NCBI GenBank assembly: GCA_964460615.1
Contig: CAYWPX010000004.1
Coordinates: 83,116-147,115 of the forward strand
Length of the DNA: 64,000 nt
Source of the DNA: an uncultured Planctomycetia bacterium
GTDB taxonomy: Bacteria; Omnitrophota; Gorgyraeia; CAYWPX01
Reading direction: 5' to 3'
Shown here: positions 1 through 64,000 of the stretch, in pieces
Layout of the letters: each line of letters begins with the position of its first letter
How positions within the stretch are numbered: the stretch's first letter is position 1
The notes under the pieces: model-generated
What the model saw: the letters and a program-made list of their open reading frames with translations, nothing else
Database searches by the model: none
Told to the model about the DNA's origin: nothing
Program-made: the position numbers and the translations under genes

Positions 1-496
1 TCCTGTGGCAAGATTCGTACAAAATTATTGTCCGCTCTTCTTTTAGAAATTCTTTTAGCTGGTTCTGCCTTGATATCTTTTTATTGGATAAAAATCCTTC
101 AAATACAAATTTATTGGTAGGCATACCTGAAAGCACCAAAGCCATTATCGCGGCACTTGGGCCGGGGATAAATTCTACGTGGATTTTATTTTCTATAGCA
201 AGCCTTATGATGCTAAATCCAGGATCCGAAATTCCGGGGGTTCCTGCATCAGAAATAAGCGCGATATTCTTGCCTTCATTTAATAGTTTAATTAAATAAT
301 CGCTTTTAACTATCTGGTTATGGGCAAAGAAACTTGTGGTAGGTTTTTTTATACCGTAATGATTCAAAAGAATCGACGAGTGCCTCGTATCTTCACAGGC
401 TATCATATCAACCTCTTTTAAAACCCTTACCGCCCTGAAGGTAATATCTTCAAGATTGCCGATCGGAGTTGCGACTATGTAAAGAGTCCCTGACAT
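1..496 (-). CDS. rsmI: 16S rRNA 2'-O-methyltransferase RsmI (tetrapyrrole-methylase family), N-terminal ~165 aa; gene runs off left edge
   Basis: Minus-strand translation from ATG (494..496) gives MSGTLYIVATPIGNLEDITFRAVRVLKEVDMIACEDTRHSSILLNHYGIKK...ISDAGTPGISDPGF, typical RsmI N-terminus; absent from ORF track because no in-window stop. Confidence 0.8.
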   Translation of the reverse strand, partial: MSGTLYIVATPIGNLEDITFRAVRVLKEVDMIACEDTRHSSILLNHYGIKKPTTSFFAHNQIVKSDYLIKLLNEGKNIALISDAGTPGISDPGFSIIRLAIENKIHVEFIPGPSAAIMALVLSGMPTNKFVFEGFLSNKKISRQNQLKEFLKEERTIILYESCHR

Positions 497-603
497 AAAT
501 TCCTTTAACGTACTACGTACGGAGTACGGAGTACTGCGTTAACGAACCTTAAAATTTATCTATCTTATTTTTTTACGCCGTACGCAATACGCTATACGCC
601 GTA

Positions 604-2532
604 CTACTCAACAGTAACCGACTTCGCCAGATTCCTCGGCTGGTCGATCTCTTCGCCGAATTCTCTCGCAACATAATACGCCCAAAGCTGCAAAGGAAGT
701 GCAACAAGAAGCGGAGAAAAAAGCTCATGAATATTCGGGATCTCGATTTTATAATTTATACCGTATTTATCTATTTCCAGATCGTTTTTCGTTACTATGG
801 CCACTACGATACCGGACCTTGCTTTTATCTCCTGGATATTTGAAATAATCTTATCGTACACGCTTGATTTTGTGGCTATGCAGACTACCCAGGGATTCTC
901 GTCTATCAAAGCGATCGGCCCGTGCTTCATTTCTCCGGCAGGATACCCTTCAGCGCTGATGTACGAAATTTCTTTTAATTTAAGAGCCCCCTCAAGGGCA
1001 TTCGGATAATTCACGTTTCTCCCTAAAAATAAAAAGAAACAGTTTGGTTCTCTTCGCGAATGAGATCTATCTTTAAGTTCTGAGCGCTGTAAAAGTTCGT
1101 GGTATTTTTTGTTGAACGAGGAGGCATATCTGGCTAATTCGTTATTATGTTTTCGGTGATCATTTAGAATTTCTTTCATAAGCTTTGGAACTTTTTTGAA
1201 TTCTTTTAAAAGAGATTCTGTTTTATTTTTATTTAAGGTTTTTCTTAAATTTGCCATATATATCGCAAACAAATAAAGTATGGCTAACTGCGCTGTGTAT
1301 GCCTTTGTCGATGCAACTGCTATCTCAGGCCCGGCGTGAGTGTATATGACTCCGTCGGATTCTCTGGCTATGGAACTTCCTAATACATTGCATATTGAAA
1401 GTACTGTTCCGCCTTTAGACTTTGCTTCACGAAGCGCAGCCAATGTATCCGCCGTCTCACCGGACTGGGATATGGGGATAACTAAAGAGTCTTTGGTTAT
1501 GATGGGGTCCCTGTACCTGAACTCACTTGAAGTGTCTACCCACACAGGAATTCTTGTAAGTTCTTCGATGATATATTTTCCTGTAAGGCCTGCATGATAC
1601 GCAGTGCCGCAGGCAACTATTATTATATTTTTGATCGACCTTAATTTATTATCGCTGAGTGAAAGGCCTTCAAAAGAAACTTTCCCACCTAAGACCCTTT
1701 CATTGTAAATGTTTGTGATAATCTCAGGCTGCTCAAAAATTTCCTTAAGCATAAAATGGTCATATCCGCCTTTTTCAGCCTGTGATATATCCCAATTTAT
1801 CATAACAGGTTTTTTTGAAATTAATTTGCCGTTAAAATCCGTGATTTTCACTCTCTCTTTTGTAAGATCTATGAGCTCATGATTATCCAGGTATATTATA
1901 TTTTTGGTGTGCGCGAGTATTGCGGGTATGTCGCTTGCCAAAAAATTTTCATTTTTTCCAAGCCCGATAATCAACGGGCTGTCGCACCTGGCCGCAACGA
2001 TCCTGCCCGGTTCATCCTTATGGATAACAGCTATAGCAAAAGAACCCTTTACCAACTTTATGGACTTCTTTACTGCCTCAAAAAGATCCCCGTCATAAAA
2101 TTTTTCCACAAGGTGCGAAACAACTTCCGTGTCTGTTTCGGATCTGAACCTATGCCCTTCTTTTTGCAATTGCTCTTTGAGCAATTTGTAATTTTCTATT
2201 ATGCCGTTATGCACTACGGCGATCTTTTCTTTGCAGTCAAAGTGCGGGTGAGCATTCACTTCATTGGGTACTCCGTGTGTTGCCCACCTGGTGTGCCCGA
2301 TCCCCGCTGAATAATCTCGGGTCCTGGACTCAGGCATCATTTCAGGATTATCTATTTTTAGGGCCTCCTCAAGCTTGGAAAGCTTGCCCTTCATCCTCTT
2401 AAGAAAAACTTTTTCTTTCGTTAAAACAGCTACTCCTGCCGAATCATATCCGCGGTATTCAAGCCTGTGAAGCCCGCTTATAAGTATCGGTATGGGATTC
2501 TTGTCCCCGACATAACCTACAATTCCGCACAT
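604..2532 (-). CDS. glmS: glutamine--fructose-6-phosphate aminotransferase (isomerising)
   Basis: MCGIVGYVG N-terminal Ntn-amidotransferase start, two SIS domains, C-terminal ...EFGEEIDQPRNLAKSVTVE; 642 aa. Confidence 0.95.
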   Translation of the reverse strand: MCGIVGYVGDKNPIPILISGLHRLEYRGYDSAGVAVLTKEKVFLKRMKGKLSKLEEALKIDNPEMMPESRTRDYSAGIGHTRWATHGVPNEVNAHPHFDCKEKIAVVHNGIIENYKLLKEQLQKEGHRFRSETDTEVVSHLVEKFYDGDLFEAVKKSIKLVKGSFAIAVIHKDEPGRIVAARCDSPLIIGLGKNENFLASDIPAILAHTKNIIYLDNHELIDLTKERVKITDFNGKLISKKPVMINWDISQAEKGGYDHFMLKEIFEQPEIITNIYNERVLGGKVSFEGLSLSDNKLRSIKNIIIVACGTAYHAGLTGKYIIEELTRIPVWVDTSSEFRYRDPIITKDSLVIPISQSGETADTLAALREAKSKGGTVLSICNVLGSSIARESDGVIYTHAGPEIAVASTKAYTAQLAILYLFAIYMANLRKTLNKNKTESLLKEFKKVPKLMKEILNDHRKHNNELARYASSFNKKYHELLQRSELKDRSHSRREPNCFFLFLGRNVNYPNALEGALKLKEISYISAEGYPAGEMKHGPIALIDENPWVVCIATKSSVYDKIISNIQEIKARSGIVVAIVTKNDLEIDKYGINYKIEIPNIHELFSPLLVALPLQLWAYYVAREFGEEIDQPRNLAKSVTVE

Positions 2533-2623
2533 AATTACCTCGTATTTCGTATATCGTACCTGCCTGCCGGCAGGCAGGCATAGTACATCGTATATCGTAA
2601 AAAATATTTTTTTATTTCCCTGT

Positions 2624-3757
2624 TTACGACGTACGATGTACGAAAGTCGATGTACTATTTTTATTATAAACTATCTTCCCCTCAACCATCGTCAAATTAA
2701 TATTAAAATTTTTGTCAAAAATCACAATATCAGCGTCTTTCCCCTCTTGAATACTTCCCTTTCTTTTATCGATCCCTAAAAGCCTTGCCGGATTTATAGT
2801 AACAAATTTTATTGCGTCGGCCAACCCTAAAGAAGTGAATTTTATGCAATTTCTTAATGCTATATTAAGCTTCAGGTCACTCCCAGCTATAGCTCCGTCT
2901 CTTGTCTTAAAAATTCTTCCGTGCCTGACAATACTATTTTTCTTTAAATCTGTATTACTTATTGAATCGCTTATTAAAATTATTTTTTCTAACTCCTTAA
3001 CTCTGAGAACTAATTTAAAGATTTCCGGGCTGATATGAATACCATCCAATATCACTTCGGTATAAATATTTCTATTCATAAGGCTTGCTAAAACACATCC
3101 AGGAACGCGCCCGCTTATACCTGACATTGCATTAAATAAATGTGTAGCCAGCCTGGCGCCGCAGCTAAAACCTTTTTGGGCAGCTTCAAAACTAGCATCC
3201 GTATGCCCCAAAGATGCGATTACCCCTTTTCTGGTCGCTTCTTTTATCAGCTTTTGATTACCGCCTAACTCAGGAGCAAATACCATTACCCTGATCAGGC
3301 TGCCATAACGTCTCAAGACCTTATCAAAAGTTTTCTTATCAGGCCTTTTAATGAATTTCGGGTCCTGAGAGCCTTTTTTAATTCTGCTTATAAATGGGCC
3401 TTCCAGATAATATCCTAAAAACTTTGAATCAAAACCCGAAAAAATTCCCGCTGTACCTATCTCATCAATTTTGCTTATTTCATCAGTAGATAGCGCCCTC
3501 AAAAATGACGTAACACCGGAACTGGGATTAGTTTTTGCTATTGAACTTGTTTCACCATGAATATGTATATCTATAAACCCGGCGGAAACATAGTTATCAT
3601 TAGCGTCAATAATTAAAGTATTTTCTGGAAAGGATCTTTTGCCGGACTTTGGAAAAACACCTATTATTGTTTTGCCTTTTACTAATATATTACTATTGGA
3701 CCCGCCCGACGGCAATATTACGCGGCCGTTGGTTATCAATATATATTTTTCGTCCAT
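2624..3757 (-). CDS. nagA: N-acetylglucosamine-6-phosphate deacetylase (amidohydrolase superfamily)
   Basis: IDIHIHGE metal-binding motif, ...EGKDADIVIFDKNF C-terminal signature; last ~12 codons read through the upstream hairpin cassette before first stop. Confidence 0.8.
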   Translation of the reverse strand: MDEKYILITNGRVILPSGGSNSNILVKGKTIIGVFPKSGKRSFPENTLIIDANDNYVSAGFIDIHIHGETSSIAKTNPSSGVTSFLRALSTDEISKIDEIGTAGIFSGFDSKFLGYYLEGPFISRIKKGSQDPKFIKRPDKKTFDKVLRRYGSLIRVMVFAPELGGNQKLIKEATRKGVIASLGHTDASFEAAQKGFSCGARLATHLFNAMSGISGRVPGCVLASLMNRNIYTEVILDGIHISPEIFKLVLRVKELEKIILISDSISNTDLKKNSIVRHGRIFKTRDGAIAGSDLKLNIALRNCIKFTSLGLADAIKFVTINPARLLGIDKRKGSIQEGKDADIVIFDKNFNINLTMVEGKIVYNKNSTSTFVHRTS

Positions 3758-4038
3758 TACTTAGATTTTTTTGATTTTTTACCGTTAGCCGCAAAATAAT
3801 TATACAATAGAGCTATAAGCCACCCTGTAGCAAACCCCTCGGCAAAACCATAACAAAGGCCTATTATGGCCCCATCAGAAGTTATCAGATATCCCGGCAT
3901 AAGCGAGCCGACTGTCGAGAGAAGAAAGCTTTTTGCGATAATCTTGTCGGACCATATAGAGATCATTGTCATCAGATAAATTGTGATGCCATTGAGTATC
4001 CCAAGCGCAAAACCAAATGCCCTTTTATTAAGTTCCAT
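3757..4038 (-). CDS. small integral membrane protein (2-3 TM helices), function unknown
   Basis: 93 aa hydrophobic ORF; stop overlaps nagA start (TAATG); AAGGAGG RBS upstream. Confidence 0.5.
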   Translation of the reverse strand: MELNKRAFGFALGILNGITIYLMTMISIWSDKIIAKSFLLSTVGSLMPGYLITSDGAIIGLCYGFAEGFATGWLIALLYNYFAANGKKSKKSK

Positions 4039-4117
4039 TATTCCTCCTTTTAAGTGTACAGCGATCAGTGTACAGTGATCAGTTAAGCTTAATAGCTAAA
4101 CTTTTTTCCAAACCACC

Positions 4118-5050
4118 CTACGTTTTTTTCAAAAAACATTCAAACTGAAGATTTGTATGGCCTATGCGGAACCTATCTCTTAAAATATGGTTTATCTTAT
4201 GCTGAACCTCATTGGCCTTGCTTACCTGACAGTCCTCGATGATTATATTGGCCGTCATTGCATAAAGATTACTTGAAATAGTCCAGGCATGGACATGATT
4301 TACATCATAAATTCCCGGGATCTCGTTTTTTATCGTTGCGACGACAACATCTATATCAAGATGCTTAGGTGTAGCCTCAAGAAGAATATTCACCGAATCG
4401 CTTACCAGCTTCCACGACCATATTACTATCAATATGCTTATCAAAAATGCAAGTATAGGGTCGAAAATGTAATTATTGGTATAGTAGATAACAAGTGCGG
4501 CTACAACAACCGCGATACTTGATATCATATCCCCGATCTCATGCAAAAATGCGCTTTTAATATTTATATCATGCGCGCTTACGCTTGCCAAAAGATATGT
4601 ACTCACGCCATTGATTACTAACCCAATACCAGCTACAAACAACATCTCTACTATCCTGATCGGCTGAGGGGAGATAAACCTTTGTATTGCTTCGTATACA
4701 ATGTACCCCGAAATAAATATCAGGACTATGCCGTTACAAAATGCCGCTATGACCTCCGCTCTGTAAAAACCATAGGTTTTTTTCTTGGTAGCGGGCCTAA
4801 GTGAAAGGAGTATCGCAAAGAAACTTGTTCCCAAAGCAAATAAATGCGTAAGCATATGCCAGGCGTCAGATACAAGCGCCAAGCTGTTCGATAAAATCCC
4901 CCCGACAAATTCGATCAACATTCCAAGTGCTGTAATTAATAAGGCTATCTTAAGGCGTGAAATCTTTTCGGAACTCTTATGTATCTGATGATGATGAAAA
5001 TGCCCGCTGTGTTCTGAGTGTTCACCATGATGGTGGTCTATTATGGACAT
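4118..5050 (-). CDS. cation diffusion facilitator family metal efflux transporter with His-rich N-terminus
   Basis: MSIIDHHHGEHSEHSGHFHHHQIH tail, six TM helices, HxxxD motifs, C-terminal cytoplasmic domain; CzcD/ZitB-like. Confidence 0.85.
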   Translation of the reverse strand: MSIIDHHHGEHSEHSGHFHHHQIHKSSEKISRLKIALLITALGMLIEFVGGILSNSLALVSDAWHMLTHLFALGTSFFAILLSLRPATKKKTYGFYRAEVIAAFCNGIVLIFISGYIVYEAIQRFISPQPIRIVEMLFVAGIGLVINGVSTYLLASVSAHDINIKSAFLHEIGDMISSIAVVVAALVIYYTNNYIFDPILAFLISILIVIWSWKLVSDSVNILLEATPKHLDIDVVVATIKNEIPGIYDVNHVHAWTISSNLYAMTANIIIEDCQVSKANEVQHKINHILRDRFRIGHTNLQFECFLKKT

Positions 5051-5321
5051 AATAACCCCTTCCCTGGAATGTAATTATATCTTAATATATATACATATTA
5101 TCAAAAAAGTCAGCTTTAGGAAAGGTTTTTTTGACTATACCCAAATTTTGTCTCGCATTGCCGCAGCGAGACAAAATTTGTTCCGAGGAGATAAGGGGAC
5201 GGTTCTCTCCAAAAACTCTCGTCGGATAATTTTAGAGAGAACCGTCCCCTGTTTAGATTAATGGGCAAGCCTTAATATTGATATAAGTTTGGTCTGAGAC
5301 ATCGCAGTAGGGAGCTTAAAT

Positions 5322-5831
5322 CTATTTTTTAAGAAACTTGATTACTTCTTTCATGAAAAGAGGAAGATCATCGGGCTTTCTTGAGGTAATGAGGTTTTTG
5401 TCTACCACTACTTCCTTATCTAGATATGCTGCGCCTGCGTTAGTTATATCGTCTTTAATGGCAAAAAAAGAAGTTGCGGTTTTATTTTTTAGAATATTTG
5501 CCGAAGCAAGAACCCATCCTCCGTGACAAATAGAGGCAACCAGTTTATTCTGAGTAAAAATCTCTTTTACAAAATCATTGATCTTCTGGTGGCGTCTTAG
5601 TATATCCGGCGCATACCCCCCCGGGACCACTACGCCCTCAAAATCATCTGCTTTTATCTTATTTATATCCAGGTCAACTTTTACCGGATATCCTTCTTTA
5701 CTGGAATAGGTGTCTTTGGTGCCGGTCCCGATCAATTTGGCGTCGAACCCCTCTTCTATAAGCCGGTAATACGGGTACCAGACCTCCAAAACCTGATACT
5801 GGTCCTCAACTAATATCGCGATTTTTTTCAT
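5322..5831 (-). CDS. DJ-1/PfpI family protein (class I glutamine amidotransferase-like)
   Basis: 169 aa, conserved nucleophile elbow SICHGGWVL. Confidence 0.85.
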   Translation of the reverse strand: MKKIAILVEDQYQVLEVWYPYYRLIEEGFDAKLIGTGTKDTYSSKEGYPVKVDLDINKIKADDFEGVVVPGGYAPDILRRHQKINDFVKEIFTQNKLVASICHGGWVLASANILKNKTATSFFAIKDDITNAGAAYLDKEVVVDKNLITSRKPDDLPLFMKEVIKFLKK

Positions 5832-5879
5832 ATTATACCCCTGATTTATTTATTTCATTTTCGTAGTAATGTTTTTCTT

Positions 5880-5915
5880 TTGCTATGAGCTATGAGCTAT
5901 GAGCTATGAGCTAAT
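5880..5915. repeat. TATGAGC heptamer tandem array (4.5 copies) in tpx-DJ-1 spacer
   Basis: ctatgagctatgagctatgagctatgagcta; same heptamer arrays (direct and inverted) at 19296-19390, 27820-27880, 30653-30700, 43577-43670, 51274-51399, 60705-60750, 62233-62302, often flanking a GC-rich hairpin. Confidence 0.75.
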
Positions 5916-6432
5916 CCTTCTTCAGGACCTCTTCCAGATTCTTTAATGCATCATTATAATCCGGCGCACTCGACAATTCGGGAACAATTTGGATATATCT
6001 AATGATATTATTCTTGTCTACTAAAAGAATCGATCTAGCCAAAAGCTGAAGCTCCTTAATAAGCAGGCCATAATTCATGCCGAATGAGTTATATTTATAA
6101 TCCGACAAAACCGCTATGTTTTTTATATCGTTCTCTTCACAGAACCTCTTTTGGGCGAACGGGAGGTCCTTGCTGATACCAACTACAACGACTTCATTAG
6201 ATAGGGATGTTGCCCTTTTATTAAATTCTTTTACCTGCAGGTCGCACACCGGGGTATCCAGCGACGGAAAACTCGTAAGGATCTTTATCCTGCCGGTAAA
6301 ATTTTTTAAAGTTACCTCTTTTAATTCCTGATCGCTTACCCTAAAATCACGCGCTCTTTTTCCGACCTTTATGCACTTACCTGATAAAGTAAGTGGATTC
6401 CCCTTAAAAGTAATATTTTTTTTCATAGCCAA
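5911..6432 (-). CDS. tpx: thiol peroxidase (atypical 2-Cys peroxiredoxin)
   Basis: FPSLDTPVCDLQ peroxidatic Cys motif plus resolving Cys; 173 aa. Confidence 0.85.
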   Translation of the reverse strand: MAMKKNITFKGNPLTLSGKCIKVGKRARDFRVSDQELKEVTLKNFTGRIKILTSFPSLDTPVCDLQVKEFNKRATSLSNEVVVVGISKDLPFAQKRFCEENDIKNIAVLSDYKYNSFGMNYGLLIKELQLLARSILLVDKNNIIRYIQIVPELSSAPDYNDALKNLEEVLKKD

Positions 6433-6448
6433 CCTTTTTTAACGGATC

Positions 6449-6624
6449 TATCTTCTGTCATTATCGACTTTTCTTCTGTCAGGTTTTGTATTTCTCCTGT
6501 CCATTAAAGATCCTCTTCTCTCAACAAAACCTTCTCCACCGGCTTCCAAATAATCCCTGCCTCCGAAATAAGTCTTGAAAAGTTTTTCCTTTATTTCATC
6601 AAAATTTGATCCATTATTTCTCAT
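6449..6624 (-). CDS. possible small Arg/Asp-rich protein (58 aa), hypothetical
   Basis: Untracked ORF MRNNGSNFDEIKEKLFKTYFGGRDYLEAGGEGFVERRGSLMDRRNTKPDRRKVDNDRR in the tpx-sor spacer, GGTGGA RBS-like 9 nt upstream; below track length cutoff. Confidence 0.3.
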
Positions 6625-6628
6625 CAGA

Positions 6629-7024
6629 TTATTCCACCTTTATATATTTTGAACTCTGCCATAATCCATGAATATTGCAATAGCTTGACGCCATTATTGT
6701 CCCGCTCTTTTCAGTCTTAAAACCCGTTGCTACTTCCGGGTTGGTGTAAATAGTGCTCGTGTTCGGCGCCTGTGCCGCCTCTCCGTGAGCAGTAAACTCT
6801 ATACGGGATATCTCGTAAGGAAATTTGTCTCCGTCTGCCATAAAAAACACTGCGATCCACCTTATGTGATGTTCTGTAGTATTGGGATGGGGAATTTCTT
6901 TCCCGACCGTTACATTTATTCTTAATATCTCGCCTTTTTTTATGCTGTCGGAAGATTCTATAACAGGAACATGTTTTTCCTTTTTCCAATCAGCAGTTTG
7001 AAACAAATCTTTTAATTCAGCCAT
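6629..7024 (-). CDS. superoxide reductase, 1Fe neelaredoxin type (no desulforedoxin domain)
   Basis: Fe ligand pattern KHVPV, EHHIRW, CNIHGLW; 131 aa; no N-terminal CxxC..CC. Confidence 0.8.
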   Translation of the reverse strand: MAELKDLFQTADWKKEKHVPVIESSDSIKKGEILRINVTVGKEIPHPNTTEHHIRWIAVFFMADGDKFPYEISRIEFTAHGEAAQAPNTSTIYTNPEVATGFKTEKSGTIMASSYCNIHGLWQSSKYIKVE

Positions 7025-7053
7025 ATGCCCTCCGATTTTTCTCAGGAAAAATC

Positions 7054-7086
7054 GTCCCGAGTCCGCCTATGGCGAGACGAGGGACT
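7054..7086. promoter_or_regulatory. conserved hairpin motif TCGCCATAGGCGGAYTCGGRACGA upstream of sor; second copy upstream of moxR (35859-35890)
   Basis: minus-strand GTCCCTCGTCTCGCCATAGGCGGACTCGGGACGA vs GTTCCATATTTCGCCATAGGCGGATTCGGAACGA. Confidence 0.5.
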
Positions 7087-7103
7087 ATTCCTTCTTCTTT
7101 TTG

Positions 7104-7187
7104 AAATTCGTGCCGTTCCCGTTATTAAAGGTTAGGTACGAATTTGGTTTTTGTAATTTGCACCGTTACCATTATTAAAGGTTAAAT
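7104..7187. promoter_or_regulatory. two 34-nt direct repeats 50 bp apart in sor promoter region
   Basis: aaattcgtgccgttcccgttattaaaggttaggta / taatttgcaccgttaccattattaaaggttaaata. Confidence 0.45.
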
Positions 7188-7425
7188 ATGATTAATAACA
7201 AATAACATGAATATTAGTTGACGACGAATTAATTCATTACTTTAAATATATTTAAACTAATTTTGTTAAATTTTTTATATATTTAATATAATTTATTATA
7301 ATTATATATAATTAAATATATTTATATAAATCTTACTATATTTAAATATATTCTAAGCATTCCCATATAATAGAGCCTTTTTAAATATAATTTAATTTAA
7401 TTTATTTACTTTAATTTACTTATAT

Positions 7426-7866
7426 TTACTCCTGAAGAAGGGTTAATTCTACCGCATGTTCCTCTTCGTCAAGAATAACATGCCTGATCTCATGCTCCAA
7501 TCTTTCAAAGCAATACTGAAGAGATTCTTTATTTTCAACAACTTTTTTGTAGATACCCTTGTAGAAATCAATGGCTTCTTTTTCAGCTTTTATGTTTATT
7601 TTTAATATATCAGGGATATTGTTAGCCTTATTTGTCTTAGCAAGATCCATCGAGCACTCACCATCTAAATAACTTGCAATAAGCTCTCTGAATTTCCCCT
7701 CATGCTTTTCCTCATCAGAAGCAATCTCTTTTAATCTGGCAATTATTGCCTCAGCATTAATGCCTTTTATTGTTTCGGCATGCGCAAGATACTGAATTCT
7801 TGCTGCATGTTCAAGCTCCAACGCCTTATTAAGCATTTCTACTAATTCTTTTTTTATATCAGCCAT
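7426..7866 (-). CDS. ferritin-like/rubrerythrin-family diiron protein (no rubredoxin domain)
   Basis: 146 aa four-helix bundle pattern with paired E..H motifs (ELEHAAR, EEKHEGK, EKEAIDFY, EHEIRH). Confidence 0.6.
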   Translation of the reverse strand: MADIKKELVEMLNKALELEHAARIQYLAHAETIKGINAEAIIARLKEIASDEEKHEGKFRELIASYLDGECSMDLAKTNKANNIPDILKINIKAEKEAIDFYKGIYKKVVENKESLQYCFERLEHEIRHVILDEEEHAVELTLLQE

Positions 7867-8003
7867 ATCTCCTCCGATTTTAAATTTGTTTCATGTCACA
7901 GGTCTCATGTCACAAGTTATATATTTTTCGTTTTAACCTGTGGCTTGCAGCCAAAGGAAGTCCCGAAGATTTATTGAGGGACGACTTGTGACTTGCAGCA
8001 TTT

Positions 8004-8195
8004 CTATTTTCTCTTCATCGTTTTGCCACAACAGATTATATCGCACGTGTCAACACATCCGCATATCTCATCGACTTTTACTACCATGCCGCATTTATAG
8101 CATTTAAGCTTGCTTCCCTTTTTAAGGGTTTTTTTGGATGTCTTCTTTATGGATTTTTTTACTGTCTTCTTTGCTCTTTTTTTTACTTTCTTCAT
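8004..8195 (-). CDS. small Lys-rich/Cys-rich metal-binding protein with YHS/TRASH-like CGM motif
   Basis: 63 aa: K-rich N-terminal 28 aa then CYKCGMVVKVDEICGCVDTCDIICCG; GGAGAAG RBS 8 nt upstream; directly downstream of the flavodiiron gene. Confidence 0.45.
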   Translation of the reverse strand: MKKVKKRAKKTVKKSIKKTSKKTLKKGSKLKCYKCGMVVKVDEICGCVDTCDIICCGKTMKRK

Positions 8196-8255
8196 TGTAA
8201 TCTTCTCCTGGTTTTAAAGCTTGAAGCCTGAAGCATGCGACCCCTGCGGGGCATT

Positions 8256-9458
8256 TTATTTCTTTACAAGTTTCGCAAAATCCTCGCCGAACTTGATACA
8301 CTTTTTTAATTCTTCTTCATCCGGAACATATTTAACCGAGATCGACGGTATCGATATATCCATTCCACCCCCTTTAAGGGCTTCTTCCATTTCTTTAACG
8401 GCTCCGCCAGCCCATCCATATGAGCCAAAAACCCCTGTTAACCTGTTTTTCACCCTCAAACCCTTCAAAAATTCTAAAAATCCCGCAATATTCGGAAGCA
8501 TGTCCACATCATGCGTCGAAGATCCTGCCAAAAAACCTTTTGCATCAAGCATCTCTGTAATTATCTCAGTCCTGTCGGACGTAGCTACATCATAGATCTT
8601 TACGCTAACTCCGGCATTTTCTATTCCTTCGCTGATGGCCCTTGCCATCTTTTCGGTAGATCCCCACATGGTTTCATAAAAAACGATCACTTTGGGTTTT
8701 GTAGAATTCTTTGTCCAGTATAAATATGAATTAATTATCTTCATCGGATCTTTTCGCCAGATTATCCCGTGACTTGGCGCTATCATTTTTATAGGTATAT
8801 TAAGCTTTATTATTTCTTCTATCTTTTTTTGGATGATCGAGCTTAATGGCCAAAGAATATTCGCATAATACTTGGCGGCTTCATCCATAAGCGCGCACTG
8901 GTCAACCTCGTCGTCAAACCGTTCGGAACTGGCCAGGTGCTGGCCGAATGCATCATTTGGCATTAATAGCTCTAATTCTTTTAAATAAGTGAACATACTG
9001 TCCGGCCAGTGGATCATGGGGGCTTCAATAAAATTGAGGGTATACTTCCCAAGTTTCAATTCATCATTTGTTTTTACAATATTAAAATCCCAACCGCCGC
9101 TTTTTTCGGGATAATAATGTTTCCATAGGCCTTCCTTACATTTACTAGTCCCGAAAAGTTTTGCCTTTGGGCATAATTTCATAACTTCAGGCAATGATCC
9201 TGAGTGGTCTGTCTCAACATGGTTTACCACAATGTAATCGATCTTTTCGGGGGGGATAACCTCTCTGATATTATTAATCAACTCGCCGGAGAATTTTCCA
9301 AGGACCGTATCTACAAGGGTTATTTTTTCATCTATTATCAGATATGCATTATAAGTTGTGCCTCTTTTTGTAGAATAGGTATGCCCATGGAAGTTCTTGA
9401 CCTCCCAATCAACCACCCCTACCGAATAAACATCTTTTAATATTTCCCTGTGTGGCAT
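8256..9458 (-). CDS. flavodiiron protein (metallo-beta-lactamase plus flavodoxin domains; O2/NO reductase)
   Basis: HVETDHSGS diiron motif, C-terminal flavodoxin fold; 400 aa. Confidence 0.9.
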   Translation of the reverse strand: MPHREILKDVYSVGVVDWEVKNFHGHTYSTKRGTTYNAYLIIDEKITLVDTVLGKFSGELINNIREVIPPEKIDYIVVNHVETDHSGSLPEVMKLCPKAKLFGTSKCKEGLWKHYYPEKSGGWDFNIVKTNDELKLGKYTLNFIEAPMIHWPDSMFTYLKELELLMPNDAFGQHLASSERFDDEVDQCALMDEAAKYYANILWPLSSIIQKKIEEIIKLNIPIKMIAPSHGIIWRKDPMKIINSYLYWTKNSTKPKVIVFYETMWGSTEKMARAISEGIENAGVSVKIYDVATSDRTEIITEMLDAKGFLAGSSTHDVDMLPNIAGFLEFLKGLRVKNRLTGVFGSYGWAGGAVKEMEEALKGGGMDISIPSISVKYVPDEEELKKCIKFGEDFAKLVKK

Positions 9459-9542
9459 TGAGTACCCCTTAAAATTTTTGCTTCAAGCCTCAGGCTACAT
9501 GCTTCTAGTTTTAAGCTTGCAGCAAACGGCCAGGAGCATTTT

Positions 9543-10439
9543 TTAATAAAACTCTTTCACCGTCTTACTTATATCAATGTTATCAATTATTTCGCCGGCC
9601 AAAACTTTGTCTTTAATCTCGCTTACCTCATCCTCATACGTCGGTCTTGATTCCCGGTAAAATATTCCTATCGGGATCCTGTCATGATTACTCAAAGCCT
9701 TCTCTATGGCCATCAATTTATTTTTAGGATCATATGATTTATCATCTTCGAGTTTATAGACTCTTTCTTTGAACCATTCATAGGTATTCTGATTATTAAA
9801 TGTTACACATGGCTGAAATATATCTACAAGGGCAAATCCCTTGTGCAACAAAGCTTCTTTCATTACATATTTAATATGGTCAAACTCCGCAACATATGTC
9901 CTTGCTACAAATGTCGCACCACCTGTAATAGCCATGGCTACGGGGTTAAATGGGCTCTCAATTGCCCCTTCGGGAGTTGATTTTGTGACAAAACCCTTTA
10001 AACTCGTCGGAGACGTCTGTCCGGTCGTAAGGCCGTATATCTCATTATTATGCACAAAATATGTTATTCCGATATTTCTTCTAGCGCTATGGACAAAATG
10101 GCACGCCCCTATTCCATAACCATCGCCATCGCCGCCACAGGCAATTACGTTGAGCTTATGGTTGGCAAGTTTTATCCCTGTTGCCAGAGGAAGCGTTCTT
10201 CCATGCAGGCCCTCAAACCCGTATGTCTTTACAAAATGGGGGTCTTTACCGGAGCAACCGATACCCGAAACAATAACCGTCATCTTTGGGTCGAGATTTG
10301 CTTCAGATATGGCAGCCTTCAGGCTGTTTAATAAGCCGTAGTCACCGCATCCGGGGCACCAGGTAGGGTTGTATTTGGTTTTTAGATCTAATGGAGTAGC
10401 CATAGTATTTAGTTTCCACGTCACAAGATCACAAGACAC
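9543..10439 (-). CDS. 2-oxoacid:ferredoxin oxidoreductase beta (TPP-binding) subunit
   Basis: CPGCGDYG and GGDGDG TPP-binding motifs; 298 aa. Confidence 0.9.
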   Translation of the reverse strand: MSCDLVTWKLNTMATPLDLKTKYNPTWCPGCGDYGLLNSLKAAISEANLDPKMTVIVSGIGCSGKDPHFVKTYGFEGLHGRTLPLATGIKLANHKLNVIACGGDGDGYGIGACHFVHSARRNIGITYFVHNNEIYGLTTGQTSPTSLKGFVTKSTPEGAIESPFNPVAMAITGGATFVARTYVAEFDHIKYVMKEALLHKGFALVDIFQPCVTFNNQNTYEWFKERVYKLEDDKSYDPKNKLMAIEKALSNHDRIPIGIFYRESRPTYEDEVSEIKDKVLAGEIIDNIDISKTVKEFY

Positions 10440-10487
10440 AGGTCAAACATATTTATTTACTTGTGTCCTGGTGCTCTGGTGAACTTG

Positions 10488-12224
10488 CTATCTTAATATC
10501 TCTTTCGCTTTATTATAAATATCAACCGGACAAAACGGTTGCCCGTCATATTTTAAGTACTGGTGGCTTAAATCAAAACCTGTATTTTCTTTTATAAGCC
10601 CCATCATCTGGCCTGTCTTATTTGCCTCAATACCAAGTGTCAATTTTGCTTCTTTGATCGTCTTTTCAACAACGCTTTTTGGAAATGGCCATATATAAAC
10701 GATGTGCAGAAAATTAATTATAATATTTTCTTTTTTCAACATCTCCATAGCTTCTAGTATTGAACCCTTAGTTGACCCCCACGCTATTATTGTAAGTTCA
10801 GCATCAACCGGCCCATACAGTTTTGGCTTGGGCAAAGCCTCTTCGATCAATTTTAATTTGGAAAATCTTTTATCCATCATTTTTACTGCGTTAAGAGTAT
10901 CGTCCCCGTAATAACCGTATTCATCATGCTCGTAGCTCGTCGCAAGATGGAGACAATTCGGCTGGCTTGGTATAGCTCGCGGCGAGATCCCGTCAGAGGC
11001 AAAAACATATCTTTTGTAATCAGAGATATTTTGGGCTTCGACTTCGCTCAGAAGCTTACCTCTTGTTATTTTAAGGTCCTTGTCGCTGAACTCGTCGTTA
11101 GTGATATAGCTTTCGACCAGATATTTGTCCGTTAAGATCAAGACCGGAAGCTGAAAAATTTCAGCCAAATTAAAAGCATTGAATGTATCAAAAAAACATT
11201 CATTAATATCTCCCGGCGCGATAACGATCCTCGGAAATTCACCTTGTGATGCGTGAATAAGAAATCTTAGATCCCCTTGAGAAGTGTGCGTCGGCTGTCC
11301 GGTCGAAGGCCCCGGCCTTTGGCCTACTACAACTACTACCGGCGTCTCTGACTGGCCCGCCATACCCAATGCCTCTGTCATAAGAGCAAATCCGCCTCCG
11401 GAGGTGCAGGTCATCCCTCTCGCTCCGGCATAATTGGCGCCTATCGCCATATTCATAGCAGCGATCTCATCTTCCGTATGCTTTACAACTATCCTATACT
11501 CTACGGCCTTTGCTGCCAGATAATGGAGTATGGCGGATGATGGCGTCATAGGGTACGCAGATAAAAATTTACACCCGGCTTTTATAGCTCCCAAAGAAAG
11601 CGCCTCATTACCGTTAATAAGCATCCTGGCTGACTTTTCGAATCTTGCGATCCTGCAAAGATCACAGGAGATAGAATTATTCTTGATAAAATTAAATCCC
11701 GTTTCAAATGCTTCGATATTTTGTCTGACAAGCTCCTCGCCTTTCCTTAGGAATTGGTCTTTTATAAGAGCTTCCATTATCGCCGGGTTATAATCTACCA
11801 AAGATAATATTGCCCCGACAACTATCGTATTTTTCAATAATTCAGGGAAATTCTTTTCTTTAATTAATTTTGATAGCGGTATTTCTAGATAGCTGATATC
11901 TTGTCTTCTGATATTCGGGTCAAATTTGACCGTCTCCGGATCAAAAATAACATAGCCATTCGGCGAAACTTCCGCATGATGGCGCTCAATGTCTCCCTTA
12001 AACAGGCATGCAAGCATATCTACTTTATGAGTGTGGCTGGTAAGGGGGCTTTCGCTGACCCTAAGAGTACAGGAAGCAGGTTCCAGTTTTATGGAATTTG
12101 GGTTATCAGTAAGTAAAAATACGTGGTAACCTTTTTTTGTAAAAGCCTTGGCAAGCGTAAGAGCTGATACATTGATGCCCTGCCCGGCTTCTCCGGCAAT
12201 TTTTATCGAGATTTCACTATTCAT
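10488..12224 (-). CDS. 2-oxoacid:ferredoxin oxidoreductase alpha subunit with fused N-terminal gamma domain
   Basis: N-terminal IAGEAGQG (gamma-domain hallmark) followed by alpha domains; 578 aa; paired with beta gene downstream. Confidence 0.9.
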   Translation of the reverse strand: MNSEISIKIAGEAGQGINVSALTLAKAFTKKGYHVFLLTDNPNSIKLEPASCTLRVSESPLTSHTHKVDMLACLFKGDIERHHAEVSPNGYVIFDPETVKFDPNIRRQDISYLEIPLSKLIKEKNFPELLKNTIVVGAILSLVDYNPAIMEALIKDQFLRKGEELVRQNIEAFETGFNFIKNNSISCDLCRIARFEKSARMLINGNEALSLGAIKAGCKFLSAYPMTPSSAILHYLAAKAVEYRIVVKHTEDEIAAMNMAIGANYAGARGMTCTSGGGFALMTEALGMAGQSETPVVVVVGQRPGPSTGQPTHTSQGDLRFLIHASQGEFPRIVIAPGDINECFFDTFNAFNLAEIFQLPVLILTDKYLVESYITNDEFSDKDLKITRGKLLSEVEAQNISDYKRYVFASDGISPRAIPSQPNCLHLATSYEHDEYGYYGDDTLNAVKMMDKRFSKLKLIEEALPKPKLYGPVDAELTIIAWGSTKGSILEAMEMLKKENIIINFLHIVYIWPFPKSVVEKTIKEAKLTLGIEANKTGQMMGLIKENTGFDLSHQYLKYDGQPFCPVDIYNKAKEILR

Positions 12225-12281
12225 AAGTTTGCACCGATTATGGACATTTTATTATTTAGAAAATCATCGACCGATATCTAT

Positions 12282-13238
12282 TTAAATGCCCGAAGCCTTT
12301 ATAACTTTTTTTATCGCTTCGGCTGAGAATATTAATTCATTTTCTTCTTTTTTGTTAAGTCCTATATTTAAAACTTCCCTTATCCCGTCTTTATTAACCA
12401 CCGCCGGAAGGCTGAGATAAACATCTTTTATCCCGAGATATCCGTTAACCAGGTTTGATACCGGAAGTATAGAATTCTGGTCTTTAAGTATCGCTTCTGT
12501 TATTTTTACAAGTGCAAGGCCAATACCATAAGAAGTCTCGTGCTTTCTCTCGATTATTTTATATGCTGAATCTCTGACTTCCTTGAAAATCCCGTTAAAA
12601 TATGCCTCCTTATCGCAGGTATCCTTGTCTTTGCAAAAAAGACAAAAATCATCTATGGGAACTCCGCCAATCATTGCCTTACTCCATACTGCAAACTCTG
12701 TATCACCATGCTCTCCGAGAATATAAGCATGCACATTCCTCGGATCTACGTGGCAATGATGGCTGATCATAAATCTAAATCTTGCCGAATCAAGGACAGT
12801 CCCCGACCCTATGACCTTATTAGAAGGCTTGCCCGAAAGTTTATAGGCAGCATATGAAAGAACATCGATAGGATTTGTAACAACGAGTATAATTGAATCG
12901 GGAGAATTTTTCATGATCTGGGGAATAATATCCCTGTAAAGCCCTACATTATCCTTTGCCAGGTCCATGCGCGTCTGGCCGTCTTTTTGTTTTTTCCCGG
13001 CTGTTATCACTACCAGATCAGAATCTACGATATCTTTATAGTCTCCTGCAATAATATGGCACGGGGAGATAAACGGCGCGCCATGCGATAGGTCCATAAC
13101 CTCGCCTTCTGCCCTTCGTTTATCAGCGTCTATCATTACAATCTCGCGGGCAATGCCCTTCATTAAAAGAGCATACGCATATCGCATCCCGACATTACCG
13201 GCACCTATAATTGAAACTTTTGGTTTTAATAATTTCAT
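12282..13238 (-). CDS. L-lactate/malate dehydrogenase (LDH-like family)
   Basis: VSIIGAGNVG Rossmann start, catalytic HG..., 318 aa. Confidence 0.85.
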   Translation of the reverse strand: MKLLKPKVSIIGAGNVGMRYAYALLMKGIAREIVMIDADKRRAEGEVMDLSHGAPFISPCHIIAGDYKDIVDSDLVVITAGKKQKDGQTRMDLAKDNVGLYRDIIPQIMKNSPDSIILVVTNPIDVLSYAAYKLSGKPSNKVIGSGTVLDSARFRFMISHHCHVDPRNVHAYILGEHGDTEFAVWSKAMIGGVPIDDFCLFCKDKDTCDKEAYFNGIFKEVRDSAYKIIERKHETSYGIGLALVKITEAILKDQNSILPVSNLVNGYLGIKDVYLSLPAVVNKDGIREVLNIGLNKKEENELIFSAEAIKKVIKASGI

Positions 13239-13552
13239 TTAAATTCCTGTTTTCGATTTTCGGTTTTCGGTTTGCGTTGAACGTAAACCGAAAACCGTTA
13301 ATCGTTTTTTATTAAAATCAAACTAACTTAGTAAATAATTTAATATCCTCTCCGCAAAAAAAATGGGTAGTTTAACGTCTTGCCCAACCCCGACGTTAAT
13401 TTATTATTAGGTCGGGGCTCCGACCTACCTAAGGCAACATCGGGTAGCATCGGAGGACTACTTCAACAGCCTTCTTTGCAATGAGCCATTTCTCGTACTA
13501 AATACGACACATTCTTTACGTTCTTTTTCATTTTTATCACCCCTTTACAATC

Positions 13553-13940
13553 CAACCGAATGCATGAAAATTATTTTGGATCTTTTCATCAAAAAAATTT
13601 TCATGTTTCTTATGAGGTTGGATAACTCCTCAATAACCCAACTGAATGTATTAAAATTATTTTGAATCTTTATATCAAAAAAATTTTAACACTTCTTACC
13701 CTCTGCAATTCGAAGAATTGCGAGGACTTAGTCCCGGAAATGCTACGCATTTCACGGGGTGAAACTGGGCATATCTTCGATCCAGCTGAATGTGCTAAAA
13801 TTATTTCGGAGGTTTTTATCGAAAGAATTTTAGTACTTATTATGAAGCTGGATAATTCCTTTAAAACCCAGCCGAATATACTAAAATTATTTTGGTTTTT
13901 TCATCAAAAGAATTTTAGTACATGTTATGAGGCTGGGTAT
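13553..13940. repeat. four tandem ~88-nt imperfect-palindromic repeats in an 800-nt non-coding gap
   Basis: units begin CCARCYGAATG... AAAATTATTTYGG ... AATTTTAGTAC ... TTATGAGGCTGG at ~13553, 13641, 13782, 13869; fifth copy at 15411-15481. Confidence 0.75.
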
Positions 13941-14050
13941 ATTTTCAATTCAACCGGACTTTATATCATTATACCTTTTTTACCCTTATGCAGCAATGCC
14001 TAAAGGTACCTAATAATTGACTTTTTTCGCCTTTTTTCTTACATTCAAAC

Positions 14051-15337
14051 CTATTTTAATATGCTCTTTAAATCTTCTTTGGCAGTTGTTATCAAATGAA
14101 GATCAAATTTTTCCTGCAATATCCCCATCACGTTTTTTGATATAAAAGCAGGAGCAGTCGGTCCTATGTATATGCCTTTTATGTTAAGATATAATAGACT
14201 CAATAATATTGCAACTGCTTTCTGTTCAAACCAAGAAAGTACCATAGTCAGCGGCAATTCGTTTACTCCAACATTAAATGCTTTTGAAAGCGCCAGAGCG
14301 ACCTGGATCCCAGAATACGCATTATTGCACTGGCCTATATCAAGAAGTCTTGGGATCCCATCGATGTTCCCGAAATCATATTTATTGAACCTGTACTTAC
14401 CGCAGGCTACCGTAAGTATAACGCAATCTTTGGGTACACTTAAAGCAAAATCTGTATAGTAATTTCTTCCCGGTTTTGCTCCATCGCATCCGCCGATCAA
14501 AAAGAAATGTTTTATCTTCCCGGATTTTACTGCATCAATTATTTTATCAGCGATCCCGAGTATTGCCGTATGGTGAAATCCCGTCATGATCTTTTTACCC
14601 GGCGCTTCCGGCAGCCCCGGCAAAGACTTGGCCAATCTTATTAGTTCTGTAAAATCCCTGTTTTTTATATGCTTAGCGCCCGGAATACCCGTAACATTTT
14701 TCGTAAATAACCTGTCCAGATATGAATTTTCCGGCGGTATCAGAACACAGTTAGTTGTAGCAAGTATTGCGCCGCTAAATTCATTAAACTCTTTTTTTTG
14801 TTCTTGCCACGCTCCGCCGTAATTCCCAACCAGATGTTTAAATTTTTTTAGTTCCGGATAGCCGTGCGCCGGAAGCATTTCACTATGTGTATAGATATTA
14901 ATTCCTTGCCCCTCGGTCTGCTTCAATAATTCATACAGGTCCAGAAGGTCATGCCCCGTTACTAAGATACCCGGGCCCTTTCTTGTCCCTGTCTCTACTT
15001 CCGTCGGGACCGGATTGCCGAACTCCTCTGTGTGAGCCTTATCCAATAGCTCCATGACCCTCAGATTCATCTGGCCGCATTTTAGGACCATCTCAAGGTG
15101 CTGATTAAGGTCAAAGCTCACGTTCGTAATTGTCTTAAAAAGCGCTTCGTGCATAAAAGCATCAACCTCTTCGTCTTTTGCGCCCAATTCTCTAGCATGA
15201 TATGCATAGGCGGCAATGCCTTTTAGCCCGTATAAAAGTATATCCTGCAAGCTCTGAATATCTTCATTCTTTCCGCAAACACCTACTTTTGTGCAGCCGC
15301 TTCCGCCTGCTGTCTGTTCACACTGATAGCAAAACAT
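14051..15337 (-). CDS. hcp: hybrid-cluster protein (hydroxylamine reductase), short class
   Basis: MFCYQCEQT...GVCGK N-terminal cubane Cys cluster; 428 aa; AAGGAGG RBS. Confidence 0.92.
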   Translation of the reverse strand: MFCYQCEQTAGGSGCTKVGVCGKNEDIQSLQDILLYGLKGIAAYAYHARELGAKDEEVDAFMHEALFKTITNVSFDLNQHLEMVLKCGQMNLRVMELLDKAHTEEFGNPVPTEVETGTRKGPGILVTGHDLLDLYELLKQTEGQGINIYTHSEMLPAHGYPELKKFKHLVGNYGGAWQEQKKEFNEFSGAILATTNCVLIPPENSYLDRLFTKNVTGIPGAKHIKNRDFTELIRLAKSLPGLPEAPGKKIMTGFHHTAILGIADKIIDAVKSGKIKHFFLIGGCDGAKPGRNYYTDFALSVPKDCVILTVACGKYRFNKYDFGNIDGIPRLLDIGQCNNAYSGIQVALALSKAFNVGVNELPLTMVLSWFEQKAVAILLSLLYLNIKGIYIGPTAPAFISKNVMGILQEKFDLHLITTAKEDLKSILK

Positions 15338-15354
15338 TTAAACCTCCTTAATGG

Positions 15355-15404
15355 CCCCTACCGTTTTGATTCGCTTTTGCGAATGCAAAACGAATCAGTA
15401 GGGG
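15355..15404. promoter_or_regulatory. 48-50-nt near-perfect palindrome in hcp leader; second copy at 54467-54514
   Basis: CCCCTACCGTTTTGATTCGCTTTTGCGAATGCAAAACGAATCAGTAGGGG, 5 nt before AAGGAGG RBS of hcp; near-identical copy upstream of gltB-like gene. Confidence 0.6.
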
Positions 15405-15410
15405 GAATTA

Positions 15411-15481
15411 CTTCGTCGAATGTGTCAAAATTATCAGATATTTTTATATCTGAAAATTTTGATACTTTTTATGAGACGAAG
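15411..15481. repeat. solitary copy of the 88-nt hairpin repeat in hcp upstream region
   Basis: cttcgtcgaatgtgtcaaaattatcag...ctgaaaattttgatactttttatgagacgaag, internally palindromic. Confidence 0.65.
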
Positions 15482-15511
15482 TTATCTTAATTGGTCCCTT
15501 TTTAGGGACGA

Positions 15512-16237
15512 CTACAAATAAATCTCTTCGGCAAGTTCCTTGCCTTTTTTTGTCAGCATTACTTTATCAATAAGATCTTTAAGCTTATCCTTATCTTTCA
15601 GGTCAAATTCATCTTTTATATTTACCAGCCAATCCGCATCGGTTAAAATCCTGAAATTCGTTGTATCTATAGCATTGAGAGTATGATGATGAGCAATGAT
15701 CTCGCAAACCTCTTTAATATCATTTTTCTTCAACCCGACTTCTAACATTATTTTCTCGGCAATTTTTGGACCTTCCATCTCCTGATACTTACCGGCATTG
15801 GATCCATATTTCTCTTCGGCAGCCTTTATGCCAACATCATGGAGAACGCTTGCCGGTATAACTATATTCCAGTCGCCTCCCTCAGCTCTAAGTATAATTT
15901 CAGCATACTCCAAAACTTTTTTTGCATGATTTATTCGTTTTAAATCGCTTCCAAAGTAAGTTTCAAGCTCTTTAATAAGTTTTTCTTTTAAAGTACATGA
16001 TTTTGTTTCCATAAACTCATTATATGTTTTTGCGCCGATGCATTCCTTGGCGTAATTGCACCAATTTATGCAGCTTTTGTCTCCCTCGGCTTTAAAAACA
16101 GTCTTTCCGCAGTTGGTGCAAAGTGTTTTTATCTCGTCAGACCATATCTCGACATTTTCACCGCAAAACTGGCACCTGATCTCTTCGGGCTTAGGTTCTC
16201 TAAAATCTTTCGCTCCCGGACAATGATTATTAAACAT
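15512..16237 (-). CDS. HD-domain phosphohydrolase with N-terminal Cys-rich zinc-ribbon region
   Basis: N-terminal CxxC..CxxC..C motifs; C-terminal VLHDVG ... IIAHHH HD motifs. Confidence 0.6.
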   Translation of the reverse strand: MFNNHCPGAKDFREPKPEEIRCQFCGENVEIWSDEIKTLCTNCGKTVFKAEGDKSCINWCNYAKECIGAKTYNEFMETKSCTLKEKLIKELETYFGSDLKRINHAKKVLEYAEIILRAEGGDWNIVIPASVLHDVGIKAAEEKYGSNAGKYQEMEGPKIAEKIMLEVGLKKNDIKEVCEIIAHHHTLNAIDTTNFRILTDADWLVNIKDEFDLKDKDKLKDLIDKVMLTKKGKELAEEIYL

Positions 16238-16297
16238 TGGTTTTTCTCTTTTTTAATTTTTCGATGTACTATGTACGAAGTACGATATACTGTTTTT

Positions 16298-17158
16298 CTA
16301 CACCCATTCTTCGCTTAATATTTCTCCTTCAATGCTCACAACGATAGCTTTAACCGGAATTTTCCTTTTTGCCCGGCTGGCCGCTGATTTCGCAAGATTC
16401 AACAAACCGCCACAACACGGAACCTCCATAATCATTACGGTAATGGTATTTATCTTCGCATCATCTATCAGCTGAATAATTTTTTCTTCATATATTTCAA
16501 GCCCTTCGTCAAGTTTCGGGCATGCTATTGCCAGAGATTTACCTTTTAAAAAACCGGTATGAAAATTTCCCAGGGCGTATGCCACGCAGTCTGCCGAAAG
16601 TACTACATCGGCATTCTTAAAATATGACGCTCCCGGATTAACTAAATGCAGTTGCACCGGCCATTGCCTGAGCTTTGATTTTACATCTATTTTTTCATCT
16701 ATGGGTGCCGATGAAACATCCTTTTTTCTAAAATCCATTGCCTTTGATCCCGGGCAAGGCGAAAAACCGTGTGCATGCATAGATCTTATCCCTTCATTTT
16801 CTTTTAACGGGTTTTCCAAATTATTTTCTTCCAGGTATTTAATAGCTTCTTTTAAATATTCTGACTCATTATGGTCTTTTAAATGCAAAAGGTGAGCAAT
16901 CATGACATTTTTACCCTGTTTTACGATATTAGCCATAACCTTAGATTCATCGTACTTTTCTGCAACTCTCTCCTCTATATATATAGCGCCCAGGGGGCAA
17001 TGCCCGATACAAGCACCCAATCCATCGCAAAATAAGTCGCTTATTAGCCTCGCCTTTCCATCAATTATCTGGAGCGCCCCTTCAGGACAATTGGGGATAC
17101 AACTGCCGCAACCGTTGCACTTTGTTTCATCAATGTTAATTATTTTTCTTTTTGACAT
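16298..17158 (-). CDS. 4Fe-4S dicluster ferredoxin-domain protein with C-terminal CCG-like Cys motif
   Basis: CNGCGSCIPNCP and CDGLGACIGHCP then C-x35-CCGG (half CCG-domain-like); start abuts stop of the Rrf2 gene. Confidence 0.55.
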   Translation of the reverse strand: MSKRKIINIDETKCNGCGSCIPNCPEGALQIIDGKARLISDLFCDGLGACIGHCPLGAIYIEERVAEKYDESKVMANIVKQGKNVMIAHLLHLKDHNESEYLKEAIKYLEENNLENPLKENEGIRSMHAHGFSPCPGSKAMDFRKKDVSSAPIDEKIDVKSKLRQWPVQLHLVNPGASYFKNADVVLSADCVAYALGNFHTGFLKGKSLAIACPKLDEGLEIYEEKIIQLIDDAKINTITVMIMEVPCCGGLLNLAKSAASRAKRKIPVKAIVVSIEGEILSEEWV

Positions 17159-17566
17159 CTAGCCCTCATTATTTATAAGAGACCCTATACTTACACCTTT
17201 TAACTCATCAAATACTTTCTTTTCTATAGAATCAATTTTCTTTTTCAAAGCACAGGTAGCTCTGTTAGGACAAAGCTTTTTTTTGAAAAAACACTCATTA
17301 AGCCTGAGTCTTCCCTGAAAGATTTGTATCAGGTCCGTGATCAGGATTTTTTTGGCCGGCCTTACCAGCTTAAATCCGCCGCCTATTCCCTTATAAGACG
17401 CGAGCAGACCCGCTTTATTCAGTTTCTGAAGTATCTTCCTTAAAAATGGCCTTGGTATCTTGAGCGTCTTAACCATCTCCGCAACGCTTACGAGCCTGTC
17501 CTCAGAACTTGCCATATACGAAACCGCTCTTACGGCATAATCTGTATCTCTTTTAATTAATTTCAT
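17159..17566 (-). CDS. Rrf2-family transcriptional regulator (IscR/NsrR-like, three-Cys Fe-S site)
   Basis: N-terminal wHTH (DYAVRAVSYMA...), C-terminal NECFFKKKLCPNRATC. Confidence 0.85.
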   Translation of the reverse strand: MKLIKRDTDYAVRAVSYMASSEDRLVSVAEMVKTLKIPRPFLRKILQKLNKAGLLASYKGIGGGFKLVRPAKKILITDLIQIFQGRLRLNECFFKKKLCPNRATCALKKKIDSIEKKVFDELKGVSIGSLINNEG

Positions 17567-17604
17567 TTATTCGCTTCCTTTAAACTGATTGCAAATTTAT
17601 TAAC

Positions 17605-17640
17605 TGACTAAATGATACCACATTAGTATCATTTAGTCAA
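17605..17640. promoter_or_regulatory. 14-bp perfect inverted repeat 40-75 nt upstream of Rrf2 regulator (candidate auto-operator)
   Basis: TGACTAAATGATAC-cacatta-GTATCATTTAGTCA. Confidence 0.55.
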
Positions 17641-17762
17641 GTAAAACTTCTCACAAGAGAGCCCCCTTACCCCTTCCTACCTGGTAAGGGGGCTCTCCTA
17701 CGAAGAGATGCCCCTTATCCCTTCCTACCTGGTAAGGGGGTAATTTCACATAAATAAGTTTC

Positions 17763-18101
17763 CTACTGGAGTTGTATTTCGACTGATTTTGCTACTTGCA
17801 TAAAAGAGGCAGGGTCAACAAAATATTCCACTATCACATGATCGTCAATATTAAGTTCGGCTATATCTATAAATTCGCCGCCTTTATAGATCTTGGTATC
17901 TTCGGTAATTTTGAAGGATTTCATCATATAGTCAAAATCATCATAGTCCATAAGCCATTTAATTTCAAATGTAGATGCAAGAGTATCCACATTCGTAACA
18001 TCTCCTTCAAGCGTCTTAACTTCCTGGGCAAATAAATTATTTGCATTAAAAAATATCAGGGCGGATATCATTATTATTAAAAAATATATTATTTTTTTCA
18101 T
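17763..18101 (-). CDS. small secreted protein, unknown function
   Basis: 112 aa with signal peptide MKKIIYFLIIMISALIFFNANNLFA. Confidence 0.45.
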   Translation of the reverse strand: MKKIIYFLIIMISALIFFNANNLFAQEVKTLEGDVTNVDTLASTFEIKWLMDYDDFDYMMKSFKITEDTKIYKGGEFIDIAELNIDDHVIVEYFVDPASFMQVAKSVEIQLQ

Positions 18102-18127
18102 AGCATTAAATCTCCTTTAATGAACGT

Positions 18128-19294
18128 TTAAAAATTAAAGCATCTATTTAATAAATACCCCATTATTATCACCTGTGGAATTGTTATTATCGGTAGCCAT
18201 ATAGCAACCCTCCTTCCGACGTTCGTCCAAAGAAGGCCTATCTCCGTATAATCCGTAACGACCCCTCCCATAAGAAACACAAAGCTATTCCCCAATGCGC
18301 CTGTCTGCCTGTATATTTCAAAAGCAAGCGGAGATGAACCTTCGGAACATACCTCAATTACTGTAGCCAACCCTAAGCAAACAAGTAACCCTATAATAGA
18401 CGGCCCCATAAATTGATGGAAAAAATGGACCGGGATATACGCCCCTGCCATACTTGCAATAAAGGCGCCTAATAAGATCCACCACAACACCATATCTCCT
18501 AAAGAAACTGCGCCTTTAAAAATGCCGTTTAAATCATATTTTATGGTACTGATATTTATTTTTCTATTTTTCAAACGATGCGCCAGGTCTTTTCTTATAG
18601 AAAAATCCTCATCCACAAATACCGTGTTTTTATTCTTCTCTATTAAATTCATCTTTTCAAGCCACATATAGACAAACCCTGTTATTATGGCAATGAGTAT
18701 TGCTGATAAGATAATGAGCAGGCCTTTTATCCCGAAAAACGCAAAAAGCATTACTGTTATGGCGATATTTGCCCAGGGGCTCGCCAATAAAAAACTTATG
18801 ACCGCCGGATTTGAAGCACCTTTTTTATGGATCTGTATGCTAAGCGCTAAGATGCCGTGACTGCAGCTAGACATCAGAAATCCCAGGATGACTGCATTAA
18901 AAATGGTTGATGGAGATCTCTTTGAAAGAACTTTTGAAAAATATTCCCTTGGAATGAAGTGGTCTATCACCCCTCCGAGCGCCAAACCTATTAATACAGC
19001 CCACCAGATCTTATTAAAATAAGTAATAAAGATATTCCTGAAAGGCTCTAAGATAGGCAGTGCAAATGAAGCCAATAGAATCAATAGAATAGAGACTATA
19101 ATAATGAAAAGTTTATTCTTGTAGATGGGCCTTTTCCCGGATTGGCAGGACGGACACGAATCCACAGGGCCTGATTCTTTGATGAATTTTTCGAGGCATC
19201 TGGGGTTACAGAAATAATATTCCAAGCCATCTTTGGTAGCTTTTATGGCATCATTTGGACTAACTTCCATTCCGCAAACAGGGTCTTGGACCAT
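18128..19294 (-). CDS. YHS/TRASH-domain-fused predicted permease (DUF318/ArsP-like)
   Basis: N-terminal DPVCGMEV...YYFCNPRC YHS domain then ~8 TM helices. Confidence 0.65.
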   Translation of the reverse strand: MVQDPVCGMEVSPNDAIKATKDGLEYYFCNPRCLEKFIKESGPVDSCPSCQSGKRPIYKNKLFIIIVSILLILLASFALPILEPFRNIFITYFNKIWWAVLIGLALGGVIDHFIPREYFSKVLSKRSPSTIFNAVILGFLMSSCSHGILALSIQIHKKGASNPAVISFLLASPWANIAITVMLFAFFGIKGLLIILSAILIAIITGFVYMWLEKMNLIEKNKNTVFVDEDFSIRKDLAHRLKNRKINISTIKYDLNGIFKGAVSLGDMVLWWILLGAFIASMAGAYIPVHFFHQFMGPSIIGLLVCLGLATVIEVCSEGSSPLAFEIYRQTGALGNSFVFLMGGVVTDYTEIGLLWTNVGRRVAIWLPIITIPQVIIMGYLLNRCFNF

Positions 19295-19390
19295 ATAATT
19301 CAGCTCTTGGCTCTTGGCTCATGGCTAGAGCTCATAACAAATAAGAAAACTAAAAACAATCCTATGAACTATGAGCTATGAACTAAATTG

Positions 19391-20356
19391 TTAATGACTT
19401 GAAAGTTTTTTAATTCTTTTAAGCATATTAGGATGTGTGCTGAATATCTCCATAAGCTTTTCGCCAAAATTCAGTTTCACTTCTTTTGAACGAATAGCAA
19501 TAAGCTCTGACTGGTCTATGGTGCCGCTTCCGTCTAAATCAAGTTCTCTTAGCTCTCTTAACTCCGTAAGACTGGTGGCAGGATCATTTACAAAAAACGC
19601 CCTGGCGCCTTCTACCTCTTTTATCGAGTCTCTGTCAGCTCTTGCCGAACCATAAACAAGTTTATACAATGCTGAGGCAAGTGTATGGGGAGAGTTGCCT
19701 AATTCCACAGAACCCTTATCTGCAAAATACTCCCTTATCCTTGAAGCATATAAAACAAGAAGATTTGTAATAAAATAAAACAAAAATGCCGCCAAACCTA
19801 CCAAAAAAAGGTTCCCGGAATCTTTCCTGTCACCACCACGGGAAAACATCATACCCCAGAAGATCCTGTAAAGTATCATAGGTATTACTGATAAAAGCGT
19901 AATGGTAAGGACATCTCTATTTTTCAAATGCGACATCTCATGGCCAAGTACCGCCCTGAGCTCGTCTTCCTTTAAAAGCCTCATAATACCTTCTGTAACG
20001 CATATCCTTCCGTCGCTTTTCCATCTTCCGAACGCAAATGCGTTCGGTATGGATATCTGCGCAATGCCGATTTTCGGCTTAGGCATTCCTGCCTGACGGG
20101 CAAGTTCATCTATCATATGGTGAAGTTTGGGATTTTCAGACTCGCTCAAATATTTTACATGCATAGTCCATTCTATAAGTTTCGGGCCTACCATATACTG
20201 GATAAATAGCATAACAAACGAAACAATAAGATAGAAATAAAAATTTGATATACCCATTGAATAGCATACGGCTGTCACAATTCCGTATACTATGGCAAAC
20301 ATTACGGACATCAGTATCCACATCTTTAATTTTAACATAAACATATAAACCCCCAA
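19391..20356 (-). CDS. M48 zinc metalloprotease (HtpX-like) with C-terminal EF-hand-like loop
   Basis: LGHEMSHLKNRD HExxH zincin motif, 4 TM; DLDGSGTIDQSE canonical EF-hand loop. Confidence 0.8.
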   Translation of the reverse strand: MGVYMFMLKLKMWILMSVMFAIVYGIVTAVCYSMGISNFYFYLIVSFVMLFIQYMVGPKLIEWTMHVKYLSESENPKLHHMIDELARQAGMPKPKIGIAQISIPNAFAFGRWKSDGRICVTEGIMRLLKEDELRAVLGHEMSHLKNRDVLTITLLSVIPMILYRIFWGMMFSRGGDRKDSGNLFLVGLAAFLFYFITNLLVLYASRIREYFADKGSVELGNSPHTLASALYKLVYGSARADRDSIKEVEGARAFFVNDPATSLTELRELRELDLDGSGTIDQSELIAIRSKEVKLNFGEKLMEIFSTHPNMLKRIKKLSSH

Positions 20357-20486
20357 TTTGGCTTAGCTTGCCCCAGGCAAGCAAGGCTCCAGGCTCCAGG
20401 GCAAAATCTTTTTAATAAATTAACCTTAATTTATACTTGGCTTACTTTGTTTATTTATTCTATCATAATTAAGAAACCCAGGCAAG

Positions 20487-20520
20487 CAAAAGCCCCATCT
20501 AAAAAGATAGGGGCTTTTGT
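20487..20520 (-). terminator. terminator after the 1021-aa secreted protein gene
   Basis: AGCCCC..GGGGCT stem then UUUUG. Confidence 0.5.
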
Positions 20521-20543
20521 TAAATTTATACTATTCGATTTTT

Positions 20544-23500
20544 TTAAAACGAATTAGGGCCGCCGTAAACGCCCATATCGTTTCTAGTGCTATCTATGTC
20601 ATTATATTCCGCTAAAGGATTCCCGGTATTTTTGCACGGTGATGTTGATTGAAGGTGATAGTTAGCGTCAGAAAATAAGGGATTTGTGCTCAATGAATTA
20701 GGCCCCGGATTGCAATCCCCGTATTCTGGCTGGCCTAATCCGGCAGTATTATTCCATATATTATTATAATCGACTTCATACCCTGCGCCGTTATTCCAAC
20801 CTTTTACACCTCCTCCATACTGACTCGCATAATTATTTACTATAATATTATTAAAAATCTTCGCACTTGAATTAACATAGTATATTCCACCGCCCTGAGA
20901 AATCCCGCTATTATTTTTTATCACATTATTAATTATCCTTGGGTTACCGCCATTTCCATTTATCCCTCCTACGTTCCCCTCAATAATATTATTAAGAATT
21001 AAAGGGCTAGAGCTATACATATATATCCCTATCCACCCATTATTCTTTATAATATTATTTTTTATTGTCGGAGTGCCGCTGGAAGAACCGGAAATACCGG
21101 TACCGCTTGTATTTGTAACTGTGAATCCTTCTATGATGTTATTATTTTGGCCATTAGCCAATATTATTCCACCGTTAATTGTAGTAAGGCTTGCTCCCCC
21201 AACGCTTTTCAGATTTACATTTAATTTAAGATCTATGGAACCGGTGTAAATTCCTGGTGAGACTAAAACAGTGTCCCCTCCTATAGCCGCATTAACCGCA
21301 GACTGAATGGTAGAATACTCGAGGGGAACTCTCAGATACCGTTTTGCAATATTAAAAGTTACTGTATCGTAATACCCGTTTGAGGTTGTAGCAGTTACAG
21401 TGGATTGGCCTTCTGAAATTCCCGTTACGCGCGTGTACCCGACATTGCCTCCAGCAATAGTCCCATTAGAGTTATCGATATCCCAAGTACATGGCGCATA
21501 ACCAATGATCTGTCCGGAACTGTTATATGCCCTGGCAAAGAGGTTCTTTGTGTGTTGTATATAAACAGTTGTCCCGTTTGGGATCTCAACATCATTGCCG
21601 TCGACAATTATTATATGGTGGATATCCGCCATGTTTATACCAAGATAAAAATTCTTCATCGAATTTTCAGCGTCTTTATTCTGCGGAGTATATTCCTTTC
21701 TATTAAGCCCTGTTGTTCCCGCAATCGGATCGCATAACCAGTCCCAGACGAATACGCCAAAAAACCACGGCTTATTCTGTAACGCCATAAACATAGCATC
21801 ATAGCATCTTTTTTGTAAGACCCAATTTTCTGCTAGCGGGACACCATTTAAATCCGAGGTGCCTTTCCATGGACAGTAAGAAGAGGTATTAACGCTGCAA
21901 TATCCCATTTCCGTAAAAATAATCTGCTTGTTGCCGTTTTTACTAGACCACTGAGCAAGCTTATCAACGATTTTACCGTCTACAGGAGAATTATACCAAC
22001 CGTCAACGAGAGTATCGAGGCCGGGATTTGCAATGTTAGTTGTAGTCGAAAGATACGGCCCTATGCCAAGATAATCGCATAAATTCCAGAATGTAATGTT
22101 GTCATACTCATTCGGAATATTTGAAGAAAAAGTGATTTTCCCTGTGTATCTGGATCTGATATTATTTATAACATCGATCCACTTTGCATTATAAGTTGTG
22201 CTTGTCATACTGGGCAGTTCCGTGCCGAAACATAAGATATCTACGCCATTCGCCTGGCATAGATCCGCATAGTGATTTACAAATTGAATATAATTATTAA
22301 ACCAGACATTCTTATCGCTAGGGTTAATATACCCCGCCCATTTATCAGACCATGGGCTTTCACTCACGATCGTCCTTATATGAAGCTTGAGCATGACTTT
22401 TCTTCCCAAGCTTTTAGCCGCAACTATGGCATGTATTAAATCAGCATCGCTTGGAGTCTTTGTAGCATGGCTATAAATAACATTGGATGTAGAATATTCT
22501 CCTCCATCCATATACCACGATCCAAGTAGGCCCACCCACTCTGCGCCTGTTTTCGCCAGATTTATCAAAGACTGGCCGCTTGATGCCCACTGATACTCCC
22601 CGTTCCACCAAGAAGCAAAAATTACGCCCTCAATAGGATAATTTTTTATCCCAAGAGGCGCGTCAATAGTAAGAGTCGCCATAAAAGGCATCATAGAATT
22701 ATTTCTCAATGTCGCAACTCCAGAATAACTCTTAAAATTTGCTTTTGAAGCTTTAATAATATATGTCCCGTCCAGCCAGGTATCAACAAGTACATCAAAA
22801 TGGCCGTTTGCGCCCGAGACTGCCGAGGCAAGAACCTGAGTTCTCTGCAAATTCCATATCTCGACACTGGCGCCCTGTGATTGGATAGTCTCATTAGTAA
22901 GGGTTTTTTCGTAGATAGTTCCGTATATAACGGTTTTCTGGACATTAGTAATGATATTCTCCGATTTGACATTAATGCCATCGGTTGCTTCAAAAGTCAT
23001 CGGATAACTGCCTGCCTGGCCGTGTTCCGGCTTCCAGTTAAAGGAACCTGTGCTAGAGTCAAAGCTGGCTCCGGAAGGAAGCTGAGATGCGCTAAGTTTA
23101 ACATTTGATCCTTTGGCTGCAACAGTAAAATTAAGAACCTGGTCTTCAAAAACCGATTTATTACCTATGGGAAGAAGCGAGAGTTCTTCGGAAACTTTAA
23201 TTGATACTAATTTTGATCTTTCGCCAAAAAGCCCTAGGCCGTCTTTTTTCATCTGCCACTCGAAATTATAATTACCAGGAATTTGGGGGGCTGTTATCTG
23301 AAAAACAAATTTTTTTGTTTGGCCTGGTAAAATAATATCCTTATTGGACATTGGGATCTTGCCGACATTCCATAAGTTATATATTGGGATAAGTTTAAAG
23401 GAACTTGCGGGTAACCAGGGAAGCTTTCCTGAATTTTTAAATGTAATAGAGACATCATAAACTTTTCCCGCTATCAGGGTATCCGGAATGTTTTGAGAGA

Positions 23501-23609
23501 TAAATTGGGAATTATTAAGCTGTATCGGGATGCCCATTGCAAAAGAAAGCGGCTGGACACTAAGTAAGCAAATGATAGAAATTACTAAAATTGGTATAAC
23601 GGATTTCAT
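20544..23609 (-). CDS. large secreted multidomain protein: Ig/CARDB-like N-terminus, glycoside-hydrolase-like TIM-barrel region, C-terminal parallel beta-helix repeats
   Basis: 1021 aa; signal peptide; central region with conserved acidic/aromatic glycosidase-like motifs (FGTELP); C-terminal NNIIxxN.. repeats typical of right-handed beta-helix. Confidence 0.55.
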   Translation of the reverse strand: MKSVIPILVISIICLLSVQPLSFAMGIPIQLNNSQFISQNIPDTLIAGKVYDVSITFKNSGKLPWLPASSFKLIPIYNLWNVGKIPMSNKDIILPGQTKKFVFQITAPQIPGNYNFEWQMKKDGLGLFGERSKLVSIKVSEELSLLPIGNKSVFEDQVLNFTVAAKGSNVKLSASQLPSGASFDSSTGSFNWKPEHGQAGSYPMTFEATDGINVKSENIITNVQKTVIYGTIYEKTLTNETIQSQGASVEIWNLQRTQVLASAVSGANGHFDVLVDTWLDGTYIIKASKANFKSYSGVATLRNNSMMPFMATLTIDAPLGIKNYPIEGVIFASWWNGEYQWASSGQSLINLAKTGAEWVGLLGSWYMDGGEYSTSNVIYSHATKTPSDADLIHAIVAAKSLGRKVMLKLHIRTIVSESPWSDKWAGYINPSDKNVWFNNYIQFVNHYADLCQANGVDILCFGTELPSMTSTTYNAKWIDVINNIRSRYTGKITFSSNIPNEYDNITFWNLCDYLGIGPYLSTTTNIANPGLDTLVDGWYNSPVDGKIVDKLAQWSSKNGNKQIIFTEMGYCSVNTSSYCPWKGTSDLNGVPLAENWVLQKRCYDAMFMALQNKPWFFGVFVWDWLCDPIAGTTGLNRKEYTPQNKDAENSMKNFYLGINMADIHHIIIVDGNDVEIPNGTTVYIQHTKNLFARAYNSSGQIIGYAPCTWDIDNSNGTIAGGNVGYTRVTGISEGQSTVTATTSNGYYDTVTFNIAKRYLRVPLEYSTIQSAVNAAIGGDTVLVSPGIYTGSIDLKLNVNLKSVGGASLTTINGGIILANGQNNNIIEGFTVTNTSGTGISGSSSGTPTIKNNIIKNNGWIGIYMYSSSPLILNNIIEGNVGGINGNGGNPRIINNVIKNNSGISQGGGIYYVNSSAKIFNNIIVNNYASQYGGGVKGWNNGAGYEVDYNNIWNNTAGLGQPEYGDCNPGPNSLSTNPLFSDANYHLQSTSPCKNTGNPLAEYNDIDSTRNDMGVYGGPNSF

Positions 23610-23635
23610 GGCTTCTCCTTTTTTATGCTTCTATT

Positions 23636-23679
23636 ACAAATAAAAAATCCAATTATCATTCTAAGTCGATAATTGGATT
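23636..23679 (-). terminator. terminator/attenuator hairpin 27 nt upstream of the 1021-aa gene start
   Basis: 12-bp perfect stem AATCCAATTATC..GATAATTGGATT followed by UUUUUAUUU on minus strand. Confidence 0.45.
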
Positions 23680-23824
23680 GGTTTATAGTATATTACTTTA
23701 GCTCTATATATCATGTTCTACCGTTTATTCGGTTTTATTAATCTGTTTCTAAGTAGATATTATGATACTATAGGCCATATATTATATCAAATGAATTATC
23801 TAGATTTTTTGTATCCTAACAAAC

Positions 23825-24058
23825 CTAATCAACTTGTTTTTTTCTAAAAAAAGTAGCTTTTACCCAGCTCCAGTTCAAATATAAGTGTATCAATATCAAT
23901 AAGGATAGCAAAAAACCGTTATATTCATGCACTTCTCCGATAAATCCCATTATTTTTTTGAATAAATGGAACGCCAGTATGATGCCTGTTGAGATCTGTA
24001 TAATTGCTGATACAAAAAGAATAGGATTTACTATCTTAAGCGCCTTTTGCTTATCCAT
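23825..24058 (-). CDS. small membrane protein, hypothetical
   Basis: 77 aa, two hydrophobic helices. Confidence 0.4.
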   Translation of the reverse strand: MDKQKALKIVNPILFVSAIIQISTGIILAFHLFKKIMGFIGEVHEYNGFLLSLLILIHLYLNWSWVKATFFRKKQVD

Positions 24059-24114
24059 ATTTACCTCTCGTCTGGTTTTTTGTCTGAATTCTATTCTCTT
24101 TTATCTGTCTTCTG

Positions 24115-25236
24115 TTAGCTCTTCTCAAACGGCCTTGCAAATAGATACCCCTGGCCGTATTCGATACCTAATTTTAAAAGCGTTTCATGCTCCTGCGGTG
24201 TTTCTATACCTTCGGCGATAATATGGCTATTTAATTTGATGGCTATATCCCTGATAACGCTAACAAGGCTCTGTTTAATATCATCTGTGTCAATGTTTCT
24301 TACTAAAGATATATCGATTTTCAGGAATTTCGGCTTTAATTCTGCTATTGCCTTGAGGCTGGAATACCCCTCTCCGACATCGTCTATGGCAATCTGGATG
24401 CCCTGTGATTTAAAATATTCAAGACCCGTCTTAAGGCTTGAAAAATTTTTTATGCAGGTTCGTTCTGTGATCTCAAAACAAAGTTGCCGAGGTGTTACCA
24501 ATGAATCTTTTAGGAATTCCAATTTTTCAAATCCCTCGGTATCTATTACCAGAGGATCTGTATTCATAAATAACAACTGGTCTTTCGTCAAAAAATCGGC
24601 TTTTTTTGCACCAAGCGACCTGCAGAGAGAATCCAGTGCAAAAAACATATTGCTGTCGCTGGCTACATTAAATAGATCGATGGGGCTTTCGAGGATATTT
24701 CCTTTCGGGCCTCGGCTTAGGGACTCAAAACCTATAGGCTCTTTGGTCTTTAAATCAACTATCGGCTGATAAAATGGTCTGATTAATTTTTCATCAATAA
24801 TTTTTCTTAGCTCCATTATTCTTTTGTTTCTCTCTTCACTTGCCTGAGAGCTTGTCTCCGGTGAAGCCTGCCTTATGATCGCCTTGATCCTGGCAAGTAT
24901 CTCTTCCAAGGGGAAATGCTTTCCTATATAATCTACGACACCTATCTCAAGCGCTTCTACCTTATCCAATGTTGCATCCTGGGAAGTAAGCATGACTACC
25001 GGTATCGCCTTTGTCTCTTCTTTTTCCTTAAGGTGTTTACAGGTCTCATGACCGTTCATTAACGGCATATTAAGGTCTAAAAGTATAAGATCCGGTTTTA
25101 AAAGTGCTTTTTCCAAACCCTCCACTCCTCGTGATGCTGTTATGACCCTGAAATTTGACGCTTCCAGAAAAAGCTTCATTATCTCGGTGAAATCCGGGCT
25201 GTCATCTATGAGAAGTATAAGTTTTTTATTTTCCAT
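24115..25236 (-). CDS. response-regulator receiver plus EAL domain (c-di-GMP phosphodiesterase)
   Basis: LLIDDS...DLNMP receiver; FEITE EAL active-site block. Confidence 0.85.
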   Translation of the reverse strand: MENKKLILLIDDSPDFTEIMKLFLEASNFRVITASRGVEGLEKALLKPDLILLDLNMPLMNGHETCKHLKEKEETKAIPVVMLTSQDATLDKVEALEIGVVDYIGKHFPLEEILARIKAIIRQASPETSSQASEERNKRIMELRKIIDEKLIRPFYQPIVDLKTKEPIGFESLSRGPKGNILESPIDLFNVASDSNMFFALDSLCRSLGAKKADFLTKDQLLFMNTDPLVIDTEGFEKLEFLKDSLVTPRQLCFEITERTCIKNFSSLKTGLEYFKSQGIQIAIDDVGEGYSSLKAIAELKPKFLKIDISLVRNIDTDDIKQSLVSVIRDIAIKLNSHIIAEGIETPQEHETLLKLGIEYGQGYLFARPFEKS

Positions 25237-25503
25237 CTATCGCTTTCCACTAAATTTAAGTTCAACAAGTTTGGCGCTTACGCCGCTTATTGAATTTAGT
25301 TTTTTTTCTATTTCTTTTCTTTTGGACTTTGTACCCACAAGCTCAAGGATTATGAGCCCGGTATCGGAGCATCTATCAAGCACCCCGTCATGTATCCCAA
25401 GCCTTGTCTTAATATAACAGCCTTCTTTGGTAAATATCTTCTGCACTTTTGAAATAACCGAACGCCTCTGGGTTATGCTGATCACCAATACACCTTTATC
25501 CAT
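25237..25503 (-). CDS. small ACT-like domain protein (possibly TM1266-type iron-only hydrogenase system regulator family)
   Basis: 88 aa beta-alpha-beta-beta-alpha-beta pattern; abuts REC-EAL gene; family assignment tentative. Confidence 0.35.
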   Translation of the reverse strand: MDKGVLVISITQRRSVISKVQKIFTKEGCYIKTRLGIHDGVLDRCSDTGLIILELVGTKSKRKEIEKKLNSISGVSAKLVELKFSGKR

Positions 25504-25535
25504 TCGGCACCTCCTATGATATGAAGCTTTTTTTG

Positions 25536-26021
25536 TTACACAAGTTTTTCCATAGTCACAATTTCAAGCATCGTCCCCTCGGTAGAAATTTGCCTTGAAG
25601 CAATCTTTTTGAACCGGCATTTATTGTAAAAACCGATCGCTTTTATGTTCAGGTTATCGACATCTACCCGTATAGAAGAACTTAACCTGCCGGCATCTTT
25701 CAAAAGACCATTTATGAGCGCTTTCGCTATGCCTCGATTCTGATGGCTTTCTCTAACAAACAAATTATTTATAAAAAGAACTTTTTCTTTTTTAAGAGTG
25801 GCCCTGATAAAACCTATAATATCGGCGTTATCCTTGGTGATATTGATAAATTTGTCCCGGTTTCCCAATTCTTTTTCTATAAAATCACTGCTAAAACCGG
25901 TATAATATATTTTATCTATGGCGGAGGATTTCTGGGCATCAAAAATAGCCAAAGATAACAACTCTTTGAGTTTATATACCTCTTCTATCTTCAATCTTTC
26001 TATGGTAACCATACGGGTCAT
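25536..26021 (-). CDS. GNAT family N-acetyltransferase
   Basis: HQNRGIAKALINGL acetyl-CoA binding motif. Confidence 0.7.
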   Translation of the reverse strand: MTRMVTIERLKIEEVYKLKELLSLAIFDAQKSSAIDKIYYTGFSSDFIEKELGNRDKFINITKDNADIIGFIRATLKKEKVLFINNLFVRESHQNRGIAKALINGLLKDAGRLSSSIRVDVDNLNIKAIGFYNKCRFKKIASRQISTEGTMLEIVTMEKLV

Positions 26022-27013
26022 TAGTTGTGGCTGGGTTTGGTGATATTGTACTCCTCATCCTTAAGCTTTTCAATAAGTTTAATAAGCTCTCTCTCTTTTT
26101 TCGCATAACAAACTTTTTCCCTGAGATGGCGGACATTGCTGAAACCTGCCGTATACCAGGTAAAGAATTTCCTAAAAACCAAAACTCCGTTCCTTTCCCC
26201 GTAAAATTTAATAGCCAAGCCGAGGTGCTCGAGCATTATCTTAATGACCTCAGCTCTGGGAGGCTTAGGCAAAATAACATTATTTTTTAAATAATGATCT
26301 ATCTCCTTGAATATCCAGGGATTCCCCAATGCGCCTCTGGCTACCACTACTCCGTCACATCCTGTCTCATCAAGCATCTTTTTGGCTAATGGCGCCGAGA
26401 ATACATTGCCGCTTCCAAATACCGGAATCCCAACGGCATCTTTGACCATCTTTATGGTTTTATAGTCAACATCTCCGGCATAATCCTGCACTCTTGTGCG
26501 GCCATGGATAAAAAGCGCTTTAACGCCGGCATCCTCAGCTATTAGAGCGATATCTTTGGCATTTACAGAGTTTATATCCCAGCCTGTCCTTATCTTTATG
26601 GTAACGGGAATTTTAGAATTACTGACTACAATATTTAAAAGCTTAGATAGCTTTTTGGGGTCTTTTAAAAGCGCAGCGCCTTCTTTGCGGCTGACAACCT
26701 TCTTTTTCGGGCATGCGGCATTAAAATCGAGTATATCAAAATTGTATTTAGCCATAATATCTACGGCCTTTTTCACATATTCTTCTTCACACCCCAACAA
26801 TTGCGCCCCCAGAGGAGAATCATTTTCCCCCGGGGTAAGCAACTCCATGGTCTTTTTGCTTTTATAGCAGACTGAGCGGGCATTGAGCATCTCTACAAAA
26901 GCCAGTTCACATCCTAATTTTCTGGAGATAGTCCTGAACGGAAGGTCGCCGACGCTAGCCATCGGAGCCAACACATACGGGCGGGATAATTTTACTTGGC
27001 CTATTTTTATCAT
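26021..27013 (-). CDS. dusB: tRNA-dihydrouridine synthase
   Basis: LAPMASVGDLPFR FMN TIM-barrel start, catalytic Cys (NAACP), C-terminal helical domain; 330 aa. Confidence 0.85.
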   Translation of the reverse strand: MIKIGQVKLSRPYVLAPMASVGDLPFRTISRKLGCELAFVEMLNARSVCYKSKKTMELLTPGENDSPLGAQLLGCEEEYVKKAVDIMAKYNFDILDFNAACPKKKVVSRKEGAALLKDPKKLSKLLNIVVSNSKIPVTIKIRTGWDINSVNAKDIALIAEDAGVKALFIHGRTRVQDYAGDVDYKTIKMVKDAVGIPVFGSGNVFSAPLAKKMLDETGCDGVVVARGALGNPWIFKEIDHYLKNNVILPKPPRAEVIKIMLEHLGLAIKFYGERNGVLVFRKFFTWYTAGFSNVRHLREKVCYAKKERELIKLIEKLKDEEYNITKPSHN

Positions 27014-27022
27014 CTTAGCCTA

Positions 27023-27790
27023 TTAATTTGAAATTAACTCTAAGGATGATTTTTTAACCCATCCTGTTTTACCGTCATATCGAATTACTTTAGACCAAGA
27101 ATTTGAGTTTTCAATAACCTCCACTACGCTCCCCTGCGGGATCGCAAAAAAATTCGTAGCGCCGTCAATAGGTTCAAATTTGGCGGACACATTATCTAAG
27201 AGTACTACAGCGTCATTCTTTAAATGAACGGCCTTTTCATAAAAAACATACACTCCTAAAGACAAAAATAACAGCAAGATGACCGTTACTAAGCGCGACA
27301 CCTTGGCAAATCTGATAAAATATACCCCTAAAATAAAAACAAACACAGTAAGGATATAGAGAATAAAAAGAAAAATTGTTAAACCATCGATAGAAAAAAT
27401 CCCTGAGATCCTGGATAGTATTTTTTCGTACCAAATCATCGTATTATATTCATCGTGAAGGCCTAAGACCCCTTTTAAATATTCATAATTAGAATTTAGT
27501 TCGGGGTCGTTCGGCATAAGGCGTTTTGCTCGGATATAATATAATGCGGCTTTACCGAAATCACTTTTTTTAAAATACGCATTGCCGATATTATAATAAA
27601 GATTGCCTGATTCAAAGCCGTTTGATAGGATTTTTTCGTATTCTTTTATAGCATCAGCGTATTTCCCCTCCTGATACAAAAGGTTTCCCCTGAAAAATAG
27701 CGATGTCGGGGTATCTTCATTTTCATCAGCAAAACTGACAGAAATAAAAACTAACAGGAAGAATATCACAAATATTATTTTTTTACCCAT
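27023..27790 (-). CDS. batE: BatE-like protein (TPR repeats plus C-terminal SH3b domain)
   Basis: signal peptide, TPR region, TM segments, C-terminal SH3-like; last gene of Bat operon. Confidence 0.55.
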   Translation of the reverse strand: MGKKIIFVIFFLLVFISVSFADENEDTPTSLFFRGNLLYQEGKYADAIKEYEKILSNGFESGNLYYNIGNAYFKKSDFGKAALYYIRAKRLMPNDPELNSNYEYLKGVLGLHDEYNTMIWYEKILSRISGIFSIDGLTIFLFILYILTVFVFILGVYFIRFAKVSRLVTVILLLFLSLGVYVFYEKAVHLKNDAVVLLDNVSAKFEPIDGATNFFAIPQGSVVEVIENSNSWSKVIRYDGKTGWVKKSSLELISN

Positions 27791-27880
27791 TACTTTTTCC
27801 TTAATTTTATCGTAGTAAAGCTTGTTTCTTTGCTATGAGCCCTGCCTGCCGGCAGGCAGGTATGAGCTAAACCGCAGCGG

Positions 27881-29707
27881 CTAAACTTTTGATCTCTGTA
27901 AATTATCAATAACCTCTTCCAGCGTCCTTAGCGATAAAGACATATCTTCTTTTGTAATACCTGCCGAAGCATATCTTGCAAGATCACAATTCTTGAACAA
28001 TTCTCTTATCTTGTTTAAAATATCGGTATCTATTTTAGCTTTAGTTAAAATATCGTCAACCACATTTGCTGTTATACCTTTGGACGCGAGATGAAACCTG
28101 TCCCCAAGATAACCTTGAAGCGCTTCAAATAAGACATCGTAAAACTTAGAAGATGCTCCTTCCCGCATCAGGGACCTTAGTTTCTTTATCTGGACTTTTG
28201 CAATTCTGGGGGCGACAAGTTTTCTGGCATACCTCACATCCAATCTCAATTTTTCGTTTCTTTTATTCAAAAGATAAAAAATTAGTGCTAACAGGGCCGG
28301 TAGTACCAGGATTATTAAAAATAGGGTCTTTTTGTAGATCTCATTATTCCGTCTTTTAAAATCCCCGGGGTATTCTTTAATATACAAAATATCCTTCCCG
28401 AATACCTCATCCTTTTCCGAAATAACTGAGGGTGCCTTGTTTTCAACGATCTTGATACTTTCTTCCTTGTCAGATTTTGTAACCTTGATCAGGAATGGGC
28501 CGCGTGTGATAGTCTGGTATATACCTTTTTTCGGATTAAAAAAACTGAAGCTTATCTGCGGAATGTTGCCCACCACGGGGCTTTTGGGAAGCAAGATCTG
28601 CTCAAATTCTTTCATATTGGGCGAGCTTTTGGAAGAAGGCTCATAGGCCTTAAACCCATCCTCTATTGAAAGTTTGGGAGCAGTAACGGTACTAAAATTT
28701 CCTTCTCCTTTAATAGACATTTTTAAAGTAATGGGATCTCCGACCTTAACCTCTTTTGGGCCATAAGTCACATCGAAGTCAAAATCACCGATTGCTCCGT
28801 TAAAAGAAGACGGCTTGCCGGTCTCAGGTAATTGTTCGATATTAATATTTAATTCCTTAGAGTTAAGGTCCAATGGCTCAATGTCATAATTACCGAAAAA
28901 TCCTCCCATGAAATCATCATCAAAGAAATCGTCAAAACCGGACGGGTATCTACGCTGAGATTTTTTTCTTTTCAAAAGATTGCACTTAATATTTGCCGGC
29001 CCGATACTAAGTTGGCCTGTGCGTGTCGCGAATATATTGGTTTTGAACTCTATAACGTCATAAACATCACTGCCTATGGATTCCTTATATTGCATAGGCC
29101 TATCAAATTCACCCGTTGAAAAGCCTTCGTGATGAAATTCGGGATATTGGATATCTTTTAGGGCAAGATTGTTCACGTACAATTTGATCGATAGAGGTAT
29201 GGATTCATTCAGATATGCCCGGGATTTGCCTGTCTCCATTATAACAAATATCCTGTCGTCAACGCCCTCGGTTATGGCGGCCGACGACTGTGATGATTGT
29301 TTCTTTGGCGGGTCCGAAACAGGTCCGCTAACAACCTCAAGCGTAACCTCGTTGGATGTATAATTATTGCCATCTGAAGAAAATGTGATCGGGCCGATAT
29401 TAAAAACTCCGACTTTTAGAGGTGTTAGTTGGTAGGAATAAGTCACAGAGCTTGAGACCTGGCCGTTTATAACGGACATCCTTGTAGCCGAACCGGCATA
29501 ACTTACTCTCAAGCCTTCTCTATCAGGAAGATCGGGGGCCTTGGCATCTTTGTCAGGAAAATTAAGGTTTAACTCAACACTTTTGCCAAGCGAAACCTTA
29601 TTTTTACTTAATGCCGCCTCAAAATTAATATCCTTAGCATAGGCTAAGCCTGGACCCACTAAAAACACTGCTATTAATAATATATATATTTTTAAGTATC
29701 TAATCAT
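27881..29707 (-). CDS. batD: BatD-like oxygen-tolerance protein
   Basis: 608 aa, signal peptide, repeated beta-rich ectodomains, single TM near C-terminus; position after batC. Confidence 0.65.
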   Translation of the reverse strand: MIRYLKIYILLIAVFLVGPGLAYAKDINFEAALSKNKVSLGKSVELNLNFPDKDAKAPDLPDREGLRVSYAGSATRMSVINGQVSSSVTYSYQLTPLKVGVFNIGPITFSSDGNNYTSNEVTLEVVSGPVSDPPKKQSSQSSAAITEGVDDRIFVIMETGKSRAYLNESIPLSIKLYVNNLALKDIQYPEFHHEGFSTGEFDRPMQYKESIGSDVYDVIEFKTNIFATRTGQLSIGPANIKCNLLKRKKSQRRYPSGFDDFFDDDFMGGFFGNYDIEPLDLNSKELNINIEQLPETGKPSSFNGAIGDFDFDVTYGPKEVKVGDPITLKMSIKGEGNFSTVTAPKLSIEDGFKAYEPSSKSSPNMKEFEQILLPKSPVVGNIPQISFSFFNPKKGIYQTITRGPFLIKVTKSDKEESIKIVENKAPSVISEKDEVFGKDILYIKEYPGDFKRRNNEIYKKTLFLIILVLPALLALIFYLLNKRNEKLRLDVRYARKLVAPRIAKVQIKKLRSLMREGASSKFYDVLFEALQGYLGDRFHLASKGITANVVDDILTKAKIDTDILNKIRELFKNCDLARYASAGITKEDMSLSLRTLEEVIDNLQRSKV

Positions 29708-29749
29708 TTTGTCTAATTCCCTAACCCCTTAACCCTACACCCTCTTATC

Positions 29750-30652
29750 TTACCAATTCTTTATTACTTCAGGATAATACTTCCTCTCGCCTTCATCCTC
29801 AAGCTTGCCTCTAACTTCATCGCTTTCAGGAAGCCCCTTAAGGATCATTTCGGCTTCCTTTTTGGACATCTCTTTAGGCTCGCCTTCTTCGTAGCGCTCT
29901 GTTTCTTCTTGTCCTTTTTGGCCCTCTGTATTTTTTTGCGTCTGGGGTTCTTTATTCTCTTCAGATTCTTTTTTCTCATCCTTATTCTTTTCTTCAGAAT
30001 TCTTTTGCTCTTTCCCGGATGAACCCTTGTCCTCTTTATCCTCACTTTGCTGAGGTTTTTGTACTGAAGAACCTCCTTGCTGGCCATCCTGATTTTGTTC
30101 TTTTTTCTGCTCCTTGTCTTTTTCCTTATTCTGCTGGCTCTTCTTCTCGGACTCTTCTTTTTTTAATTTTTCTTCCAAAAGAGCGATCTTTTTTTGGGTA
30201 AATTCATAATTAAATTTTGCATCTTTATCCCGGTCGTCCAGGTCTATAGATCTTTTGTAATACCCAAGGGCATCTTTCAAGATATTGATCGATCCCTTTA
30301 GGTCTGTTTTTTCTTTGCCTTCAGCTTCCCTGAATTTGCTGTTGGCCAGGTTATAATTGGCCTGTGATTCAAATTGTTTATCTTTACTTAATAAGCCTTT
30401 TTCAAACAAACCGGATGCTTTGTCGAATTGATCTTTTTTGTATGTAGCGGCACCTTTGCCGAAATTTATTTCCGGGGAATCGGGTTTTTTCTCTAAGGCC
30501 TTATCATAAAGCTCGATCGCTTTATCATATTCGCCCTTATTATAAAGCGAATTTGCTTTATTGGCAATGTTTGTATCATCCTGGGCAAACAATGGATAAG
30601 CCGCCACTAAGCTTAAGGTTGTGAATATAATAACTATTTCAATTTTTTTCAT
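29750..30652 (-). CDS. batC: BatC-like TPR protein with long K/E/Q-rich low-complexity tail
   Basis: signal peptide, TPR repeats, ~130-aa KE-rich tail. Confidence 0.6.
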   Translation of the reverse strand: MKKIEIVIIFTTLSLVAAYPLFAQDDTNIANKANSLYNKGEYDKAIELYDKALEKKPDSPEINFGKGAATYKKDQFDKASGLFEKGLLSKDKQFESQANYNLANSKFREAEGKEKTDLKGSINILKDALGYYKRSIDLDDRDKDAKFNYEFTQKKIALLEEKLKKEESEKKSQQNKEKDKEQKKEQNQDGQQGGSSVQKPQQSEDKEDKGSSGKEQKNSEEKNKDEKKESEENKEPQTQKNTEGQKGQEETERYEEGEPKEMSKKEAEMILKGLPESDEVRGKLEDEGERKYYPEVIKNW

Positions 30653-30694
30653 TTTTTATAGCTTTTCTTTTGACTATGAACCATGAGCTATGAG

Positions 30695-31744
30695 CTACGA
30701 ACTAAACTTTTTCCTATCCCCCACCAATAGCTCGATTAATAAAATCACTAACCCTATCCAAAGAGGTATCTGGAATTTTTCGTTATAACGCTTAAGCATT
30801 TTTGATTCAAGTTCTCTTTTTTCCATTTTAGAGAGCCTGTCTCTATATATCAGATCCAAACCAAATTCCGTTGGACTTGACCTGACATATGTACCGCCGG
30901 TAGCCAGAGCGATTTTCTGCAAGGTTTCTTCGCCAAGCCTTGATTTTACAACATTACCGGATCTATCCTTCAAAAAACCCATTGACCCATCAGACTGGAT
31001 AACAGGGATGAGATCCCCCTCTTTTGTGCCTATCCCGATAGTATAAATTGTAATACCGTCAGCTTTTGCAATTTCAGCTTCCTTGATAGAATCCCCTTCC
31101 ATGTCCTCACCGTCAGTGATTATAACTAAAACTCTGAATTTCTTTTCTGTATTAACAAAGCTCTTTATGGCGTTTTTGATAGCGCTTGTGATATTTGTTC
31201 CTTCCCTCGGGATAGTATTTGTGTCAATACTATCTAGTGTAAGCAAGAACCCGCCATAGTCTACGGTTAAGGGGCATTCAAGAAATGACGAACCGGCAAA
31301 CGCTACTAGCCCGACACGATCCCCTTTTAGATTGCTCACAAGATCTCTTATGGCTAATTTTGATCTTTCAAGGCGGTTTGGTTTTACATCTTCAGCAAGC
31401 ATGGACTTTGAAGTATCAAGCGCGATAAGAATATCCAAACCCTTCCTTTTTACTTCTTCATATTTGAAACCCCATTGCGGCCTTAGTACCGCTATCAATA
31501 AAAAAGAAATACCGATAATCGTAAGAATAATTTTTATCTTCTGTCTTGATCTATCTAAAGACGCTGTAAGTTCTTTAAGAACGTCTTTATCGGCAAAATT
31601 CTCCAGCGCCTTAATTCTTTTTTTCCAGGCCCACACGAAAAATAGAACTAATAAAATTAGCGCTGATATTGCATATATTATTAGATTTTGTTCTTGAAAA
31701 CGCATATATATCCAATGTTTTTTGCCACATGCCTCAAGCTCCAA
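30695..31744 (-). CDS. batB: BatB-like von Willebrand factor A protein
   Basis: MIDAS motif DTSKSM, two N-terminal TM, C-terminal TM. Confidence 0.8.
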   Translation of the reverse strand: MELEACGKKHWIYMRFQEQNLIIYAISALILLVLFFVWAWKKRIKALENFADKDVLKELTASLDRSRQKIKIILTIIGISFLLIAVLRPQWGFKYEEVKRKGLDILIALDTSKSMLAEDVKPNRLERSKLAIRDLVSNLKGDRVGLVAFAGSSFLECPLTVDYGGFLLTLDSIDTNTIPREGTNITSAIKNAIKSFVNTEKKFRVLVIITDGEDMEGDSIKEAEIAKADGITIYTIGIGTKEGDLIPVIQSDGSMGFLKDRSGNVVKSRLGEETLQKIALATGGTYVRSSPTEFGLDLIYRDRLSKMEKRELESKMLKRYNEKFQIPLWIGLVILLIELLVGDRKKFSS

Positions 31745-31787
31745 GCTAAATATTTAGCTTGAGACCTGAAGCCTGTAGCAGCTATTG

Positions 31788-32786
31788 TTATGGTATTTTC
31801 CTAAACACCGTATTTGATAACAGTATCTCAATAAATAATAAAATTACCCCCGGCAAAAGAAATAAAATAAATAGCTCCCTATACTCCATATATCCTTTTT
31901 CTTCAATAGGTGTCCTCTCCAACCGGTCAATATCCTGATAAATTTTTTTAAGACTTTCCGTATCCGTAGCACGGTAATATTTACCGCCTGTTATATCCGC
32001 TATTTTCTGTAAAGACTCCTCATCAAGGTCCACTTTTAACATCTGGTAGGATTTGCTCCCAAAAATATCCTGTACCGGATATGGCACCAGCCCCTTGGAG
32101 CCGGCGCCAATAGTGTAAACCTTGATATTCAGGGCCTTTGCCGCCTCTGCTGCGGTAAGAGGCGATATATTCCCTGTATTATTCCTGCCGTCGGTAAGAA
32201 GTATGACGATTTTGCTTTTGGCTTTTGTATCTTTAAGTCTTTTAAGGGCCGTGGCTAACCCTGTCCCGATTGCAGTGCCATCTTCGATCATACCGGCATG
32301 AATTCTTTCCAGGTTCTGACTAACCCAGCCATAATCAAGAGTGAGGGGTGAAACGGTATAGGCCCTTGCGGCGAATGTAACAACGCCGATCCTGTCATCA
32401 TGCCTTCCCTCGATAAATTTTTTGACAACGTCTTTTATTACTTCGATCCTTGCAAGGCGCTGGCCCTTTATCGTGAAATCCTCCGCCAGCATACTGGTAG
32501 ACGAATCCAGCAAAAGCGCGATATCGACCCCTTCCCTTTCTATTTTTGACTCCGCTATAGGAAATTGCGGCCTTGCCAAAGCAAATATGATCAGGATAAA
32601 AGCCACTAATTTTAAATAAACGAGTTTGGTGCCAAGCCGGATCTTTAAAGAAGGCTTGAGATTATCCAGGAGTTCCCCTTCGGAAAATTTCAAACCTACA
32701 CCTTGGCTTTTTTTCCTGTTTAAAAGGAATATGAGTATGATAAAAGGTATCAAGAATAATATCTGAGGATCTCTGAAAAAAATCAT
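31788..32786 (-). CDS. batA: BatA-like von Willebrand factor A protein
   Basis: MIDAS motif DSSTSM, N-terminal TMs. Confidence 0.8.
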   Translation of the reverse strand: MIFFRDPQILFLIPFIILIFLLNRKKSQGVGLKFSEGELLDNLKPSLKIRLGTKLVYLKLVAFILIIFALARPQFPIAESKIEREGVDIALLLDSSTSMLAEDFTIKGQRLARIEVIKDVVKKFIEGRHDDRIGVVTFAARAYTVSPLTLDYGWVSQNLERIHAGMIEDGTAIGTGLATALKRLKDTKAKSKIVILLTDGRNNTGNISPLTAAEAAKALNIKVYTIGAGSKGLVPYPVQDIFGSKSYQMLKVDLDEESLQKIADITGGKYYRATDTESLKKIYQDIDRLERTPIEEKGYMEYRELFILFLLPGVILLFIEILLSNTVFRKIP

Positions 32787-33712
32787 TTTTGTTTTCCTTC
32801 TACACTCACAATTTTGGTTTCATCGATAAACCCCTTAGCCGAATTAAACGTTGCAACACTTTCGGGTTCTCCCGGGATATATTTGGCAAATTTAACCATA
32901 TCGCAGCAGTTCAAAAATTGCTGTAAAAGCTCTTTATGCCCAGCCGTAAGAGAGTCCAGTGATTTCGCCTTAGCCATAAATTCTTCCGTTGTCATATCCG
33001 GCGCCCTTAGGCTGAACCTTGCTTCTATATATTGCCTTATGATATCTGAGATCTCAACAAAGAACTCCTTAACAAATCCTTTAGCAATATAATCTTTTTT
33101 TCTTAACGCTTCGAGTCTTTCATAGGCTATCTCGTGAGGAAGTTTTACTTTTATTATGGCCTTAAATATTTTTTTTCTTTTAATATAGATAAAGATCAGG
33201 GCTATTAAAAGCGCCGTTACCAGAACAATGATCAGCACCAATTTATTGAGTTTACCTTTTAGGCTCACCGGGCCTTTTATGTCACGGATATCCTTGGAAT
33301 CCTTAAACTCATCTAAAACACTTTTTACCTCGACACTTTGGCTACTGATCTTGTACGCTTTCCAATCGGATCCACCGGGATTTTTGTATTTAATCTCCAG
33401 TTCGGGGATTGTATAATTCCCCGGTTTAAAAGAATCCAAAAGATACCATTTTTTTATGTATTTTTTTCCTAGAAATAAATTCTCTTTTATTCCCGAATCC
33501 ACTATGCTTAGATCCCCCAATGTTTCATAGATTTCGGGAAAATCGATCTCCAGTGATTTATCGGCTTTGATATCTATGTTGAATTTGATCTTTTCGCCTA
33601 TTAAAACAGATTTTTTGTCAATATGTGCCGATGCGCTGATCATTGGATCAGCAGAAGCTAAATTTCCAAAGAATAACACGAATAAAATAATTAAAAATAT
33701 CTTTATTCTCAT
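32783..33712 (-). CDS. membrane protein of Bat operon (DUF4381-like position)
   Basis: 309 aa, signal peptide plus one TM; between DUF58 and batA. Confidence 0.45.
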   Translation of the reverse strand: MRIKIFLIILFVLFFGNLASADPMISASAHIDKKSVLIGEKIKFNIDIKADKSLEIDFPEIYETLGDLSIVDSGIKENLFLGKKYIKKWYLLDSFKPGNYTIPELEIKYKNPGGSDWKAYKISSQSVEVKSVLDEFKDSKDIRDIKGPVSLKGKLNKLVLIIVLVTALLIALIFIYIKRKKIFKAIIKVKLPHEIAYERLEALRKKDYIAKGFVKEFFVEISDIIRQYIEARFSLRAPDMTTEEFMAKAKSLDSLTAGHKELLQQFLNCCDMVKFAKYIPGEPESVATFNSAKGFIDETKIVSVEGKQK

Positions 33713-33716
33713 ATGA

Positions 33717-34628
33717 TTAACGTAATTTTTTCTCTCTTTCTCTGAAAAACCTGTAGAGGCTTTTTGAATAAGGTATATCCGTCCTTATGTCGATATTATC
33801 CACATTGAGAGAATTAAATATTTTTTTTCTTTCTTCAAACTTTTTGTGAGAGCTGGCTTTATAACCGGCCCTGACCGATCTATTGGAAGTATCTACTAAA
33901 TAACTTCTCCCTGTTTCTGCGTCATTTAATCTTATCATTCCCACATCAGGCAATTCAAGCTCTCTCGGATCTCGTATAGTAACGGCAATACAATCATGGC
34001 GTTTGTTGGCAATGGAGAGCATTTTTTTGTAGTTGGTCTTGGAATAAAAATCTGAAATAATAAAACTAACTGCGCTGTGATTGGTAACGCTGTTAAAATA
34101 ATCCAAGGCGCCCGCAATATCTGTGCCTTTACCCTGGGGCTTATAATACAGGGCCTCTCTGATTATCCTAAGAACATGGCTTGGGCCTTTTCTTGGCGGA
34201 ATGAATTTCTCAATTTTATCGGTAAAGATCAACAATCCGACCTTGTCGTTATTTCTTATCGCTGAAAAAGCAAGGACTGAACAAAGCTCTGCCGCCAATT
34301 CGCTTTTGAGCTGGTGAATGCTTCCAAACCCGGTTGAAGCAGAGACATCGAGTAAGAGCATTACCGTAAGTTCCCTCTCTTCAACAAATTTCTTTACGTG
34401 CGGGTGCCCGGTCCTTGCAGTAACGTTCCAGTCTATGGAACGGATCTCGTCCCCAGGCAGATACTCCCTCACCTCATGAAACTCCATGCCGCGGCCTTTA
34501 AAAACACTCTGGTACTGCCCGGCGAAGACATTGGTAACCATTCGGGAGGTCGTGATCTCTATTAATCGGATTTTTTTTAGGATCTCTTTTGGGATCATTT
34601 TAAAGCCCGTATTTCGCACTTCGCACAT
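33717..34628 (-). CDS. DUF58 (VWA-like) protein, MoxR partner
   Basis: LLLDVSASTGFG VWA-like block; follows moxR. Confidence 0.8.
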   Translation of the reverse strand: MCEVRNTGFKMIPKEILKKIRLIEITTSRMVTNVFAGQYQSVFKGRGMEFHEVREYLPGDEIRSIDWNVTARTGHPHVKKFVEERELTVMLLLDVSASTGFGSIHQLKSELAAELCSVLAFSAIRNNDKVGLLIFTDKIEKFIPPRKGPSHVLRIIREALYYKPQGKGTDIAGALDYFNSVTNHSAVSFIISDFYSKTNYKKMLSIANKRHDCIAVTIRDPRELELPDVGMIRLNDAETGRSYLVDTSNRSVRAGYKASSHKKFEERKKIFNSLNVDNIDIRTDIPYSKSLYRFFREREKKLR

Positions 34629-34708
34629 CGTACATCGTTAAAATTAGTCTTTTTGCAAAATACGATATACGATGTACTATGTACCTGCCTCGCCCATGGG
34701 CGAGGCGT

Positions 34709-35716
34709 TTAAGGTACTTCCACTTCATCAAATATTCTTTTAATTATATCGTCCGAAGTTTTCTCTTCGGCTTCAGCTTCATAACTTGCTATAACCCTGT
34801 GCCTAAGGACATCGGGACCTATGGATTTGACATCTTGAGGAGTGACATAGCCTCTTCCTTGAATAAATGCATATGCCTTTGAGGCCAACGTCAGATATAT
34901 ACTCGCCCTTGGAGAAGCGCCATATTGGATCAGCCCTTCAAGATCGTTTAACTTGTATTTTTTCGGGTCTCTTGTGGCAAAAACTATATCAAGGATATAC
35001 TTTTCTATTTTTTCGTCAGTATATATCTCGTCTATAACTTGCCTGGCCTTTATAATTTGGTCCGGCGTAACTACGGGGTTAACCCCTATTTTTTTATCGG
35101 TATAGCCCATTCTCTTTAAAATTCTATGTTCTTCATCAAGACTGGGATAAGTGATATTGACTTTTAGCATAAACCTATCAACTTGGGCCTCCGGAAGAGG
35201 ATAAGTTCCCTCCTGTTCTATCGGATTTTCGGTTGCCATAACGAGAAACGGATCATCAAGTTTATAAGTATGTTCGCCTATGGTTACCTGCCTTTCCTGC
35301 ATCGCCTCCAATAATGCGCTCTGGACTTTTGCAGGAGCCCTGTTTATCTCATCAGCCAGGATGATATTAGAAAATATCGGGCCTTTTTTAGTAGTAAAAT
35401 TCCCGTCTTTCGGATTAAAGATAAGAGTTCCTATTAGATCGGCCGGAAGCAAATCCGGAGTGAACTGTATCCTCTGGAATTTAGTTTTTATTGCCTGGGA
35501 AAGAGTTTTTATCGAAAGTGTTTTGGCAAGGCCGGGGACACCTTCAACAAGTATGTGGCCATTTGCCAATAACCCCACCAAAAGTCTTTCAATAAGATAC
35601 CTTTGGCCTACTATTACCTTTTCAATTTCGCTTATGAGCGTATAGACAAATACGCTTTCTTTTTTTATCTTCTCATTTATCGCTGTTATGCCTTCTCCTA
35701 TCATAATATACCTCAC
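34709..35716 (-). CDS. moxR: MoxR-family AAA+ ATPase
   Basis: Walker A GVPGLAKT, Walker B/sensor, 335 aa. Confidence 0.9.
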   Translation of the reverse strand: MRYIMIGEGITAINEKIKKESVFVYTLISEIEKVIVGQRYLIERLLVGLLANGHILVEGVPGLAKTLSIKTLSQAIKTKFQRIQFTPDLLPADLIGTLIFNPKDGNFTTKKGPIFSNIILADEINRAPAKVQSALLEAMQERQVTIGEHTYKLDDPFLVMATENPIEQEGTYPLPEAQVDRFMLKVNITYPSLDEEHRILKRMGYTDKKIGVNPVVTPDQIIKARQVIDEIYTDEKIEKYILDIVFATRDPKKYKLNDLEGLIQYGASPRASIYLTLASKAYAFIQGRGYVTPQDVKSIGPDVLRHRVIASYEAEAEEKTSDDIIKRIFDEVEVP

Positions 35717-35736
35717 TTTTTTAAAAATTTACCAAC

Positions 35737-35863
35737 GGGGTTAGTCCTTCCTATCATTTAAGGAAGTGACTTATCCCACAAGGGTAGTCCTTCCTATCAT
35801 TTAAGGAAGTGGCTTATCCCACAAGGGTAGTCCTTCCTATCATTTAAGGAAGTGACTCGTTCC
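35737..35863. repeat. three tandem 42-43-nt direct repeats immediately upstream of moxR (Bat operon)
   Basis: GGGTAGTCCTTCCTATCATTTAAGGAAGTGACTTATCCCACAA x3, each containing CTTCCT..AGGAAG inverted core. Confidence 0.8.
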
Positions 35864-36015
35864 GAATCCGCCTATGGCGAAATATGGAACTACTATTATT
35901 TATCATAATATTATATTAATTTCACAAAAATTGGCAAGAGCTCAAATTGTCTAAATATTTTTTCGGATGGGCCTCCTTATCAATAAAAAAAGAAGGTTAT
36001 TTCTAAATTTATATA

Positions 36016-36771
36016 TTAATTAAAAACTGTTCTTTTGACGATCTCTTTAACGGTATTAAAAACATCTGAATTCCCCGGAAGTTCGAGAATTGACTTAGCT
36101 TCCAGGCTAAATTTTTCTATATCTTTACTAAAAAGAATATCTCCGCCAAAAGGTATGCCGGAAGATTTTATCTCACCGTCTAATTCTTTAATATCACCCT
36201 TTACCTTATTTATTATTAGATACACCTTATCCAGCTTAATACCAATTTCCCTGGCAAGATCGTAAATTCTTTTTGCTGACCTGATACCTATAACACTAAA
36301 ATCACTTACAATAAAAAGAATATCTATCTTACGGGCGGTTTTTCTGGAAATGTGCTCCATCCCGGCTTCATTATCCATAACGCTAAATTTATAATCATCC
36401 GTAAGATCTTTTACTATATCCCTTAAAAGGCTATTGGCATAGCAGTAGCAACCGGGGCCCTCGGGCCTTCCCATAGTTAGTAACGAGAGATTACCCTTTT
36501 CCATAATTGACTCTTCTATTTTATAACGAAGATATTCGTTTTTTGTCATTCCGGCAGGGATCTCGTCCTTTTTATCTATCATCTCTTCACAAACACTTGA
36601 GAGGGTGTCTTCCACCTTAAGCCCGAGCATCTCAGGAAGCGTAGAATTAGGATCGGCATCGACAGCCAATACGGAGTTCTCTTTGTCGGCTATCAGAGAC
36701 TTTATCACAAGACTTGAGAAAGTAGATTTCCCCGTCCCGCCTTTTCCTGTTATTGCTATTATTTTTGACAT
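36016..36771 (-). CDS. cooC: CooC/AcsF-type Ni-insertion accessory ATPase (MinD/ParA fold)
   Basis: AITGKGGTGKST deviant Walker A, CxC metal site (GPGCYCYAN); directly downstream of acsB. Confidence 0.85.
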   Translation of the reverse strand: MSKIIAITGKGGTGKSTFSSLVIKSLIADKENSVLAVDADPNSTLPEMLGLKVEDTLSSVCEEMIDKKDEIPAGMTKNEYLRYKIEESIMEKGNLSLLTMGRPEGPGCYCYANSLLRDIVKDLTDDYKFSVMDNEAGMEHISRKTARKIDILFIVSDFSVIGIRSAKRIYDLAREIGIKLDKVYLIINKVKGDIKELDGEIKSSGIPFGGDILFSKDIEKFSLEAKSILELPGNSDVFNTVKEIVKRTVFN

Positions 36772-36860
36772 TTTTTTCTCGTACGGCGTCTTTAGTACGG
36801 CGTACTGCGTTAAAATTTTTCTTTTTCGCTGTACACAATACTCCGTACGCCGTACTTCTT
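36772..36860. repeat. GTACG-family hairpin cassette (arm1 - A-rich loop GAAAAAGAAAAATTTTAACG - arm2) between acsB and cooC
   Basis: arm1 GTACGGCGTACGGAG pairs with arm2 CAGTACGCCGTAC; homologous cassettes at 497-603, 2533-2623, 4039-4117, 16238-16297, 34629-34708, 39057-39162, 40393-40462, 51676-51734. Confidence 0.7.
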
Positions 36861-39056
36861 TTACATTATTGATTCCATCGTAAGCGCCGGATGATTTACC
36901 TTTTCGAGATACGGCAAAAGCTCATCAACAGTGGTAGCTACCGTTTCATCGGCGATTTTATTAATAAAATCCGGGTCCCCTATTTCCTCGCATCGCTTTT
37001 TGAGTTTACCGGCTAAAGATTCTTTTAATTCTTTGGGCATCCAGACGATCCTTTTAAGCCCGCCTTCGGCAGAGATAAATTTCTTGCTTGTTATATAAAG
37101 CCTGCCTACCCCTAAAAATCCCGGTACCTGCTCACCCCCGCCGACAGATCCGGCAAGGGTGGTAAATTTCATACCGCATGGCGTCATACCGTTAAAATTC
37201 CTGTCTACTATCATTACACCATTTGCTTCAGGGATCAATGCAACTATACATTCAAAACATCCGCAGCTTGTTGTAGGAGCGTCCATAATAGAGTAAAGGC
37301 TCATGCGCGAAGTTGTCTTATTGGATTTATTATACATATATTCATTTATCGTTTCCCACTCGCCTTTTTTCTCGTCTATGGTCTTTCCTTTTTTGACCGG
37401 CTCATTGCCGCCTGTGGGGTTTATCTCTGAGGCCGCTTTTCCATCCAGCCAGTTATATGCTCCGCAAAGCCCAAGCCTTTCGGGGCTTATAATACAGATA
37501 TGATTGGGGGCGAATGACTGACAAAGTTTGCATGAATAATAGACATCAACACTTTCGTCTGTCATATGGGCGATCCTTGCGTCGCGCTCATCAAAAGCCT
37601 TCAATGCCTCGGGAAGGCGCTTCAAGATATCCTCTTCTTTTGTATAAATAGTGACCTGCACCTTATCAACAATCGAAGGAAAATCCTTTAGCAGTATCGA
37701 ATGCATGATCACACCTAGGTGTCTTAATTTAAAACCTGCCTTCACAGCGTCTTTACTTATTCTTATCCAGTTCATATCGCGCTGGCCGATATGCATTACA
37801 CCCATCGCTTCGCTTAAAGATGTATGAATGCGCCTTTCCAGGACGGGTTCAAAATCACTCTGCATCTTTCTTCCGGCTACATCGATAACCAAAGCAAACG
37901 GCAAAGCTTTTTTATTTGCACAATCAGCTTCGCTTATCTCAGGGCCTATAACTTCGATCTTGCCGTTTTCAACTTCCTCAAGCTTTCTCATCCTCACATA
38001 TTCAAACGCTTTTGAGGCTTTTCCCCCCATCTCGATGCAAGTCTCTTCTTTTCTTACTCTCTCCCCTTCGAACGCCGGGCCATAAGGAACAGGCACGTCG
38101 GGCTTATCGATAGTAACTTTTATGCCTCTTACTTCAATTCCTTTTTCTACTATTTTATCAACACTTACAGGCGATACAACATGCTCATATTTACACACGC
38201 CTGTTACAAGTATCTGGTCTATATCTGTATCCGCAATTACCGGAAATCCGAAATTTATCGCCCCGGCTGCAACACTAGCCTTAAGGTCGTCTACCGGTCC
38301 AAGCGCGAGGACAAATGCATTGACCCTGTTTTTATTATAAAGAAGTATATCATGAGCCTCTTTTGGCCCTTTTGGCGTTATCCCGCCGAATGTCATAGCG
38401 GCTCTTACGGCAAAATTAATAGCATAAATAGTAGAAGTAAGATCTTTCCCGTATGGTATCAAAAAAGAATCGAGGCCCATTTTTATATTTTCAGCTTCAA
38501 GTTGTTCGGCAATGTTCACGCCGTTAGATTCTCCTGACATAAAAACAAGTATTCTTCTTTCCTGAAGTTTCCTGATAATTTTTACGGCGTCTTTTGATGT
38601 AGGAGCGGCCCCCACTATTGCGGCAAACCCGGACATCCTTCCGTCAACCAGCCTTATGCCCTGTTCCCTTAAGACCCCATCCGGAGTAAACCCGGACCAT
38701 AGACCTGTAGCCGGATTATTGCCTCTAGCGTATTTTAAAGCTTCTATTATTTCAGCGGCAAAAAGCGTAGCCATCCCCGAATCAAGCGCAGGACCTAAAT
38801 AAGGCGTATAGCAACTATCCGTCGGATCATCATGTAAAAGTGTTTTGGCAAAATTTATTATTTGAACAAGATCTGATGCTTTCTGGGCCTTAAGAGCAAG
38901 CATTGCATAGGCAAAAGGAAGATAATAATTTGTATCCGGGAAAGCAACGAGCGCATCGAGCCCTTTTTCTTTGATAAATAGGTTAAGGTCACTCTCTGCG
39001 AGGTTAACCACTTTACGCGCACCGCTAATCGCAAATCCTGCTATTACTTTGGACAT
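36861..39056 (-). CDS. acsB: acetyl-CoA synthase catalytic subunit (CODH/ACS alpha, A-cluster)
   Basis: 731 aa; A-cluster block TSCGCFECIVALIPEANG, FAPNHICIISPERLGLCGA, C-terminal ADETVATTVDELLPYLEKVNHPALTM; full N-terminal CODH-interaction domain. Confidence 0.92.
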   Translation of the reverse strand: MSKVIAGFAISGARKVVNLAESDLNLFIKEKGLDALVAFPDTNYYLPFAYAMLALKAQKASDLVQIINFAKTLLHDDPTDSCYTPYLGPALDSGMATLFAAEIIEALKYARGNNPATGLWSGFTPDGVLREQGIRLVDGRMSGFAAIVGAAPTSKDAVKIIRKLQERRILVFMSGESNGVNIAEQLEAENIKMGLDSFLIPYGKDLTSTIYAINFAVRAAMTFGGITPKGPKEAHDILLYNKNRVNAFVLALGPVDDLKASVAAGAINFGFPVIADTDIDQILVTGVCKYEHVVSPVSVDKIVEKGIEVRGIKVTIDKPDVPVPYGPAFEGERVRKEETCIEMGGKASKAFEYVRMRKLEEVENGKIEVIGPEISEADCANKKALPFALVIDVAGRKMQSDFEPVLERRIHTSLSEAMGVMHIGQRDMNWIRISKDAVKAGFKLRHLGVIMHSILLKDFPSIVDKVQVTIYTKEEDILKRLPEALKAFDERDARIAHMTDESVDVYYSCKLCQSFAPNHICIISPERLGLCGAYNWLDGKAASEINPTGGNEPVKKGKTIDEKKGEWETINEYMYNKSNKTTSRMSLYSIMDAPTTSCGCFECIVALIPEANGVMIVDRNFNGMTPCGMKFTTLAGSVGGGEQVPGFLGVGRLYITSKKFISAEGGLKRIVWMPKELKESLAGKLKKRCEEIGDPDFINKIADETVATTVDELLPYLEKVNHPALTMESIM

Positions 39057-39162
39057 TTATTTTACCTCCAAATTATTTTTAGTACTTCGTCGTTCGTACT
39101 TCGTACATCGTTTTTTATTTTTCTTTTTCGATATACGCTATGCGATGTACGATGTACGGTTT
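39057..39162. repeat. GTACG-family hairpin cassette between cooS-like gene and acsB
   Basis: arm1 GTACATCGTACATCG, loop GAAAAAGAAAAATAAAAAACG, arm2 CGATGTACGAAGTAC; same architecture, different arm sequence with preserved pairing. Confidence 0.7.
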
Positions 39163-40392
39163 TTAATACATCATCGGCGCCAGCTTTAAAGCGCTTCGTT
39201 TTTTATCAATATGATCTATCATTATACGAGCTGCTTTTACCGGATCAGGTTCAAAGGCCCATTTACCGCCTAAGAGCCCTTCAATATCTTTTGTTATAAG
39301 ATTGACTACGTCCTTGCTTTCAATAATAGTCGACGGCGCGCCAAATACAACTAAAGCCCCGCTTGAAACAAAATACCATCCTATTGAAAGCATCTCGGCC
39401 GGCACAAGGTCAAAACTTGCTCCTGCTATCGGCAGATCATCTATACCGGCAAGCCCGGCCTCTTTTGCTATAGCGGCACATGCCAGAAGGATCCTCGAAT
39501 TATCACTCATTAAGCCCATATCAATGACGGGAGGGATCCCGACTGCTTTGCAGACTTCTTTAAGGCCCTTACCGGCTAAATCTTTGGCCTCGGGTTTAAA
39601 AAGCCCTGCTTTTACCGATTCGATTGAACATTTCCCGGTCTGGATAACCAGGCAATCATTTTTGATAAGTTCTTTTATCAATTTTACGCTGTCGGTACCG
39701 GCATTGGACGACGGGCTATCGCTTCCGGCAATCGCAGCAACACCTCTAATGCGCCCGTTAACTATATTATCAAGTAAAGGGACCAAAGAAGCCCTGAATT
39801 TCCCGCCCAGGTGGTATGGGATATTGTTCTCAGAGAATCCCGTTATATAATCATTACCTCCTACGGATTTCTTTGTAACTACCGGCATGCCGAAAATGAT
39901 ATCGCTTAATTCATTCTCTATCATGGCGCTTCCCCACCCCTCGGCAAGCGATGTCCTTATAATATTAGACGCTAGAGAGGCATCGTTTGGGTTTGATACT
40001 TTTGAAACGGCTAAGGCCGTTTCATCAATCTCTCTATTTATACCCCGCGGTATTGCATTAAGCTTTTTCCAGTAATCAGTTTGTTTTTTCAGAGCGCGCT
40101 TTGAAAAAATAAGGGCCGAGTCATCTTTTTTTTCAAATTCATTTAGCAATTTTGCCCCGAGCTCCATTGCGATTTCCGGATCTCTTTTATTCTCAGTAGA
40201 AATTAAAAATTCTATTGCTAGGCTTTTTAATTTCTCGGGACTTTTTATCGAAAGAGTTTTATCCAAGCCTTTTGCGATTGAAATAAGTTTATTTATAAGT
40301 TCTAAGGCTTTTTTAGAATGATTAGAAACCCCGCTTGCTGTAATACTTGCAACATCTTTTACGCTTACGCCTTTTGATTCCGTCTGTACCAT
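39163..40392 (-). CDS. degenerate CooS-like protein: homologue of C-terminal half of Ni-CODH lacking all C-cluster Cys/His ligands
   Basis: Aligns from memory with CooS C-terminal blocks: ASLAEGWGSAMIENELSDIIFG ~ ADGWGGSMIATEISDILFG; VIDMGLMSDNSR ~ VLHMGSCVDNSR; PIAGASFDLVPAEMLSIGW ~ PLVASAPECMSEKALAIGSW; cluster-ligand Cys replaced (CNN->SDSP, C->L, C->F); no N-terminal B/D-cluster domain. Confidence 0.65.
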   Translation of the reverse strand: MVQTESKGVSVKDVASITASGVSNHSKKALELINKLISIAKGLDKTLSIKSPEKLKSLAIEFLISTENKRDPEIAMELGAKLLNEFEKKDDSALIFSKRALKKQTDYWKKLNAIPRGINREIDETALAVSKVSNPNDASLASNIIRTSLAEGWGSAMIENELSDIIFGMPVVTKKSVGGNDYITGFSENNIPYHLGGKFRASLVPLLDNIVNGRIRGVAAIAGSDSPSSNAGTDSVKLIKELIKNDCLVIQTGKCSIESVKAGLFKPEAKDLAGKGLKEVCKAVGIPPVIDMGLMSDNSRILLACAAIAKEAGLAGIDDLPIAGASFDLVPAEMLSIGWYFVSSGALVVFGAPSTIIESKDVVNLITKDIEGLLGGKWAFEPDPVKAARIMIDHIDKKRSALKLAPMMY

Positions 40393-40462
40393 ATCTTTTC
40401 CTTTTTATTTAATATTTTTTGGTTTTTTCGAAATACGATGTACTATGTACGAAATACTGCTT

Positions 40463-41641
40463 TTATAGCCCCAAATCTGTCGGGGCCCTCCCGATAGACT
40501 CCAATAGCTTAGTAACTTCTTCGATCCTTTCTTCTATGCTTGATTCGGTGCCTTTTTTTTCCGGGTATATGGAATAGAGTTTCTGGTATTTTACAGGTGT
40601 CATATCAATCATCAGAGAGTTTCCGCCGGCCAATAACCCTTTTTTAGCTCCTTCAAATTTATCAAGAGTCTCCAGGGCTGTCGTAACAAGGATCCTTGCA
40701 TCAGGATATAGCATTCTGGCACGGGCAATAGACGTAAGCGCCATATCAAGACTTGGAAGAGAAGCGTCTTTTAAGGGAGTATCTTTGTGCGAAATAAAAG
40801 GGCCGAATGAGAACATCTCTGAATGAAGTTTATTCGTAAGATGGATATCTCTTAATATATCCTCCTCGGTCTGGCCGGGTAAACCCACTAAAAAACCGGT
40901 CATTATAAGATATCCCATCCTGTGTAGCTCTTCGATGAGTTCGATCCGTTTTTTTAGATTTGACCCGGGCTTTAAAGAAGAATAGAGATCTTCTTTTGAG
41001 GTCTCGAACCTTAGAAGGATCCCCCTTGCACCTCGTTCGTAGAGTAATTTATAAGTAGATAAATCTCTTTCACCTATACTCATTATTAAAAGAACATTGC
41101 ATCGCGACCTCACCTTATCAATAATATCCATTAATATTTCATCATTATACCACATGTCCTCGCCAGATTGTAGGACTAATGCCTTAAAATTATACTTATT
41201 AACAGCCATATCAGAAGCCTCGACTATCTCATCCACCGACATGCGGTACCTAATTAAATTATCATTACTGTTTCTTATGCCGCAATAGAGGCAGTCCTTA
41301 ACGCAATAGTTTGAAAAATTTATAATACCGTGTACACAGCATGAGTTGCCGGTATGTTCGTGTCTAGTCTTGTTGGCCAGCTGGTAAAGGGTCTTTGCTT
41401 CGCTGGTAAGCCTCATGTCTGTTTCCTGCAACTCGTTAAATAATTCCTTCCAGTCACTAAGGACGGCTTTGGCTTTTGTTTCTTCTACCCTTTCGATGAT
41501 AAACCCGCCCTGGGCAAGGACATAATCGCCTATTGCAAGTTTACAAAAGTCATTCCTGGCTAACTTTCTTTCGCCAAAATAGTCTATCGTAACCAGCTTA
41601 TCTCTTATCTCTACAACAACCCCTGGTATTGCGTAGCACAT
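40463..41641 (-). CDS. HypC/HupF-like domain fused to HydE-type radical-SAM maturase
   Basis: N-terminal ~75 aa MCYAIPGVVVEI...GDYVLAQGGFII matches HypC; remainder ...VHGIINFSNYCVKDCLYCGIRNSNDNLIRYRMSVDEIVE...LVLQSGED...GLPGQTEEDI...TPVKYQKLYSIYPEKK tracks HydE block by block incl. CxxxCxxC. Confidence 0.8.
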   Translation of the reverse strand: MCYAIPGVVVEIRDKLVTIDYFGERKLARNDFCKLAIGDYVLAQGGFIIERVEETKAKAVLSDWKELFNELQETDMRLTSEAKTLYQLANKTRHEHTGNSCCVHGIINFSNYCVKDCLYCGIRNSNDNLIRYRMSVDEIVEASDMAVNKYNFKALVLQSGEDMWYNDEILMDIIDKVRSRCNVLLIMSIGERDLSTYKLLYERGARGILLRFETSKEDLYSSLKPGSNLKKRIELIEELHRMGYLIMTGFLVGLPGQTEEDILRDIHLTNKLHSEMFSFGPFISHKDTPLKDASLPSLDMALTSIARARMLYPDARILVTTALETLDKFEGAKKGLLAGGNSLMIDMTPVKYQKLYSIYPEKKGTESSIEERIEEVTKLLESIGRAPTDLGL

Positions 41642-41642
41642 A

Positions 41643-42998
41643 CTAGTTTTTTAAGTCACCAACCTTTTTAATATATTTATCTATATCAAATTTTCTTCTT
41701 AACCCAGCCTCGTTCATGAATCTAATTTTGCCGAAAATCTTTCTCTCGCCCCAAGCCCTGTCATGTTTTCCAAAACACCACGCTACTCCCGTAAAACCAT
41801 TCGGGTCCCGTCCGTCAAGTTCGTACTTATTATTAAGATAAAGAGCTCTTTTAAATGCATCTTCAGGGGTTTGGGACCACTCAAGTATTTTTTTCCCCCA
41901 ATACATCCTCATATATCCGTGCATCTTACCGGTAATAACCATCTCTCTTTGAGCTGCATTCCAGGCTACGTCATGTGTTTTGGCGTTTTCAAGATCCGGC
42001 AGGCTGTAGGCATAATTCCTCTTATCGCCCTTATGTTCATATAAAGTTTTTTTGGCCCAATTAGGCAATCCTTCAAACGAATCGTAATTTTTATTATAAT
42101 AAATATAATTAAGGCTCAGTTCCCGCCTTATTATAAGTTCTTCGAGGTATGCTGATCTTGCCTTTGACCTTGACCGCATTACTTTTAGCGCAATATATAA
42201 AGGCGAGATCTGGCCAAAATGCAGATAAGGGCTCATATTTGACAGATAATCAACCGATGGATCATTCCTCAGGTCATTAAAATGATTTATTTTTCTTTTA
42301 AGAAAATTATTCAGATGCCTTTTTGCCTCATTCGTCCCCCCGTGAAAATACCCGGAACTCGGGACCTTTTTATCAATATCTAAGGATCGAACCAATCTAT
42401 CAATATTTTTCAAAGATAGCGAACCAATTTTAATATCAAGCGATTTTCTAGCTGGGCGATTTGTTTTTAAGCCTGTGACATATTTCTCTAAGCATCTATT
42501 TATTTTAGGCCTTATAGTGGCAGCGCTGAATTCCTCTTTTGTTGAGGCAACTTCAACAGGCACTACACAATCGCTTTCAACTTCTACCAGCTGGCAGTCA
42601 ATTTTTTTTGCGGCTTCATCTCTCCATGATCGCTGTATCTTCAGATACCCTCTGTCAGCTACTACAAGGCACGCTCTTTTTGATAATTTTATCGCACCGG
42701 CCTCGGGATCATTTTTGATAATTACAAACTTGCCCCCTAATTTTCTTAGCCCCGATTCCACCTCTTTTAAACCCTCGAGCATAAAATAATAATGCCTTAA
42801 ATTCGCTTCCGGGAAATTATCTGTAAGCCCAAAATAGACAACGAGCGGTTTTTTTAAACTATTCGCTTTTAATATGGCATATTGAAGTGCATGGTTATAC
42901 TCAACCCTTTGGGAGGCCTGCATCCAGTAAATTACATAATCCCTGTTGAGCACCGGATTATCATTTAAAAATTTTAACCGCTCTTTTTGAATCATCAA
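41643..42998 (-). CDS. class II CPD photolyase (FAD-dependent DNA photolyase)
   Basis: VIYWMQASQRVEYNHALQYA, RNDPSVDYLSNMSPYLHFGQIS, YELDGRDPNGFTGVAWCFGKHDRAWGER match class II photolyase blocks. Confidence 0.8.
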   Translation of the reverse strand: MMIQKERLKFLNDNPVLNRDYVIYWMQASQRVEYNHALQYAILKANSLKKPLVVYFGLTDNFPEANLRHYYFMLEGLKEVESGLRKLGGKFVIIKNDPEAGAIKLSKRACLVVADRGYLKIQRSWRDEAAKKIDCQLVEVESDCVVPVEVASTKEEFSAATIRPKINRCLEKYVTGLKTNRPARKSLDIKIGSLSLKNIDRLVRSLDIDKKVPSSGYFHGGTNEAKRHLNNFLKRKINHFNDLRNDPSVDYLSNMSPYLHFGQISPLYIALKVMRSRSKARSAYLEELIIRRELSLNYIYYNKNYDSFEGLPNWAKKTLYEHKGDKRNYAYSLPDLENAKTHDVAWNAAQREMVITGKMHGYMRMYWGKKILEWSQTPEDAFKRALYLNNKYELDGRDPNGFTGVAWCFGKHDRAWGERKIFGKIRFMNEAGLRRKFDIDKYIKKVGDLKN

Positions 42999-43021
42999 AA
43001 GCTCGTATTTTCAGAACAAAC

Positions 43022-43576
43022 TTATTCACCGAGATTATATCTGACCGTCTCTTTAAATGATTTTCTTATTTTTGGCCTGGGTGATTCAATATCCGAGGGA
43101 CCGGGATATCCAAGGCTTATCAAGATATCGATCTTTTTACTTCTGGGAATATTCAGGATTCTCTTGGCCTCTTTTTCATTGAACCAGCCTAATATACAGC
43201 TACCGACTCCAAGGGCCTGAGCCTGGAGAATAAAATTTGCAACCGCGATCCCAATATCCATAAGGCTGAACTTGACCCCTCTAAAAAAACCGCCAAGTTT
43301 GGATGTATAAGACTCTTTTTCCCTTATGACCGCTATTATAACCGGAGCAGACTTCGCAAATGTATTCATGGAATGAGTACCGGAAAAAACTTTATTAACA
43401 AATTCTTCCTTAAGCTTCGGATCATCTACGACAACAAATGACCATGGCTGCGAGTTACAGGCAGACGGGGCTAAACGCGCCGCCTCTAGACACCTATCAA
43501 TCACATCGCGCGGAATAGTGTCTGTCCGGTACCTTCTTGTGCTTTCTCTCGATTTTACGAGTTCCAGGAAATCCAT
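43022..43576 (-). CDS. nitroreductase family protein
   Basis: RESTRRY...APSACNSQPWSFVVV FMN nitroreductase signature. Confidence 0.8.
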   Translation of the reverse strand: MDFLELVKSRESTRRYRTDTIPRDVIDRCLEAARLAPSACNSQPWSFVVVDDPKLKEEFVNKVFSGTHSMNTFAKSAPVIIAVIREKESYTSKLGGFFRGVKFSLMDIGIAVANFILQAQALGVGSCILGWFNEKEAKRILNIPRSKKIDILISLGYPGPSDIESPRPKIRKSFKETVRYNLGE

Positions 43577-43670
43577 GTCTATGCCTTTAATTAAAAACGA
43601 TTTTTTTCTATGAGCTCTGCCTGCCTACGGCTTTGCCGTGAAGCAGGCGAAACTATGAGCCATGAGCTAA

Positions 43671-44135
43671 TTATCTATTCAAAACCACTATCCAATAATT
43701 AAGTACCGTTGCAAAACTTACCCAAAATACATAAGGTACAAGTAAAATTCCGGCTAATTTGGATATATTAAAAAAACTTACTATCGTCAACACAATTGCA
43801 ATCCACAATAAAGCTATAATAACTAATCCGCCCATTGGCGACCTAAGACCAAAAAAAACCGGAGACCAGACAGCGTTTAGAATTATCTGGATTGCAAAAA
43901 ATAGTAATGCCAATTTAACGGAGCTTTTAGTCGTTTTCTTATTCCAAACCAAAAAAAGCGAAATCGCCATAAGAAAATATAACACTGACCACACGGGGCC
44001 GAATACCCAGTTCGGAGGACTGAAAAAAGGTTTATTAAGTTTATCATACCAATCCGGAATGGAGCCGGCGGTAAAGATAGAGCCTAAAGCCCCTGCCCCG
44101 AAACATATTATAAGGCTTACAAAAAATTTAAACAT
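43671..44135 (-). CDS. tspO: TspO/MBR tryptophan-rich sensory protein
   Basis: 154 aa, five TM, PxWxFGPVWSVLY motif. Confidence 0.8.
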   Translation of the reverse strand: MFKFFVSLIICFGAGALGSIFTAGSIPDWYDKLNKPFFSPPNWVFGPVWSVLYFLMAISLFLVWNKKTTKSSVKLALLFFAIQIILNAVWSPVFFGLRSPMGGLVIIALLWIAIVLTIVSFFNISKLAGILLVPYVFWVSFATVLNYWIVVLNR

Positions 44136-44149
44136 AGATTATTTACTGC

Positions 44150-44914
44150 TTAATTTTTTGTTTCCATAGGAAGTTTTTTGAAACACATAAACCAGTCAAG
44201 GCAATAATAATCAGTACCGGCTTTCTCCACTCTTTCTTTCGCTGTGCCGCATGAACCGGGAGGAGGTATTATTACATCATCCCCGGGCTGCCAGTCAGCG
44301 GGTGTCGCGACGTTATTGGCATCTGATGTCTGCATCGCTATTAATAACCGCTTTATCTCGGAGAAATTCCTGCCGTTCGAAAGAGGGTAATATATCATGG
44401 CCCGGATCTTTGCGCTGGGATCGATAAAAAACACGGCTCTTACGGCTTTGGTATCGCTTGCCGAGGGCTGGACCATCCCGTATTTTTTTGCTACTTCCAT
44501 TTTTATGTCAGCTATTACAGGAAAAGTTATCTCAACATTCTCCATATCTTTATATTTAATTTTATCCTGGATAGTCTTCAACCAGGCTATGTGGCTGTAG
44601 GTACTGTCTATTGAAAGGCCTATAAGCTTGCAATTTAAGGCTTCAAATTCCGGCAACATTTTGGCAAATGTCATAAATTCAGTCGTACATACCGGGGTAA
44701 AATCAGCAGGGTGGCTGAAAAGTATTACCCATTTGCCTTTATAATCCTCAGGAAAACTTATATCACCTTGCGTTGTCTCAGCCTTAAAAGAAGGCGCCAT
44801 TTGGCCGATAAGCGGCATCTGATTAATGGGACATGTCTCGGGTTCAGCGGCAGATAAAGAAGATGCTGTACCCAGAACCACCAATACAAACAAATAAAAA
44901 AATACTTTTTTCAT
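44150..44914 (-). CDS. secreted 1-Cys/Prx6-like peroxiredoxin with Cys-containing C-terminal extension
   Basis: signal peptide; HPADFTPVCTTE peroxidatic motif; extra CGTAKER...YYCLDWFMC tail. Confidence 0.8.
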   Translation of the reverse strand: MKKVFFYLFVLVVLGTASSLSAAEPETCPINQMPLIGQMAPSFKAETTQGDISFPEDYKGKWVILFSHPADFTPVCTTEFMTFAKMLPEFEALNCKLIGLSIDSTYSHIAWLKTIQDKIKYKDMENVEITFPVIADIKMEVAKKYGMVQPSASDTKAVRAVFFIDPSAKIRAMIYYPLSNGRNFSEIKRLLIAMQTSDANNVATPADWQPGDDVIIPPPGSCGTAKERVEKAGTDYYCLDWFMCFKKLPMETKN

Positions 44915-44929
44915 AATGCCCTCCTTGTG

Positions 44930-45475
44930 TTAGAATATTTCACCTTGATTATCCTGCTTAAAGATCTCGCTCATATTTGCTAAATAGGCCGAATATGTTA
45001 TATCATCAAAAGATACGATAACTACTTTTTTTGGATTAGTTGGATTCGTATTAAAAAAATCCCTGATCTCCCTAAGCGCTATTCTTGACGCCCTATCTAC
45101 GGGAAAACGATATGCGCCTGTACTGATCGAAGGAAAAGCGATTGACCTTATCCCGTACTCTTTGGCGAGTTTAAGTGAGTTTTTGTAGCAATTTGCCAAA
45201 AGCTCATCTTCATTATCCTTACCGTCATTCCAGACCGGTCCAACAGTATGAATGACCCATTTAGCCGGAAGGTTATAACCCTTTGTTATTTTCGCTTCGC
45301 CTCGCCTGCATCCATTAAGAGCTTTGCATTCTTCCAAAAGCTTTTCTCCGGCAGCTTTATGGATTGCGCCGTCAACCCCGCCGCCTCCAAGCAAACCAGT
45401 ATTGGCGGCGTTTACTATCGCATCCACGTCCTGTAGAGTTATGTCGCCTTTTACTATCACAATATTCTGGAACAA
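44930..45475 (-). CDS. macro-domain protein (ADP-ribose binding / O-acetyl-ADP-ribose deacetylase-like)
   Basis: [33 protein letters not shown] signature. Confidence 0.85.
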
Positions 45476-45490
45476 AATTTAGGCCTCTGG

Positions 45491-47089
45491 CTACTGTTTT
45501 TTATCGCTTAAAACCACCGATCTTCCAAAACTGCCCGAAAGAATGGTGTTGACCCTTGACCCGCTAAAAACCTCTTCCAACCTCTTAAGCTCTTTGGTCC
45601 TTATAACACAGATAACCCTGTCTTTATCATTAAAAAAATTTGTTACGGAACTGTCTTCGTTGATATTGACCACATCCACCGGATGCGCGGACCAGAAAGG
45701 ACTGCCGTTTTTACCTAGTACTGTCACAGGATTGCCGGTATTAAAGGAAGAGCCTCTTGCGAACAACTTACTGGCCAGAATCGGCCCTTTATAATTATAA
45801 TCTTTAACGATCCTAATAAGATCATTGTCACAAAAAGCCGGTTCGATCGCCTTAAACGGAAAAGTGGCCGGCAATATTATCGCTACGCATACTAACCCTA
45901 TAACGTTATAAAAAATCGCTTTTTTGAAATTCTTTTTGATTAACATTATTCCGGATATGGCTAAAGATACCGAAAGAAATATGACCCCCAATAAAACCGA
46001 AATAAAAAAATCCGGGTACTCTTTTTTTACATACCAAAGCGGCGCAAATAAAACCAGCGCTAATACCAAATCCAGAACGCCGACTGCCTTTACTCTCTTG
46101 GGTTTATTTTTTAAACCGGTCAGCCCTATTCCGATCATTACGCAAATTGCCGCATATAACGGCACAATATAGCTGATAAGTTTTGAATGGGCCGCTGTAA
46201 ATACCACAAATACAGAAGCGATCCATGAAAAAAGAAACAGATATTCTTTTTTATACTCTTTAAACTTTTCTCCTATAAACAGATAATAAAATGTCCAAGG
46301 GAACGCCCCTCCCAGTAAAACCGCCGGGTAGAACCACCACCTGTCAAAATTTTTGTGCTCTGCCTCAAGGATCCTTCTTATATTGTCGTTGATAATAAAT
46401 TCGTCATAAAAAATCTTGCCGAATTTTATGCTAACATACAGATACCAAGGAAGAGCAATGATCAAAAATAGAAACCACCAATTATTAAAGATAAACTGCT
46501 TTACTAGCGCCTTATCCTTAATAAGGATAGAGAATAACACGACCGCAAGCCCCATCATCACTAAACTAACGGGCCCTTTGGTTAGTACCGCAAGCGCCAA
46601 AAATACCGCGAATGGCAACAAGCTCTTTCTTTCCTTATACCAAATATAAAAACTGAAAAAACTAAAAAACATAAAAACTGAAAAAACTATATCGGTAATG
46701 ACTGCTTTGGATAGCCCCATATAGATAAGGCTGGTCGCAAGGACCAAAGAAGAGTAGAAAGAGATCTCTTTATTAAAGATCCTGCTTAGATAAACATATG
46801 CCCCTATAACACCTATTATCCCGAATATTGCCGGAATGAACCTTGCCGCAAAAGGAATGATCCCGAAAACTTTAAAAGAAAGCATCAATAACCAGTAAAA
46901 AAACGGAGGCTTTTCAAATTGCGGCTGGTCGAATATATAAGGGATCATAAAGCTGCCCTTATTCATCATCTCTTTGGCTGTTAAGGAATAGAATGTCTCA
47001 TCGGGATCCGTTAAAGCAATGGAGTTGTTGCCTATCAGAAATAAAAAAGCCGCTAATATTATAAGAATAACCGGATAAAATTTATTCAT
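45491..47089 (-). CDS. GT39/ArnT-like integral-membrane glycosyltransferase (PMT family)
   Basis: 532 aa, ~12 TM, N-terminal DPDETFY loop motif. Confidence 0.7.
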   Translation of the reverse strand: MNKFYPVILIILAAFLFLIGNNSIALTDPDETFYSLTAKEMMNKGSFMIPYIFDQPQFEKPPFFYWLLMLSFKVFGIIPFAARFIPAIFGIIGVIGAYVYLSRIFNKEISFYSSLVLATSLIYMGLSKAVITDIVFSVFMFFSFFSFYIWYKERKSLLPFAVFLALAVLTKGPVSLVMMGLAVVLFSILIKDKALVKQFIFNNWWFLFLIIALPWYLYVSIKFGKIFYDEFIINDNIRRILEAEHKNFDRWWFYPAVLLGGAFPWTFYYLFIGEKFKEYKKEYLFLFSWIASVFVVFTAAHSKLISYIVPLYAAICVMIGIGLTGLKNKPKRVKAVGVLDLVLALVLFAPLWYVKKEYPDFFISVLLGVIFLSVSLAISGIMLIKKNFKKAIFYNVIGLVCVAIILPATFPFKAIEPAFCDNDLIRIVKDYNYKGPILASKLFARGSSFNTGNPVTVLGKNGSPFWSAHPVDVVNINEDSSVTNFFNDKDRVICVIRTKELKRLEEVFSGSRVNTILSGSFGRSVVLSDKKQ

Positions 47090-47105
47090 TGTTCTCCTTT
47101 TTGAC

Positions 47106-47561
47106 TTATTGTTTTTCCACAGGATTACCTTTTCTTTTCCATTCGCCCAAGCCGCCTTTATATATGATAACTTTGTATCCGAGGCTTAATAAGATCCTTG
47201 CAGCTCTTTGAGCTTTGTGGCAGGTATTCCCGCTACAGTAGATAAGTAACCTTGAACCCTCCGGAAGGATCCTTCTGGCTGAATCCGGATTTATCGCATT
47301 ATAAGGAAGCGATAAGGCGCCCGGTATGTGCCCTTTTATATATGTTTCGTACAACAAAACATCTACAAGCACGAAATTTTTTTCAGAATTCAGCAATTTT
47401 GAGAATGTGTCATAATCAATAAACCGGATGCCGTTTTCTTCGGGTATCATCAAATAAAGCGTGTCATAATCATTATCGGGATCACTATAACCAAATGCAG
47501 AAGATCCCAAAAAAATTAAAAACATTACCAATATAACAAATAAAATAGCTGTTTTTTTCAT
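47106..47561 (-). CDS. secreted rhodanese-domain protein
   Basis: signal peptide; active-site loop YCSGNTCHKAQRAA. Confidence 0.75.
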   Translation of the reverse strand: MKKTAILFVILVMFLIFLGSSAFGYSDPDNDYDTLYLMIPEENGIRFIDYDTFSKLLNSEKNFVLVDVLLYETYIKGHIPGALSLPYNAINPDSARRILPEGSRLLIYCSGNTCHKAQRAARILLSLGYKVIIYKGGLGEWKRKGNPVEKQ

Positions 47562-47610
47562 AAAATACTCCTCCCTGGTTGATACCAGCTACAATTTATT
47601 TTCTTATTTA

Positions 47611-48117
47611 TCAATAAACCACCCTGTTGCCGGATTCTTCCCATCTATCCAATAATTCCATGCATTCATCGGTCATAAAACGAGAAATTATCACAAGCGG
47701 GCTCCTGCCGAGTTTTTTCATAGTTTTGCCGGATATCGTAAGCTCGTTAAATCCGAGCCTTTTGACATCTTTTATTGAAGTGCCATAATAGAGCCTCCTG
47801 ATCCTCGCCCAATGTATCGCGCTAAAACACATGGGACAAGGCTCCGTGGTAGAATAGATATCGCAACCCGAAAGGTCGAAAGATCCGAGTTTTTTTGCGG
47901 CAATTTTTATGGCGTTTATTTCGGCATGAGCTGTCGGATCATTATTTAAGAGCACCTTGTTTCTTGATAGCGCAATTAATTTTCCGTTTTTTACTATAGC
48001 GGCTCCGAAAGGCCCCCCATGAATGGCCCTGATGTTAACACCTGCCTCTTTGATGGCCATTTTCATAAATTTATTATCAGGTCTAAGACTAGCCATGGGT
48101 TTTACCTCCCCAATCAA
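47611..48117 (-). CDS. CMP/dCMP-type zinc deaminase (TadA/guanine deaminase-like)
   Basis: HAEINAI ... PCPMCFSAI zinc motifs; true start may be internal Met (MKMAIKEA). Confidence 0.75.
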   Translation of the reverse strand: MIGEVKPMASLRPDNKFMKMAIKEAGVNIRAIHGGPFGAAIVKNGKLIALSRNKVLLNNDPTAHAEINAIKIAAKKLGSFDLSGCDIYSTTEPCPMCFSAIHWARIRRLYYGTSIKDVKRLGFNELTISGKTMKKLGRSPLVIISRFMTDECMELLDRWEESGNRVVY

Positions 48118-48317
48118 TGCTTTGTTTCAAGCTCTTTGGGTTTTCTCGGGATCAAGAGCCACATAACTAGATACACGACTATCCCAAACCCCCAAAGAAG
48201 AGTAATTAAGATAAAAAGGATCCTAAAAAACACGGGATCCTTGTCAAAGTACTCTCCCAGGCCTCCGCAAACACCCGCAATTTTCCGGTCAGTGTTAGAA
48301 AGATATAATCTTTTCAT
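48114..48317 (-). CDS. PspC-domain membrane protein
   Basis: LYLSNTDRKIAGVCGGLGEYF PspC motif plus one TM; 67 aa; start overlaps deaminase end. Confidence 0.6.
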   Translation of the reverse strand: MKRLYLSNTDRKIAGVCGGLGEYFDKDPVFFRILFILITLLWGFGIVVYLVMWLLIPRKPKELETKH

Positions 48318-48330
48318 GGGAATATTAAAT

Positions 48331-49365
48331 CTATTTATTAAAACGTTCTCTTATAATATTTTTGATCTCAAGCGCTTCTTCCCCAATCCCCTGTTTTTGG
48401 CAGGTAGTGACATATGAATCCCAGCAACCGGAGGTCAGCGTATACATTTTTGAAACCTCTTCAGGGGGCAATACAAAAAAATCCATTCCTCTGGCTTTAG
48501 CTTCGGCTATTATAGGTTCATCCTGCTTTTCGGTGTAGACCTTGACCCATTTTGCCCAGAGCTCTTTTGAATGGATAACATCGATAATAATCGATCTTGC
48601 TTCATCATCCATCTTATTCCATTTATTAGCGCTCATCCAGAAAAAACCCGCTACATAGCCTATAAAAGGAGGTTCAACGACCTCATCGCATACTTCCCAG
48701 AGGTTGTATTGCTTTATAGTATATGAGGTCATAAGGCCTCCGTCTATGGAGCCTTTTTCCAGGGCTTTATAGTAATCTCCTATGGTATCAACCGGCTGCG
48801 CGCCAAGGGCCTTTATCCCTGAAGAAGATTCAACGCTTGTGCCTCTGATCTTAAGGCCCTTAAAGTCCTCCAGAGTACGGACCTTTTTTGCCTTTTTTGT
48901 GATCTGAAAATTGTACGGGCCTATCGGGAATGCCCCCAGATATTTCACATTAGCATGTTTCATATATACCTGGTCCACGATCTCGCCAACCTTCCCGTTA
49001 ACCAATAGATCCCAGCAATCTTCCCACCCCTTGAAATTCCCGGGCAGTTGCTGAAAACTCCCTATGGCAATTTTATCCGTATAATAGGTTGGATATGCGA
49101 CTAAAATATCTATATTCCCGGCAACCAGAGCATCAATACCCTTATCTTTTCGGGCAGGTTTGCCATAATTCCTGAAAAACTTTATTTTCCCGTTTGATCT
49201 GGTTTCGATCTGGTCAAGGCAATCTTCAACGAATTTAAGCCTCATATGGCCCTTTGGATATACAGACTCAAATGTCAATAAATATGTCTGTTTAGGGCCA
49301 TCGCTAAATGCATTGGTTTCGGTGAAGGCTATAATCGCTAAAAGCAGTATTAGGCGTTTTATCAT
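48331..49365 (-). CDS. TRAP-transporter solute-binding protein (DctP family), orphan
   Basis: signal peptide; LEDFKGLKIRGTS, ALGAQPV, YKALEKGSIDGG DctP blocks; no dctQM adjacent. Confidence 0.65.
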   Translation of the reverse strand: MIKRLILLLAIIAFTETNAFSDGPKQTYLLTFESVYPKGHMRLKFVEDCLDQIETRSNGKIKFFRNYGKPARKDKGIDALVAGNIDILVAYPTYYTDKIAIGSFQQLPGNFKGWEDCWDLLVNGKVGEIVDQVYMKHANVKYLGAFPIGPYNFQITKKAKKVRTLEDFKGLKIRGTSVESSSGIKALGAQPVDTIGDYYKALEKGSIDGGLMTSYTIKQYNLWEVCDEVVEPPFIGYVAGFFWMSANKWNKMDDEARSIIIDVIHSKELWAKWVKVYTEKQDEPIIAEAKARGMDFFVLPPEEVSKMYTLTSGCWDSYVTTCQKQGIGEEALEIKNIIRERFNK

Positions 49366-49526
49366 TATTCCTTTATTAATTTATATTGTAGCAATATTAG
49401 CATAATAAGGCTGGATAGGCAATATTTTTTGTTCAAAGATAGCCGCCAGGATTGAGCAAAAAAGTACGTGCAGAATAAAAAAGCGGCCAATTTATTCAAT
49501 TGGCCGCCAAGTAGATCAGGTACTAA

Positions 49527-49985
49527 TTATTCTTTATTCTTTATGGAAATCAGGCTAAGTTCATCACCGTTTTTGGTCACTTCAACAGCAACTGCGGTTT
49601 TGCTGTCTGCTCCATTAAGGAATTCGACAATTTTTGCATTGCTGGCGCCGTCAAACTTCATAAGCATTCCATCGCTTGTATAGATAGAATAGCCATTATC
49701 AGCGCATTTAAGAGCACATTCTTTAGAATGAGTCTGTACAAATTCGCCTAGCTTCTCCTTATTTGCCTCTGCGCACATATTGTCTATGATATCGCCTGTA
49801 ACCATCATTGTTACAGCTACAGGAGCAACTTCTGCCGGAGATACCGCTTGCGGTGCTTCAGCACCCTGAACTTCTGGCATAGCGGCTTCTGGCGGAGCCG
49901 GTGGCATAGCTGGTGCCGTTTCCTGGGCAATAGCCATTGACACTGAGAACAGCACTGCTAATACTACTAAAATTACTTTCTTCAT
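49527..49985 (-). CDS. secreted Ala/Pro-rich protein with Cys-containing C-terminal domain, hypothetical
   Basis: signal peptide, PAMPPAPPEAAMPEV low-complexity linker. Confidence 0.4.
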   Translation of the reverse strand: MKKVILVVLAVLFSVSMAIAQETAPAMPPAPPEAAMPEVQGAEAPQAVSPAEVAPVAVTMMVTGDIIDNMCAEANKEKLGEFVQTHSKECALKCADNGYSIYTSDGMLMKFDGASNAKIVEFLNGADSKTAVAVEVTKNGDELSLISIKNKE

Positions 49986-50093
49986 CTAACCTACCCCCAT
50001 TTTTTATTACTTATATTTTTAAGCGAAGAGACTCTTTCGCTATAGACCCTTAACCAAATATAGCAATAATAATACCACAAGTTATGGTAAAAA

Positions 50094-50831
50094 TCAAGTT
50101 TTTTTTGAAAGTACCCTGAGCCTATTTATTACGGGTTTACTTTTTAACTCTCTTAACGCATCTTTGGCTATCCATCTGGCTGATTTTGAGTCTTCACTAA
50201 GAATTTCCTCTGAAACCCTAATGGCTGCCTTATTTAAATACATATTCCGCTTGCCTATCTGTCGTAATGCCCAATTAACAGATTTTTTTACAAAGTTCCT
50301 CCCGTCCAAGGCCCCTTTTTTTATCAGTGGGAAAAATTTTGCGAGCTTTTCATTGCCAGCCTCTTTATCTCCGGAGGCTATTGTTGCTATTAAAGAATAG
50401 GCCGCTCTTTTAATGAACTCCTTATCGGATTTAGCCCATTGAAAAACTTTTTTGTAGGCAAATTTAGTATGCCTAAAGAGATTCATGCATGTTTGATCAC
50501 AGATATCCCATGAATTAAAGTCTTTGGCCCACCTGTCCATCTGGGGTTCACTAACAAGCATCGGATCGTCTATGATCGATGCTATGATCCTTGCTTCGTG
50601 TATACCGGAATCCCAAAGCTTTAAGGCCAAACTATGGTCAGTGCCTATCGATTTCCCAAGTCTTCTTATAAAAGGCATCGGTACCCCATAGGCATTGGAT
50701 ACTTGGATCCCGAATCTGGCCATACCTTGGATATTTTTAGGGTTGTACTCGGATCTGATTAAGGTTATTATCTCTTTATACTGCATAGTATTTGGCCAGC
50801 TCTTCAATAAAACTCCTGATCTTGGCCGCAT
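50094..50831 (-). CDS. DNA alkylation repair protein (AlkD/AlkC-like HEAT-repeat glycosylase family)
   Basis: 245 aa helical repeat protein with conserved W/R/D pattern of AlkD family. Confidence 0.6.
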   Translation of the reverse strand: MRPRSGVLLKSWPNTMQYKEIITLIRSEYNPKNIQGMARFGIQVSNAYGVPMPFIRRLGKSIGTDHSLALKLWDSGIHEARIIASIIDDPMLVSEPQMDRWAKDFNSWDICDQTCMNLFRHTKFAYKKVFQWAKSDKEFIKRAAYSLIATIASGDKEAGNEKLAKFFPLIKKGALDGRNFVKKSVNWALRQIGKRNMYLNKAAIRVSEEILSEDSKSARWIAKDALRELKSKPVINRLRVLSKKT

Positions 50832-51258
50832 AATCGCCCTTCGTCATATCTTTTGTTAAAAGCTCTAGCGTTGATACCGGTTTTTTGTTAATAAGATCCT
50901 CCATCTCCCTTAAAGTCTTTTTTCCTCCAAGTCCGCCAACCGTACAGAATAAAGCGACATTTTTCAGCATATCTTTATTATTTGTAATATAAGTCCTGAT
51001 AGCGGGGGTCATAGTAAAAGCCCATACCGGCGTTCCTATAATAACAAGATCGTAGCTCTTCGGATCAACTTTTATATTTTTTATGATAGCTAATTTTTTT
51101 AGTGTTGCGTCATTACCGCCGCTCATGAATCCCTTAACACCGCTCCTATCTTTGGTGTCAACGATCTCTTCAAAATCACAATTCAGTTCTTTTACTATCA
51201 ATTCTGCAACTTTTCTTGTTACGCCGGTCCTTGAATAATAAACTACAAGTGTTTTCAT
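50776..51258 (-). CDS. flavodoxin-like fold protein
   Basis: MKTLVVYYSRTGVTR flavodoxin start; start set at second Met (51258); 3' end overlaps next gene by ~55 nt. Confidence 0.65.
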   Translation of the reverse strand: MKTLVVYYSRTGVTRKVAELIVKELNCDFEEIVDTKDRSGVKGFMSGGNDATLKKLAIIKNIKVDPKSYDLVIIGTPVWAFTMTPAIRTYITNNKDMLKNVALFCTVGGLGGKKTLREMEDLINKKPVSTLELLTKDMTKGDYAAKIRSFIEELAKYYAV

Positions 51259-51399
51259 GTAAATGCCTTTCATTTAGCTCTTAGCTCATGGTTCATGGCT
51301 CATAGTAAAACCAAGAATTATATAATATGGGTTTTTAGTTTTTGCTATGAGCTCTGGCTGCCTCGCCGTAGGCGAGCAGGCGAAGCTATGAGCAATGAG

Positions 51400-51666
51400 C
51401 TACTTTACATACCCGCACCCCGGGTATGGTTTTGCTTTTCTTAAGACATCTTTTATCTCTACACAATTAAAAACTTTTCCGGATATGGTCTTTTGCGGCC
51501 CCAGCCTGGAATCATAAGCTACGCAAAAATAATGGCCGAACGCATCTTTTGAGAGGTTTTGGCATGGATCGGTAGATGCACCGCAACACTCACCGCATCG
51601 AATGCACTTCGCTTCTTCCGCTAGGTGTTTTTCTTCTAGTTTTTTATTATAAAGTTTATCATCCAT
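51400..51666 (-). CDS. YkgJ-family Cys-rich Fe-S/zinc protein (CxxCxxCC)
   Basis: CIRCGECCG motif plus downstream Cys; tracked ORF begins at GTG, ATG at 51666 preferred. Confidence 0.55.
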   Translation of the reverse strand: MDDKLYNKKLEEKHLAEEAKCIRCGECCGASTDPCQNLSKDAFGHYFCVAYDSRLGPQKTISGKVFNCVEIKDVLRKAKPYPGCGYVK

Positions 51667-51734
51667 AATTAGCACATCGACCTTCGTACATCGTACTTCG
51701 TATTTAGTTTTTGCTATGTACTAAGTACGATATA

Positions 51735-52487
51735 CTATGTACTGCCTTTAATCATCATCACCGACATCATCCTGCCGCAATCTCGGCCTTCTTTTCTATA
51801 AGAAAAGAATTCATCGCTCTGACAATAAGTACAAATTTTGGGATCAAAGATATTATCATCCGATACTCCCATATCTTTAAGCTGGGCTATATTGACGCCT
51901 GCCAGATCAAGATATAACTTGTTATTTTTTTCAAGGATAAAACCTGGAAAAATATCCCTCATTTCATTCCCCACCTCATAAGAACAGCTTCTTATGGAAG
52001 GGCCGAGCCATGTAAAAATATTACTTGGAACTGTACCGAACCTCTTTTTCATTGATTCAATTGTTTTAACTGCAATATTATCTTTTGTGCTGCGCCAGCC
52101 GGCATGCACTACAGCAATAGCCTTGGTTTTCTTATCCAGCAGGAATAGAGATAAACAATCAGCGGTAAAAACGGCTATAGGAACATCAGCCCTGTCGGTC
52201 ATTATAGCATCAAACCCAATTAACCTGTTATTATTTGAGATCGCTCCTTTTCCCCGGTCAGATTCATCCGCATAATATATATCCGATTTATGGACCTGCT
52301 CCGACGAAACCAGATCCTCATGATTTATACCAAGTATCCTAAGGAATTTTTTTCTGTCCGGTAGCGTATTGGAGGTATCGCCATGCGAAAATGACATATT
52401 CCCATCTAGCTTTAAACTAAAGGAAACGATAATATCGTTAAAGACTGACTCTATATTTTGACCTATTTGGGTATTATTATTAAGCAT
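51735..52487 (-). CDS. pgeF: YfiH/PgeF family purine nucleoside phosphorylase / peptidoglycan editing factor (Cu-oxidase_4)
   Basis: VVHAGWRS, FTADCL conserved His/Cys blocks; 250 aa. Confidence 0.8.
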   Translation of the reverse strand: MLNNNTQIGQNIESVFNDIIVSFSLKLDGNMSFSHGDTSNTLPDRKKFLRILGINHEDLVSSEQVHKSDIYYADESDRGKGAISNNNRLIGFDAIMTDRADVPIAVFTADCLSLFLLDKKTKAIAVVHAGWRSTKDNIAVKTIESMKKRFGTVPSNIFTWLGPSIRSCSYEVGNEMRDIFPGFILEKNNKLYLDLAGVNIAQLKDMGVSDDNIFDPKICTYCQSDEFFSYRKEGRDCGRMMSVMMIKGST

Positions 52488-52546
52488 AATTAACTCAATT
52501 TTTTATATATTTTATCATAAACCCAAATTTTACAGTAGTGAAATTT

Positions 52547-52685
52547 GCCCCCTACAATCCGAAGGATTGAGGGGAGCCCCGAAGGGGTTGCGCAACAAAA
52601 TCCTCGTAGGATTTTGTTGGCTTCGCAAGGTAATCCCGGGTTTTGTATACGCTATTTTGTTCAACCGCAAAATCCGGGACAAAAA
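52547..52685 (-). ncRNA. candidate structured small RNA (4 consecutive hairpins, two UUCG tetraloops on minus strand)
   Basis: minus strand: GTCCCGGATTTTG..CAAAACCCGGGAT; CAACAAAATCCTACGAGGATTTTGTTG; CCCCUUCGGGG; CCCCTCAATCCUUCGGATTGTAGGGGG; lies between gltB-like terminator and pgeF start. Confidence 0.4.
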
Positions 52686-52695
52686 CTTATTTATA

Positions 52696-52733
52696 ACAAA
52701 AAAAAGCACCCTTAGATCCTAAGGGTGCTTTTT
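52696..52733 (-). terminator. rho-independent terminator of the gltB-like gene
   Basis: 14-bp perfect stem AAAAAGCACCCTTA/TAAGGGTGCTTTTT followed by U8 on minus strand. Confidence 0.75.
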
Positions 52734-52748
52734 AATAAAAATAAATTC

Positions 52749-54341
52749 TTATTTACCCATTAAAACCTTTTCGGCCTCTTTTCTATATGCATCCATTACA
52801 TAAGGAATGCCGGTTACATCTTCGCATTCTTTAGTAAGGCTCATAAGGTCTCTTCTGGATATGGTAGGCAAGCTAAAATTCCTCGAACCGGCCATCAATT
52901 GCTGCAGGCCAACCTTTATTCTCTGGGAGAATGTGTATATGCCGACCGCCCCCAAAGGAATGTCTTTCATATCGCTTCCGTATTTTTCTTCCAGTTCTTC
53001 GTAAGAAACAAATATCTCTTCCGGCTTCATGCCAAATTCAGAGATAGTAACAGGCAGATTGCCTGATTTTATCCATTCTCCGATATTTCGCCCGACAAAC
53101 CCAGGTATCATAAGGGCTCTACCCATGCAGACAGCTTTTACATATGGGGCTCCTAGGGCAAGTACCTTGAATACATGATCCTCAAGAGAAAATCCGCCGG
53201 CTATCGCTAGATCCGGGATCCTCTTCCCTTTTTTAGCCAGCTTTTCGGCAAATTCAATCGCAAGGGACTGCAGATAAATGGTAGGTATGCCCCACTCCTG
53301 CATCATTCGCCATGGGCTCATACCCGTTCCTCCGGGCGCGCCGTCAATTGTCAACAGATCTATCTTTGCCTCAGATGAAAATCTCATTGCCTGGGCAACC
53401 TCTACCATTGAATAGGCACCCGTCTTAAGAGTGATCCTTTTGAACCCGAGATCCCTTAAACGTTTAATTTCCTTCATAAAACCATCTTCAGATACAAACC
53501 CAAGCCTTGAGTGCCTTTCAAATTCTTTTATGGCGCCCGCTTTAAAAGCTTCTTGATTAGCCTTTAAGGATGGGTCCGGAGTTACTATATAACCGCGTTT
53601 TTTTAGTTCAAGGGCTCTTTCAAGGCTTTTTACTTTTATTTCCCCGCCTATACATTTAGCCCCTTGTCCCCACTTCAGTTCTATTGTATCTAGTTTATGT
53701 TTTTTTCTTACATATTCAGCAACCCCAAGACGGGTATCCTCGACGTTCATCTGGACCAGTATTTCACCGTAACCGTCATGGAATCTTTTGTATAGCTCGA
53801 TCCTTCTATCCATATCAGGAGCCGATGTGATCTTACCCTTACTATCCAGTTCCAGCTTGGGATCTATACCGCAGACATTTTCGCCGCATACTATAGTAAC
53901 GCCCGATATCGCAGCGCCTATGGCAAAGTGTTCCCAGTTTTTCCTGGCTATTTCAGTTGAGCCAAGCGCCCCGGTAAATATAGGCACTTTCATCTTTACC
54001 TTTTTCTCCCAGCCGTATTCAGTTTCGGTGTTTACTGCAGGGAAGATCGCTGTATCGGGGTTACCTTCTGTGCCTTTAGGAAGCCCTTTCGCACCCTGGG
54101 CATACCCCTGGATATTTAAATGAGAATAATCAACCGGATAATCTTTATCTCCTCCGGCAGTCATCTCTCCAAACGGCCCTGGATATATGACCTCTCTTCC
54201 TCTGAATGAGGATTTGAATACTTCGCAGTTACCTTTACAATTTTCAAGGCATCTTGAGCAAAGGCCTGAAGAAGGTACTACATTTTTTGAACGGTTAAAC
54301 GTACGCGAGGCGTCATTGCCTCCGGGACTTCTTAAGTTCAT
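52749..54341 (-). CDS. standalone glutamate-synthase FMN-domain (GltB domain 2) family protein with N-terminal Cys cluster
   Basis: CSRCLENCKGNCEV N-terminus; GAPGGTGMSPW and FMN/TIM-barrel blocks of GltB central domain; 530 aa. Confidence 0.75.
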   Translation of the reverse strand: MNLRSPGGNDASRTFNRSKNVVPSSGLCSRCLENCKGNCEVFKSSFRGREVIYPGPFGEMTAGGDKDYPVDYSHLNIQGYAQGAKGLPKGTEGNPDTAIFPAVNTETEYGWEKKVKMKVPIFTGALGSTEIARKNWEHFAIGAAISGVTIVCGENVCGIDPKLELDSKGKITSAPDMDRRIELYKRFHDGYGEILVQMNVEDTRLGVAEYVRKKHKLDTIELKWGQGAKCIGGEIKVKSLERALELKKRGYIVTPDPSLKANQEAFKAGAIKEFERHSRLGFVSEDGFMKEIKRLRDLGFKRITLKTGAYSMVEVAQAMRFSSEAKIDLLTIDGAPGGTGMSPWRMMQEWGIPTIYLQSLAIEFAEKLAKKGKRIPDLAIAGGFSLEDHVFKVLALGAPYVKAVCMGRALMIPGFVGRNIGEWIKSGNLPVTISEFGMKPEEIFVSYEELEEKYGSDMKDIPLGAVGIYTFSQRIKVGLQQLMAGSRNFSLPTISRRDLMSLTKECEDVTGIPYVMDAYRKEAEKVLMGK

Positions 54342-54466
54342 AAAACCCCCTCCATTTTTTGCCTAATAAGTAGGCTATTATTGCCTAAATTTTGGGCAGT
54401 GTTGACCGAAAAAAAATACCTAAATTATAGGTACCTTAATAAAACTGTAGTAGTAATTTTAGCCGT

Positions 54467-54514
54467 CCCCTACTGATTCGTTTTGCTCTGCAAAAGCGAA
54501 TCAAACCATAGGGG
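54467..54514. promoter_or_regulatory. second copy of 48-nt palindrome, ~130 nt upstream of gltB-like gene start
   Basis: cccctactgattcgttttgctctgcaaaagcgaatcaaaccatagggg. Confidence 0.6.
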
Positions 54515-54568
54515 TTAATTCGCACTAATAATTTATGTTGGTTACGCCTGCCATAAATTATGTGCTCA

Positions 54569-54602
54569 TTAAAAAAGGCATCCCCAAAGAATCAGGGACG
54601 CC
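54569..54602 (-). terminator. terminator after treT
   Basis: GGCGUCCC/GGGGAUGCC stem followed by U6 on minus strand. Confidence 0.55.
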
Positions 54603-54699
54603 TTTGTCTAATTCATAATGCCTTTGCTTCCTTGCAAAGGCCGATTACTTATATCTATTATAATAATTCACTTAAAATAGACTGTCAAGAAAAAGTTAA

Positions 54700-55911
54700 T
54701 TACAAATACACAATATCCTCATTATGAAAAAGGCTCAAAAATAACAGCATATAGTCCCTCAAATGCCTTGTTATAAGGAAATTATTTTTTATATGCTCTT
54801 TACCGTTCTGGCCGAGTTTAACCGCATATTCAGGATTATTCAGAAGCTGTTTTATATTAAATGCCGCTCCGTCTATTGAATGGCACAATAGGCCTGAATA
54901 TTTATGCTTTACTTGAAGTGGTATGCCCCCGACATTTGAGGCAACAACCGGTTTCCCTTTCCAAAGGGCCTCCGAAACAGTCAGCCCGAAACCTTCTTTA
55001 AGAGATTTTTGTATTATCACTGTGGATGCCCTTTGAAGCGCATTGATCTCTATATCATTCTGAGGAAGAAGAAGTATATGGATATCCTCATCGTCTTTTG
55101 CCTTTTGACGTACTTCATCAAGCACCTTTATACCTTCCGGGTCATCTGTTGCGCCTCCGCCCGCCAGGATCAACTGGCAGTCTGTGTATTTTTTTACCGC
55201 TTTATATGCTTCTATTACGCCAACAGGGTCTTTCAGGGCATCGAACCTTGATATCTGGGTAAGGATGGGTTTATTCCTCTCGATACCATACTTTTCTAGG
55301 ACCGAATCGATCTCTTCCGGGCTTAATTCTTTATTTTTGTCGCTCAAAGGATCTATCGAAGGAGAAATTAGAAACTGCCTTATAGGAAGCTTCTGGGAAA
55401 AAGCCGGAGCTGAAAAAACGATAGAGTCATATTTTTTTATAAAACCATAAAGAAATTTCCAGACTTTTTCTTCGGGATTTGACACATCTATATGACATCT
55501 CCAGATCCACTTATTTTCTGCTTTTTTTTCTATGAGAGCTATGGGCTGGGGATCATGAATAAAAACTATGTCCCCGTATATATTCACCTCTTCTATATTG
55601 GCCCTGCTCGTTTCCATGAAAATCTCAAAATCTTTTTCTGTAACCTCCTCTTTTTTGCCATGGAGGACATTATGAAATTTTTTTGTTACGCCGAAAAACT
55701 GTTCTCCTCCCTTTATAAGGTCCCATCTGGCGTCTATCCCAAGATCCTTCAAAAGCGGCACCATCCTGTTAAGGATCTCGGCCACGCCGCCTCCGACAGA
55801 AGTAGAGTTGATATTCTGGACTATTTTGCCGTTAAGCTTCTTGGCAAGCAGTTTAAGGTCATATATTACGGATTCGCCTACTATGGGTATATAGTCATCA
55901 ATTTTTGCCAT
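54700..55911 (-). CDS. treT: trehalose glycosyltransferring synthase (NDP-glucose:glucose, GT4)
   Basis: Blocks INSTSVGGGVAEIL, HDPQPIALIE, WRCHID, PSIDPLSDKN, REGFGLTVSEALWKGKPVV, FLITRHL match archaeal/Thermotoga TreT. Confidence 0.8.
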   Translation of the reverse strand: MAKIDDYIPIVGESVIYDLKLLAKKLNGKIVQNINSTSVGGGVAEILNRMVPLLKDLGIDARWDLIKGGEQFFGVTKKFHNVLHGKKEEVTEKDFEIFMETSRANIEEVNIYGDIVFIHDPQPIALIEKKAENKWIWRCHIDVSNPEEKVWKFLYGFIKKYDSIVFSAPAFSQKLPIRQFLISPSIDPLSDKNKELSPEEIDSVLEKYGIERNKPILTQISRFDALKDPVGVIEAYKAVKKYTDCQLILAGGGATDDPEGIKVLDEVRQKAKDDEDIHILLLPQNDIEINALQRASTVIIQKSLKEGFGLTVSEALWKGKPVVASNVGGIPLQVKHKYSGLLCHSIDGAAFNIKQLLNNPEYAVKLGQNGKEHIKNNFLITRHLRDYMLLFLSLFHNEDIVYL

Positions 55912-55912
55912 A

Positions 55913-56596
55913 TTAACCCTTGATCTCTTTTTCGATGATCCTGGTTATTTTTTTTCTTAGCTCTTCCAGCGTATATGTATAGGGATCGAGTTTTGTTATC
56001 TGAACGGCGATCTTCTTATTGTCGGCAGAATTTTCAAACCAGTTGGAAAAATCGTTTGAGCTTTTTTCAAGCCTCAGTCTTGATTCGAAGATATGATAAT
56101 AAATCGAATCTATTGCGATTTTGTTAAGTATCTCAAGAAATTCCGAAAGATTGCCTGCCACAAATCCTGTTTCAAAAATAAAGCTGACGGATTTGATAAA
56201 ATGGAACTCTTCATTTTCACCGGCAAATTTAAGCTTGGACTTAGGATAGGTATCCATATAGGATTCTATTGTTAAGATAAGCTTCTCCCGGAGGGCCCTT
56301 ATTGAGCCATATTGGACGGTATCTATACTTGCCAATAACTCGCCAAGTTTTTTTTCGCCCAAAATCTGTGTCACCCAGTATGCAAAATCATTTGGCGGTT
56401 CCGGAGACAGATACTGGTGCTGCTGCAAAAACCTGTGAGTATGATGATAGATACTGGAGCCCGGGACTTCCTTAAGGAGGGTTAATAGCTCTTCAAGATT
56501 GCATGCTTTAAGGCCGGTAAGCTCCGTTAGATGGAGTCTCGTAAAAAACTTGAAAGGCTCTTTTGCGTCTTTTATCTCTTTCATCTGAGGCCTCAT
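55913..56596 (-). CDS. hypothetical protein embedded in trehalose locus
   Basis: 227 aa soluble protein, no recognisable motif; stop/start overlaps with treT and otsB. Confidence 0.4.
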   Translation of the reverse strand: MRPQMKEIKDAKEPFKFFTRLHLTELTGLKACNLEELLTLLKEVPGSSIYHHTHRFLQQHQYLSPEPPNDFAYWVTQILGEKKLGELLASIDTVQYGSIRALREKLILTIESYMDTYPKSKLKFAGENEEFHFIKSVSFIFETGFVAGNLSEFLEILNKIAIDSIYYHIFESRLRLEKSSNDFSNWFENSADNKKIAVQITKLDPYTYTLEELRKKITRIIEKEIKG

Positions 56597-57378
56597 ATCC
56601 CGGTAAGGATTTTTAAAAACTTTGTAACTTCTTTTGTATTTTTCAAATAATATTGGGCGCCCAGCATCCCTTTCTCCCGGCCTACAAAAATCGTCAGGCC
56701 TTCACCACGGATAGCCCTGAAAGCATCTCTGTCTGTTATATCATCGCCTATATATAGCGGGATCAAATTTGAATTCTTAGAAATCCTTTTTTCTTCCCTC
56801 ATAAGGCTTAAGACCGCCTTCCCTTTGTTCCAATCTACCGGAGGTTTGACTTCAAATACCTTTTTTCCTTTAATAAGTTTTACTGATCCGCTTTTAATAA
56901 AAGGTCTGATAATATCATCAAATCCTTTTTTGATCGCAAAAATATCTTTTTTATCGACCATTCGGTAGTGGATAGATAAAGTAATTTCCTTATCTTCTAT
57001 CAATACGCCCTTTATCCTTCCAAATCTCTGAGCCGATTCTTTCTTTATTTTTCTTAATATCTTTCTGTATCCTTTTGGGATGCGGCAGCTATAACTATGC
57101 CCCGCTGAAAACTGCAGGCCGTGGTTGCCGGAATAATATATGCCTTTTATGCCTATAACCTTTTTCAGATTTTTTAAAGACCTTCCGCTGATAATAGCAA
57201 CCCTGAAATTCTTTTTTCTTTTCAATGATTCCAAGGATTCTCTGTTTGCCTCAGGAAAGACTGCTAAACTCGGCTTCCTGGCAATCTCAGAAAGGGTCCC
57301 GTCAAAATCCAAAAAAAGATATATGAATTTATCCTTTAGATTTTTTTTTATCTTTTCTATGTTCGAAAATAAATACAT
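56593..57378 (-). CDS. otsB: trehalose-6-phosphate phosphatase (HAD-IIB)
   Basis: LFLDFDGTLSEIA motif I, GDDITDRDAF motif IV. Confidence 0.8.
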   Translation of the reverse strand: MYLFSNIEKIKKNLKDKFIYLFLDFDGTLSEIARKPSLAVFPEANRESLESLKRKKNFRVAIISGRSLKNLKKVIGIKGIYYSGNHGLQFSAGHSYSCRIPKGYRKILRKIKKESAQRFGRIKGVLIEDKEITLSIHYRMVDKKDIFAIKKGFDDIIRPFIKSGSVKLIKGKKVFEVKPPVDWNKGKAVLSLMREEKRISKNSNLIPLYIGDDITDRDAFRAIRGEGLTIFVGREKGMLGAQYYLKNTKEVTKFLKILTGI

Positions 57379-57382
57379 TTGC

Positions 57383-59614
57383 CTAAGACTTATTTAATAT
57401 TGATATCTCGTTTATTATATTGCCTGCCCATTTATATATATTATTTTCCGCAATTACCTCTTTCATATTTTTCATCCTTTTTTCTTTCTCACCAACGGGC
57501 ATCTCAACGGCAAACTTGATCGCATCCGCAAATTCTTCTATTGCATAGGGATTTACTATAATAGCATCATTCAGTTCGCGCGATGCTCCGGTGAACTTAC
57601 TAAGGACAAGTGCTCCTTTGGAATTTTCTTTTGCGGCAATATATTCTTTTGCGACAAGGTTCATTCCGTCATGGAGAGAACTCACTATACAAAAATCAGC
57701 CATTGCATAAAATGGCTTTATTTCTTCCGGCGAAAAATGCCTTTTTAGATAAATTATCGGTTTCCATTCTCCATCTGAATGTTTCCAGTTTATTTCTTCA
57801 ACCAATTCATCTATCTCTCCCATAAGGTCATGGTATCTTTTTATATGCGTCCGGCTCGGGGCTCCGATCTGGATAAAAACAAGCTTTCCCCTGTAAACCG
57901 GGTTCTTGTCAAGGAACCTGTCAATAGCCTTAATTCGCTCCTCTATACCCTTGGTATAATCGATCCTGTCAACCCCCACGCCAATGATCTTATTTTCCAG
58001 GTCATACTCAAGGCGGATTTTTTCCATTATGCTTTTATCCGAATCCGATACATTGCCGCTTATATTTGGATCTATGCTTATAGGAAAAGGCTTTATGAAA
58101 CTTTCTTTGCCGCTTCTTATGACACTCGATTTTTCTGTGTCAACACGGCATTCTAAAAGACGATTTGCTGTATCAAGAAAATTATTGCAATGAAATTGGG
58201 TATGAAACCCTATGAGGTCGCAGGCTAAAAGCCCGTCAAGTATCTCTTTCTGATAAGGACATATTGAAAAAACCTCCGGGTTAGGCCAAGGAATATGCCA
58301 AAAAAGCGCTACAACCGCATCGGGCTTTTTTTCTTTTATCAATTTTGCCAAAAGCGTAAAATGGTAATCCTGAATAAAAACAAGAGATCTTTTATCCGGG
58401 AGTTCCTCAATTATGCTATCGGCAAATTTTTGATTTACTTTTTTATACATCCTGAAGTCCGCTTCCTTAAAAATCGGCCGCGTATGTGTTATATGGCAAA
58501 GAGGCCAGAGGCCTTCGTTTGAAAAACCATAGTAGTATCCTTCTTCCTCCTCTTTTGTGATCCAAACCCTTTTTAAAATATACCTATTATCATCCGGAGG
58601 AACCCCAAGTTTATTTTTAGAATTTACAAACTTTTTGTCAGCATTTCCGCTGCCATGGGCGATCCATGTCCCGCCGCAGGCTCTTAATAACGGATCTATG
58701 GCTGTTACTACGCCGCTTGCGGGCCTGAAACACCTTGGGGTATTTTTGCCTTCATCGAGAATGTGCATATAAGGTTCTCTATTGGAAACTACAATAAGGG
58801 CATTTTCACCTATTTTTGCCTTAACGAGATCTCTTAGTTTGGATTCAGTCCATCTTTCTTCTTTTTGGACCCTCTCCTGAGCTTCTTCTGAGATCACCTT
58901 TCTTGCTACTCTGAGGCTTAGGGCTACCTGTTCAACTTCACTGGCAAGCTTTCCAAGTTCATCTTTTTGAATAGGATGAAATGAATCTATTTCGCCTTTT
59001 TGAAAACCATGAAACCATTCTGTAAGCTGTTTTACCGGCATAACAAATATCTGGCGCTGCATCAAAAGAGTAATAAAAAATATCAATATGACCAGTACCC
59101 CGAGCGGCATAACCATCTTCTTCCATAGTTCGCTCATCTCCGTAAAAACATACGATGTATCATAGACTACTTCCGACAATCCTATGACATTATTTTCGTC
59201 GTCCAAAACGGGGATTATATAGCTGTAAAATGAATATTCTTTGAATTTTTCCAGGTTTCCGCGGGGTGTTTTGTTCTGAAGGATTTCCTTGATGTAGGGG
59301 CGGTCTTTATCTCTCCAATCGGCAATCCTCTCCGTTATAGCAATAATATTGCCTTCTTTGTCATATAATACGCAGCCTTGCATCCGCTCCCTTTTTTGAA
59401 AGCCTTCCACAAGACGATTAGCGGCTTTAATGTCATTATTTAAGAAAATATACTTTGCGGAAATTTCTATGCTTTCATCAACGCTACGGGCCTTCCTTTT
59501 AAGATCGTCTAATAAATTATTTTCCTGGAGTTTCGCCTGGAAAAACCCAAATGCGGCGAACCCGGCGGATACAATCAGGAGGATTGGGAGGATAAAAAGT
59601 AAAATTTTTTTCAT
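57383..59614 (-). CDS. otsA: trehalose-6-phosphate synthase (GT20) with N-terminal periplasmic sensor domain, second TM and HAMP-like linker
   Basis: TM1, ~150 aa extracytoplasmic, TM2, PVKQLTEWFHGFQKGEID...DELGKLASEVEQVA HAMP-like, then LIVVSNREPYMH GT20 start. Confidence 0.8.
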   Translation of the reverse strand: MKKILLFILPILLIVSAGFAAFGFFQAKLQENNLLDDLKRKARSVDESIEISAKYIFLNNDIKAANRLVEGFQKRERMQGCVLYDKEGNIIAITERIADWRDKDRPYIKEILQNKTPRGNLEKFKEYSFYSYIIPVLDDENNVIGLSEVVYDTSYVFTEMSELWKKMVMPLGVLVILIFFITLLMQRQIFVMPVKQLTEWFHGFQKGEIDSFHPIQKDELGKLASEVEQVALSLRVARKVISEEAQERVQKEERWTESKLRDLVKAKIGENALIVVSNREPYMHILDEGKNTPRCFRPASGVVTAIDPLLRACGGTWIAHGSGNADKKFVNSKNKLGVPPDDNRYILKRVWITKEEEEGYYYGFSNEGLWPLCHITHTRPIFKEADFRMYKKVNQKFADSIIEELPDKRSLVFIQDYHFTLLAKLIKEKKPDAVVALFWHIPWPNPEVFSICPYQKEILDGLLACDLIGFHTQFHCNNFLDTANRLLECRVDTEKSSVIRSGKESFIKPFPISIDPNISGNVSDSDKSIMEKIRLEYDLENKIIGVGVDRIDYTKGIEERIKAIDRFLDKNPVYRGKLVFIQIGAPSRTHIKRYHDLMGEIDELVEEINWKHSDGEWKPIIYLKRHFSPEEIKPFYAMADFCIVSSLHDGMNLVAKEYIAAKENSKGALVLSKFTGASRELNDAIIVNPYAIEEFADAIKFAVEMPVGEKEKRMKNMKEVIAENNIYKWAGNIINEISILNKS

Positions 59615-59825
59615 ATGATACCCTCAAAGAAGATAAATATGGCGGCCCGACCACATGAAAAACCTCTGGAAGTCTTTGGTAACTTCCAGACCCTTTAACG
59701 ATAAATATATATTCCAATTTTACATAATTACTAAAATAAAATCAAGCGAATATAATAAATCTTTCTTAGCTCATACTTGCCCTACGGCTTTGCAATAAGG
59801 CAGTGCAGCAGACTAGAAAAAGTTT

Positions 59826-60605
59826 TTATTTACTGACAACAATCTCTTTCCATTGGCCGGGCCTCAGATCCCTAAGTTCATACGGGCCGTATTTTATCCT
59901 TTTTAAGTGTAAAACAGATTTTCCGAACTTTTCAAAAAGTCTTCTGGGTTCACGGTTCTTGCCTTCAGCCAGGGTTATTTCAAAAAAAGTGAGGTCATCC
60001 GGATTTAACGCTTTAAAAGTGGTCGGTTTTGATATTTCGCTTCTGCCTATATCCACGCCTTGTCTTATAAGAGATATCTCTTCCTGATCCAGTGGCTTAT
60101 CGATCTTTACTTCATAGACTCTTGGAATATTACTTTTAGGATTAGTCAATCTTTCGCCAAATTGTGTGTCATTGGTAAATATCAGAAGCCCTTCGCTATC
60201 CATATCTAATCTCCCTACCGGAAAAACCCAGTCTTTTACATTCCCAAGCAATTCGTAGACGGTCTTCCTGCCCAATTCATCATGCCTCGTAGTTATATAT
60301 CCGGCAGGCTTATTAAGCATAAGATACCTGAGTTTTTTCTTTAAAGGAGGTTTGCCTTCAACTAAGATCTTATCAAAATTTTTTATTTTAAGGCCCGGGT
60401 CTCTAACAATTTTGCTATTCACGCTAACGAGGCCCCCTTGAACCAATTTTAGAGCCTCTTTTCTTGAGCAGTATCCTAATTTTGATAGAGTACGTATAAT
60501 ATTGTATGTGCCTTGAGTGCTATCCGGATCACTCCTAAGATGATAACGTTTAGAATTGGGATTGATCTTATTCTTATCTTTATGGGTAAATTTTTTGCGG
60601 GGCAT
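59826..60605 (-). CDS. pseudouridine synthase RsuA/RluB family with K-rich N-terminal extension
   Basis: S4 domain then RLDMDSEGLLIFTND catalytic Asp block. Confidence 0.8.
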   Translation of the reverse strand: MPRKKFTHKDKNKINPNSKRYHLRSDPDSTQGTYNIIRTLSKLGYCSRKEALKLVQGGLVSVNSKIVRDPGLKIKNFDKILVEGKPPLKKKLRYLMLNKPAGYITTRHDELGRKTVYELLGNVKDWVFPVGRLDMDSEGLLIFTNDTQFGERLTNPKSNIPRVYEVKIDKPLDQEEISLIRQGVDIGRSEISKPTTFKALNPDDLTFFEITLAEGKNREPRRLFEKFGKSVLHLKRIKYGPYELRDLRPGQWKEIVVSK

Positions 60606-60659
60606 ATCGACAGCTTTCTATTTATGGTACTCGTTATTATATCAATTAAACAAATTTTA

Positions 60660-60704
60660 TCAATATAAAACACTAAATGCCTGATCAATTTCGATCAGGC
60701 ATTT
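60660..60704 (-). terminator. terminator after gltD
   Basis: AAATGCCTGATC..GATCAGGCATTT 11-bp stem then U-rich tract on minus strand. Confidence 0.6.
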
Positions 60705-60750
60705 ATTTAATTCTTACCATGAGCTAAGAGCAATGAACTATGAGCTAATT

Positions 60751-62193
60751 TTACATGACCGGCAGATTACTCTTCCCCATAAGATATTTATCTATCGCAT
60801 GAGCAGCTTTGCGCCCTTCGGATATAGCCCAGACTATTAACGACTGCCCCCGCCTGGCGTCTCCGGCGGCAAAGACACCTTTATAAGAGGTCATAAAATT
60901 TTGGTCTGTTTTAATATTTTTTCTTTCATCAAGTTCAAGTTTAAGCTCTGTAACGAGCCCCTTGTGCTCCGGATGCAAAAACCCTAAAGCTAAAACCACT
61001 AAATCCGCTTCAATATCAAAATTTGAATCAGGTATCTCTCTCATTATCGGGCAACCTTTATCGTCTTTTTGGAAAGTAAGCCTGACACAAGAAAGCTTTT
61101 TTACATCACCATTATTTCCGATAAACTTTTTTGTCAGTACCGCCCATTCTCTTTTACCGCCCTCTTCGTGGCTGGTGGAAACCTTTAATATCATCGGATA
61201 TTTCGGCCAAGGATATTCACCGGTCCTGCACTGTGGTGGCTGGTCCAGAAGTTCTATCTGGGTAATAGACTTGGCGCCCTGCCTGTGGGCAGTACCTACG
61301 CAATCTGCTCCGGTATCGCCTCCGCCTATTACAACTACATTTTTACCATTAGCATCAAGAAACTTATCGGCCGGTATCTCCTCACCGGCAACTCTTTTGT
61401 TAGACTGAATAAGATAATCCATCGCAAAATGCACTCCGCCTAGTTCCCTGCCCTCTATCTTAAGATCCCTCGGAACACGCGAACCGGCTGTAATAGCTAT
61501 GGCGTCAAATTGATCAAGAAGCGCCGATGAAAGAAGGTCGACTCCAGCGTTCATCTTGGTCACAAACTGAATCCCTTCTTTTTTTAATATATCAACCCTT
61601 CTATCTATGACAGATTTATCGAGTTTAAAATCAGGGATACCATACCTAAGCACTCCGCCGACTTTATCATCTTTCTCAAATACTACTACATTGTGTCCAG
61701 CCTTATTCAATTGATCAGCCAGGGCTAATCCGGCTGGGCCGGAACCTATAACACTAACCATCTTATCTGTGCGTTTTTTGGGAGGCTTGGGTTTAATATA
61801 CCCGGATTTGAATGCATGTTCAATGATAGATAATTCGTTTTCCCTTATAGTCACAGGATCGTCATTTATCCCCAAAACACAAGCAAACTCGCAAATCGCC
61901 GGACAAACTCGCCCTGTAATTTCGGGAAGGTTATTTGTAGCATTCAACATATCAAATGCTTTCTGCCACTTGCCGTTAAACATAAGATCGTTCCAGTCAG
62001 GTATATGGTTGCCGATAGGGCAACCCCAGTGGCAAAATGGAGTCCCGCAATCCATGCATCTTGAGGCCTGCTCTTTGGAGACTTCACTAGATCTCAGAGT
62101 GATTACTTCGCGATAATCCTTGACCCTTTCAGAAATAGGCCTATACTCTGATTTTTTTCTTTTTACTTTTAAAAATCCTTTTACGTCACCCAT
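60751..62193 (-). CDS. gltD: glutamate synthase small (NADPH) subunit
   Basis: CMDCGTPFCHWGCP Fe-S motif, VIGSGPAGLA FAD/NAD folds; start placed at Met14 (MGDVKGFL, GAGGA RBS), since tracked Met1 sits 3 nt after terminator U-run. Confidence 0.85.
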   Translation of the reverse strand: MGDVKGFLKVKRKKSEYRPISERVKDYREVITLRSSEVSKEQASRCMDCGTPFCHWGCPIGNHIPDWNDLMFNGKWQKAFDMLNATNNLPEITGRVCPAICEFACVLGINDDPVTIRENELSIIEHAFKSGYIKPKPPKKRTDKMVSVIGSGPAGLALADQLNKAGHNVVVFEKDDKVGGVLRYGIPDFKLDKSVIDRRVDILKKEGIQFVTKMNAGVDLLSSALLDQFDAIAITAGSRVPRDLKIEGRELGGVHFAMDYLIQSNKRVAGEEIPADKFLDANGKNVVVIGGGDTGADCVGTAHRQGAKSITQIELLDQPPQCRTGEYPWPKYPMILKVSTSHEEGGKREWAVLTKKFIGNNGDVKKLSCVRLTFQKDDKGCPIMREIPDSNFDIEADLVVLALGFLHPEHKGLVTELKLELDERKNIKTDQNFMTSYKGVFAAGDARRGQSLIVWAISEGRKAAHAIDKYLMGKSNLPVM

Positions 62194-62235
62194 TTTATCC
62201 TCGTGCAATTTATTTAGAAGCTCTTGGCTCATAGT

Positions 62236-62291
62236 AAAAAAACCATGAGCTCTGCCTGCCTCGCTGTAGGCGAGCAGGCGAAACTATGAGC
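62236..62291 (-). terminator. terminator after gltB (GC hairpin of TATGAGC family plus U7)
   Basis: stem GCCTGCCTCGC..GCGAGCAGGC flanked by inverted CTCATAG units then TTTTTTT on minus strand. Confidence 0.6.
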
Positions 62292-62302
62292 TATGAGCTA
62301 AA

Positions 62303-64000
62303 TTATCCATCCGCAACTTCCGAAAGATCCAGTTTCTTTTCAAGCCTTTTTGTTTCCAGGATCCTCTTATATTCTAATGGCATTACTTTAACAAATCTCT
62401 TTATCTCTGAATGGAATTTATCCAGAATACTCTTGGCATTTGGGCTTGCGGTATACTTATAATGGTTATGTAAAAGGTTATATACCGTTTCAGAGTCTTC
62501 TTTTGTAAGCGTATCGAGCTCCACCATCTCGAGATTGCACTTACTTTTAAATTTTTCTTCTTTATCATATATATAGGCTATACCGCCTGACATGCCGGCG
62601 CCAAAATTCCTTCCCGTTTTACCTATTACCACAACTATGCCGCCTGTCATATATTCGCATCCGTGGTCTCCTACTCCTTCTACCACCCCTAACAACCCGG
62701 AATTTCTAATACAGAATCTTTCTCCCGCAACACCTCTGATATATGCCTCTCCTTTAATAGCGCCGTAGAACGTCGTATTGCCTATAAGGATGTTCTCATC
62801 GGATTTATAATCAGCATTCTTGTCGGGATAAATTATTATCTTGCCTCCTGAAATACCTTTGCCGACATAATCATTCGCCATCCCCTCTAATTCAAATGTA
62901 ACCCCCTTCGCCAAAAACGCCCCGAAAGATTGCCCTGCTACTCCGTTAAATTTACAATAAATAGTATCTTCACTCAGGCCTTCTTCGCCGAAATTCTTGC
63001 ATACCTCACCGCTTAGCATAGCCCCTGTTGTACGGTTAACATTTTTTATCGGAAGCGTTATTTTAACCGGTTCTTTTCTCTCAATAGCTTTATCGGCTAA
63101 TCTGATCAATTGTTTATCAAGAACATCGTCAATATTATGGTTTTGTTTGGTAGTAAAATGGGTCTCGACTGATTTTGGGACTTCCGGCTTATAAAGGATC
63201 CTTGAAAAATCGATCTCTTTTGCTTTCCACGGAAGAATGTCTTTATTTACTTCCAGGAAGTTTGTCTGGCCGACTAAGCCTTCTATATTTTTTACTCCGA
63301 GGCCGGCCATGATCTCACGAAGCTCTTCTGCAACAAAAGTAAAGTAATTTACTAAATATTCCGGCTTGCCGCTAAATCGCTTTTCAAGTATCTCATCCTG
63401 TGTGGCTACGCCTACTGAGCAGTTATTTAAATGGCAGTGCCTTAACATAACGCAGCCCGAGATAATAAGCGCCGCTGTGCAAAAACCAAATTCTTCCGCT
63501 CCTAATATTGCCGCTATAGCAACATCACGGCCTGTACGCATCTGGCCGTCTGTCTGAAGACGCACTCTGGATCGAAGATCATTTAAGACAAGTGTCTGGT
63601 GAGTCTCAGAAATACCAAGCTCCCACGGCAGCCCTGCGTGCTTAATAGAACTTATAGGAGATGCGCCTGTACCGCCGTCGCCCCCTGAAATAAGTATCAT
63701 ATCAGCGTGCCCTTTAGCGACACCTGCCGCAATAGTTCCAACGCCTATCTCCGAAACAAGCTTTACGCTTATGCGGGCGCCCGGATTTGCATTTTTTAGA
63801 TCAAATATCAGCTGCGCTAGATCTTCTATGGAATAAATGTCATGATGCGGCGGAGGAGATATCAAAGTTACGCCGGGGGTTGTATAACGTGTTTTAGCTA
63901 TAGTAACGCTTACCTTATGGCCCGGTAACTGCCCTCCTTCTCCCGGCTTTGCGCCCTGAGCGATCTTGATCTGTAATTCATCGGCATTAACCAGATAATT
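62303..64000 (-). CDS. gltB: glutamate synthase large subunit, C-terminal part (FMN and GXGXG domains); N-terminus beyond right edge
   Basis: [26 protein letters not shown] block continues in frame past tracked Met to window end; C-terminal GXGXG beta-helix. Confidence 0.9.

Follow-up and report, generated by a model that had tools for sequence, protein, structure and literature searches.

In bacteria, ACS touches CODH through its A1 domain only, and the ACS contact surface lies in Rossmann-2 elements (Ca type), in terminal extensions (Moorella type), or, in archaea, in Rossmann-2 (PMC11474084). The A1 domain consists of a helical bundle and a Rossmann fold and has been proposed to be a duplicate of CODH Rossmann-2 (PMC11474084). 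C-C cleavage needs A1 (PMC12289521). The monomeric ACS of C. hydrogenoformans is stable and active alone, as cited in PMC9782325, and a partner is therefore not obligatory for ACS. In CODH, the C-cluster is held by one His and five Cys (Dv numbering per PMC6168284).

Several described systems have a short CODH or none. Mini-CooS (Thermosinus carboxydivorans; clade G) is reported to have kept its full set of 11 Cys together with the His ligands, and its gene is adjacent to cooF (Techtmann et al. 2012, PMC3328121). The AcsA of C. autoethanogenum, which is essential for autotrophy, has an internal TGA and is made both as a 44-kDa product and as a 69-kDa read-through product (PMC4895105). Dehalococcoides mccartyi is described as having ACS but no CODH, its Wood-Ljungdahl pathway being incomplete (Zhuang 2014, as cited in PMC7005905 and PMC9324843).

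The gene that we describe here, which we will refer to as trCODH, resembles each of these in part, and we found no description of a protein of its type in the literature searched. Like mini-CooS (~430 to 480 aa), it encodes a short CODH-family protein; unlike mini-CooS, that protein has no ligand left and its gene adjoins acsB, so that trCODH does not belong with the mini-CooS proteins. The truncated AcsA of C. autoethanogenum is likewise a shortened, ACS-linked CODH product of ~400 aa, but there a stop codon removes the C-terminal part and read-through restores the enzyme, whereas the N-terminal and internal in-frame deletions of trCODH leave catalysis unrestorable. As in D. mccartyi, ACS would operate here without interconversion of CO2 and CO. 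Compared with the A1 domain of ACS, trCODH is free-standing and appears recently derived from a catalytic CODH, and its identity to A1 is just 12 to 14%.

A CODH relative without Rossmann fold 1

The stretch of DNA that we analyzed (64 kb; the window) contains an intact 409-aa ORF on the minus strand (positions 39163 to 40392) that is derived from CODH and carries no metal-cluster ligands. An earlier reading, made from the sequence alone, had called this ORF CooS/AcsA-related; its coordinates were exact and the homology proved strong, with matches to the Ni-CODH family in Pfam (PF03063, 6.4e-58), to CODHs in the PDB (down to 4e-68), and to TIGR01702 (2e-70). The TIGR01702 score, 238 bits, is nevertheless below the curated equivalog cut-off of 478. 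An upstream extension of the ORF is impossible. Hybrid cluster protein (Hcp) belongs to the same Pfam family, Prismane, but neither Hcp models nor the fold, which is no nearer to Hcp than to CODH, place trCODH among the Hcps: in NCBIfam it matches no Hcp model, and its sole match is the CODH model at half the cut-off. No DNA-binding or signaling domain was found in it with Pfam or NCBIfam.

Alignment to full-length CODHs (MAFFT, tblastn, and PDB) divides trCODH into two blocks, a CODH helical domain joined to Rossmann fold 2. The helical domain (residues 9 to 175; 39868 to 40368, minus strand) corresponds to CODH residues ~76 to 236, with residues 12 to 175 aligning to CODH ~87 to 250. In Rossmann fold 2 (residues 182 to 409; 39166 to 39849, minus strand), residues 182 to 402 align to CODH ~413 to 628, and the C-terminal tail ending in ALKLAPMMY is conserved. 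The junction between the two (residues 176 to 181; 39850 to 39867, minus strand) marks the clean excision of Rossmann fold 1, a loss of ~160 aa that spans ~237/244 to ~403 of P0003, one of the 641-aa Omnitrophota CODHs (MAFFT and tblastn). The segment ahead of the helical domain that bears the B- and D-cluster Cys is gone as well, all six conserved Cys columns being gaps. This absence had been recognized correctly from the sequence; the match had, however, been assigned to only the C-terminal ~400 aa of CODH, which overlooks the helical domain and the internal excision. An AF2 model of trCODH also has no Rossmann-1 (TM-score of 0.90 when normalized to the query versus 0.59 when normalized to the target). 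By both alignment and model, then, the three-domain CODH fold of one helical and two Rossmann domains is incomplete in trCODH. The architecture was aligned with MAFFT E-INS-i; hmmalign to a full-length CODH profile misplaced the short proteins.

None of the six C-cluster ligands remains. The equivalents of His261, Cys295, and Cys333 were deleted together with Rossmann fold 1, and the other three positions are substituted: Ser224 (39721 to 39723, minus strand) lies where GCDNP has become GSDSP, and Lys254 (39631 to 39633, minus strand) and Met295 (39508 to 39510, minus strand) each replace Cys. The acid/base residues, Lys563 and His93 in ChCODH-II, are not maintained as a set. Glu333 (39394 to 39396, minus strand) occupies the general-base position of the catalytic Lys (Lys563 of ChCODH-II; Lys556 in Dv), and the HSDH motif reads HSKK, with His25 retained and the second invariant His replaced by Lys28. 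Set against bacterial AcsA/CooS (the C. autoethanogenum type, PDB 6YTT; Omnitrophota P0002, P0003, and P0012), trCODH is without the B/D segment, Rossmann-1, all six ligands, and the catalytic Lys. We conclude that trCODH is a catalytically dead CODH relative, predicted to be unable to hold a NiFe4S4 cluster.

The sequence-only reading had arrived at the same inability to bind the cluster. Mapping the ligands onto the alignment upholds its homology and its ligand loss while correcting the anatomy and the substitutions: it took all ligands to be substituted, which applies to three of them, the rest being deleted, and of the replacements that it named, SDSP is borne out, whereas Leu, Phe, and Asp were wrong and the actual residues are Lys254 and Met295. 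Nor is the protein "cysteine-less," although none of its four Cys (247, 255, 281, and 305) is at a ligand position.

Gene neighborhood, ancestry, and selection

The locus reads trCODH-acsB-cooC, all on the minus strand. The acsB gene (36861 to 39056, minus strand) encodes a full-length acetyl-CoA synthase of 731 aa (NF040764, 1018 bits) with A1, A2, and A3 domains (Pfam CODH_A_N, CdhC, and ACS_CODH_B_C), complete A-cluster motifs (C509-x2-C512...C and C598-G-C600), and 67 to 79% identity to the AcsB of relatives that have a full CODH. The detection of CODH_A_N (A1) by Pfam agrees with the earlier statement that acsB directly follows and keeps its CODH-docking N-domain. The third gene (36016 to 36771, minus strand; Pfam CbiA / AAA_31) encodes a cooC/acsF-type P-loop NTPase of the nickel insertase family. 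It is the ACS-associated copy, with 55 to 60% identity to the acsB-proximal CooC of two related loci (L003 and L005) versus 34 to 37% to the CODH-proximal CooC. No intact CODH and no acsCDE were found within the 64-kb window, the span over which the earlier term "orphan ACS" is supported.

The spacer between trCODH and acsB (39057 to 39162, minus strand) contains a REP-like palindrome (39095 to 39158) and a GGAGG Shine-Dalgarno sequence before acsB. The palindrome is predicted to fold into a hairpin (dG of -23.4 kcal/mol; z of -5.2), and the window has 13 copies of its motif versus 0.03 expected. The spacer has no T-run or terminator-like site.

The nearest full-length relatives are from Omnitrophota and have the gene order cooT-cooC-CODH-cooF-FNOR-acsB-cooC. 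Compared with these relatives, and with bacterial CODH/ACS loci, the trCODH locus is without cooT, the CODH-type cooC, cooF, and FNOR and retains the ACS-type CooC. The gene had been said to sit where acsA normally precedes acsB, but in the nearest relatives cooF and FNOR lie between the two, and the direct adjacency seen here is a derived state. The trCODH clade joins the full-length ACS-linked CODHs of Omnitrophota at 99% bootstrap. Since trCODH thus groups with its lineage's own ACS-linked CODH clade, the earlier term "paralogue" is probably wrong, and trCODH is probably the degenerated resident CODH gene of the lineage.

An orthologue, P0001 (locus L001), is 70.6% identical to trCODH, has both deletions, and lies in the same trCODH-acsB-cooC order, with an 8-nt overlap of the trCODH and acsB ORFs and a syntenic cooC. 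It is the only other sequence of this lineage in the collections that we searched: a scan of GTDB species genomes returned full-length CODHs only, and a scan of JGI metagenome contigs returned no additional close relatives of the trCODH type. For this one pair, with dS near saturation, pN is 0.21 and pS is 0.65 (omega of ~0.17), and trCODH is as conserved as the flanking housekeeping genes of both genomes (59 to 69% identical) or more so. Rossmann fold 2 is 78% identical to that of P0001 (omega of ~0.11). The helical domain is 62% identical to that of P0001 and 45% identical to that of the full-length P0003 (omega of ~0.24), and it has evolved faster than in intact CODHs. The longest identical runs are residues 195 to 220, 394 to 409, and 276 to 290. 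For comparison, omega across A1 of AcsB is ~0.06. The shared architecture and gene order of the orthologue, together with a dN/dS of ~0.17, indicate that trCODH is a real gene kept by purifying selection and not a pseudogene. Ligand decay in this lineage appears to be still ongoing, with two of the three C-terminal ligand Cys present in P0001 and none in trCODH.

These comparisons suggest a possible history. The CO2/CO redox function would have been given up in a common ancestor of the window and L001 organisms. In-frame deletions would have removed Rossmann fold 1 and the segment for the B and D clusters, the leftover C-cluster ligands and acid/base residues would then have drifted, and cooT, the CODH-type cooC, cooF, and FNOR, all helpers specific to CODH, would have been lost.

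Recurrence in other lineages

The same design occurs in ~20 clusters at 50% identity. Some 20 other short homologues have similar excision boundaries (~237 to 254 and ~395 to 407 in P0003 numbering), and trCODH falls within this class. In all nine distinct loci examined, the window included, acsB is the next gene downstream. These loci come from Ca. Alcyoniella australis, metagenomic lineages, and Dehalococcoidales, among others; in Dehalococcoidales MAGs, an analogous Rossmann-1-less protein is encoded directly upstream of acsB. The adjacency of cooC is variable in other lineages, whereas that of acsB is constant. Among sites invariant in intact CODHs, the 15 lost in the Rossmann-1-less homologues are ligand or catalytic residues, and structural Gly, Pro, and Leu residues account for the 22 that persist.

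Rossmann-1-less, ligand-degenerate forms of CODH have arisen independently several times, in unrelated bacteria; trCODH, P0141, and P0122 each group with different relatives: P0141 joins P0131 and P0150 at 85% bootstrap, and P0122 is ~71% identical to 655-aa Dehalococcoidia CODHs and just 43% identical to trCODH. In a second lineage, where dN/dS was to be compared between L010 and L094/L095, the genes are identical. The Dehalococcoidia-type proteins have a C-terminal tail (GIDKxRERVLYDMxMRRxLE) in which we found no homology to the ACS-binding extension of Moorella; the PDB alignment ends before this tail.

A proposed structural role beside ACS and its alternatives

We favor, with moderate confidence, the view that trCODH is a metal-free pseudo-enzyme retained as a putative structural partner of ACS. 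The core of the sequence-only reading, a dead CODH relative beside an ACS that keeps A1, points the same way. This idea gains strength from purifying selection, from a locus that has given up CooT, the CODH-type CooC, CooF, and FNOR yet keeps the ACS-type CooC, and from recurrence directly upstream of acsB in unrelated lineages. As a partner, trCODH would bind A1 of AcsB, keeping A1 in its native context, and would act as a cap or a vent at the opening of the CO tunnel whose former destination was the C-cluster. In that case, ACS would lack on-board CO2 reduction. As has been proposed for Dehalococcoides, it may cleave acetyl-CoA to a corrinoid-bound methyl group and CO; alternatively, it may build acetyl-CoA from CO produced elsewhere.

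Two points weigh against this role: monomeric ACS is active by itself, and the Ca-type ACS-binding element (a loop and helix alphaA after beta1 of Rossmann-2) maps, by alignment of A1 and Rossmann-2, to residues ~224 to 243 of trCODH, where the two orthologues differ more than anywhere else in Rossmann-2 (52 to 57% identity versus 78% domain-wide). We considered the most conserved stretch, residues 195 to 220, as this element and rejected it, as helix alphaA maps to the poorly conserved residues ~230 to 243.

Could trCODH instead be a functionless relic, its ORF open by chance while the CODH gene is being lost? Such a gene might be expected to shed its ligand Cys stepwise, as P0001 (two kept) and trCODH (none) do, and variants without Rossmann-1 are mostly rare, confined to single lineages, and near a local full-length CODH (e.g., the singleton P0122); the faster evolution of the helical domain also fits. 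This explanation is already disfavored, and we regard it as very unlikely: both genomes retain an intact ORF despite near-saturated synonymous sites, the omega values are low both overall and in Rossmann-2, amino acid identity equals or exceeds that of the flanking housekeeping genes, and the skeleton of structural Gly, Pro, and Leu residues persists. The deletions, moreover, are in frame, lie at domain boundaries, and recur independently, with acsB adjacent in nine of nine loci. That trCODH is still a catalytic CODH or a hybrid-cluster-type enzyme with a different ligand set has a next to negligible chance of being correct. Cluster types do vary within the Prismane superfamily, to which it belongs, but trCODH has only one of the two domains between which the C-cluster is held, the base Lys has become Glu, none of the four Cys is at a ligand position and two are shared with the orthologue, and NCBIfam offers the CODH model alone, at half its cut-off, and none for Hcp.

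A new function apart from A1 docking, such as A-cluster maturation with the ACS-type CooC, CO or redox sensing, or carriage of another ligand in the vacated cleft, is an unlikely alternative. The joint conservation of trCODH, acsB, and cooC would be in keeping with it, CODH clade D is reported to be non-catalytic and possibly redox-sensing (PMC13056359), and the fast-evolving ligand-loop region could mean an altered pocket. However, trCODH and P0001 have no conserved constellation of Cys or His in common apart from two non-ligand Cys, trCODH has no DNA-binding or signaling domain, and in other lineages it is acsB, not cooC, that is constantly adjacent. We consider it doubtful, and quite unlikely, that trCODH is an accessory subunit whose partner is an intact CODH from another part of the genome, for example in a heterodimer of a catalytic and a dead protomer linking CODH to ACS, in which case the ACS would not be orphaned. 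Several CODHs per genome are common (PMC13056359), the window spans just 64 kb, and Ca. Alcyoniella australis, a bearer of such a gene, is described with a CODH-ACS carbonyl branch (PMC9324843), although that statement may itself count the pseudo-CODH. Against such pairing, trCODH has lost the D-cluster/B-cluster segment through which a CODH dimer is built and wired, the genes for CODH maturation and for electron transfer are gone from the locus, and neither the window nor the 12.7-kb L001 contig contains a second CODH.

Extending the structural-partner view beyond this lineage, we tentatively propose that Rossmann-1-less remnants may be a recurrent, convergent adaptor that keeps A1 docked and the CO tunnel gated or vented as CODH/ACS turns into a stand-alone ACS, a possibility that we rate at somewhat below even. 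If true, the adaptor would mark Omnitrophota-like, Dehalococcoidia, Lernaellota, and other lineages whose ACS lacks on-board CO2 reduction, and living lineages would be replaying the proposed origin of A1 from the CODH helical domain and Rossmann-2. The retention of a dead CODH beside ACS in several independent lineages suggests that the CODH body serves ACS beyond the supply of CO, possibly by holding A1 in position, controlling passage through the tunnel, or assisting C-C cleavage. Repeated in-frame excision of one domain further suggests that the helical domain and Rossmann-2 form an autonomous module; this is the architecture of A1 and thus supports its proposed origin by duplication.

For genome annotation, trCODH could mark a Dehalococcoides-style metabolism of "ACS without CODH" in uncultured phyla. 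Pfam- or KEGG-level calls can count proteins of this type as CODH, so that a complete carbonyl branch is wrongly inferred, and curated CODH censuses, which filter by length or ligands, leave them out (PMC6344411, PMC8776680, and PMC13056359). Such proteins are currently overlooked or mislabeled: relatives of trCODH appear as "hypothetical protein" at NCBI, and one of them, P0125, as "hydroxylamine reductase" at JGI.

Anatomy of a catalytically dead CODH derivative

The 409-aa CODH-derived protein, here trCODH, is encoded by a single maximal open reading frame at the coordinates that the sequence-only reading had given, 39163-40392, on the minus strand (ATG start at 40392, stop at 39163). That reading was also right about CooS similarity: trCODH is an unmistakable Ni-CODH homologue, matching PF03063 (6.4e-58), solved CODHs in the PDB (down to 4e-68), and TIGR01702 (2e-70), yet its 238 bits against the last model are about half of the curated cut-off of 478. 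It had been described as the C-terminal ~400 aa of CooS only. Instead, two separate blocks are present: residues 12-175 correspond to CODH ~87-250 (the helical domain), and residues 182-402 to CODH ~413-628 (the C-terminal Rossmann fold). In a tblastn search with P0003, a full-length 641-aa Omnitrophota CODH, residues 75-236 and 403-637 matched trCODH; the stretch between 236 and 403 had no match, and no other part of the window was hit. trCODH is the helical domain plus Rossmann fold 2. Absent are the ~75-aa B/D-cluster segment, whose loss had been recognized, and the entire Rossmann fold 1 (about 160 aa).

Because Rossmann fold 1 bears the C-cluster His and two Cys, these three ligands are deleted, not substituted. 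The claim that every ligand was substituted therefore stands only in part: none survives, and the change of GCDNP to GSDSP (Ser224) was read correctly, but three are deleted and the other two positions are Lys254, next to a displaced Cys at 255, and Met295. Nor is the protein cysteine-less: it contains four Cys, all outside the ligand positions. Glu333 replaces the general-base Lys, and HSKK stands in place of the HSDH motif. In the Desulfovibrio enzyme, the equivalent residues, counted directly on the alignment, are Cys448, Cys478, Cys519, and Lys556; the roles of Cys519, His266, Cys302, Cys340, and Lys556 in that enzyme follow PMC6168284.

The reported adjacency to acsB was borne out. The gene (36861-39056, minus strand; 731 aa; NF040764, 1018 bits; Pfam CODH_A_N, CdhC, and ACS_CODH_B_C) begins 106 nt downstream on the same strand, and a CooC-type NTPase is encoded at 36016-36771 (minus strand). 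Upstream on that strand lie a HypC-HydE-like radical-SAM fusion (40463-41641) and a photolyase gene. Pfam scans of essentially all window ORFs identified no second CODH, acsC, acsD, or acsE.

Selection on trCODH and loss of CODH helper genes

Among 5.8 billion proteins, whole-query coverage was found for one other sequence only, the 429-aa orthologue P0001 from two Logan assemblies. It carries both deletions and is about 70% (70.6%) identical to trCODH, against 59-69% for flanking housekeeping genes. Its contig, L001, has the same order, trCODH-acsB-cooC, within a broader stretch of shared gene order, with DctP, deaminase, PMT, Macro, and nitroreductase upstream and Dus and GNAT downstream; there, the ORFs of trCODH and acsB share an 8-nt overlap. 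For this one genome pair, Nei-Gojobori estimation gave pS 0.65, pN 0.21, and an omega of about 0.17 for whole trCODH (helical domain, about 0.24; Rossmann-2, about 0.11), compared with about 0.04-0.06 for AcsB and about 0.09 for CooC; synonymous sites are near saturation, so these omegas are approximate. Even so, a frame that has stayed open, with pN much lower than pS at such divergence, excludes neutral decay, and trCODH is not a pseudogene. It is a CODH derivative that is catalytically dead yet folded and under selection. Of the three C-terminal ligand Cys, P0001 retains two, which indicates that ligand loss came after domain loss and is still under way.

The nearest full-length CODHs are 641-aa proteins from Omnitrophota MAGs, 53-56% identical to trCODH over the shared domains. 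Their loci read cooT-cooC-CODH-cooF-FNOR-acsB-cooC, one extending into acsC-RACo-cooC-acsD-acsE. Gone from the window lineage are cooT, the CODH-proximal cooC, cooF, and FNOR. By identity (55-60% to the acsB-proximal copy of these relatives, 34-37% to the CODH-proximal copy), the surviving CooC is orthologous to the acsB-proximal copy. Across domains A1, A2, and A3, AcsB shares 67-79% identity with its counterparts in full-CODH relatives, and it retains the A-cluster Cys motifs. In this lineage, which shed the CODH helper genes, trCODH remains genetically linked to an intact ACS and the Ni-insertase of that ACS.

Several neighboring features deserve mention. The fusion immediately upstream of trCODH (392 aa) combines a HypC/HupF domain (residues 1-62) with a HydE-like radical-SAM enzyme marginally below the TIGR03956 cut-off (252 bits versus 254.6). 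It is unusual for an Fe(CN)2CO-carrier-type domain to be joined to an H-cluster-maturase-like enzyme next to an enzyme that handles CO, and the fusion is missing at L001. Between cooC and dus lies a MoxR-DUF58-VWA-BatA/BatD-TPR "aerotolerance" operon (27023-35716, minus strand); L001 has only PALP and AIRS genes there, indicating that the DNA beyond the downstream end of the ACS cluster was remodelled. The one CODH-related gene that the Pfam scans did reveal besides trCODH, at 14051-15337, is a genuine, short, class-III-like hybrid cluster protein (428 aa; Prismane, 463 bits) in a minus-strand group (14051-17566) with an HD-domain protein, a ferredoxin, and an Rrf2 regulator; it is a genuine second Prismane-family gene in the window and has nothing to do with the trCODH finding. 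A REP-like intergenic palindrome, CGTACATCGTACATCG...CGATGTACGAAGTACG, has 13 matches in the window (≤2 mismatches) versus 0.03 expected, with copies at 2582-2642, 16262-16284, 34622-34685, 39095-39158, 40436-40451, and 51685-51743. The copy between trCODH and acsB forms a hairpin (dG -23.4 kcal/mol, z -5.2) without a T-run. The element may serve mRNA stability or act as a regulator site.

A wider class of Rossmann-1-less proteins

When 1.84 billion cluster representatives were searched exhaustively with HMMER, about 20 other clusters of 360-530-aa proteins emerged. Each matches the trCODH query as one contiguous stretch, so Rossmann-1 is absent there too, with tightly grouped gap boundaries (P0003 positions ~237-254 to ~395-407). 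The degree of decay at the three C-terminal ligand positions varies (e.g., CSC, CDA, SSD, FNG, and -YY). Of the positions conserved to ≥90% among 25 intact CODHs, the short proteins have lost 15 ligand and catalytic sites (the two His, the three Cys, V-D-N after the Ni-Cys, and the E..EK..I segment) and retained 22 structural Gly, Pro, and Leu sites, a pattern that reads as a classic pseudo-enzyme signature. In all nine distinct loci examined, the window included, acsB is the next gene downstream; typical contexts are folD-acsD-trCODH-acsB-acsC(-acsE)-DUF3786 and RACo-cooC-acsD-trCODH-acsB-acsC-acsE. At one locus (L091, 9311-10924, downstream of P0286), the AcsB homologue (53% identical to window AcsB over 535 residues) lacks Pfam annotation in the precomputed table, an artefact of a record that terminates in an N run.

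A bootstrapped neighbor-joining tree of the shared domains (378 columns; a modest method) paired trCODH with P0001 at 100% and joined them to full-length Omnitrophota/Elusimicrobiota CODHs at 99%. The short protein P0141 grouped with full-length P0131 and P0150 at 85%, and Dehalococcoidia-type short proteins fell, with weak support, among 655-aa full-length CODHs. The short protein P0122 shares about 71% identity with hundreds of Dehalococcoidia CODHs of 655 aa, but only 43% with trCODH. Together these indicate that Rossmann-1 was excised at least three times.

Some short homologues keep the N-terminal B/D Cys. P0168 (Thermodesulfovibrionales; 464 aa), P0179 (508 aa), and P0181 (478 aa) have all six, and two of the three (P0168 and P0179) also keep the three C-terminal ligand Cys; they may be equivalents of so-called mini-CooS. 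A second degenerate type of 530-680 aa (P0121, P0127, P0129, P0139, P0142, P0145, and P0147) has Rossmann-1 but is without most C-cluster ligands and without the Cys of the N-terminal clusters. These proteins, of which P0121 (Dehalococcoidales) is 56% identical to P0122, may be intermediates toward the Rossmann-1-less form.

In databases, the short proteins of Dehalococcoidales, "Ca. Alcyoniella australis," and Thermodesulfovibrionales are named "hypothetical protein," and P0125 is labelled "hydroxylamine reductase." The published CODH surveys considered here drop proteins of <550 aa or with cluster-residue deletions (PMC6344411), drop those of <400 aa or with mutated ligands (PMC8776680), or demand >400 aa and key clusters (PMC13056359), criteria that filter out trCODH-like sequences. 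In the openly accessible full texts that were searched, we found no account of an ACS partner derived from CODH that lacks both its ligands and Rossmann-1. Published mini-CooS keeps all ligands, whereas trCODH keeps none, and the truncated AcsA of C. autoethanogenum reflects a stop codon with read-through rather than domain loss. trCODH is unexpected for CODH/ACS specialists, is open to testing, and bears on inferring Wood-Ljungdahl capacity from MAGs. The "Ca. Alcyoniella australis" MAG (GCA_030765605.1) is reported to encode a carbonyl branch "CODH-ACS" (PMC9324843); its acsA position (L009, 5559-6647) holds a 362-aa ligand-less CODH-like protein with ligand positions E, N, and S, and a recheck of that call may be warranted.

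A possible structural partner of ACS

We infer that trCODH functions as an ACS partner. It would remain the structural partner of AcsB-A1, closing or venting the former CO tunnel, in which case ACS would operate with no on-board reduction of CO2. ACS could cleave acetyl-CoA to methyl and CO, by analogy with the cleavage proposed for Dehalococcoides (PMC7005905), or make acetyl-CoA with CO from elsewhere; the window favors neither direction. A1 is reportedly required for C-C cleavage (PMC12289521), and in bacteria ACS contacts CODH through A1 only (PMC11474084). In C. autoethanogenum, a Rossmann-2 loop and helix alphaA of CODH bind A1, and in Moorella N- and C-terminal CODH extensions serve as the contact; in methanogens, A1 is replaced by CODH Rossmann-2 and the helical domain. 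From these structures, the authors proposed a duplication of CODH Rossmann-2 as the origin of A1 (PMC11474084).

Against a structural partnership, monomeric ACS occurs in nature, and between trCODH and P0001 no part of Rossmann-2 is less conserved than the equivalent of the C. autoethanogenum-type binding element (about 224-243). Conservation is highest at 195-220, 276-290, 344-357, and in the C-terminal tail 394-409 (...ALKLAPMMY). If trCODH is a structural partner, this tail, common to trCODH and its full-length relatives, could be an ACS contact. A different tail, LGI(D/N)KxxER(V/K)L(Y/F/M)DMxxRRxLE, is common to Dehalococcoidia-type full-length CODHs and ligand-less short derivatives (C-termini of P0105, P0121-P0123, P0125, P0128, P0131, P0141, P0148, and P0151). 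It persists even where every catalytic residue has decayed and is a candidate Moorella-type ACS-binding extension.

Follow-up and report, generated by a model that had tools for sequence, protein, structure and literature searches.

A HypC-type domain and a HydE-like radical-SAM enzyme are joined in one 392-aa protein encoded on the minus strand at 40463..41641 of the window (the whole 64-kb stretch of DNA analysed here). The two classes of hydrogenase are thought to be matured by unrelated machineries, HypABCDEF for the [NiFe] enzymes and HydEFG for the [FeFe] enzymes; the fusion welds one module of each into a single protein and is conserved across hundreds of genomes. Coupled to the CO/CN-producing HydG, it lies beside [NiFe] structural, Ni-insertion and protease genes, and HypCDEF are absent from every neighbourhood examined. 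We propose that it is an organometallic-iron maturase, namely a HydE subfamily that brings its own HypC-type carrier and works with HydG, with a [NiFe] hydrogenase as its likely client. No experiment bears on this proposal, to which we assign a probability of roughly 50%.

The gene is a single intact ORF with its stop codon at 40463-40465. Its coordinates in the window are exact, the ATG is the first start codon following an in-frame stop, and the minus-strand translation begins MCYAIPGVVVEIRDKLVTIDYFGERK, which is the sequence quoted by the sequence-only reading; the plus-strand translation is full of stops. More than 120 homologues, 56-64% identical to the window protein, match it in length and architecture, which excludes a frameshift in the window gene. 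An artefact, whether an assembly chimera, a frameshift merging two genes or a decaying pseudogene, is already refuted: no point in its support was found, and it is contradicted by the equal length and architecture in these database proteins and in 367 independently assembled genomes, by the retention of all family-invariant residues in the window protein, and by an AlphaFold2 model that is confident as one body (pLDDT 93.5, pTM 0.92). The earlier claim of one gene rather than two, and with it the reality of the HypC-HydE fusion, is confirmed.

The fusion is a large family and not a rare one. Fusion-specific peptide patterns matched the 367 species-representative genomes, with hosts in Omnitrophota, Elusimicrobiota, Planctomycetota, Firestonebacteria, DPANN archaea and others. 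The NCBI pipeline labels its members simply 'HydE' or 'radical SAM protein', and genome annotation at present files the family wrongly under plain 'HydE'. No paper describing a HypC-HydE fusion was found in the literature searched, in line with the sequence-only reading, to which no such fusion was known. Eighty loci were kept from the scan of species-representative genomes, the genome of the window not being among them, and neighbourhood statistics were computed on 87 loci of ~20 kb each (the window and 86 others), corresponding to 63 lineages after dereplication at 75% identity. A 779-aa 'fusion' in L045 was rejected because its frame runs across a masked stretch of Ns. At L061, L071, L077 and L079, the tblastn matches had long spans, which were considered as possible inteins but tentatively attributed to cross-matches into the radical-SAM domain of HydG, since HydG lies directly downstream of the fusion at these loci.

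Residues 1-79 (41405..41641, minus strand) make up the HypC/HupF-like domain. Pfam HupF_HypC (PF01455) matches residues 1-62 with 52.4 bits against a gathering threshold of 28.5 (E 5.9e-14), spanning profile positions 1-63 of 65, and NCBIfam TIGR00074 (hypC) is a marginal miss (45.8 bits for a cutoff of 48). A sequence search against solved structures aligned the Thermococcus HypC to residues 1-69, the HypC matches in the PDB being 2z1c and 3vyr. In the AlphaFold2 model, a beta-barrel (residues 7-52) is followed by a long C-terminal helix (54-79), which is the arrangement of HypC, HybG and HupF, and the N-terminus, MCYAIPG, fits the MC-x-x-[ILV]-P-G signature of these proteins. C2 (codon 41636-41638, minus strand), P6 and Q44 are invariant across 112 fusion sequences. 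The HypC-like character that had been attributed to the N-terminal ~75 residues is thus borne out, both by the PF01455 score and by the family-wide invariance of Cys2. HypC, HybG and HupF serve as Fe(CN)2CO chaperones in the maturation of [NiFe] hydrogenases, with Cys2 as the essential iron ligand. However, HypC is a free protein of ~80-90 aa that forms a scaffold complex with HypD and takes up CN from HypE/HypF, whereas the domain described here is fused to a 36-kDa enzyme. Aligned to E. coli HypC, the fusion also has the invariant Gln44 where HypC has its conserved His51, a residue which we take to be important; the absence of this histidine counts against a HydG-fed [NiFe] maturase.

The rest of the protein, residues 80-392 (40466..41404, minus strand), is a HydE-like radical-SAM (beta-alpha)8 barrel. 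NCBIfam TIGR03956 (HydE) scores 252.4 bits over residues 77-384, missing its cutoff of 254.6 by only ~2 bits, compared with 121.9 bits for PylB, 75.5 for BioB and 60.7 for HmdB. Pfam Radical_SAM covers residues 107-267 (59 bits) and the BATS match is weak (16.9 bits vs 22.2). Thermotoga maritima HydE (TmHydE) is the best solved structure by sequence (208 bits, E 1.9e-60, 34-35% identity; PylB reaches 79 bits) and gives the top Foldseek matches, with TM-scores of 0.82-0.88 normalised to the target and PylB next. The radical-SAM [4Fe-4S] motif CX3CX2C (C113, C117, C120; 41282..41305, minus strand) aligns with TmHydE C63, C67 and C70, and its cysteines show no variation, whether in the fusion clade or among canonical HydE. 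Profile scores, structure search and predicted fold therefore all support the earlier placement of this half with HydE and not with PylB or BioB, including its CxxxCxxC motif. The identity as HydE proper stands only in part: the barrel is of the HydE type, but it is not a standard HydE. It has the fold, the CX3CX2C motif, the complex-B pocket, the valve residues and the HydG pairing of HydE (TmHydE, PDB 3cix/7o1o), and departs from it in its added HypC domain, its changed lower cavity, its lack of the C-terminal auxiliary-cluster cysteines, its separate clade and its neighbours, which are rarely HydF or HydA and often [NiFe] genes.

The departure is most evident at the product site. In TmHydE, the Fe2 product is held through its CN ligands by R54, T134 and R155 (PMC11826987), with R54 lining the lower (S3, product) cavity. 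The window protein has H104, I186 and G207 at these positions, and all 30 fusion-clade representatives have His, then Phe, Ile, Val or Tyr, then Gly, Ala or Ser. His104 belongs to a clade-specific motif at the start of strand beta1, C101-C102-V103-H104 (41330..41341, minus strand), in which C102 and H104 replace TmHydE H52 and R54; both are present in 30/30 clade representatives, whereas Arg occupies the H104 position in ~104 of 114 non-clade sequences and the C-x-H pair occurs in none of the 114. C-x-H is found in all HypC-fused representatives but in no canonical HydE. Through the change of H52 to Cys, often accompanied by a second Cys, the lower cavity gains one or two cysteines. Of the 104 Arg54-bearing sequences, 100 retain T134 and 97 retain R155; this comparison set was chosen on the Arg54 column, so that the R54 count itself holds by construction. 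In a neighbour-joining tree, all C-x-H sequences form one clade (24/30 bootstraps), whose nearest neighbours are odd HydE-like sequences lacking Arg54.

The complex-B pocket and the hydrophobic 'valve', defined as Q107, R/K159, E161, T268, T269, A270, V105, L157, M224, M291 and K309 (K/R309 in the alignment), are conserved in both groups. Leaving A270 aside, all of these are present in the window protein, and each is found in at least 23 of the 30 clade representatives, most in 27-30. The segment from M276 to M344 (40610..40816, minus strand) has both of its methionines conserved: M276 (40814-40816) is the counterpart of TmHydE M224, which ligates Fe at the S3 site, and M344 (40610-40612) that of M291, the valve methionine (PMC10114646, PMC11826987). 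Judged on the residue comparisons and the tree, the radical-SAM half forms a HydE subfamily of its own, in which the product site has been remodelled. Separately, an MI-APC calculation on 158 dereplicated fusion sequences (Neff 131) paired HypC positions 17, 29 and 31-33 with positions 186, 206 and 247 of the barrel, all of them in the lower cavity; it was rejected as evidence of co-variation, being confounded by the split between 392-aa and 430-aa subfamilies.

The constant partner of the fusion is, by sequence, a canonical HydG. It was found within 10 kb at 61 of the 87 loci (46/63 lineages), on the same strand and with a median gap of 11 nt, upstream of the fusion in 39 cases and downstream in 19. 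This neighbour scores 525-547 bits on TIGR03955 (cutoff 312), is ~55% identical to T. italicus HydG and has the C-terminal CX2CX22C motif and the GPHTISVPR histidine. The two proteins can even be one: HypC-HydE-HydG triple fusions occur in P0127 (906 aa) and P0143 (881 aa), and a HydE-HydG fusion was also seen (P0151). The latter, like the HydEF fusion of Chlamydomonas, follows a Rosetta-stone logic in which consecutive steps of one organometallic assembly line are joined, and the triple fusions extend this logic. P0151 and HydEF remain within the [FeFe] tool-kit, however, whereas the HypC-HydE fusion joins a module of the [NiFe] system to one of the [FeFe] system. That HydG and the upper HydE pocket are both canonical is what a plain [FeFe] pathway predicts, and counts against the HydG-fed [NiFe]-maturase explanation.

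The wider neighbourhoods point towards [NiFe] hydrogenases. At 40/87 loci and in 34/63 lineages, spanning at least six phyla, the fusion has a [NiFe] large subunit, a HycI-type endopeptidase, HypA or HypB no more than 10 kb away; neighbours of the same kind accompany HypC, HybG and HupF. The HydG-fusion pair often has the endopeptidase gene as its immediate neighbour; in several phyla it directly follows this gene or precedes hypA-hypB, and in Firestonebacteria the order is fusion-HypA-HypB. Searches of the loci alone with the E. coli proteins (phmmer and tblastn) detected HypD, HypE, HypF or a free-standing HypC at none of the 87, although these proteins, like HydF and HydA, may be encoded elsewhere in the genomes, which counts against the [NiFe] explanation. 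HypC proper has HypD as its obligatory scaffold partner (PMC12134894), and here HypD was never found nearby. These searches with real sequences superseded regular-expression scans for HydA, HydF and Hyp motifs. Within the same 10 kb, HydF was found in one lineage and a true HydA in 3/63 (either one in about 3-4/63), and [NiFe] genes are also nearby in two of the three true-HydA lineages. In the Omnitrophota loci L042 and L047, a single cluster combines HydG, the fusion and HydF with a NuoF-like subunit and HydA but contains no other HydE, and here the fusion would pass for the HydE of an [FeFe] system; HydA is also near the fusion in L015 and L085. A 'HydA-like' match in L068 was discarded, consisting only of the ferredoxin and GCV_H domain of a [NiFe] complex. 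Nor are the neighbourhoods fully specific: the HydG-fusion pair is also found behind acs operons (L011, L091) and behind a Mo-oxidoreductase operon. Many loci have no hydrogenase gene nearby, and the window is one of them: tblastn of its 64 kb found no HydG, HydA, HydF, [NiFe] large subunit, protease or HypA, in agreement with the sequence-only reading, which had seen no hydA, hydG or hydF.

Canonical HydG makes an Fe(CO)2(CN)-cysteinate synthon, and the HydG partner of the fusion, being canonical by sequence, would make the same. The radical-SAM half would then bind this synthon in its TmHydE-like pocket, where the conserved residues suggest that a 5'-deoxyadenosyl radical attacks the cysteine sulfur. 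In canonical HydE, two Fe(I) units sit in the R54/T134/R155 cavity and an Fe2S2(CO)4(CN)2 dimer is released to HydF. In the fusion, with the lower cavity rebuilt (His, Phe/Ile/Val, Gly) and one or two cysteines gained, we infer that a mononuclear Fe-CO/CN fragment could pass over thiolates to Cys2 of the tethered HypC domain; the distance between Cys2 and C101, C102 and H104 has not been measured. The HypC domain may finally hand the fragment to a hydrogenase apoprotein, so that HydG and the fusion would do the job of HypC, HypD, HypE and HypF, and HypA, HypB and the endopeptidase would finish as usual. The client is most likely a [NiFe] hydrogenase, which is inferred from gene neighbourhoods and has not been shown, and in a few lineages the fusion may supply HydF and an [FeFe] hydrogenase in addition to it or in its place. 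The ligand set would have to be adjusted on the way to a [NiFe] site, which needs 1 CO and 2 CN, whereas the HydG product carries 2 CO and 1 CN. As neither HydG nor a hydrogenase is encoded in the 64 kb of the window, the partners of the fusion must sit elsewhere in that genome, and their absence here is a further point against a HydG-fed [NiFe] maturase.

It remains a tentative idea, possible rather than probable, that HydG and the fusion constitute a radical-SAM, tyrosine-derived route to the [NiFe] Fe-CO/CN unit that replaces HypC/D/E/F in many uncultured anaerobes, among them Omnitrophota, Elusimicrobiota, Planctomycetota, Firestonebacteria and some DPANN archaea. If correct, this route would link the [FeFe] and [NiFe] maturation systems through a cross-over not known before, and would give the carbonyl ligand of [NiFe] sites a concrete anaerobic source; as a defined two-gene system, it would also simplify heterologous hydrogenase production. 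A similar design can be recognised in NifB, since most NifB proteins have an extra NifX-like domain (PMC10114646): there too, a radical-SAM cofactor enzyme is tied to a small domain presumed to hold its labile product. Cofactor (NifB-co), carrier fold and pathway all differ, however, and the resemblance is one of design by analogy, not of homology.

Could the fusion simply be a lineage-specific HydE for the [FeFe] H-cluster, its HypC-like domain only helping to pass the labile synthon between HydG, HydE and HydF, and the nearby [NiFe] genes reflecting a general clustering of hydrogen-metabolism genes? The canonical HydG, the conserved upper pocket, the L042 and L047 clusters with HydF and a bifurcating-type HydA/NuoF set, the HydA genes near the fusion in L015 and L085 and the name HydE given to many members by the NCBI pipeline would all fit, as would the fact that every HydG/HydE pair characterised to date serves [FeFe] hydrogenases (PMC10114646). 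Nevertheless, we consider it unlikely, although still a serious contender, because HydF or HydA is close by in so few lineages (3-4/63, vs 34/63 for [NiFe]-related genes), two of the three lineages with a true HydA having [NiFe] genes as well, because the three residues that hold the dimeric product bound for HydF (R54, T134, R155) are all replaced, because the family of the added domain (PF01455) is known only from [NiFe] maturation, and because the pair directly follows a [NiFe] endopeptidase gene, or precedes hypA-hypB, in several phyla. Even a HydE variant of this sort would be informative, its remodelled cavity and tethered thiolate carrier bearing on the unresolved exit of the labile Fe(I) product of HydE. 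A more radical departure, in which the radical-SAM half has left hydrogenase maturation for a new substrate (as PylB and BioB differ from HydE) and the HypC-like domain is an OB-fold adaptor, is improbable. The TIGR03956 score just below cutoff, a clade set apart from canonical HydE with only odd Arg54-less sequences nearest to it, and the many loci without a hydrogenase gene, the window included, leave room for it; the conserved HydE-specific pocket, the operonic pairing and even fusion with canonical HydG as the rule, the invariant Cys2 at the extreme N-terminus and the strong enrichment of hydrogenase genes nearby do not.

The surroundings of the window gene raise one more explanation, that the fusion serves CODH/ACS, for instance by supplying CO or an Fe fragment to ACS with a cluster-less CODH partner. 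The next genes on the same strand encode a 409-aa CooS remnant without metal-ligand regions, a 731-aa AcsB and a CooC-type ATPase; a gap of 70 nt, which holds no terminator-like site, separates the fusion from the degenerate CooS downstream. This remnant was not accepted as a published 'mini-CooS', its metal-ligand regions being missing; mini-CooS keeps all cluster ligands (PMC3328121). CO is indeed a product of HydG chemistry, and in the Omnitrophota loci L011 and L091, the HydG-fusion pair comes directly after AcsB-AcsC-RACo-CooC-AcsD-AcsE. Yet L011 was the only one of the other 86 loci with ACS-related genes near the fusion, L091 being a second case fetched later. The A- and C-clusters of ACS/CODH, moreover, have no CO or CN ligands and are served by dedicated Ni-insertion ATPases. 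The start codon of the fusion also lies 1 nt past the stop of a photolyase gene, so that membership in this operon mixes unrelated functions. The nearest relatives of the window region, L089 and L090 (CooS' 70% identical, shared gene order), have a nitroreductase-CooS'-AcsB-CooC block with neither photolyase nor fusion; an AIRS-family gene near CooC in L089 was rejected as HypE, being only 28% identical and without the C-terminal PRIC cysteine. A CODH/ACS function therefore seems very hard to sustain. The adjacency to a Cys-less CooS, acsB and cooC that had been pointed out from the sequence is real but not conserved, and the place of the fusion beside the ACS genes of the window is probably incidental.

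The fusion gene reads as a single ORF of 392 aa with an ATG start on the minus strand (40463-41641), the N-terminus of which is the sequence quoted in the sequence-only reading; on the plus strand, stops interrupt translation of 40463-41641. Pfam HupF_HypC matched residues 1-62 at 52.4 bits (gathering score 28.5) and Radical_SAM residues 107-267, with BATS sub-threshold. Among NCBIfam models, TIGR03956 (HydE) came top over residues 77-384 (252.4 bits, 2.2 bits below its cutoff), followed at lower rank by PylB (121.9), BioB (75.5) and HmdB (60.7 bits); the hypC model scored 45.8 bits (cutoff 48). The best solved structure by sequence was Thermotoga maritima HydE (TmHydE, E 1.9e-60), with PylB second, and a Thermococcus HypC structure aligned with residues 1-69. 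An AlphaFold2 model computed from an alignment of 112 homologues formed a single confident body (pLDDT 93.5, pTM 0.92), in which a small predicted beta-barrel (7-52) leads through a long helix (54-79) into a (beta-alpha)8 barrel; its top fold matches were TmHydE entries (target-normalised TM-score up to 0.88). Altogether, the ORF, profile, structure-search and model results confirm the fusion and show that the protein had been read correctly: the N-terminus is HypC-like, the radical-SAM part groups with HydE rather than BioB or PylB, and no frameshift splits the gene. In our classification, the protein is a maturase of the HydE type that brings its own HypC carrier.

A search of 5.8 billion proteins with the fusion returned 4376 matches at E <= 1e-10. 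The best 120 of these were all full-length HypC + radical-SAM proteins (390-415 aa, 56-64% identity), named in databases, where a name is given, as 'HydE', 'biotin synthase' or 'radical SAM protein'. When 185,579 species-representative genomes were scanned for fusion-specific peptides (MCY[AS]IPG[KR][VI] and [GD]N[SA]CC[VI]HGI), 367 genomes matched, from Omnitrophota, Elusimicrobiota, Planctomycetota/Brocadiia, Firestonebacteria, Desantisbacteria, WOR-3, Lentisphaerae, Margulis- and Saganbacteria, Ignavibacteria and Bdellovibrio-like bacteria to DPANN archaea (Aenigm-, Micr-, Woese- and Altiarchaeota). Across 112 sequences, the invariant residues include C2, P6, Q44, C102, H104 and three cluster cysteines. 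In a longer form (~430 aa), ~40 residues of the N-terminal helices normal for HydE are still present; the window's 392-aa form has lost them.

When 1.84 billion cluster representatives were searched exhaustively with HMMER, the top matches were about 20 fusion representatives (444-265 bits), and canonical HydEs of 330-370 aa ranked after them (at most 259 bits, 33-43% identity). All HypC-bearing representatives carry a Cys-x-His pair just before strand beta1, at the site where canonical HydEs have [His/Tyr/Phe]-x-Arg; the pair was found in no canonical HydE among the representatives compared. A neighbour-joining tree built on the barrel domain placed the Cys-x-His sequences in one clade (24/30 bootstraps), and this clade holds three genuinely unfused members (P0145, P0148 and P0242), in which the normal HydE N-terminus is retained.

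Residue positions were then transferred to TmHydE by alignment. The pocket and hydrophobic valve for complex-B, the HydG-made synthon [Fe(Cys)(CO)2(CN)], are kept in both groups (Q107, R/K159, E161, T268, T269, A270, V105, L157, M224, M291 and K/R309). According to the published residue roles, R54, T134 and R155 belong to the lower cavity of TmHydE, where they touch the CN ligands of the Fe2 product (PMC10114646, PMC11826987). Among 104 canonical representatives, chosen from 114 non-clade sequences by their Arg at position 54, T134 is retained in 100 and R155 in 97. In 30/30 fusion-clade representatives, R54, T134 and R155 are replaced by His, Phe/Ile/Val/Tyr and Gly/Ala/Ser, respectively, and H52 by Cys, also in 30/30; the equivalents of R54, T134, R155 and H52 in the window's fusion are H104, I186, G207 and C102, with an additional C101. 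TmHydE has C-terminal auxiliary-cluster cysteines, whereas the fusion lacks them. Since the pocket is conserved and the lower cavity replaced, the radical-chemistry portion of the fusion looks unchanged, and the product-holding portion has changed. The rebuilding of the product-holding and release site is shown to co-occur with acquisition of the HypC domain, and we infer that it reflects hand-off of the product to Cys2 of that domain.

Gene neighbourhoods were compared at 87 loci (up to ~21 kb around fusion genes, ORFs called and clustered; locus L091 excluded), representing 63 lineages after dereplication at 75% identity. Beside the fusion lies a radical-SAM protein of 443-500 aa. On the HydG model (cutoff 312) it reaches 525-547 bits, it shares about 55% identity with T. 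italicus HydG over its full length, and it has both the auxiliary-cluster motif CX2CX22C and the GPHTISVPR segment with its histidine. HydG is found within 10 kb of the fusion in 46/63 lineages, upstream or downstream but always in the fusion's orientation; the gap between the two genes has a median of 11 nt and is 60 nt or less in 45/58 cases. Two single polypeptides, P0127 (906 aa) and P0143 (881 aa), combine HypC, HydE and HydG. Adjacency, short gaps and triple fusions thus give good support for a functional coupling between the fusion and HydG. A separate 803-aa protein, P0151, is a HydE-HydG fusion without HypC and retains the canonical His-x-Arg motif.

Two types of genes recur upstream: those of a [NiFe] hydrogenase of group-3b type, with alpha, delta, gamma and beta subunits, and those of a group-4 module of Mrp/NuoI type. 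In either case a HycI-type maturation endopeptidase comes next, then HydG and the fusion. Searching with real query sequences (phmmer/tblastn) and a 10-kb limit, we found a [NiFe] large subunit, endopeptidase, HypA or HypB at 40/87 loci (34/63 lineages), including Omnitrophota, Elusimicrobiota, Planctomycetota, Firestonebacteria, Ignavibacteria, Pseudomonadota- and Bdellovibrio-labelled bins and one archaeon. Gene order is fusion-HypA-HypB in Firestonebacteria and HypA-HydG-fusion in Elusimicrobia. By rough estimate, a few percent of random 20-kb segments from such genomes would touch a [NiFe] operon; therefore the enrichment near the fusion is large. E. coli HypD, HypE and HypF queries (phmmer, tblastn) gave zero matches in all 87 loci, where the sole match to E. 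coli HypC was the fusion's own N-terminus. These neighbourhoods hold the Ni-insertion half of the Hyp set and the protease, and lack the Fe(CN)2CO half. We rank a role in [NiFe] maturation first because the Ni half and protease are present and the Fe half is absent, with the HydG-fusion pair instead; this is an inference, and the absence of HypCDEF concerns the loci only, not whole genomes. HydG as CO/CN generator and the fusion as HypC-tagged processing enzyme would then stand in for the Fe(CN)2CO half. A caveat is that the CO:CN ratio of the HydG product is wrong for the [NiFe] site, and we give a tentative probability of about 40% that the fusion stands for a categorically new route of [NiFe] maturation.

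A further caveat on the [NiFe] role is that some lineages have the fusion within a complete [FeFe] set, as the cluster at L042/L047 shows: here HydF, near the fusion in this one lineage only, is accompanied by a NuoF-like subunit and a fragment of HydA. Three lineages have true HydA near the fusion, and in two of them [NiFe] genes are present as well; a further HydA candidate at L068 was rejected as merely the ferredoxin domain of a [NiFe] complex. A functional link to acetyl-CoA synthase (ACS) genes was also considered, since the fusion does lie beside a CooS homologue, AcsB and CooC in the window, as the sequence-only reading had noted. Searches of the 64 kb found no hydrogenase, HydG, HydF or Hyp genes elsewhere, in agreement with that reading, which saw no hydA, hydG or hydF. 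ACS-pathway genes adjoin the fusion in only two other loci, both Omnitrophota, L011 (12-7344, in the 87-locus set) and L091 (467-11179, fetched later), where AcsB-AcsC-RACo-CooC-AcsD-AcsE directly precede HydG and the fusion. The window's 36016-49365 region was compared with L089/L090 (read assemblies ERR7850084/5), the contig encoding the nearest relative of its CooS-like protein (CooS'). Both share the order DctP, deaminase, PMT, Macro, nitroreductase, CooS', AcsB, CooC, Dus, but neither photolyase nor fusion was found in the nitroreductase-CooS' interval of L089/L090. With CooS'-AcsB-CooC kept there without the fusion and only two other ACS-linked loci, the window's ACS adjacency is probably incidental, and a functional link to the ACS genes seems very improbable.

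No description of the HypC-HydE architecture was found in the full-text literature searched, in agreement with the sequence-only reading; subscription journals were not covered and an earlier report is possible. Within the same limits, no radical-SAM route to the [NiFe] cofactor has been described. A 2024 survey of archaeal [FeFe] hydrogenases, which screened for HydE, HydF and HydG with TIGR models, found them missing from most archaea and in incomplete sets in a few, and does not mention HypC. A 2025 [NiFe] review (PMC12134894) states that six Hyp proteins are needed anaerobically and that no open question is more pressing than the origin of CO; the term 'radical SAM' is absent from it. Five points go beyond the sequence-only reading: the family size, the HydG partner, the triple fusions, the clade-specific rebuilt HydE product cavity and a neighbourhood that is strongly [NiFe]-sided yet has no HypCDEF.

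Several clusters carry additional genes. In L042 (12224-14416), and equivalently in L047, the HydG-fusion pair is separated from Rex-HydF by an uncharacterised, non-HydE-like protein of 730 aa with a C-terminal radical-SAM domain. Three Omnitrophota loci (L017, L024, L058) have a MoeB/ThiF-type adenylyltransferase (~260-300 aa) inserted after the [NiFe] endopeptidase gene and before HydG; it could be a sulfur-transfer or activation step tied to the module. In one Omnitrophota lineage (L001, L002, L004, L007, L008 and L010, positions ~400-10000), the HydG-fusion pair closes a conserved cluster of MoeA, a porin-like 435-aa protein, a 4Fe-4S protein, NrfD, a ~1100-aa molybdopterin oxidoreductase and a 483-aa membrane protein without family match.

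CooS' itself (409 aa, 39163-40392, minus strand) is a remnant of a CODH catalytic subunit: its residues 12-175 and 182-402 align with 87-250 and 413-628 of a full-length CODH, and it has lost the N-terminal segment for the B/D clusters together with ~160 central residues. GCNN and GSCVD, which we take from CODH-II to be C-cluster ligand positions, read GSDS and GLMSD. The only relative of similar length among 5.8 billion proteins is P0276 (429 aa, 70% identity), encoded by L089/L090; all other matches are ~640-aa Omnitrophota-type CODHs (47-61% identity). Because it is kept beside apparently intact AcsB and CooC in two genomes, CooS' looks like a pseudo-enzyme that has been retained as a partner of acetyl-CoA synthase. 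The surrounding region (36016-49365) is rearrangement-prone; L089/L090 also lack the AhpC-TspO pair and the Bat/MoxR operon and carry PALP and AIRS-family genes in place of the missing window genes.

Every gene in the window is on the minus strand (GC about 39%). The fusion's ATG lies 1 nt past the stop codon of a photolyase-family gene (TAG-T-ATG, 41639-41645), which suggests co-transcription with this functionally unrelated gene; 70 nt separate the fusion from the downstream CooS' gene, and no terminator-like site was seen between them. The remaining genes concern oxygen stress and the central metabolism of an anaerobe. Oxygen/nitrosative-stress genes are dense at 5911-9458, 14051-17566, 27023-35716 and 41643-44914 (peroxiredoxins, desulfoferrodoxin, a ferritin/rubrerythrin-like protein, flavodiiron protein, hybrid-cluster protein with an Rrf2 regulator, a MoxR/BatA-E aerotolerance operon, the photolyase-family gene, nitroreductase and TspO), a set that fits an oxygen-exposed anaerobe.
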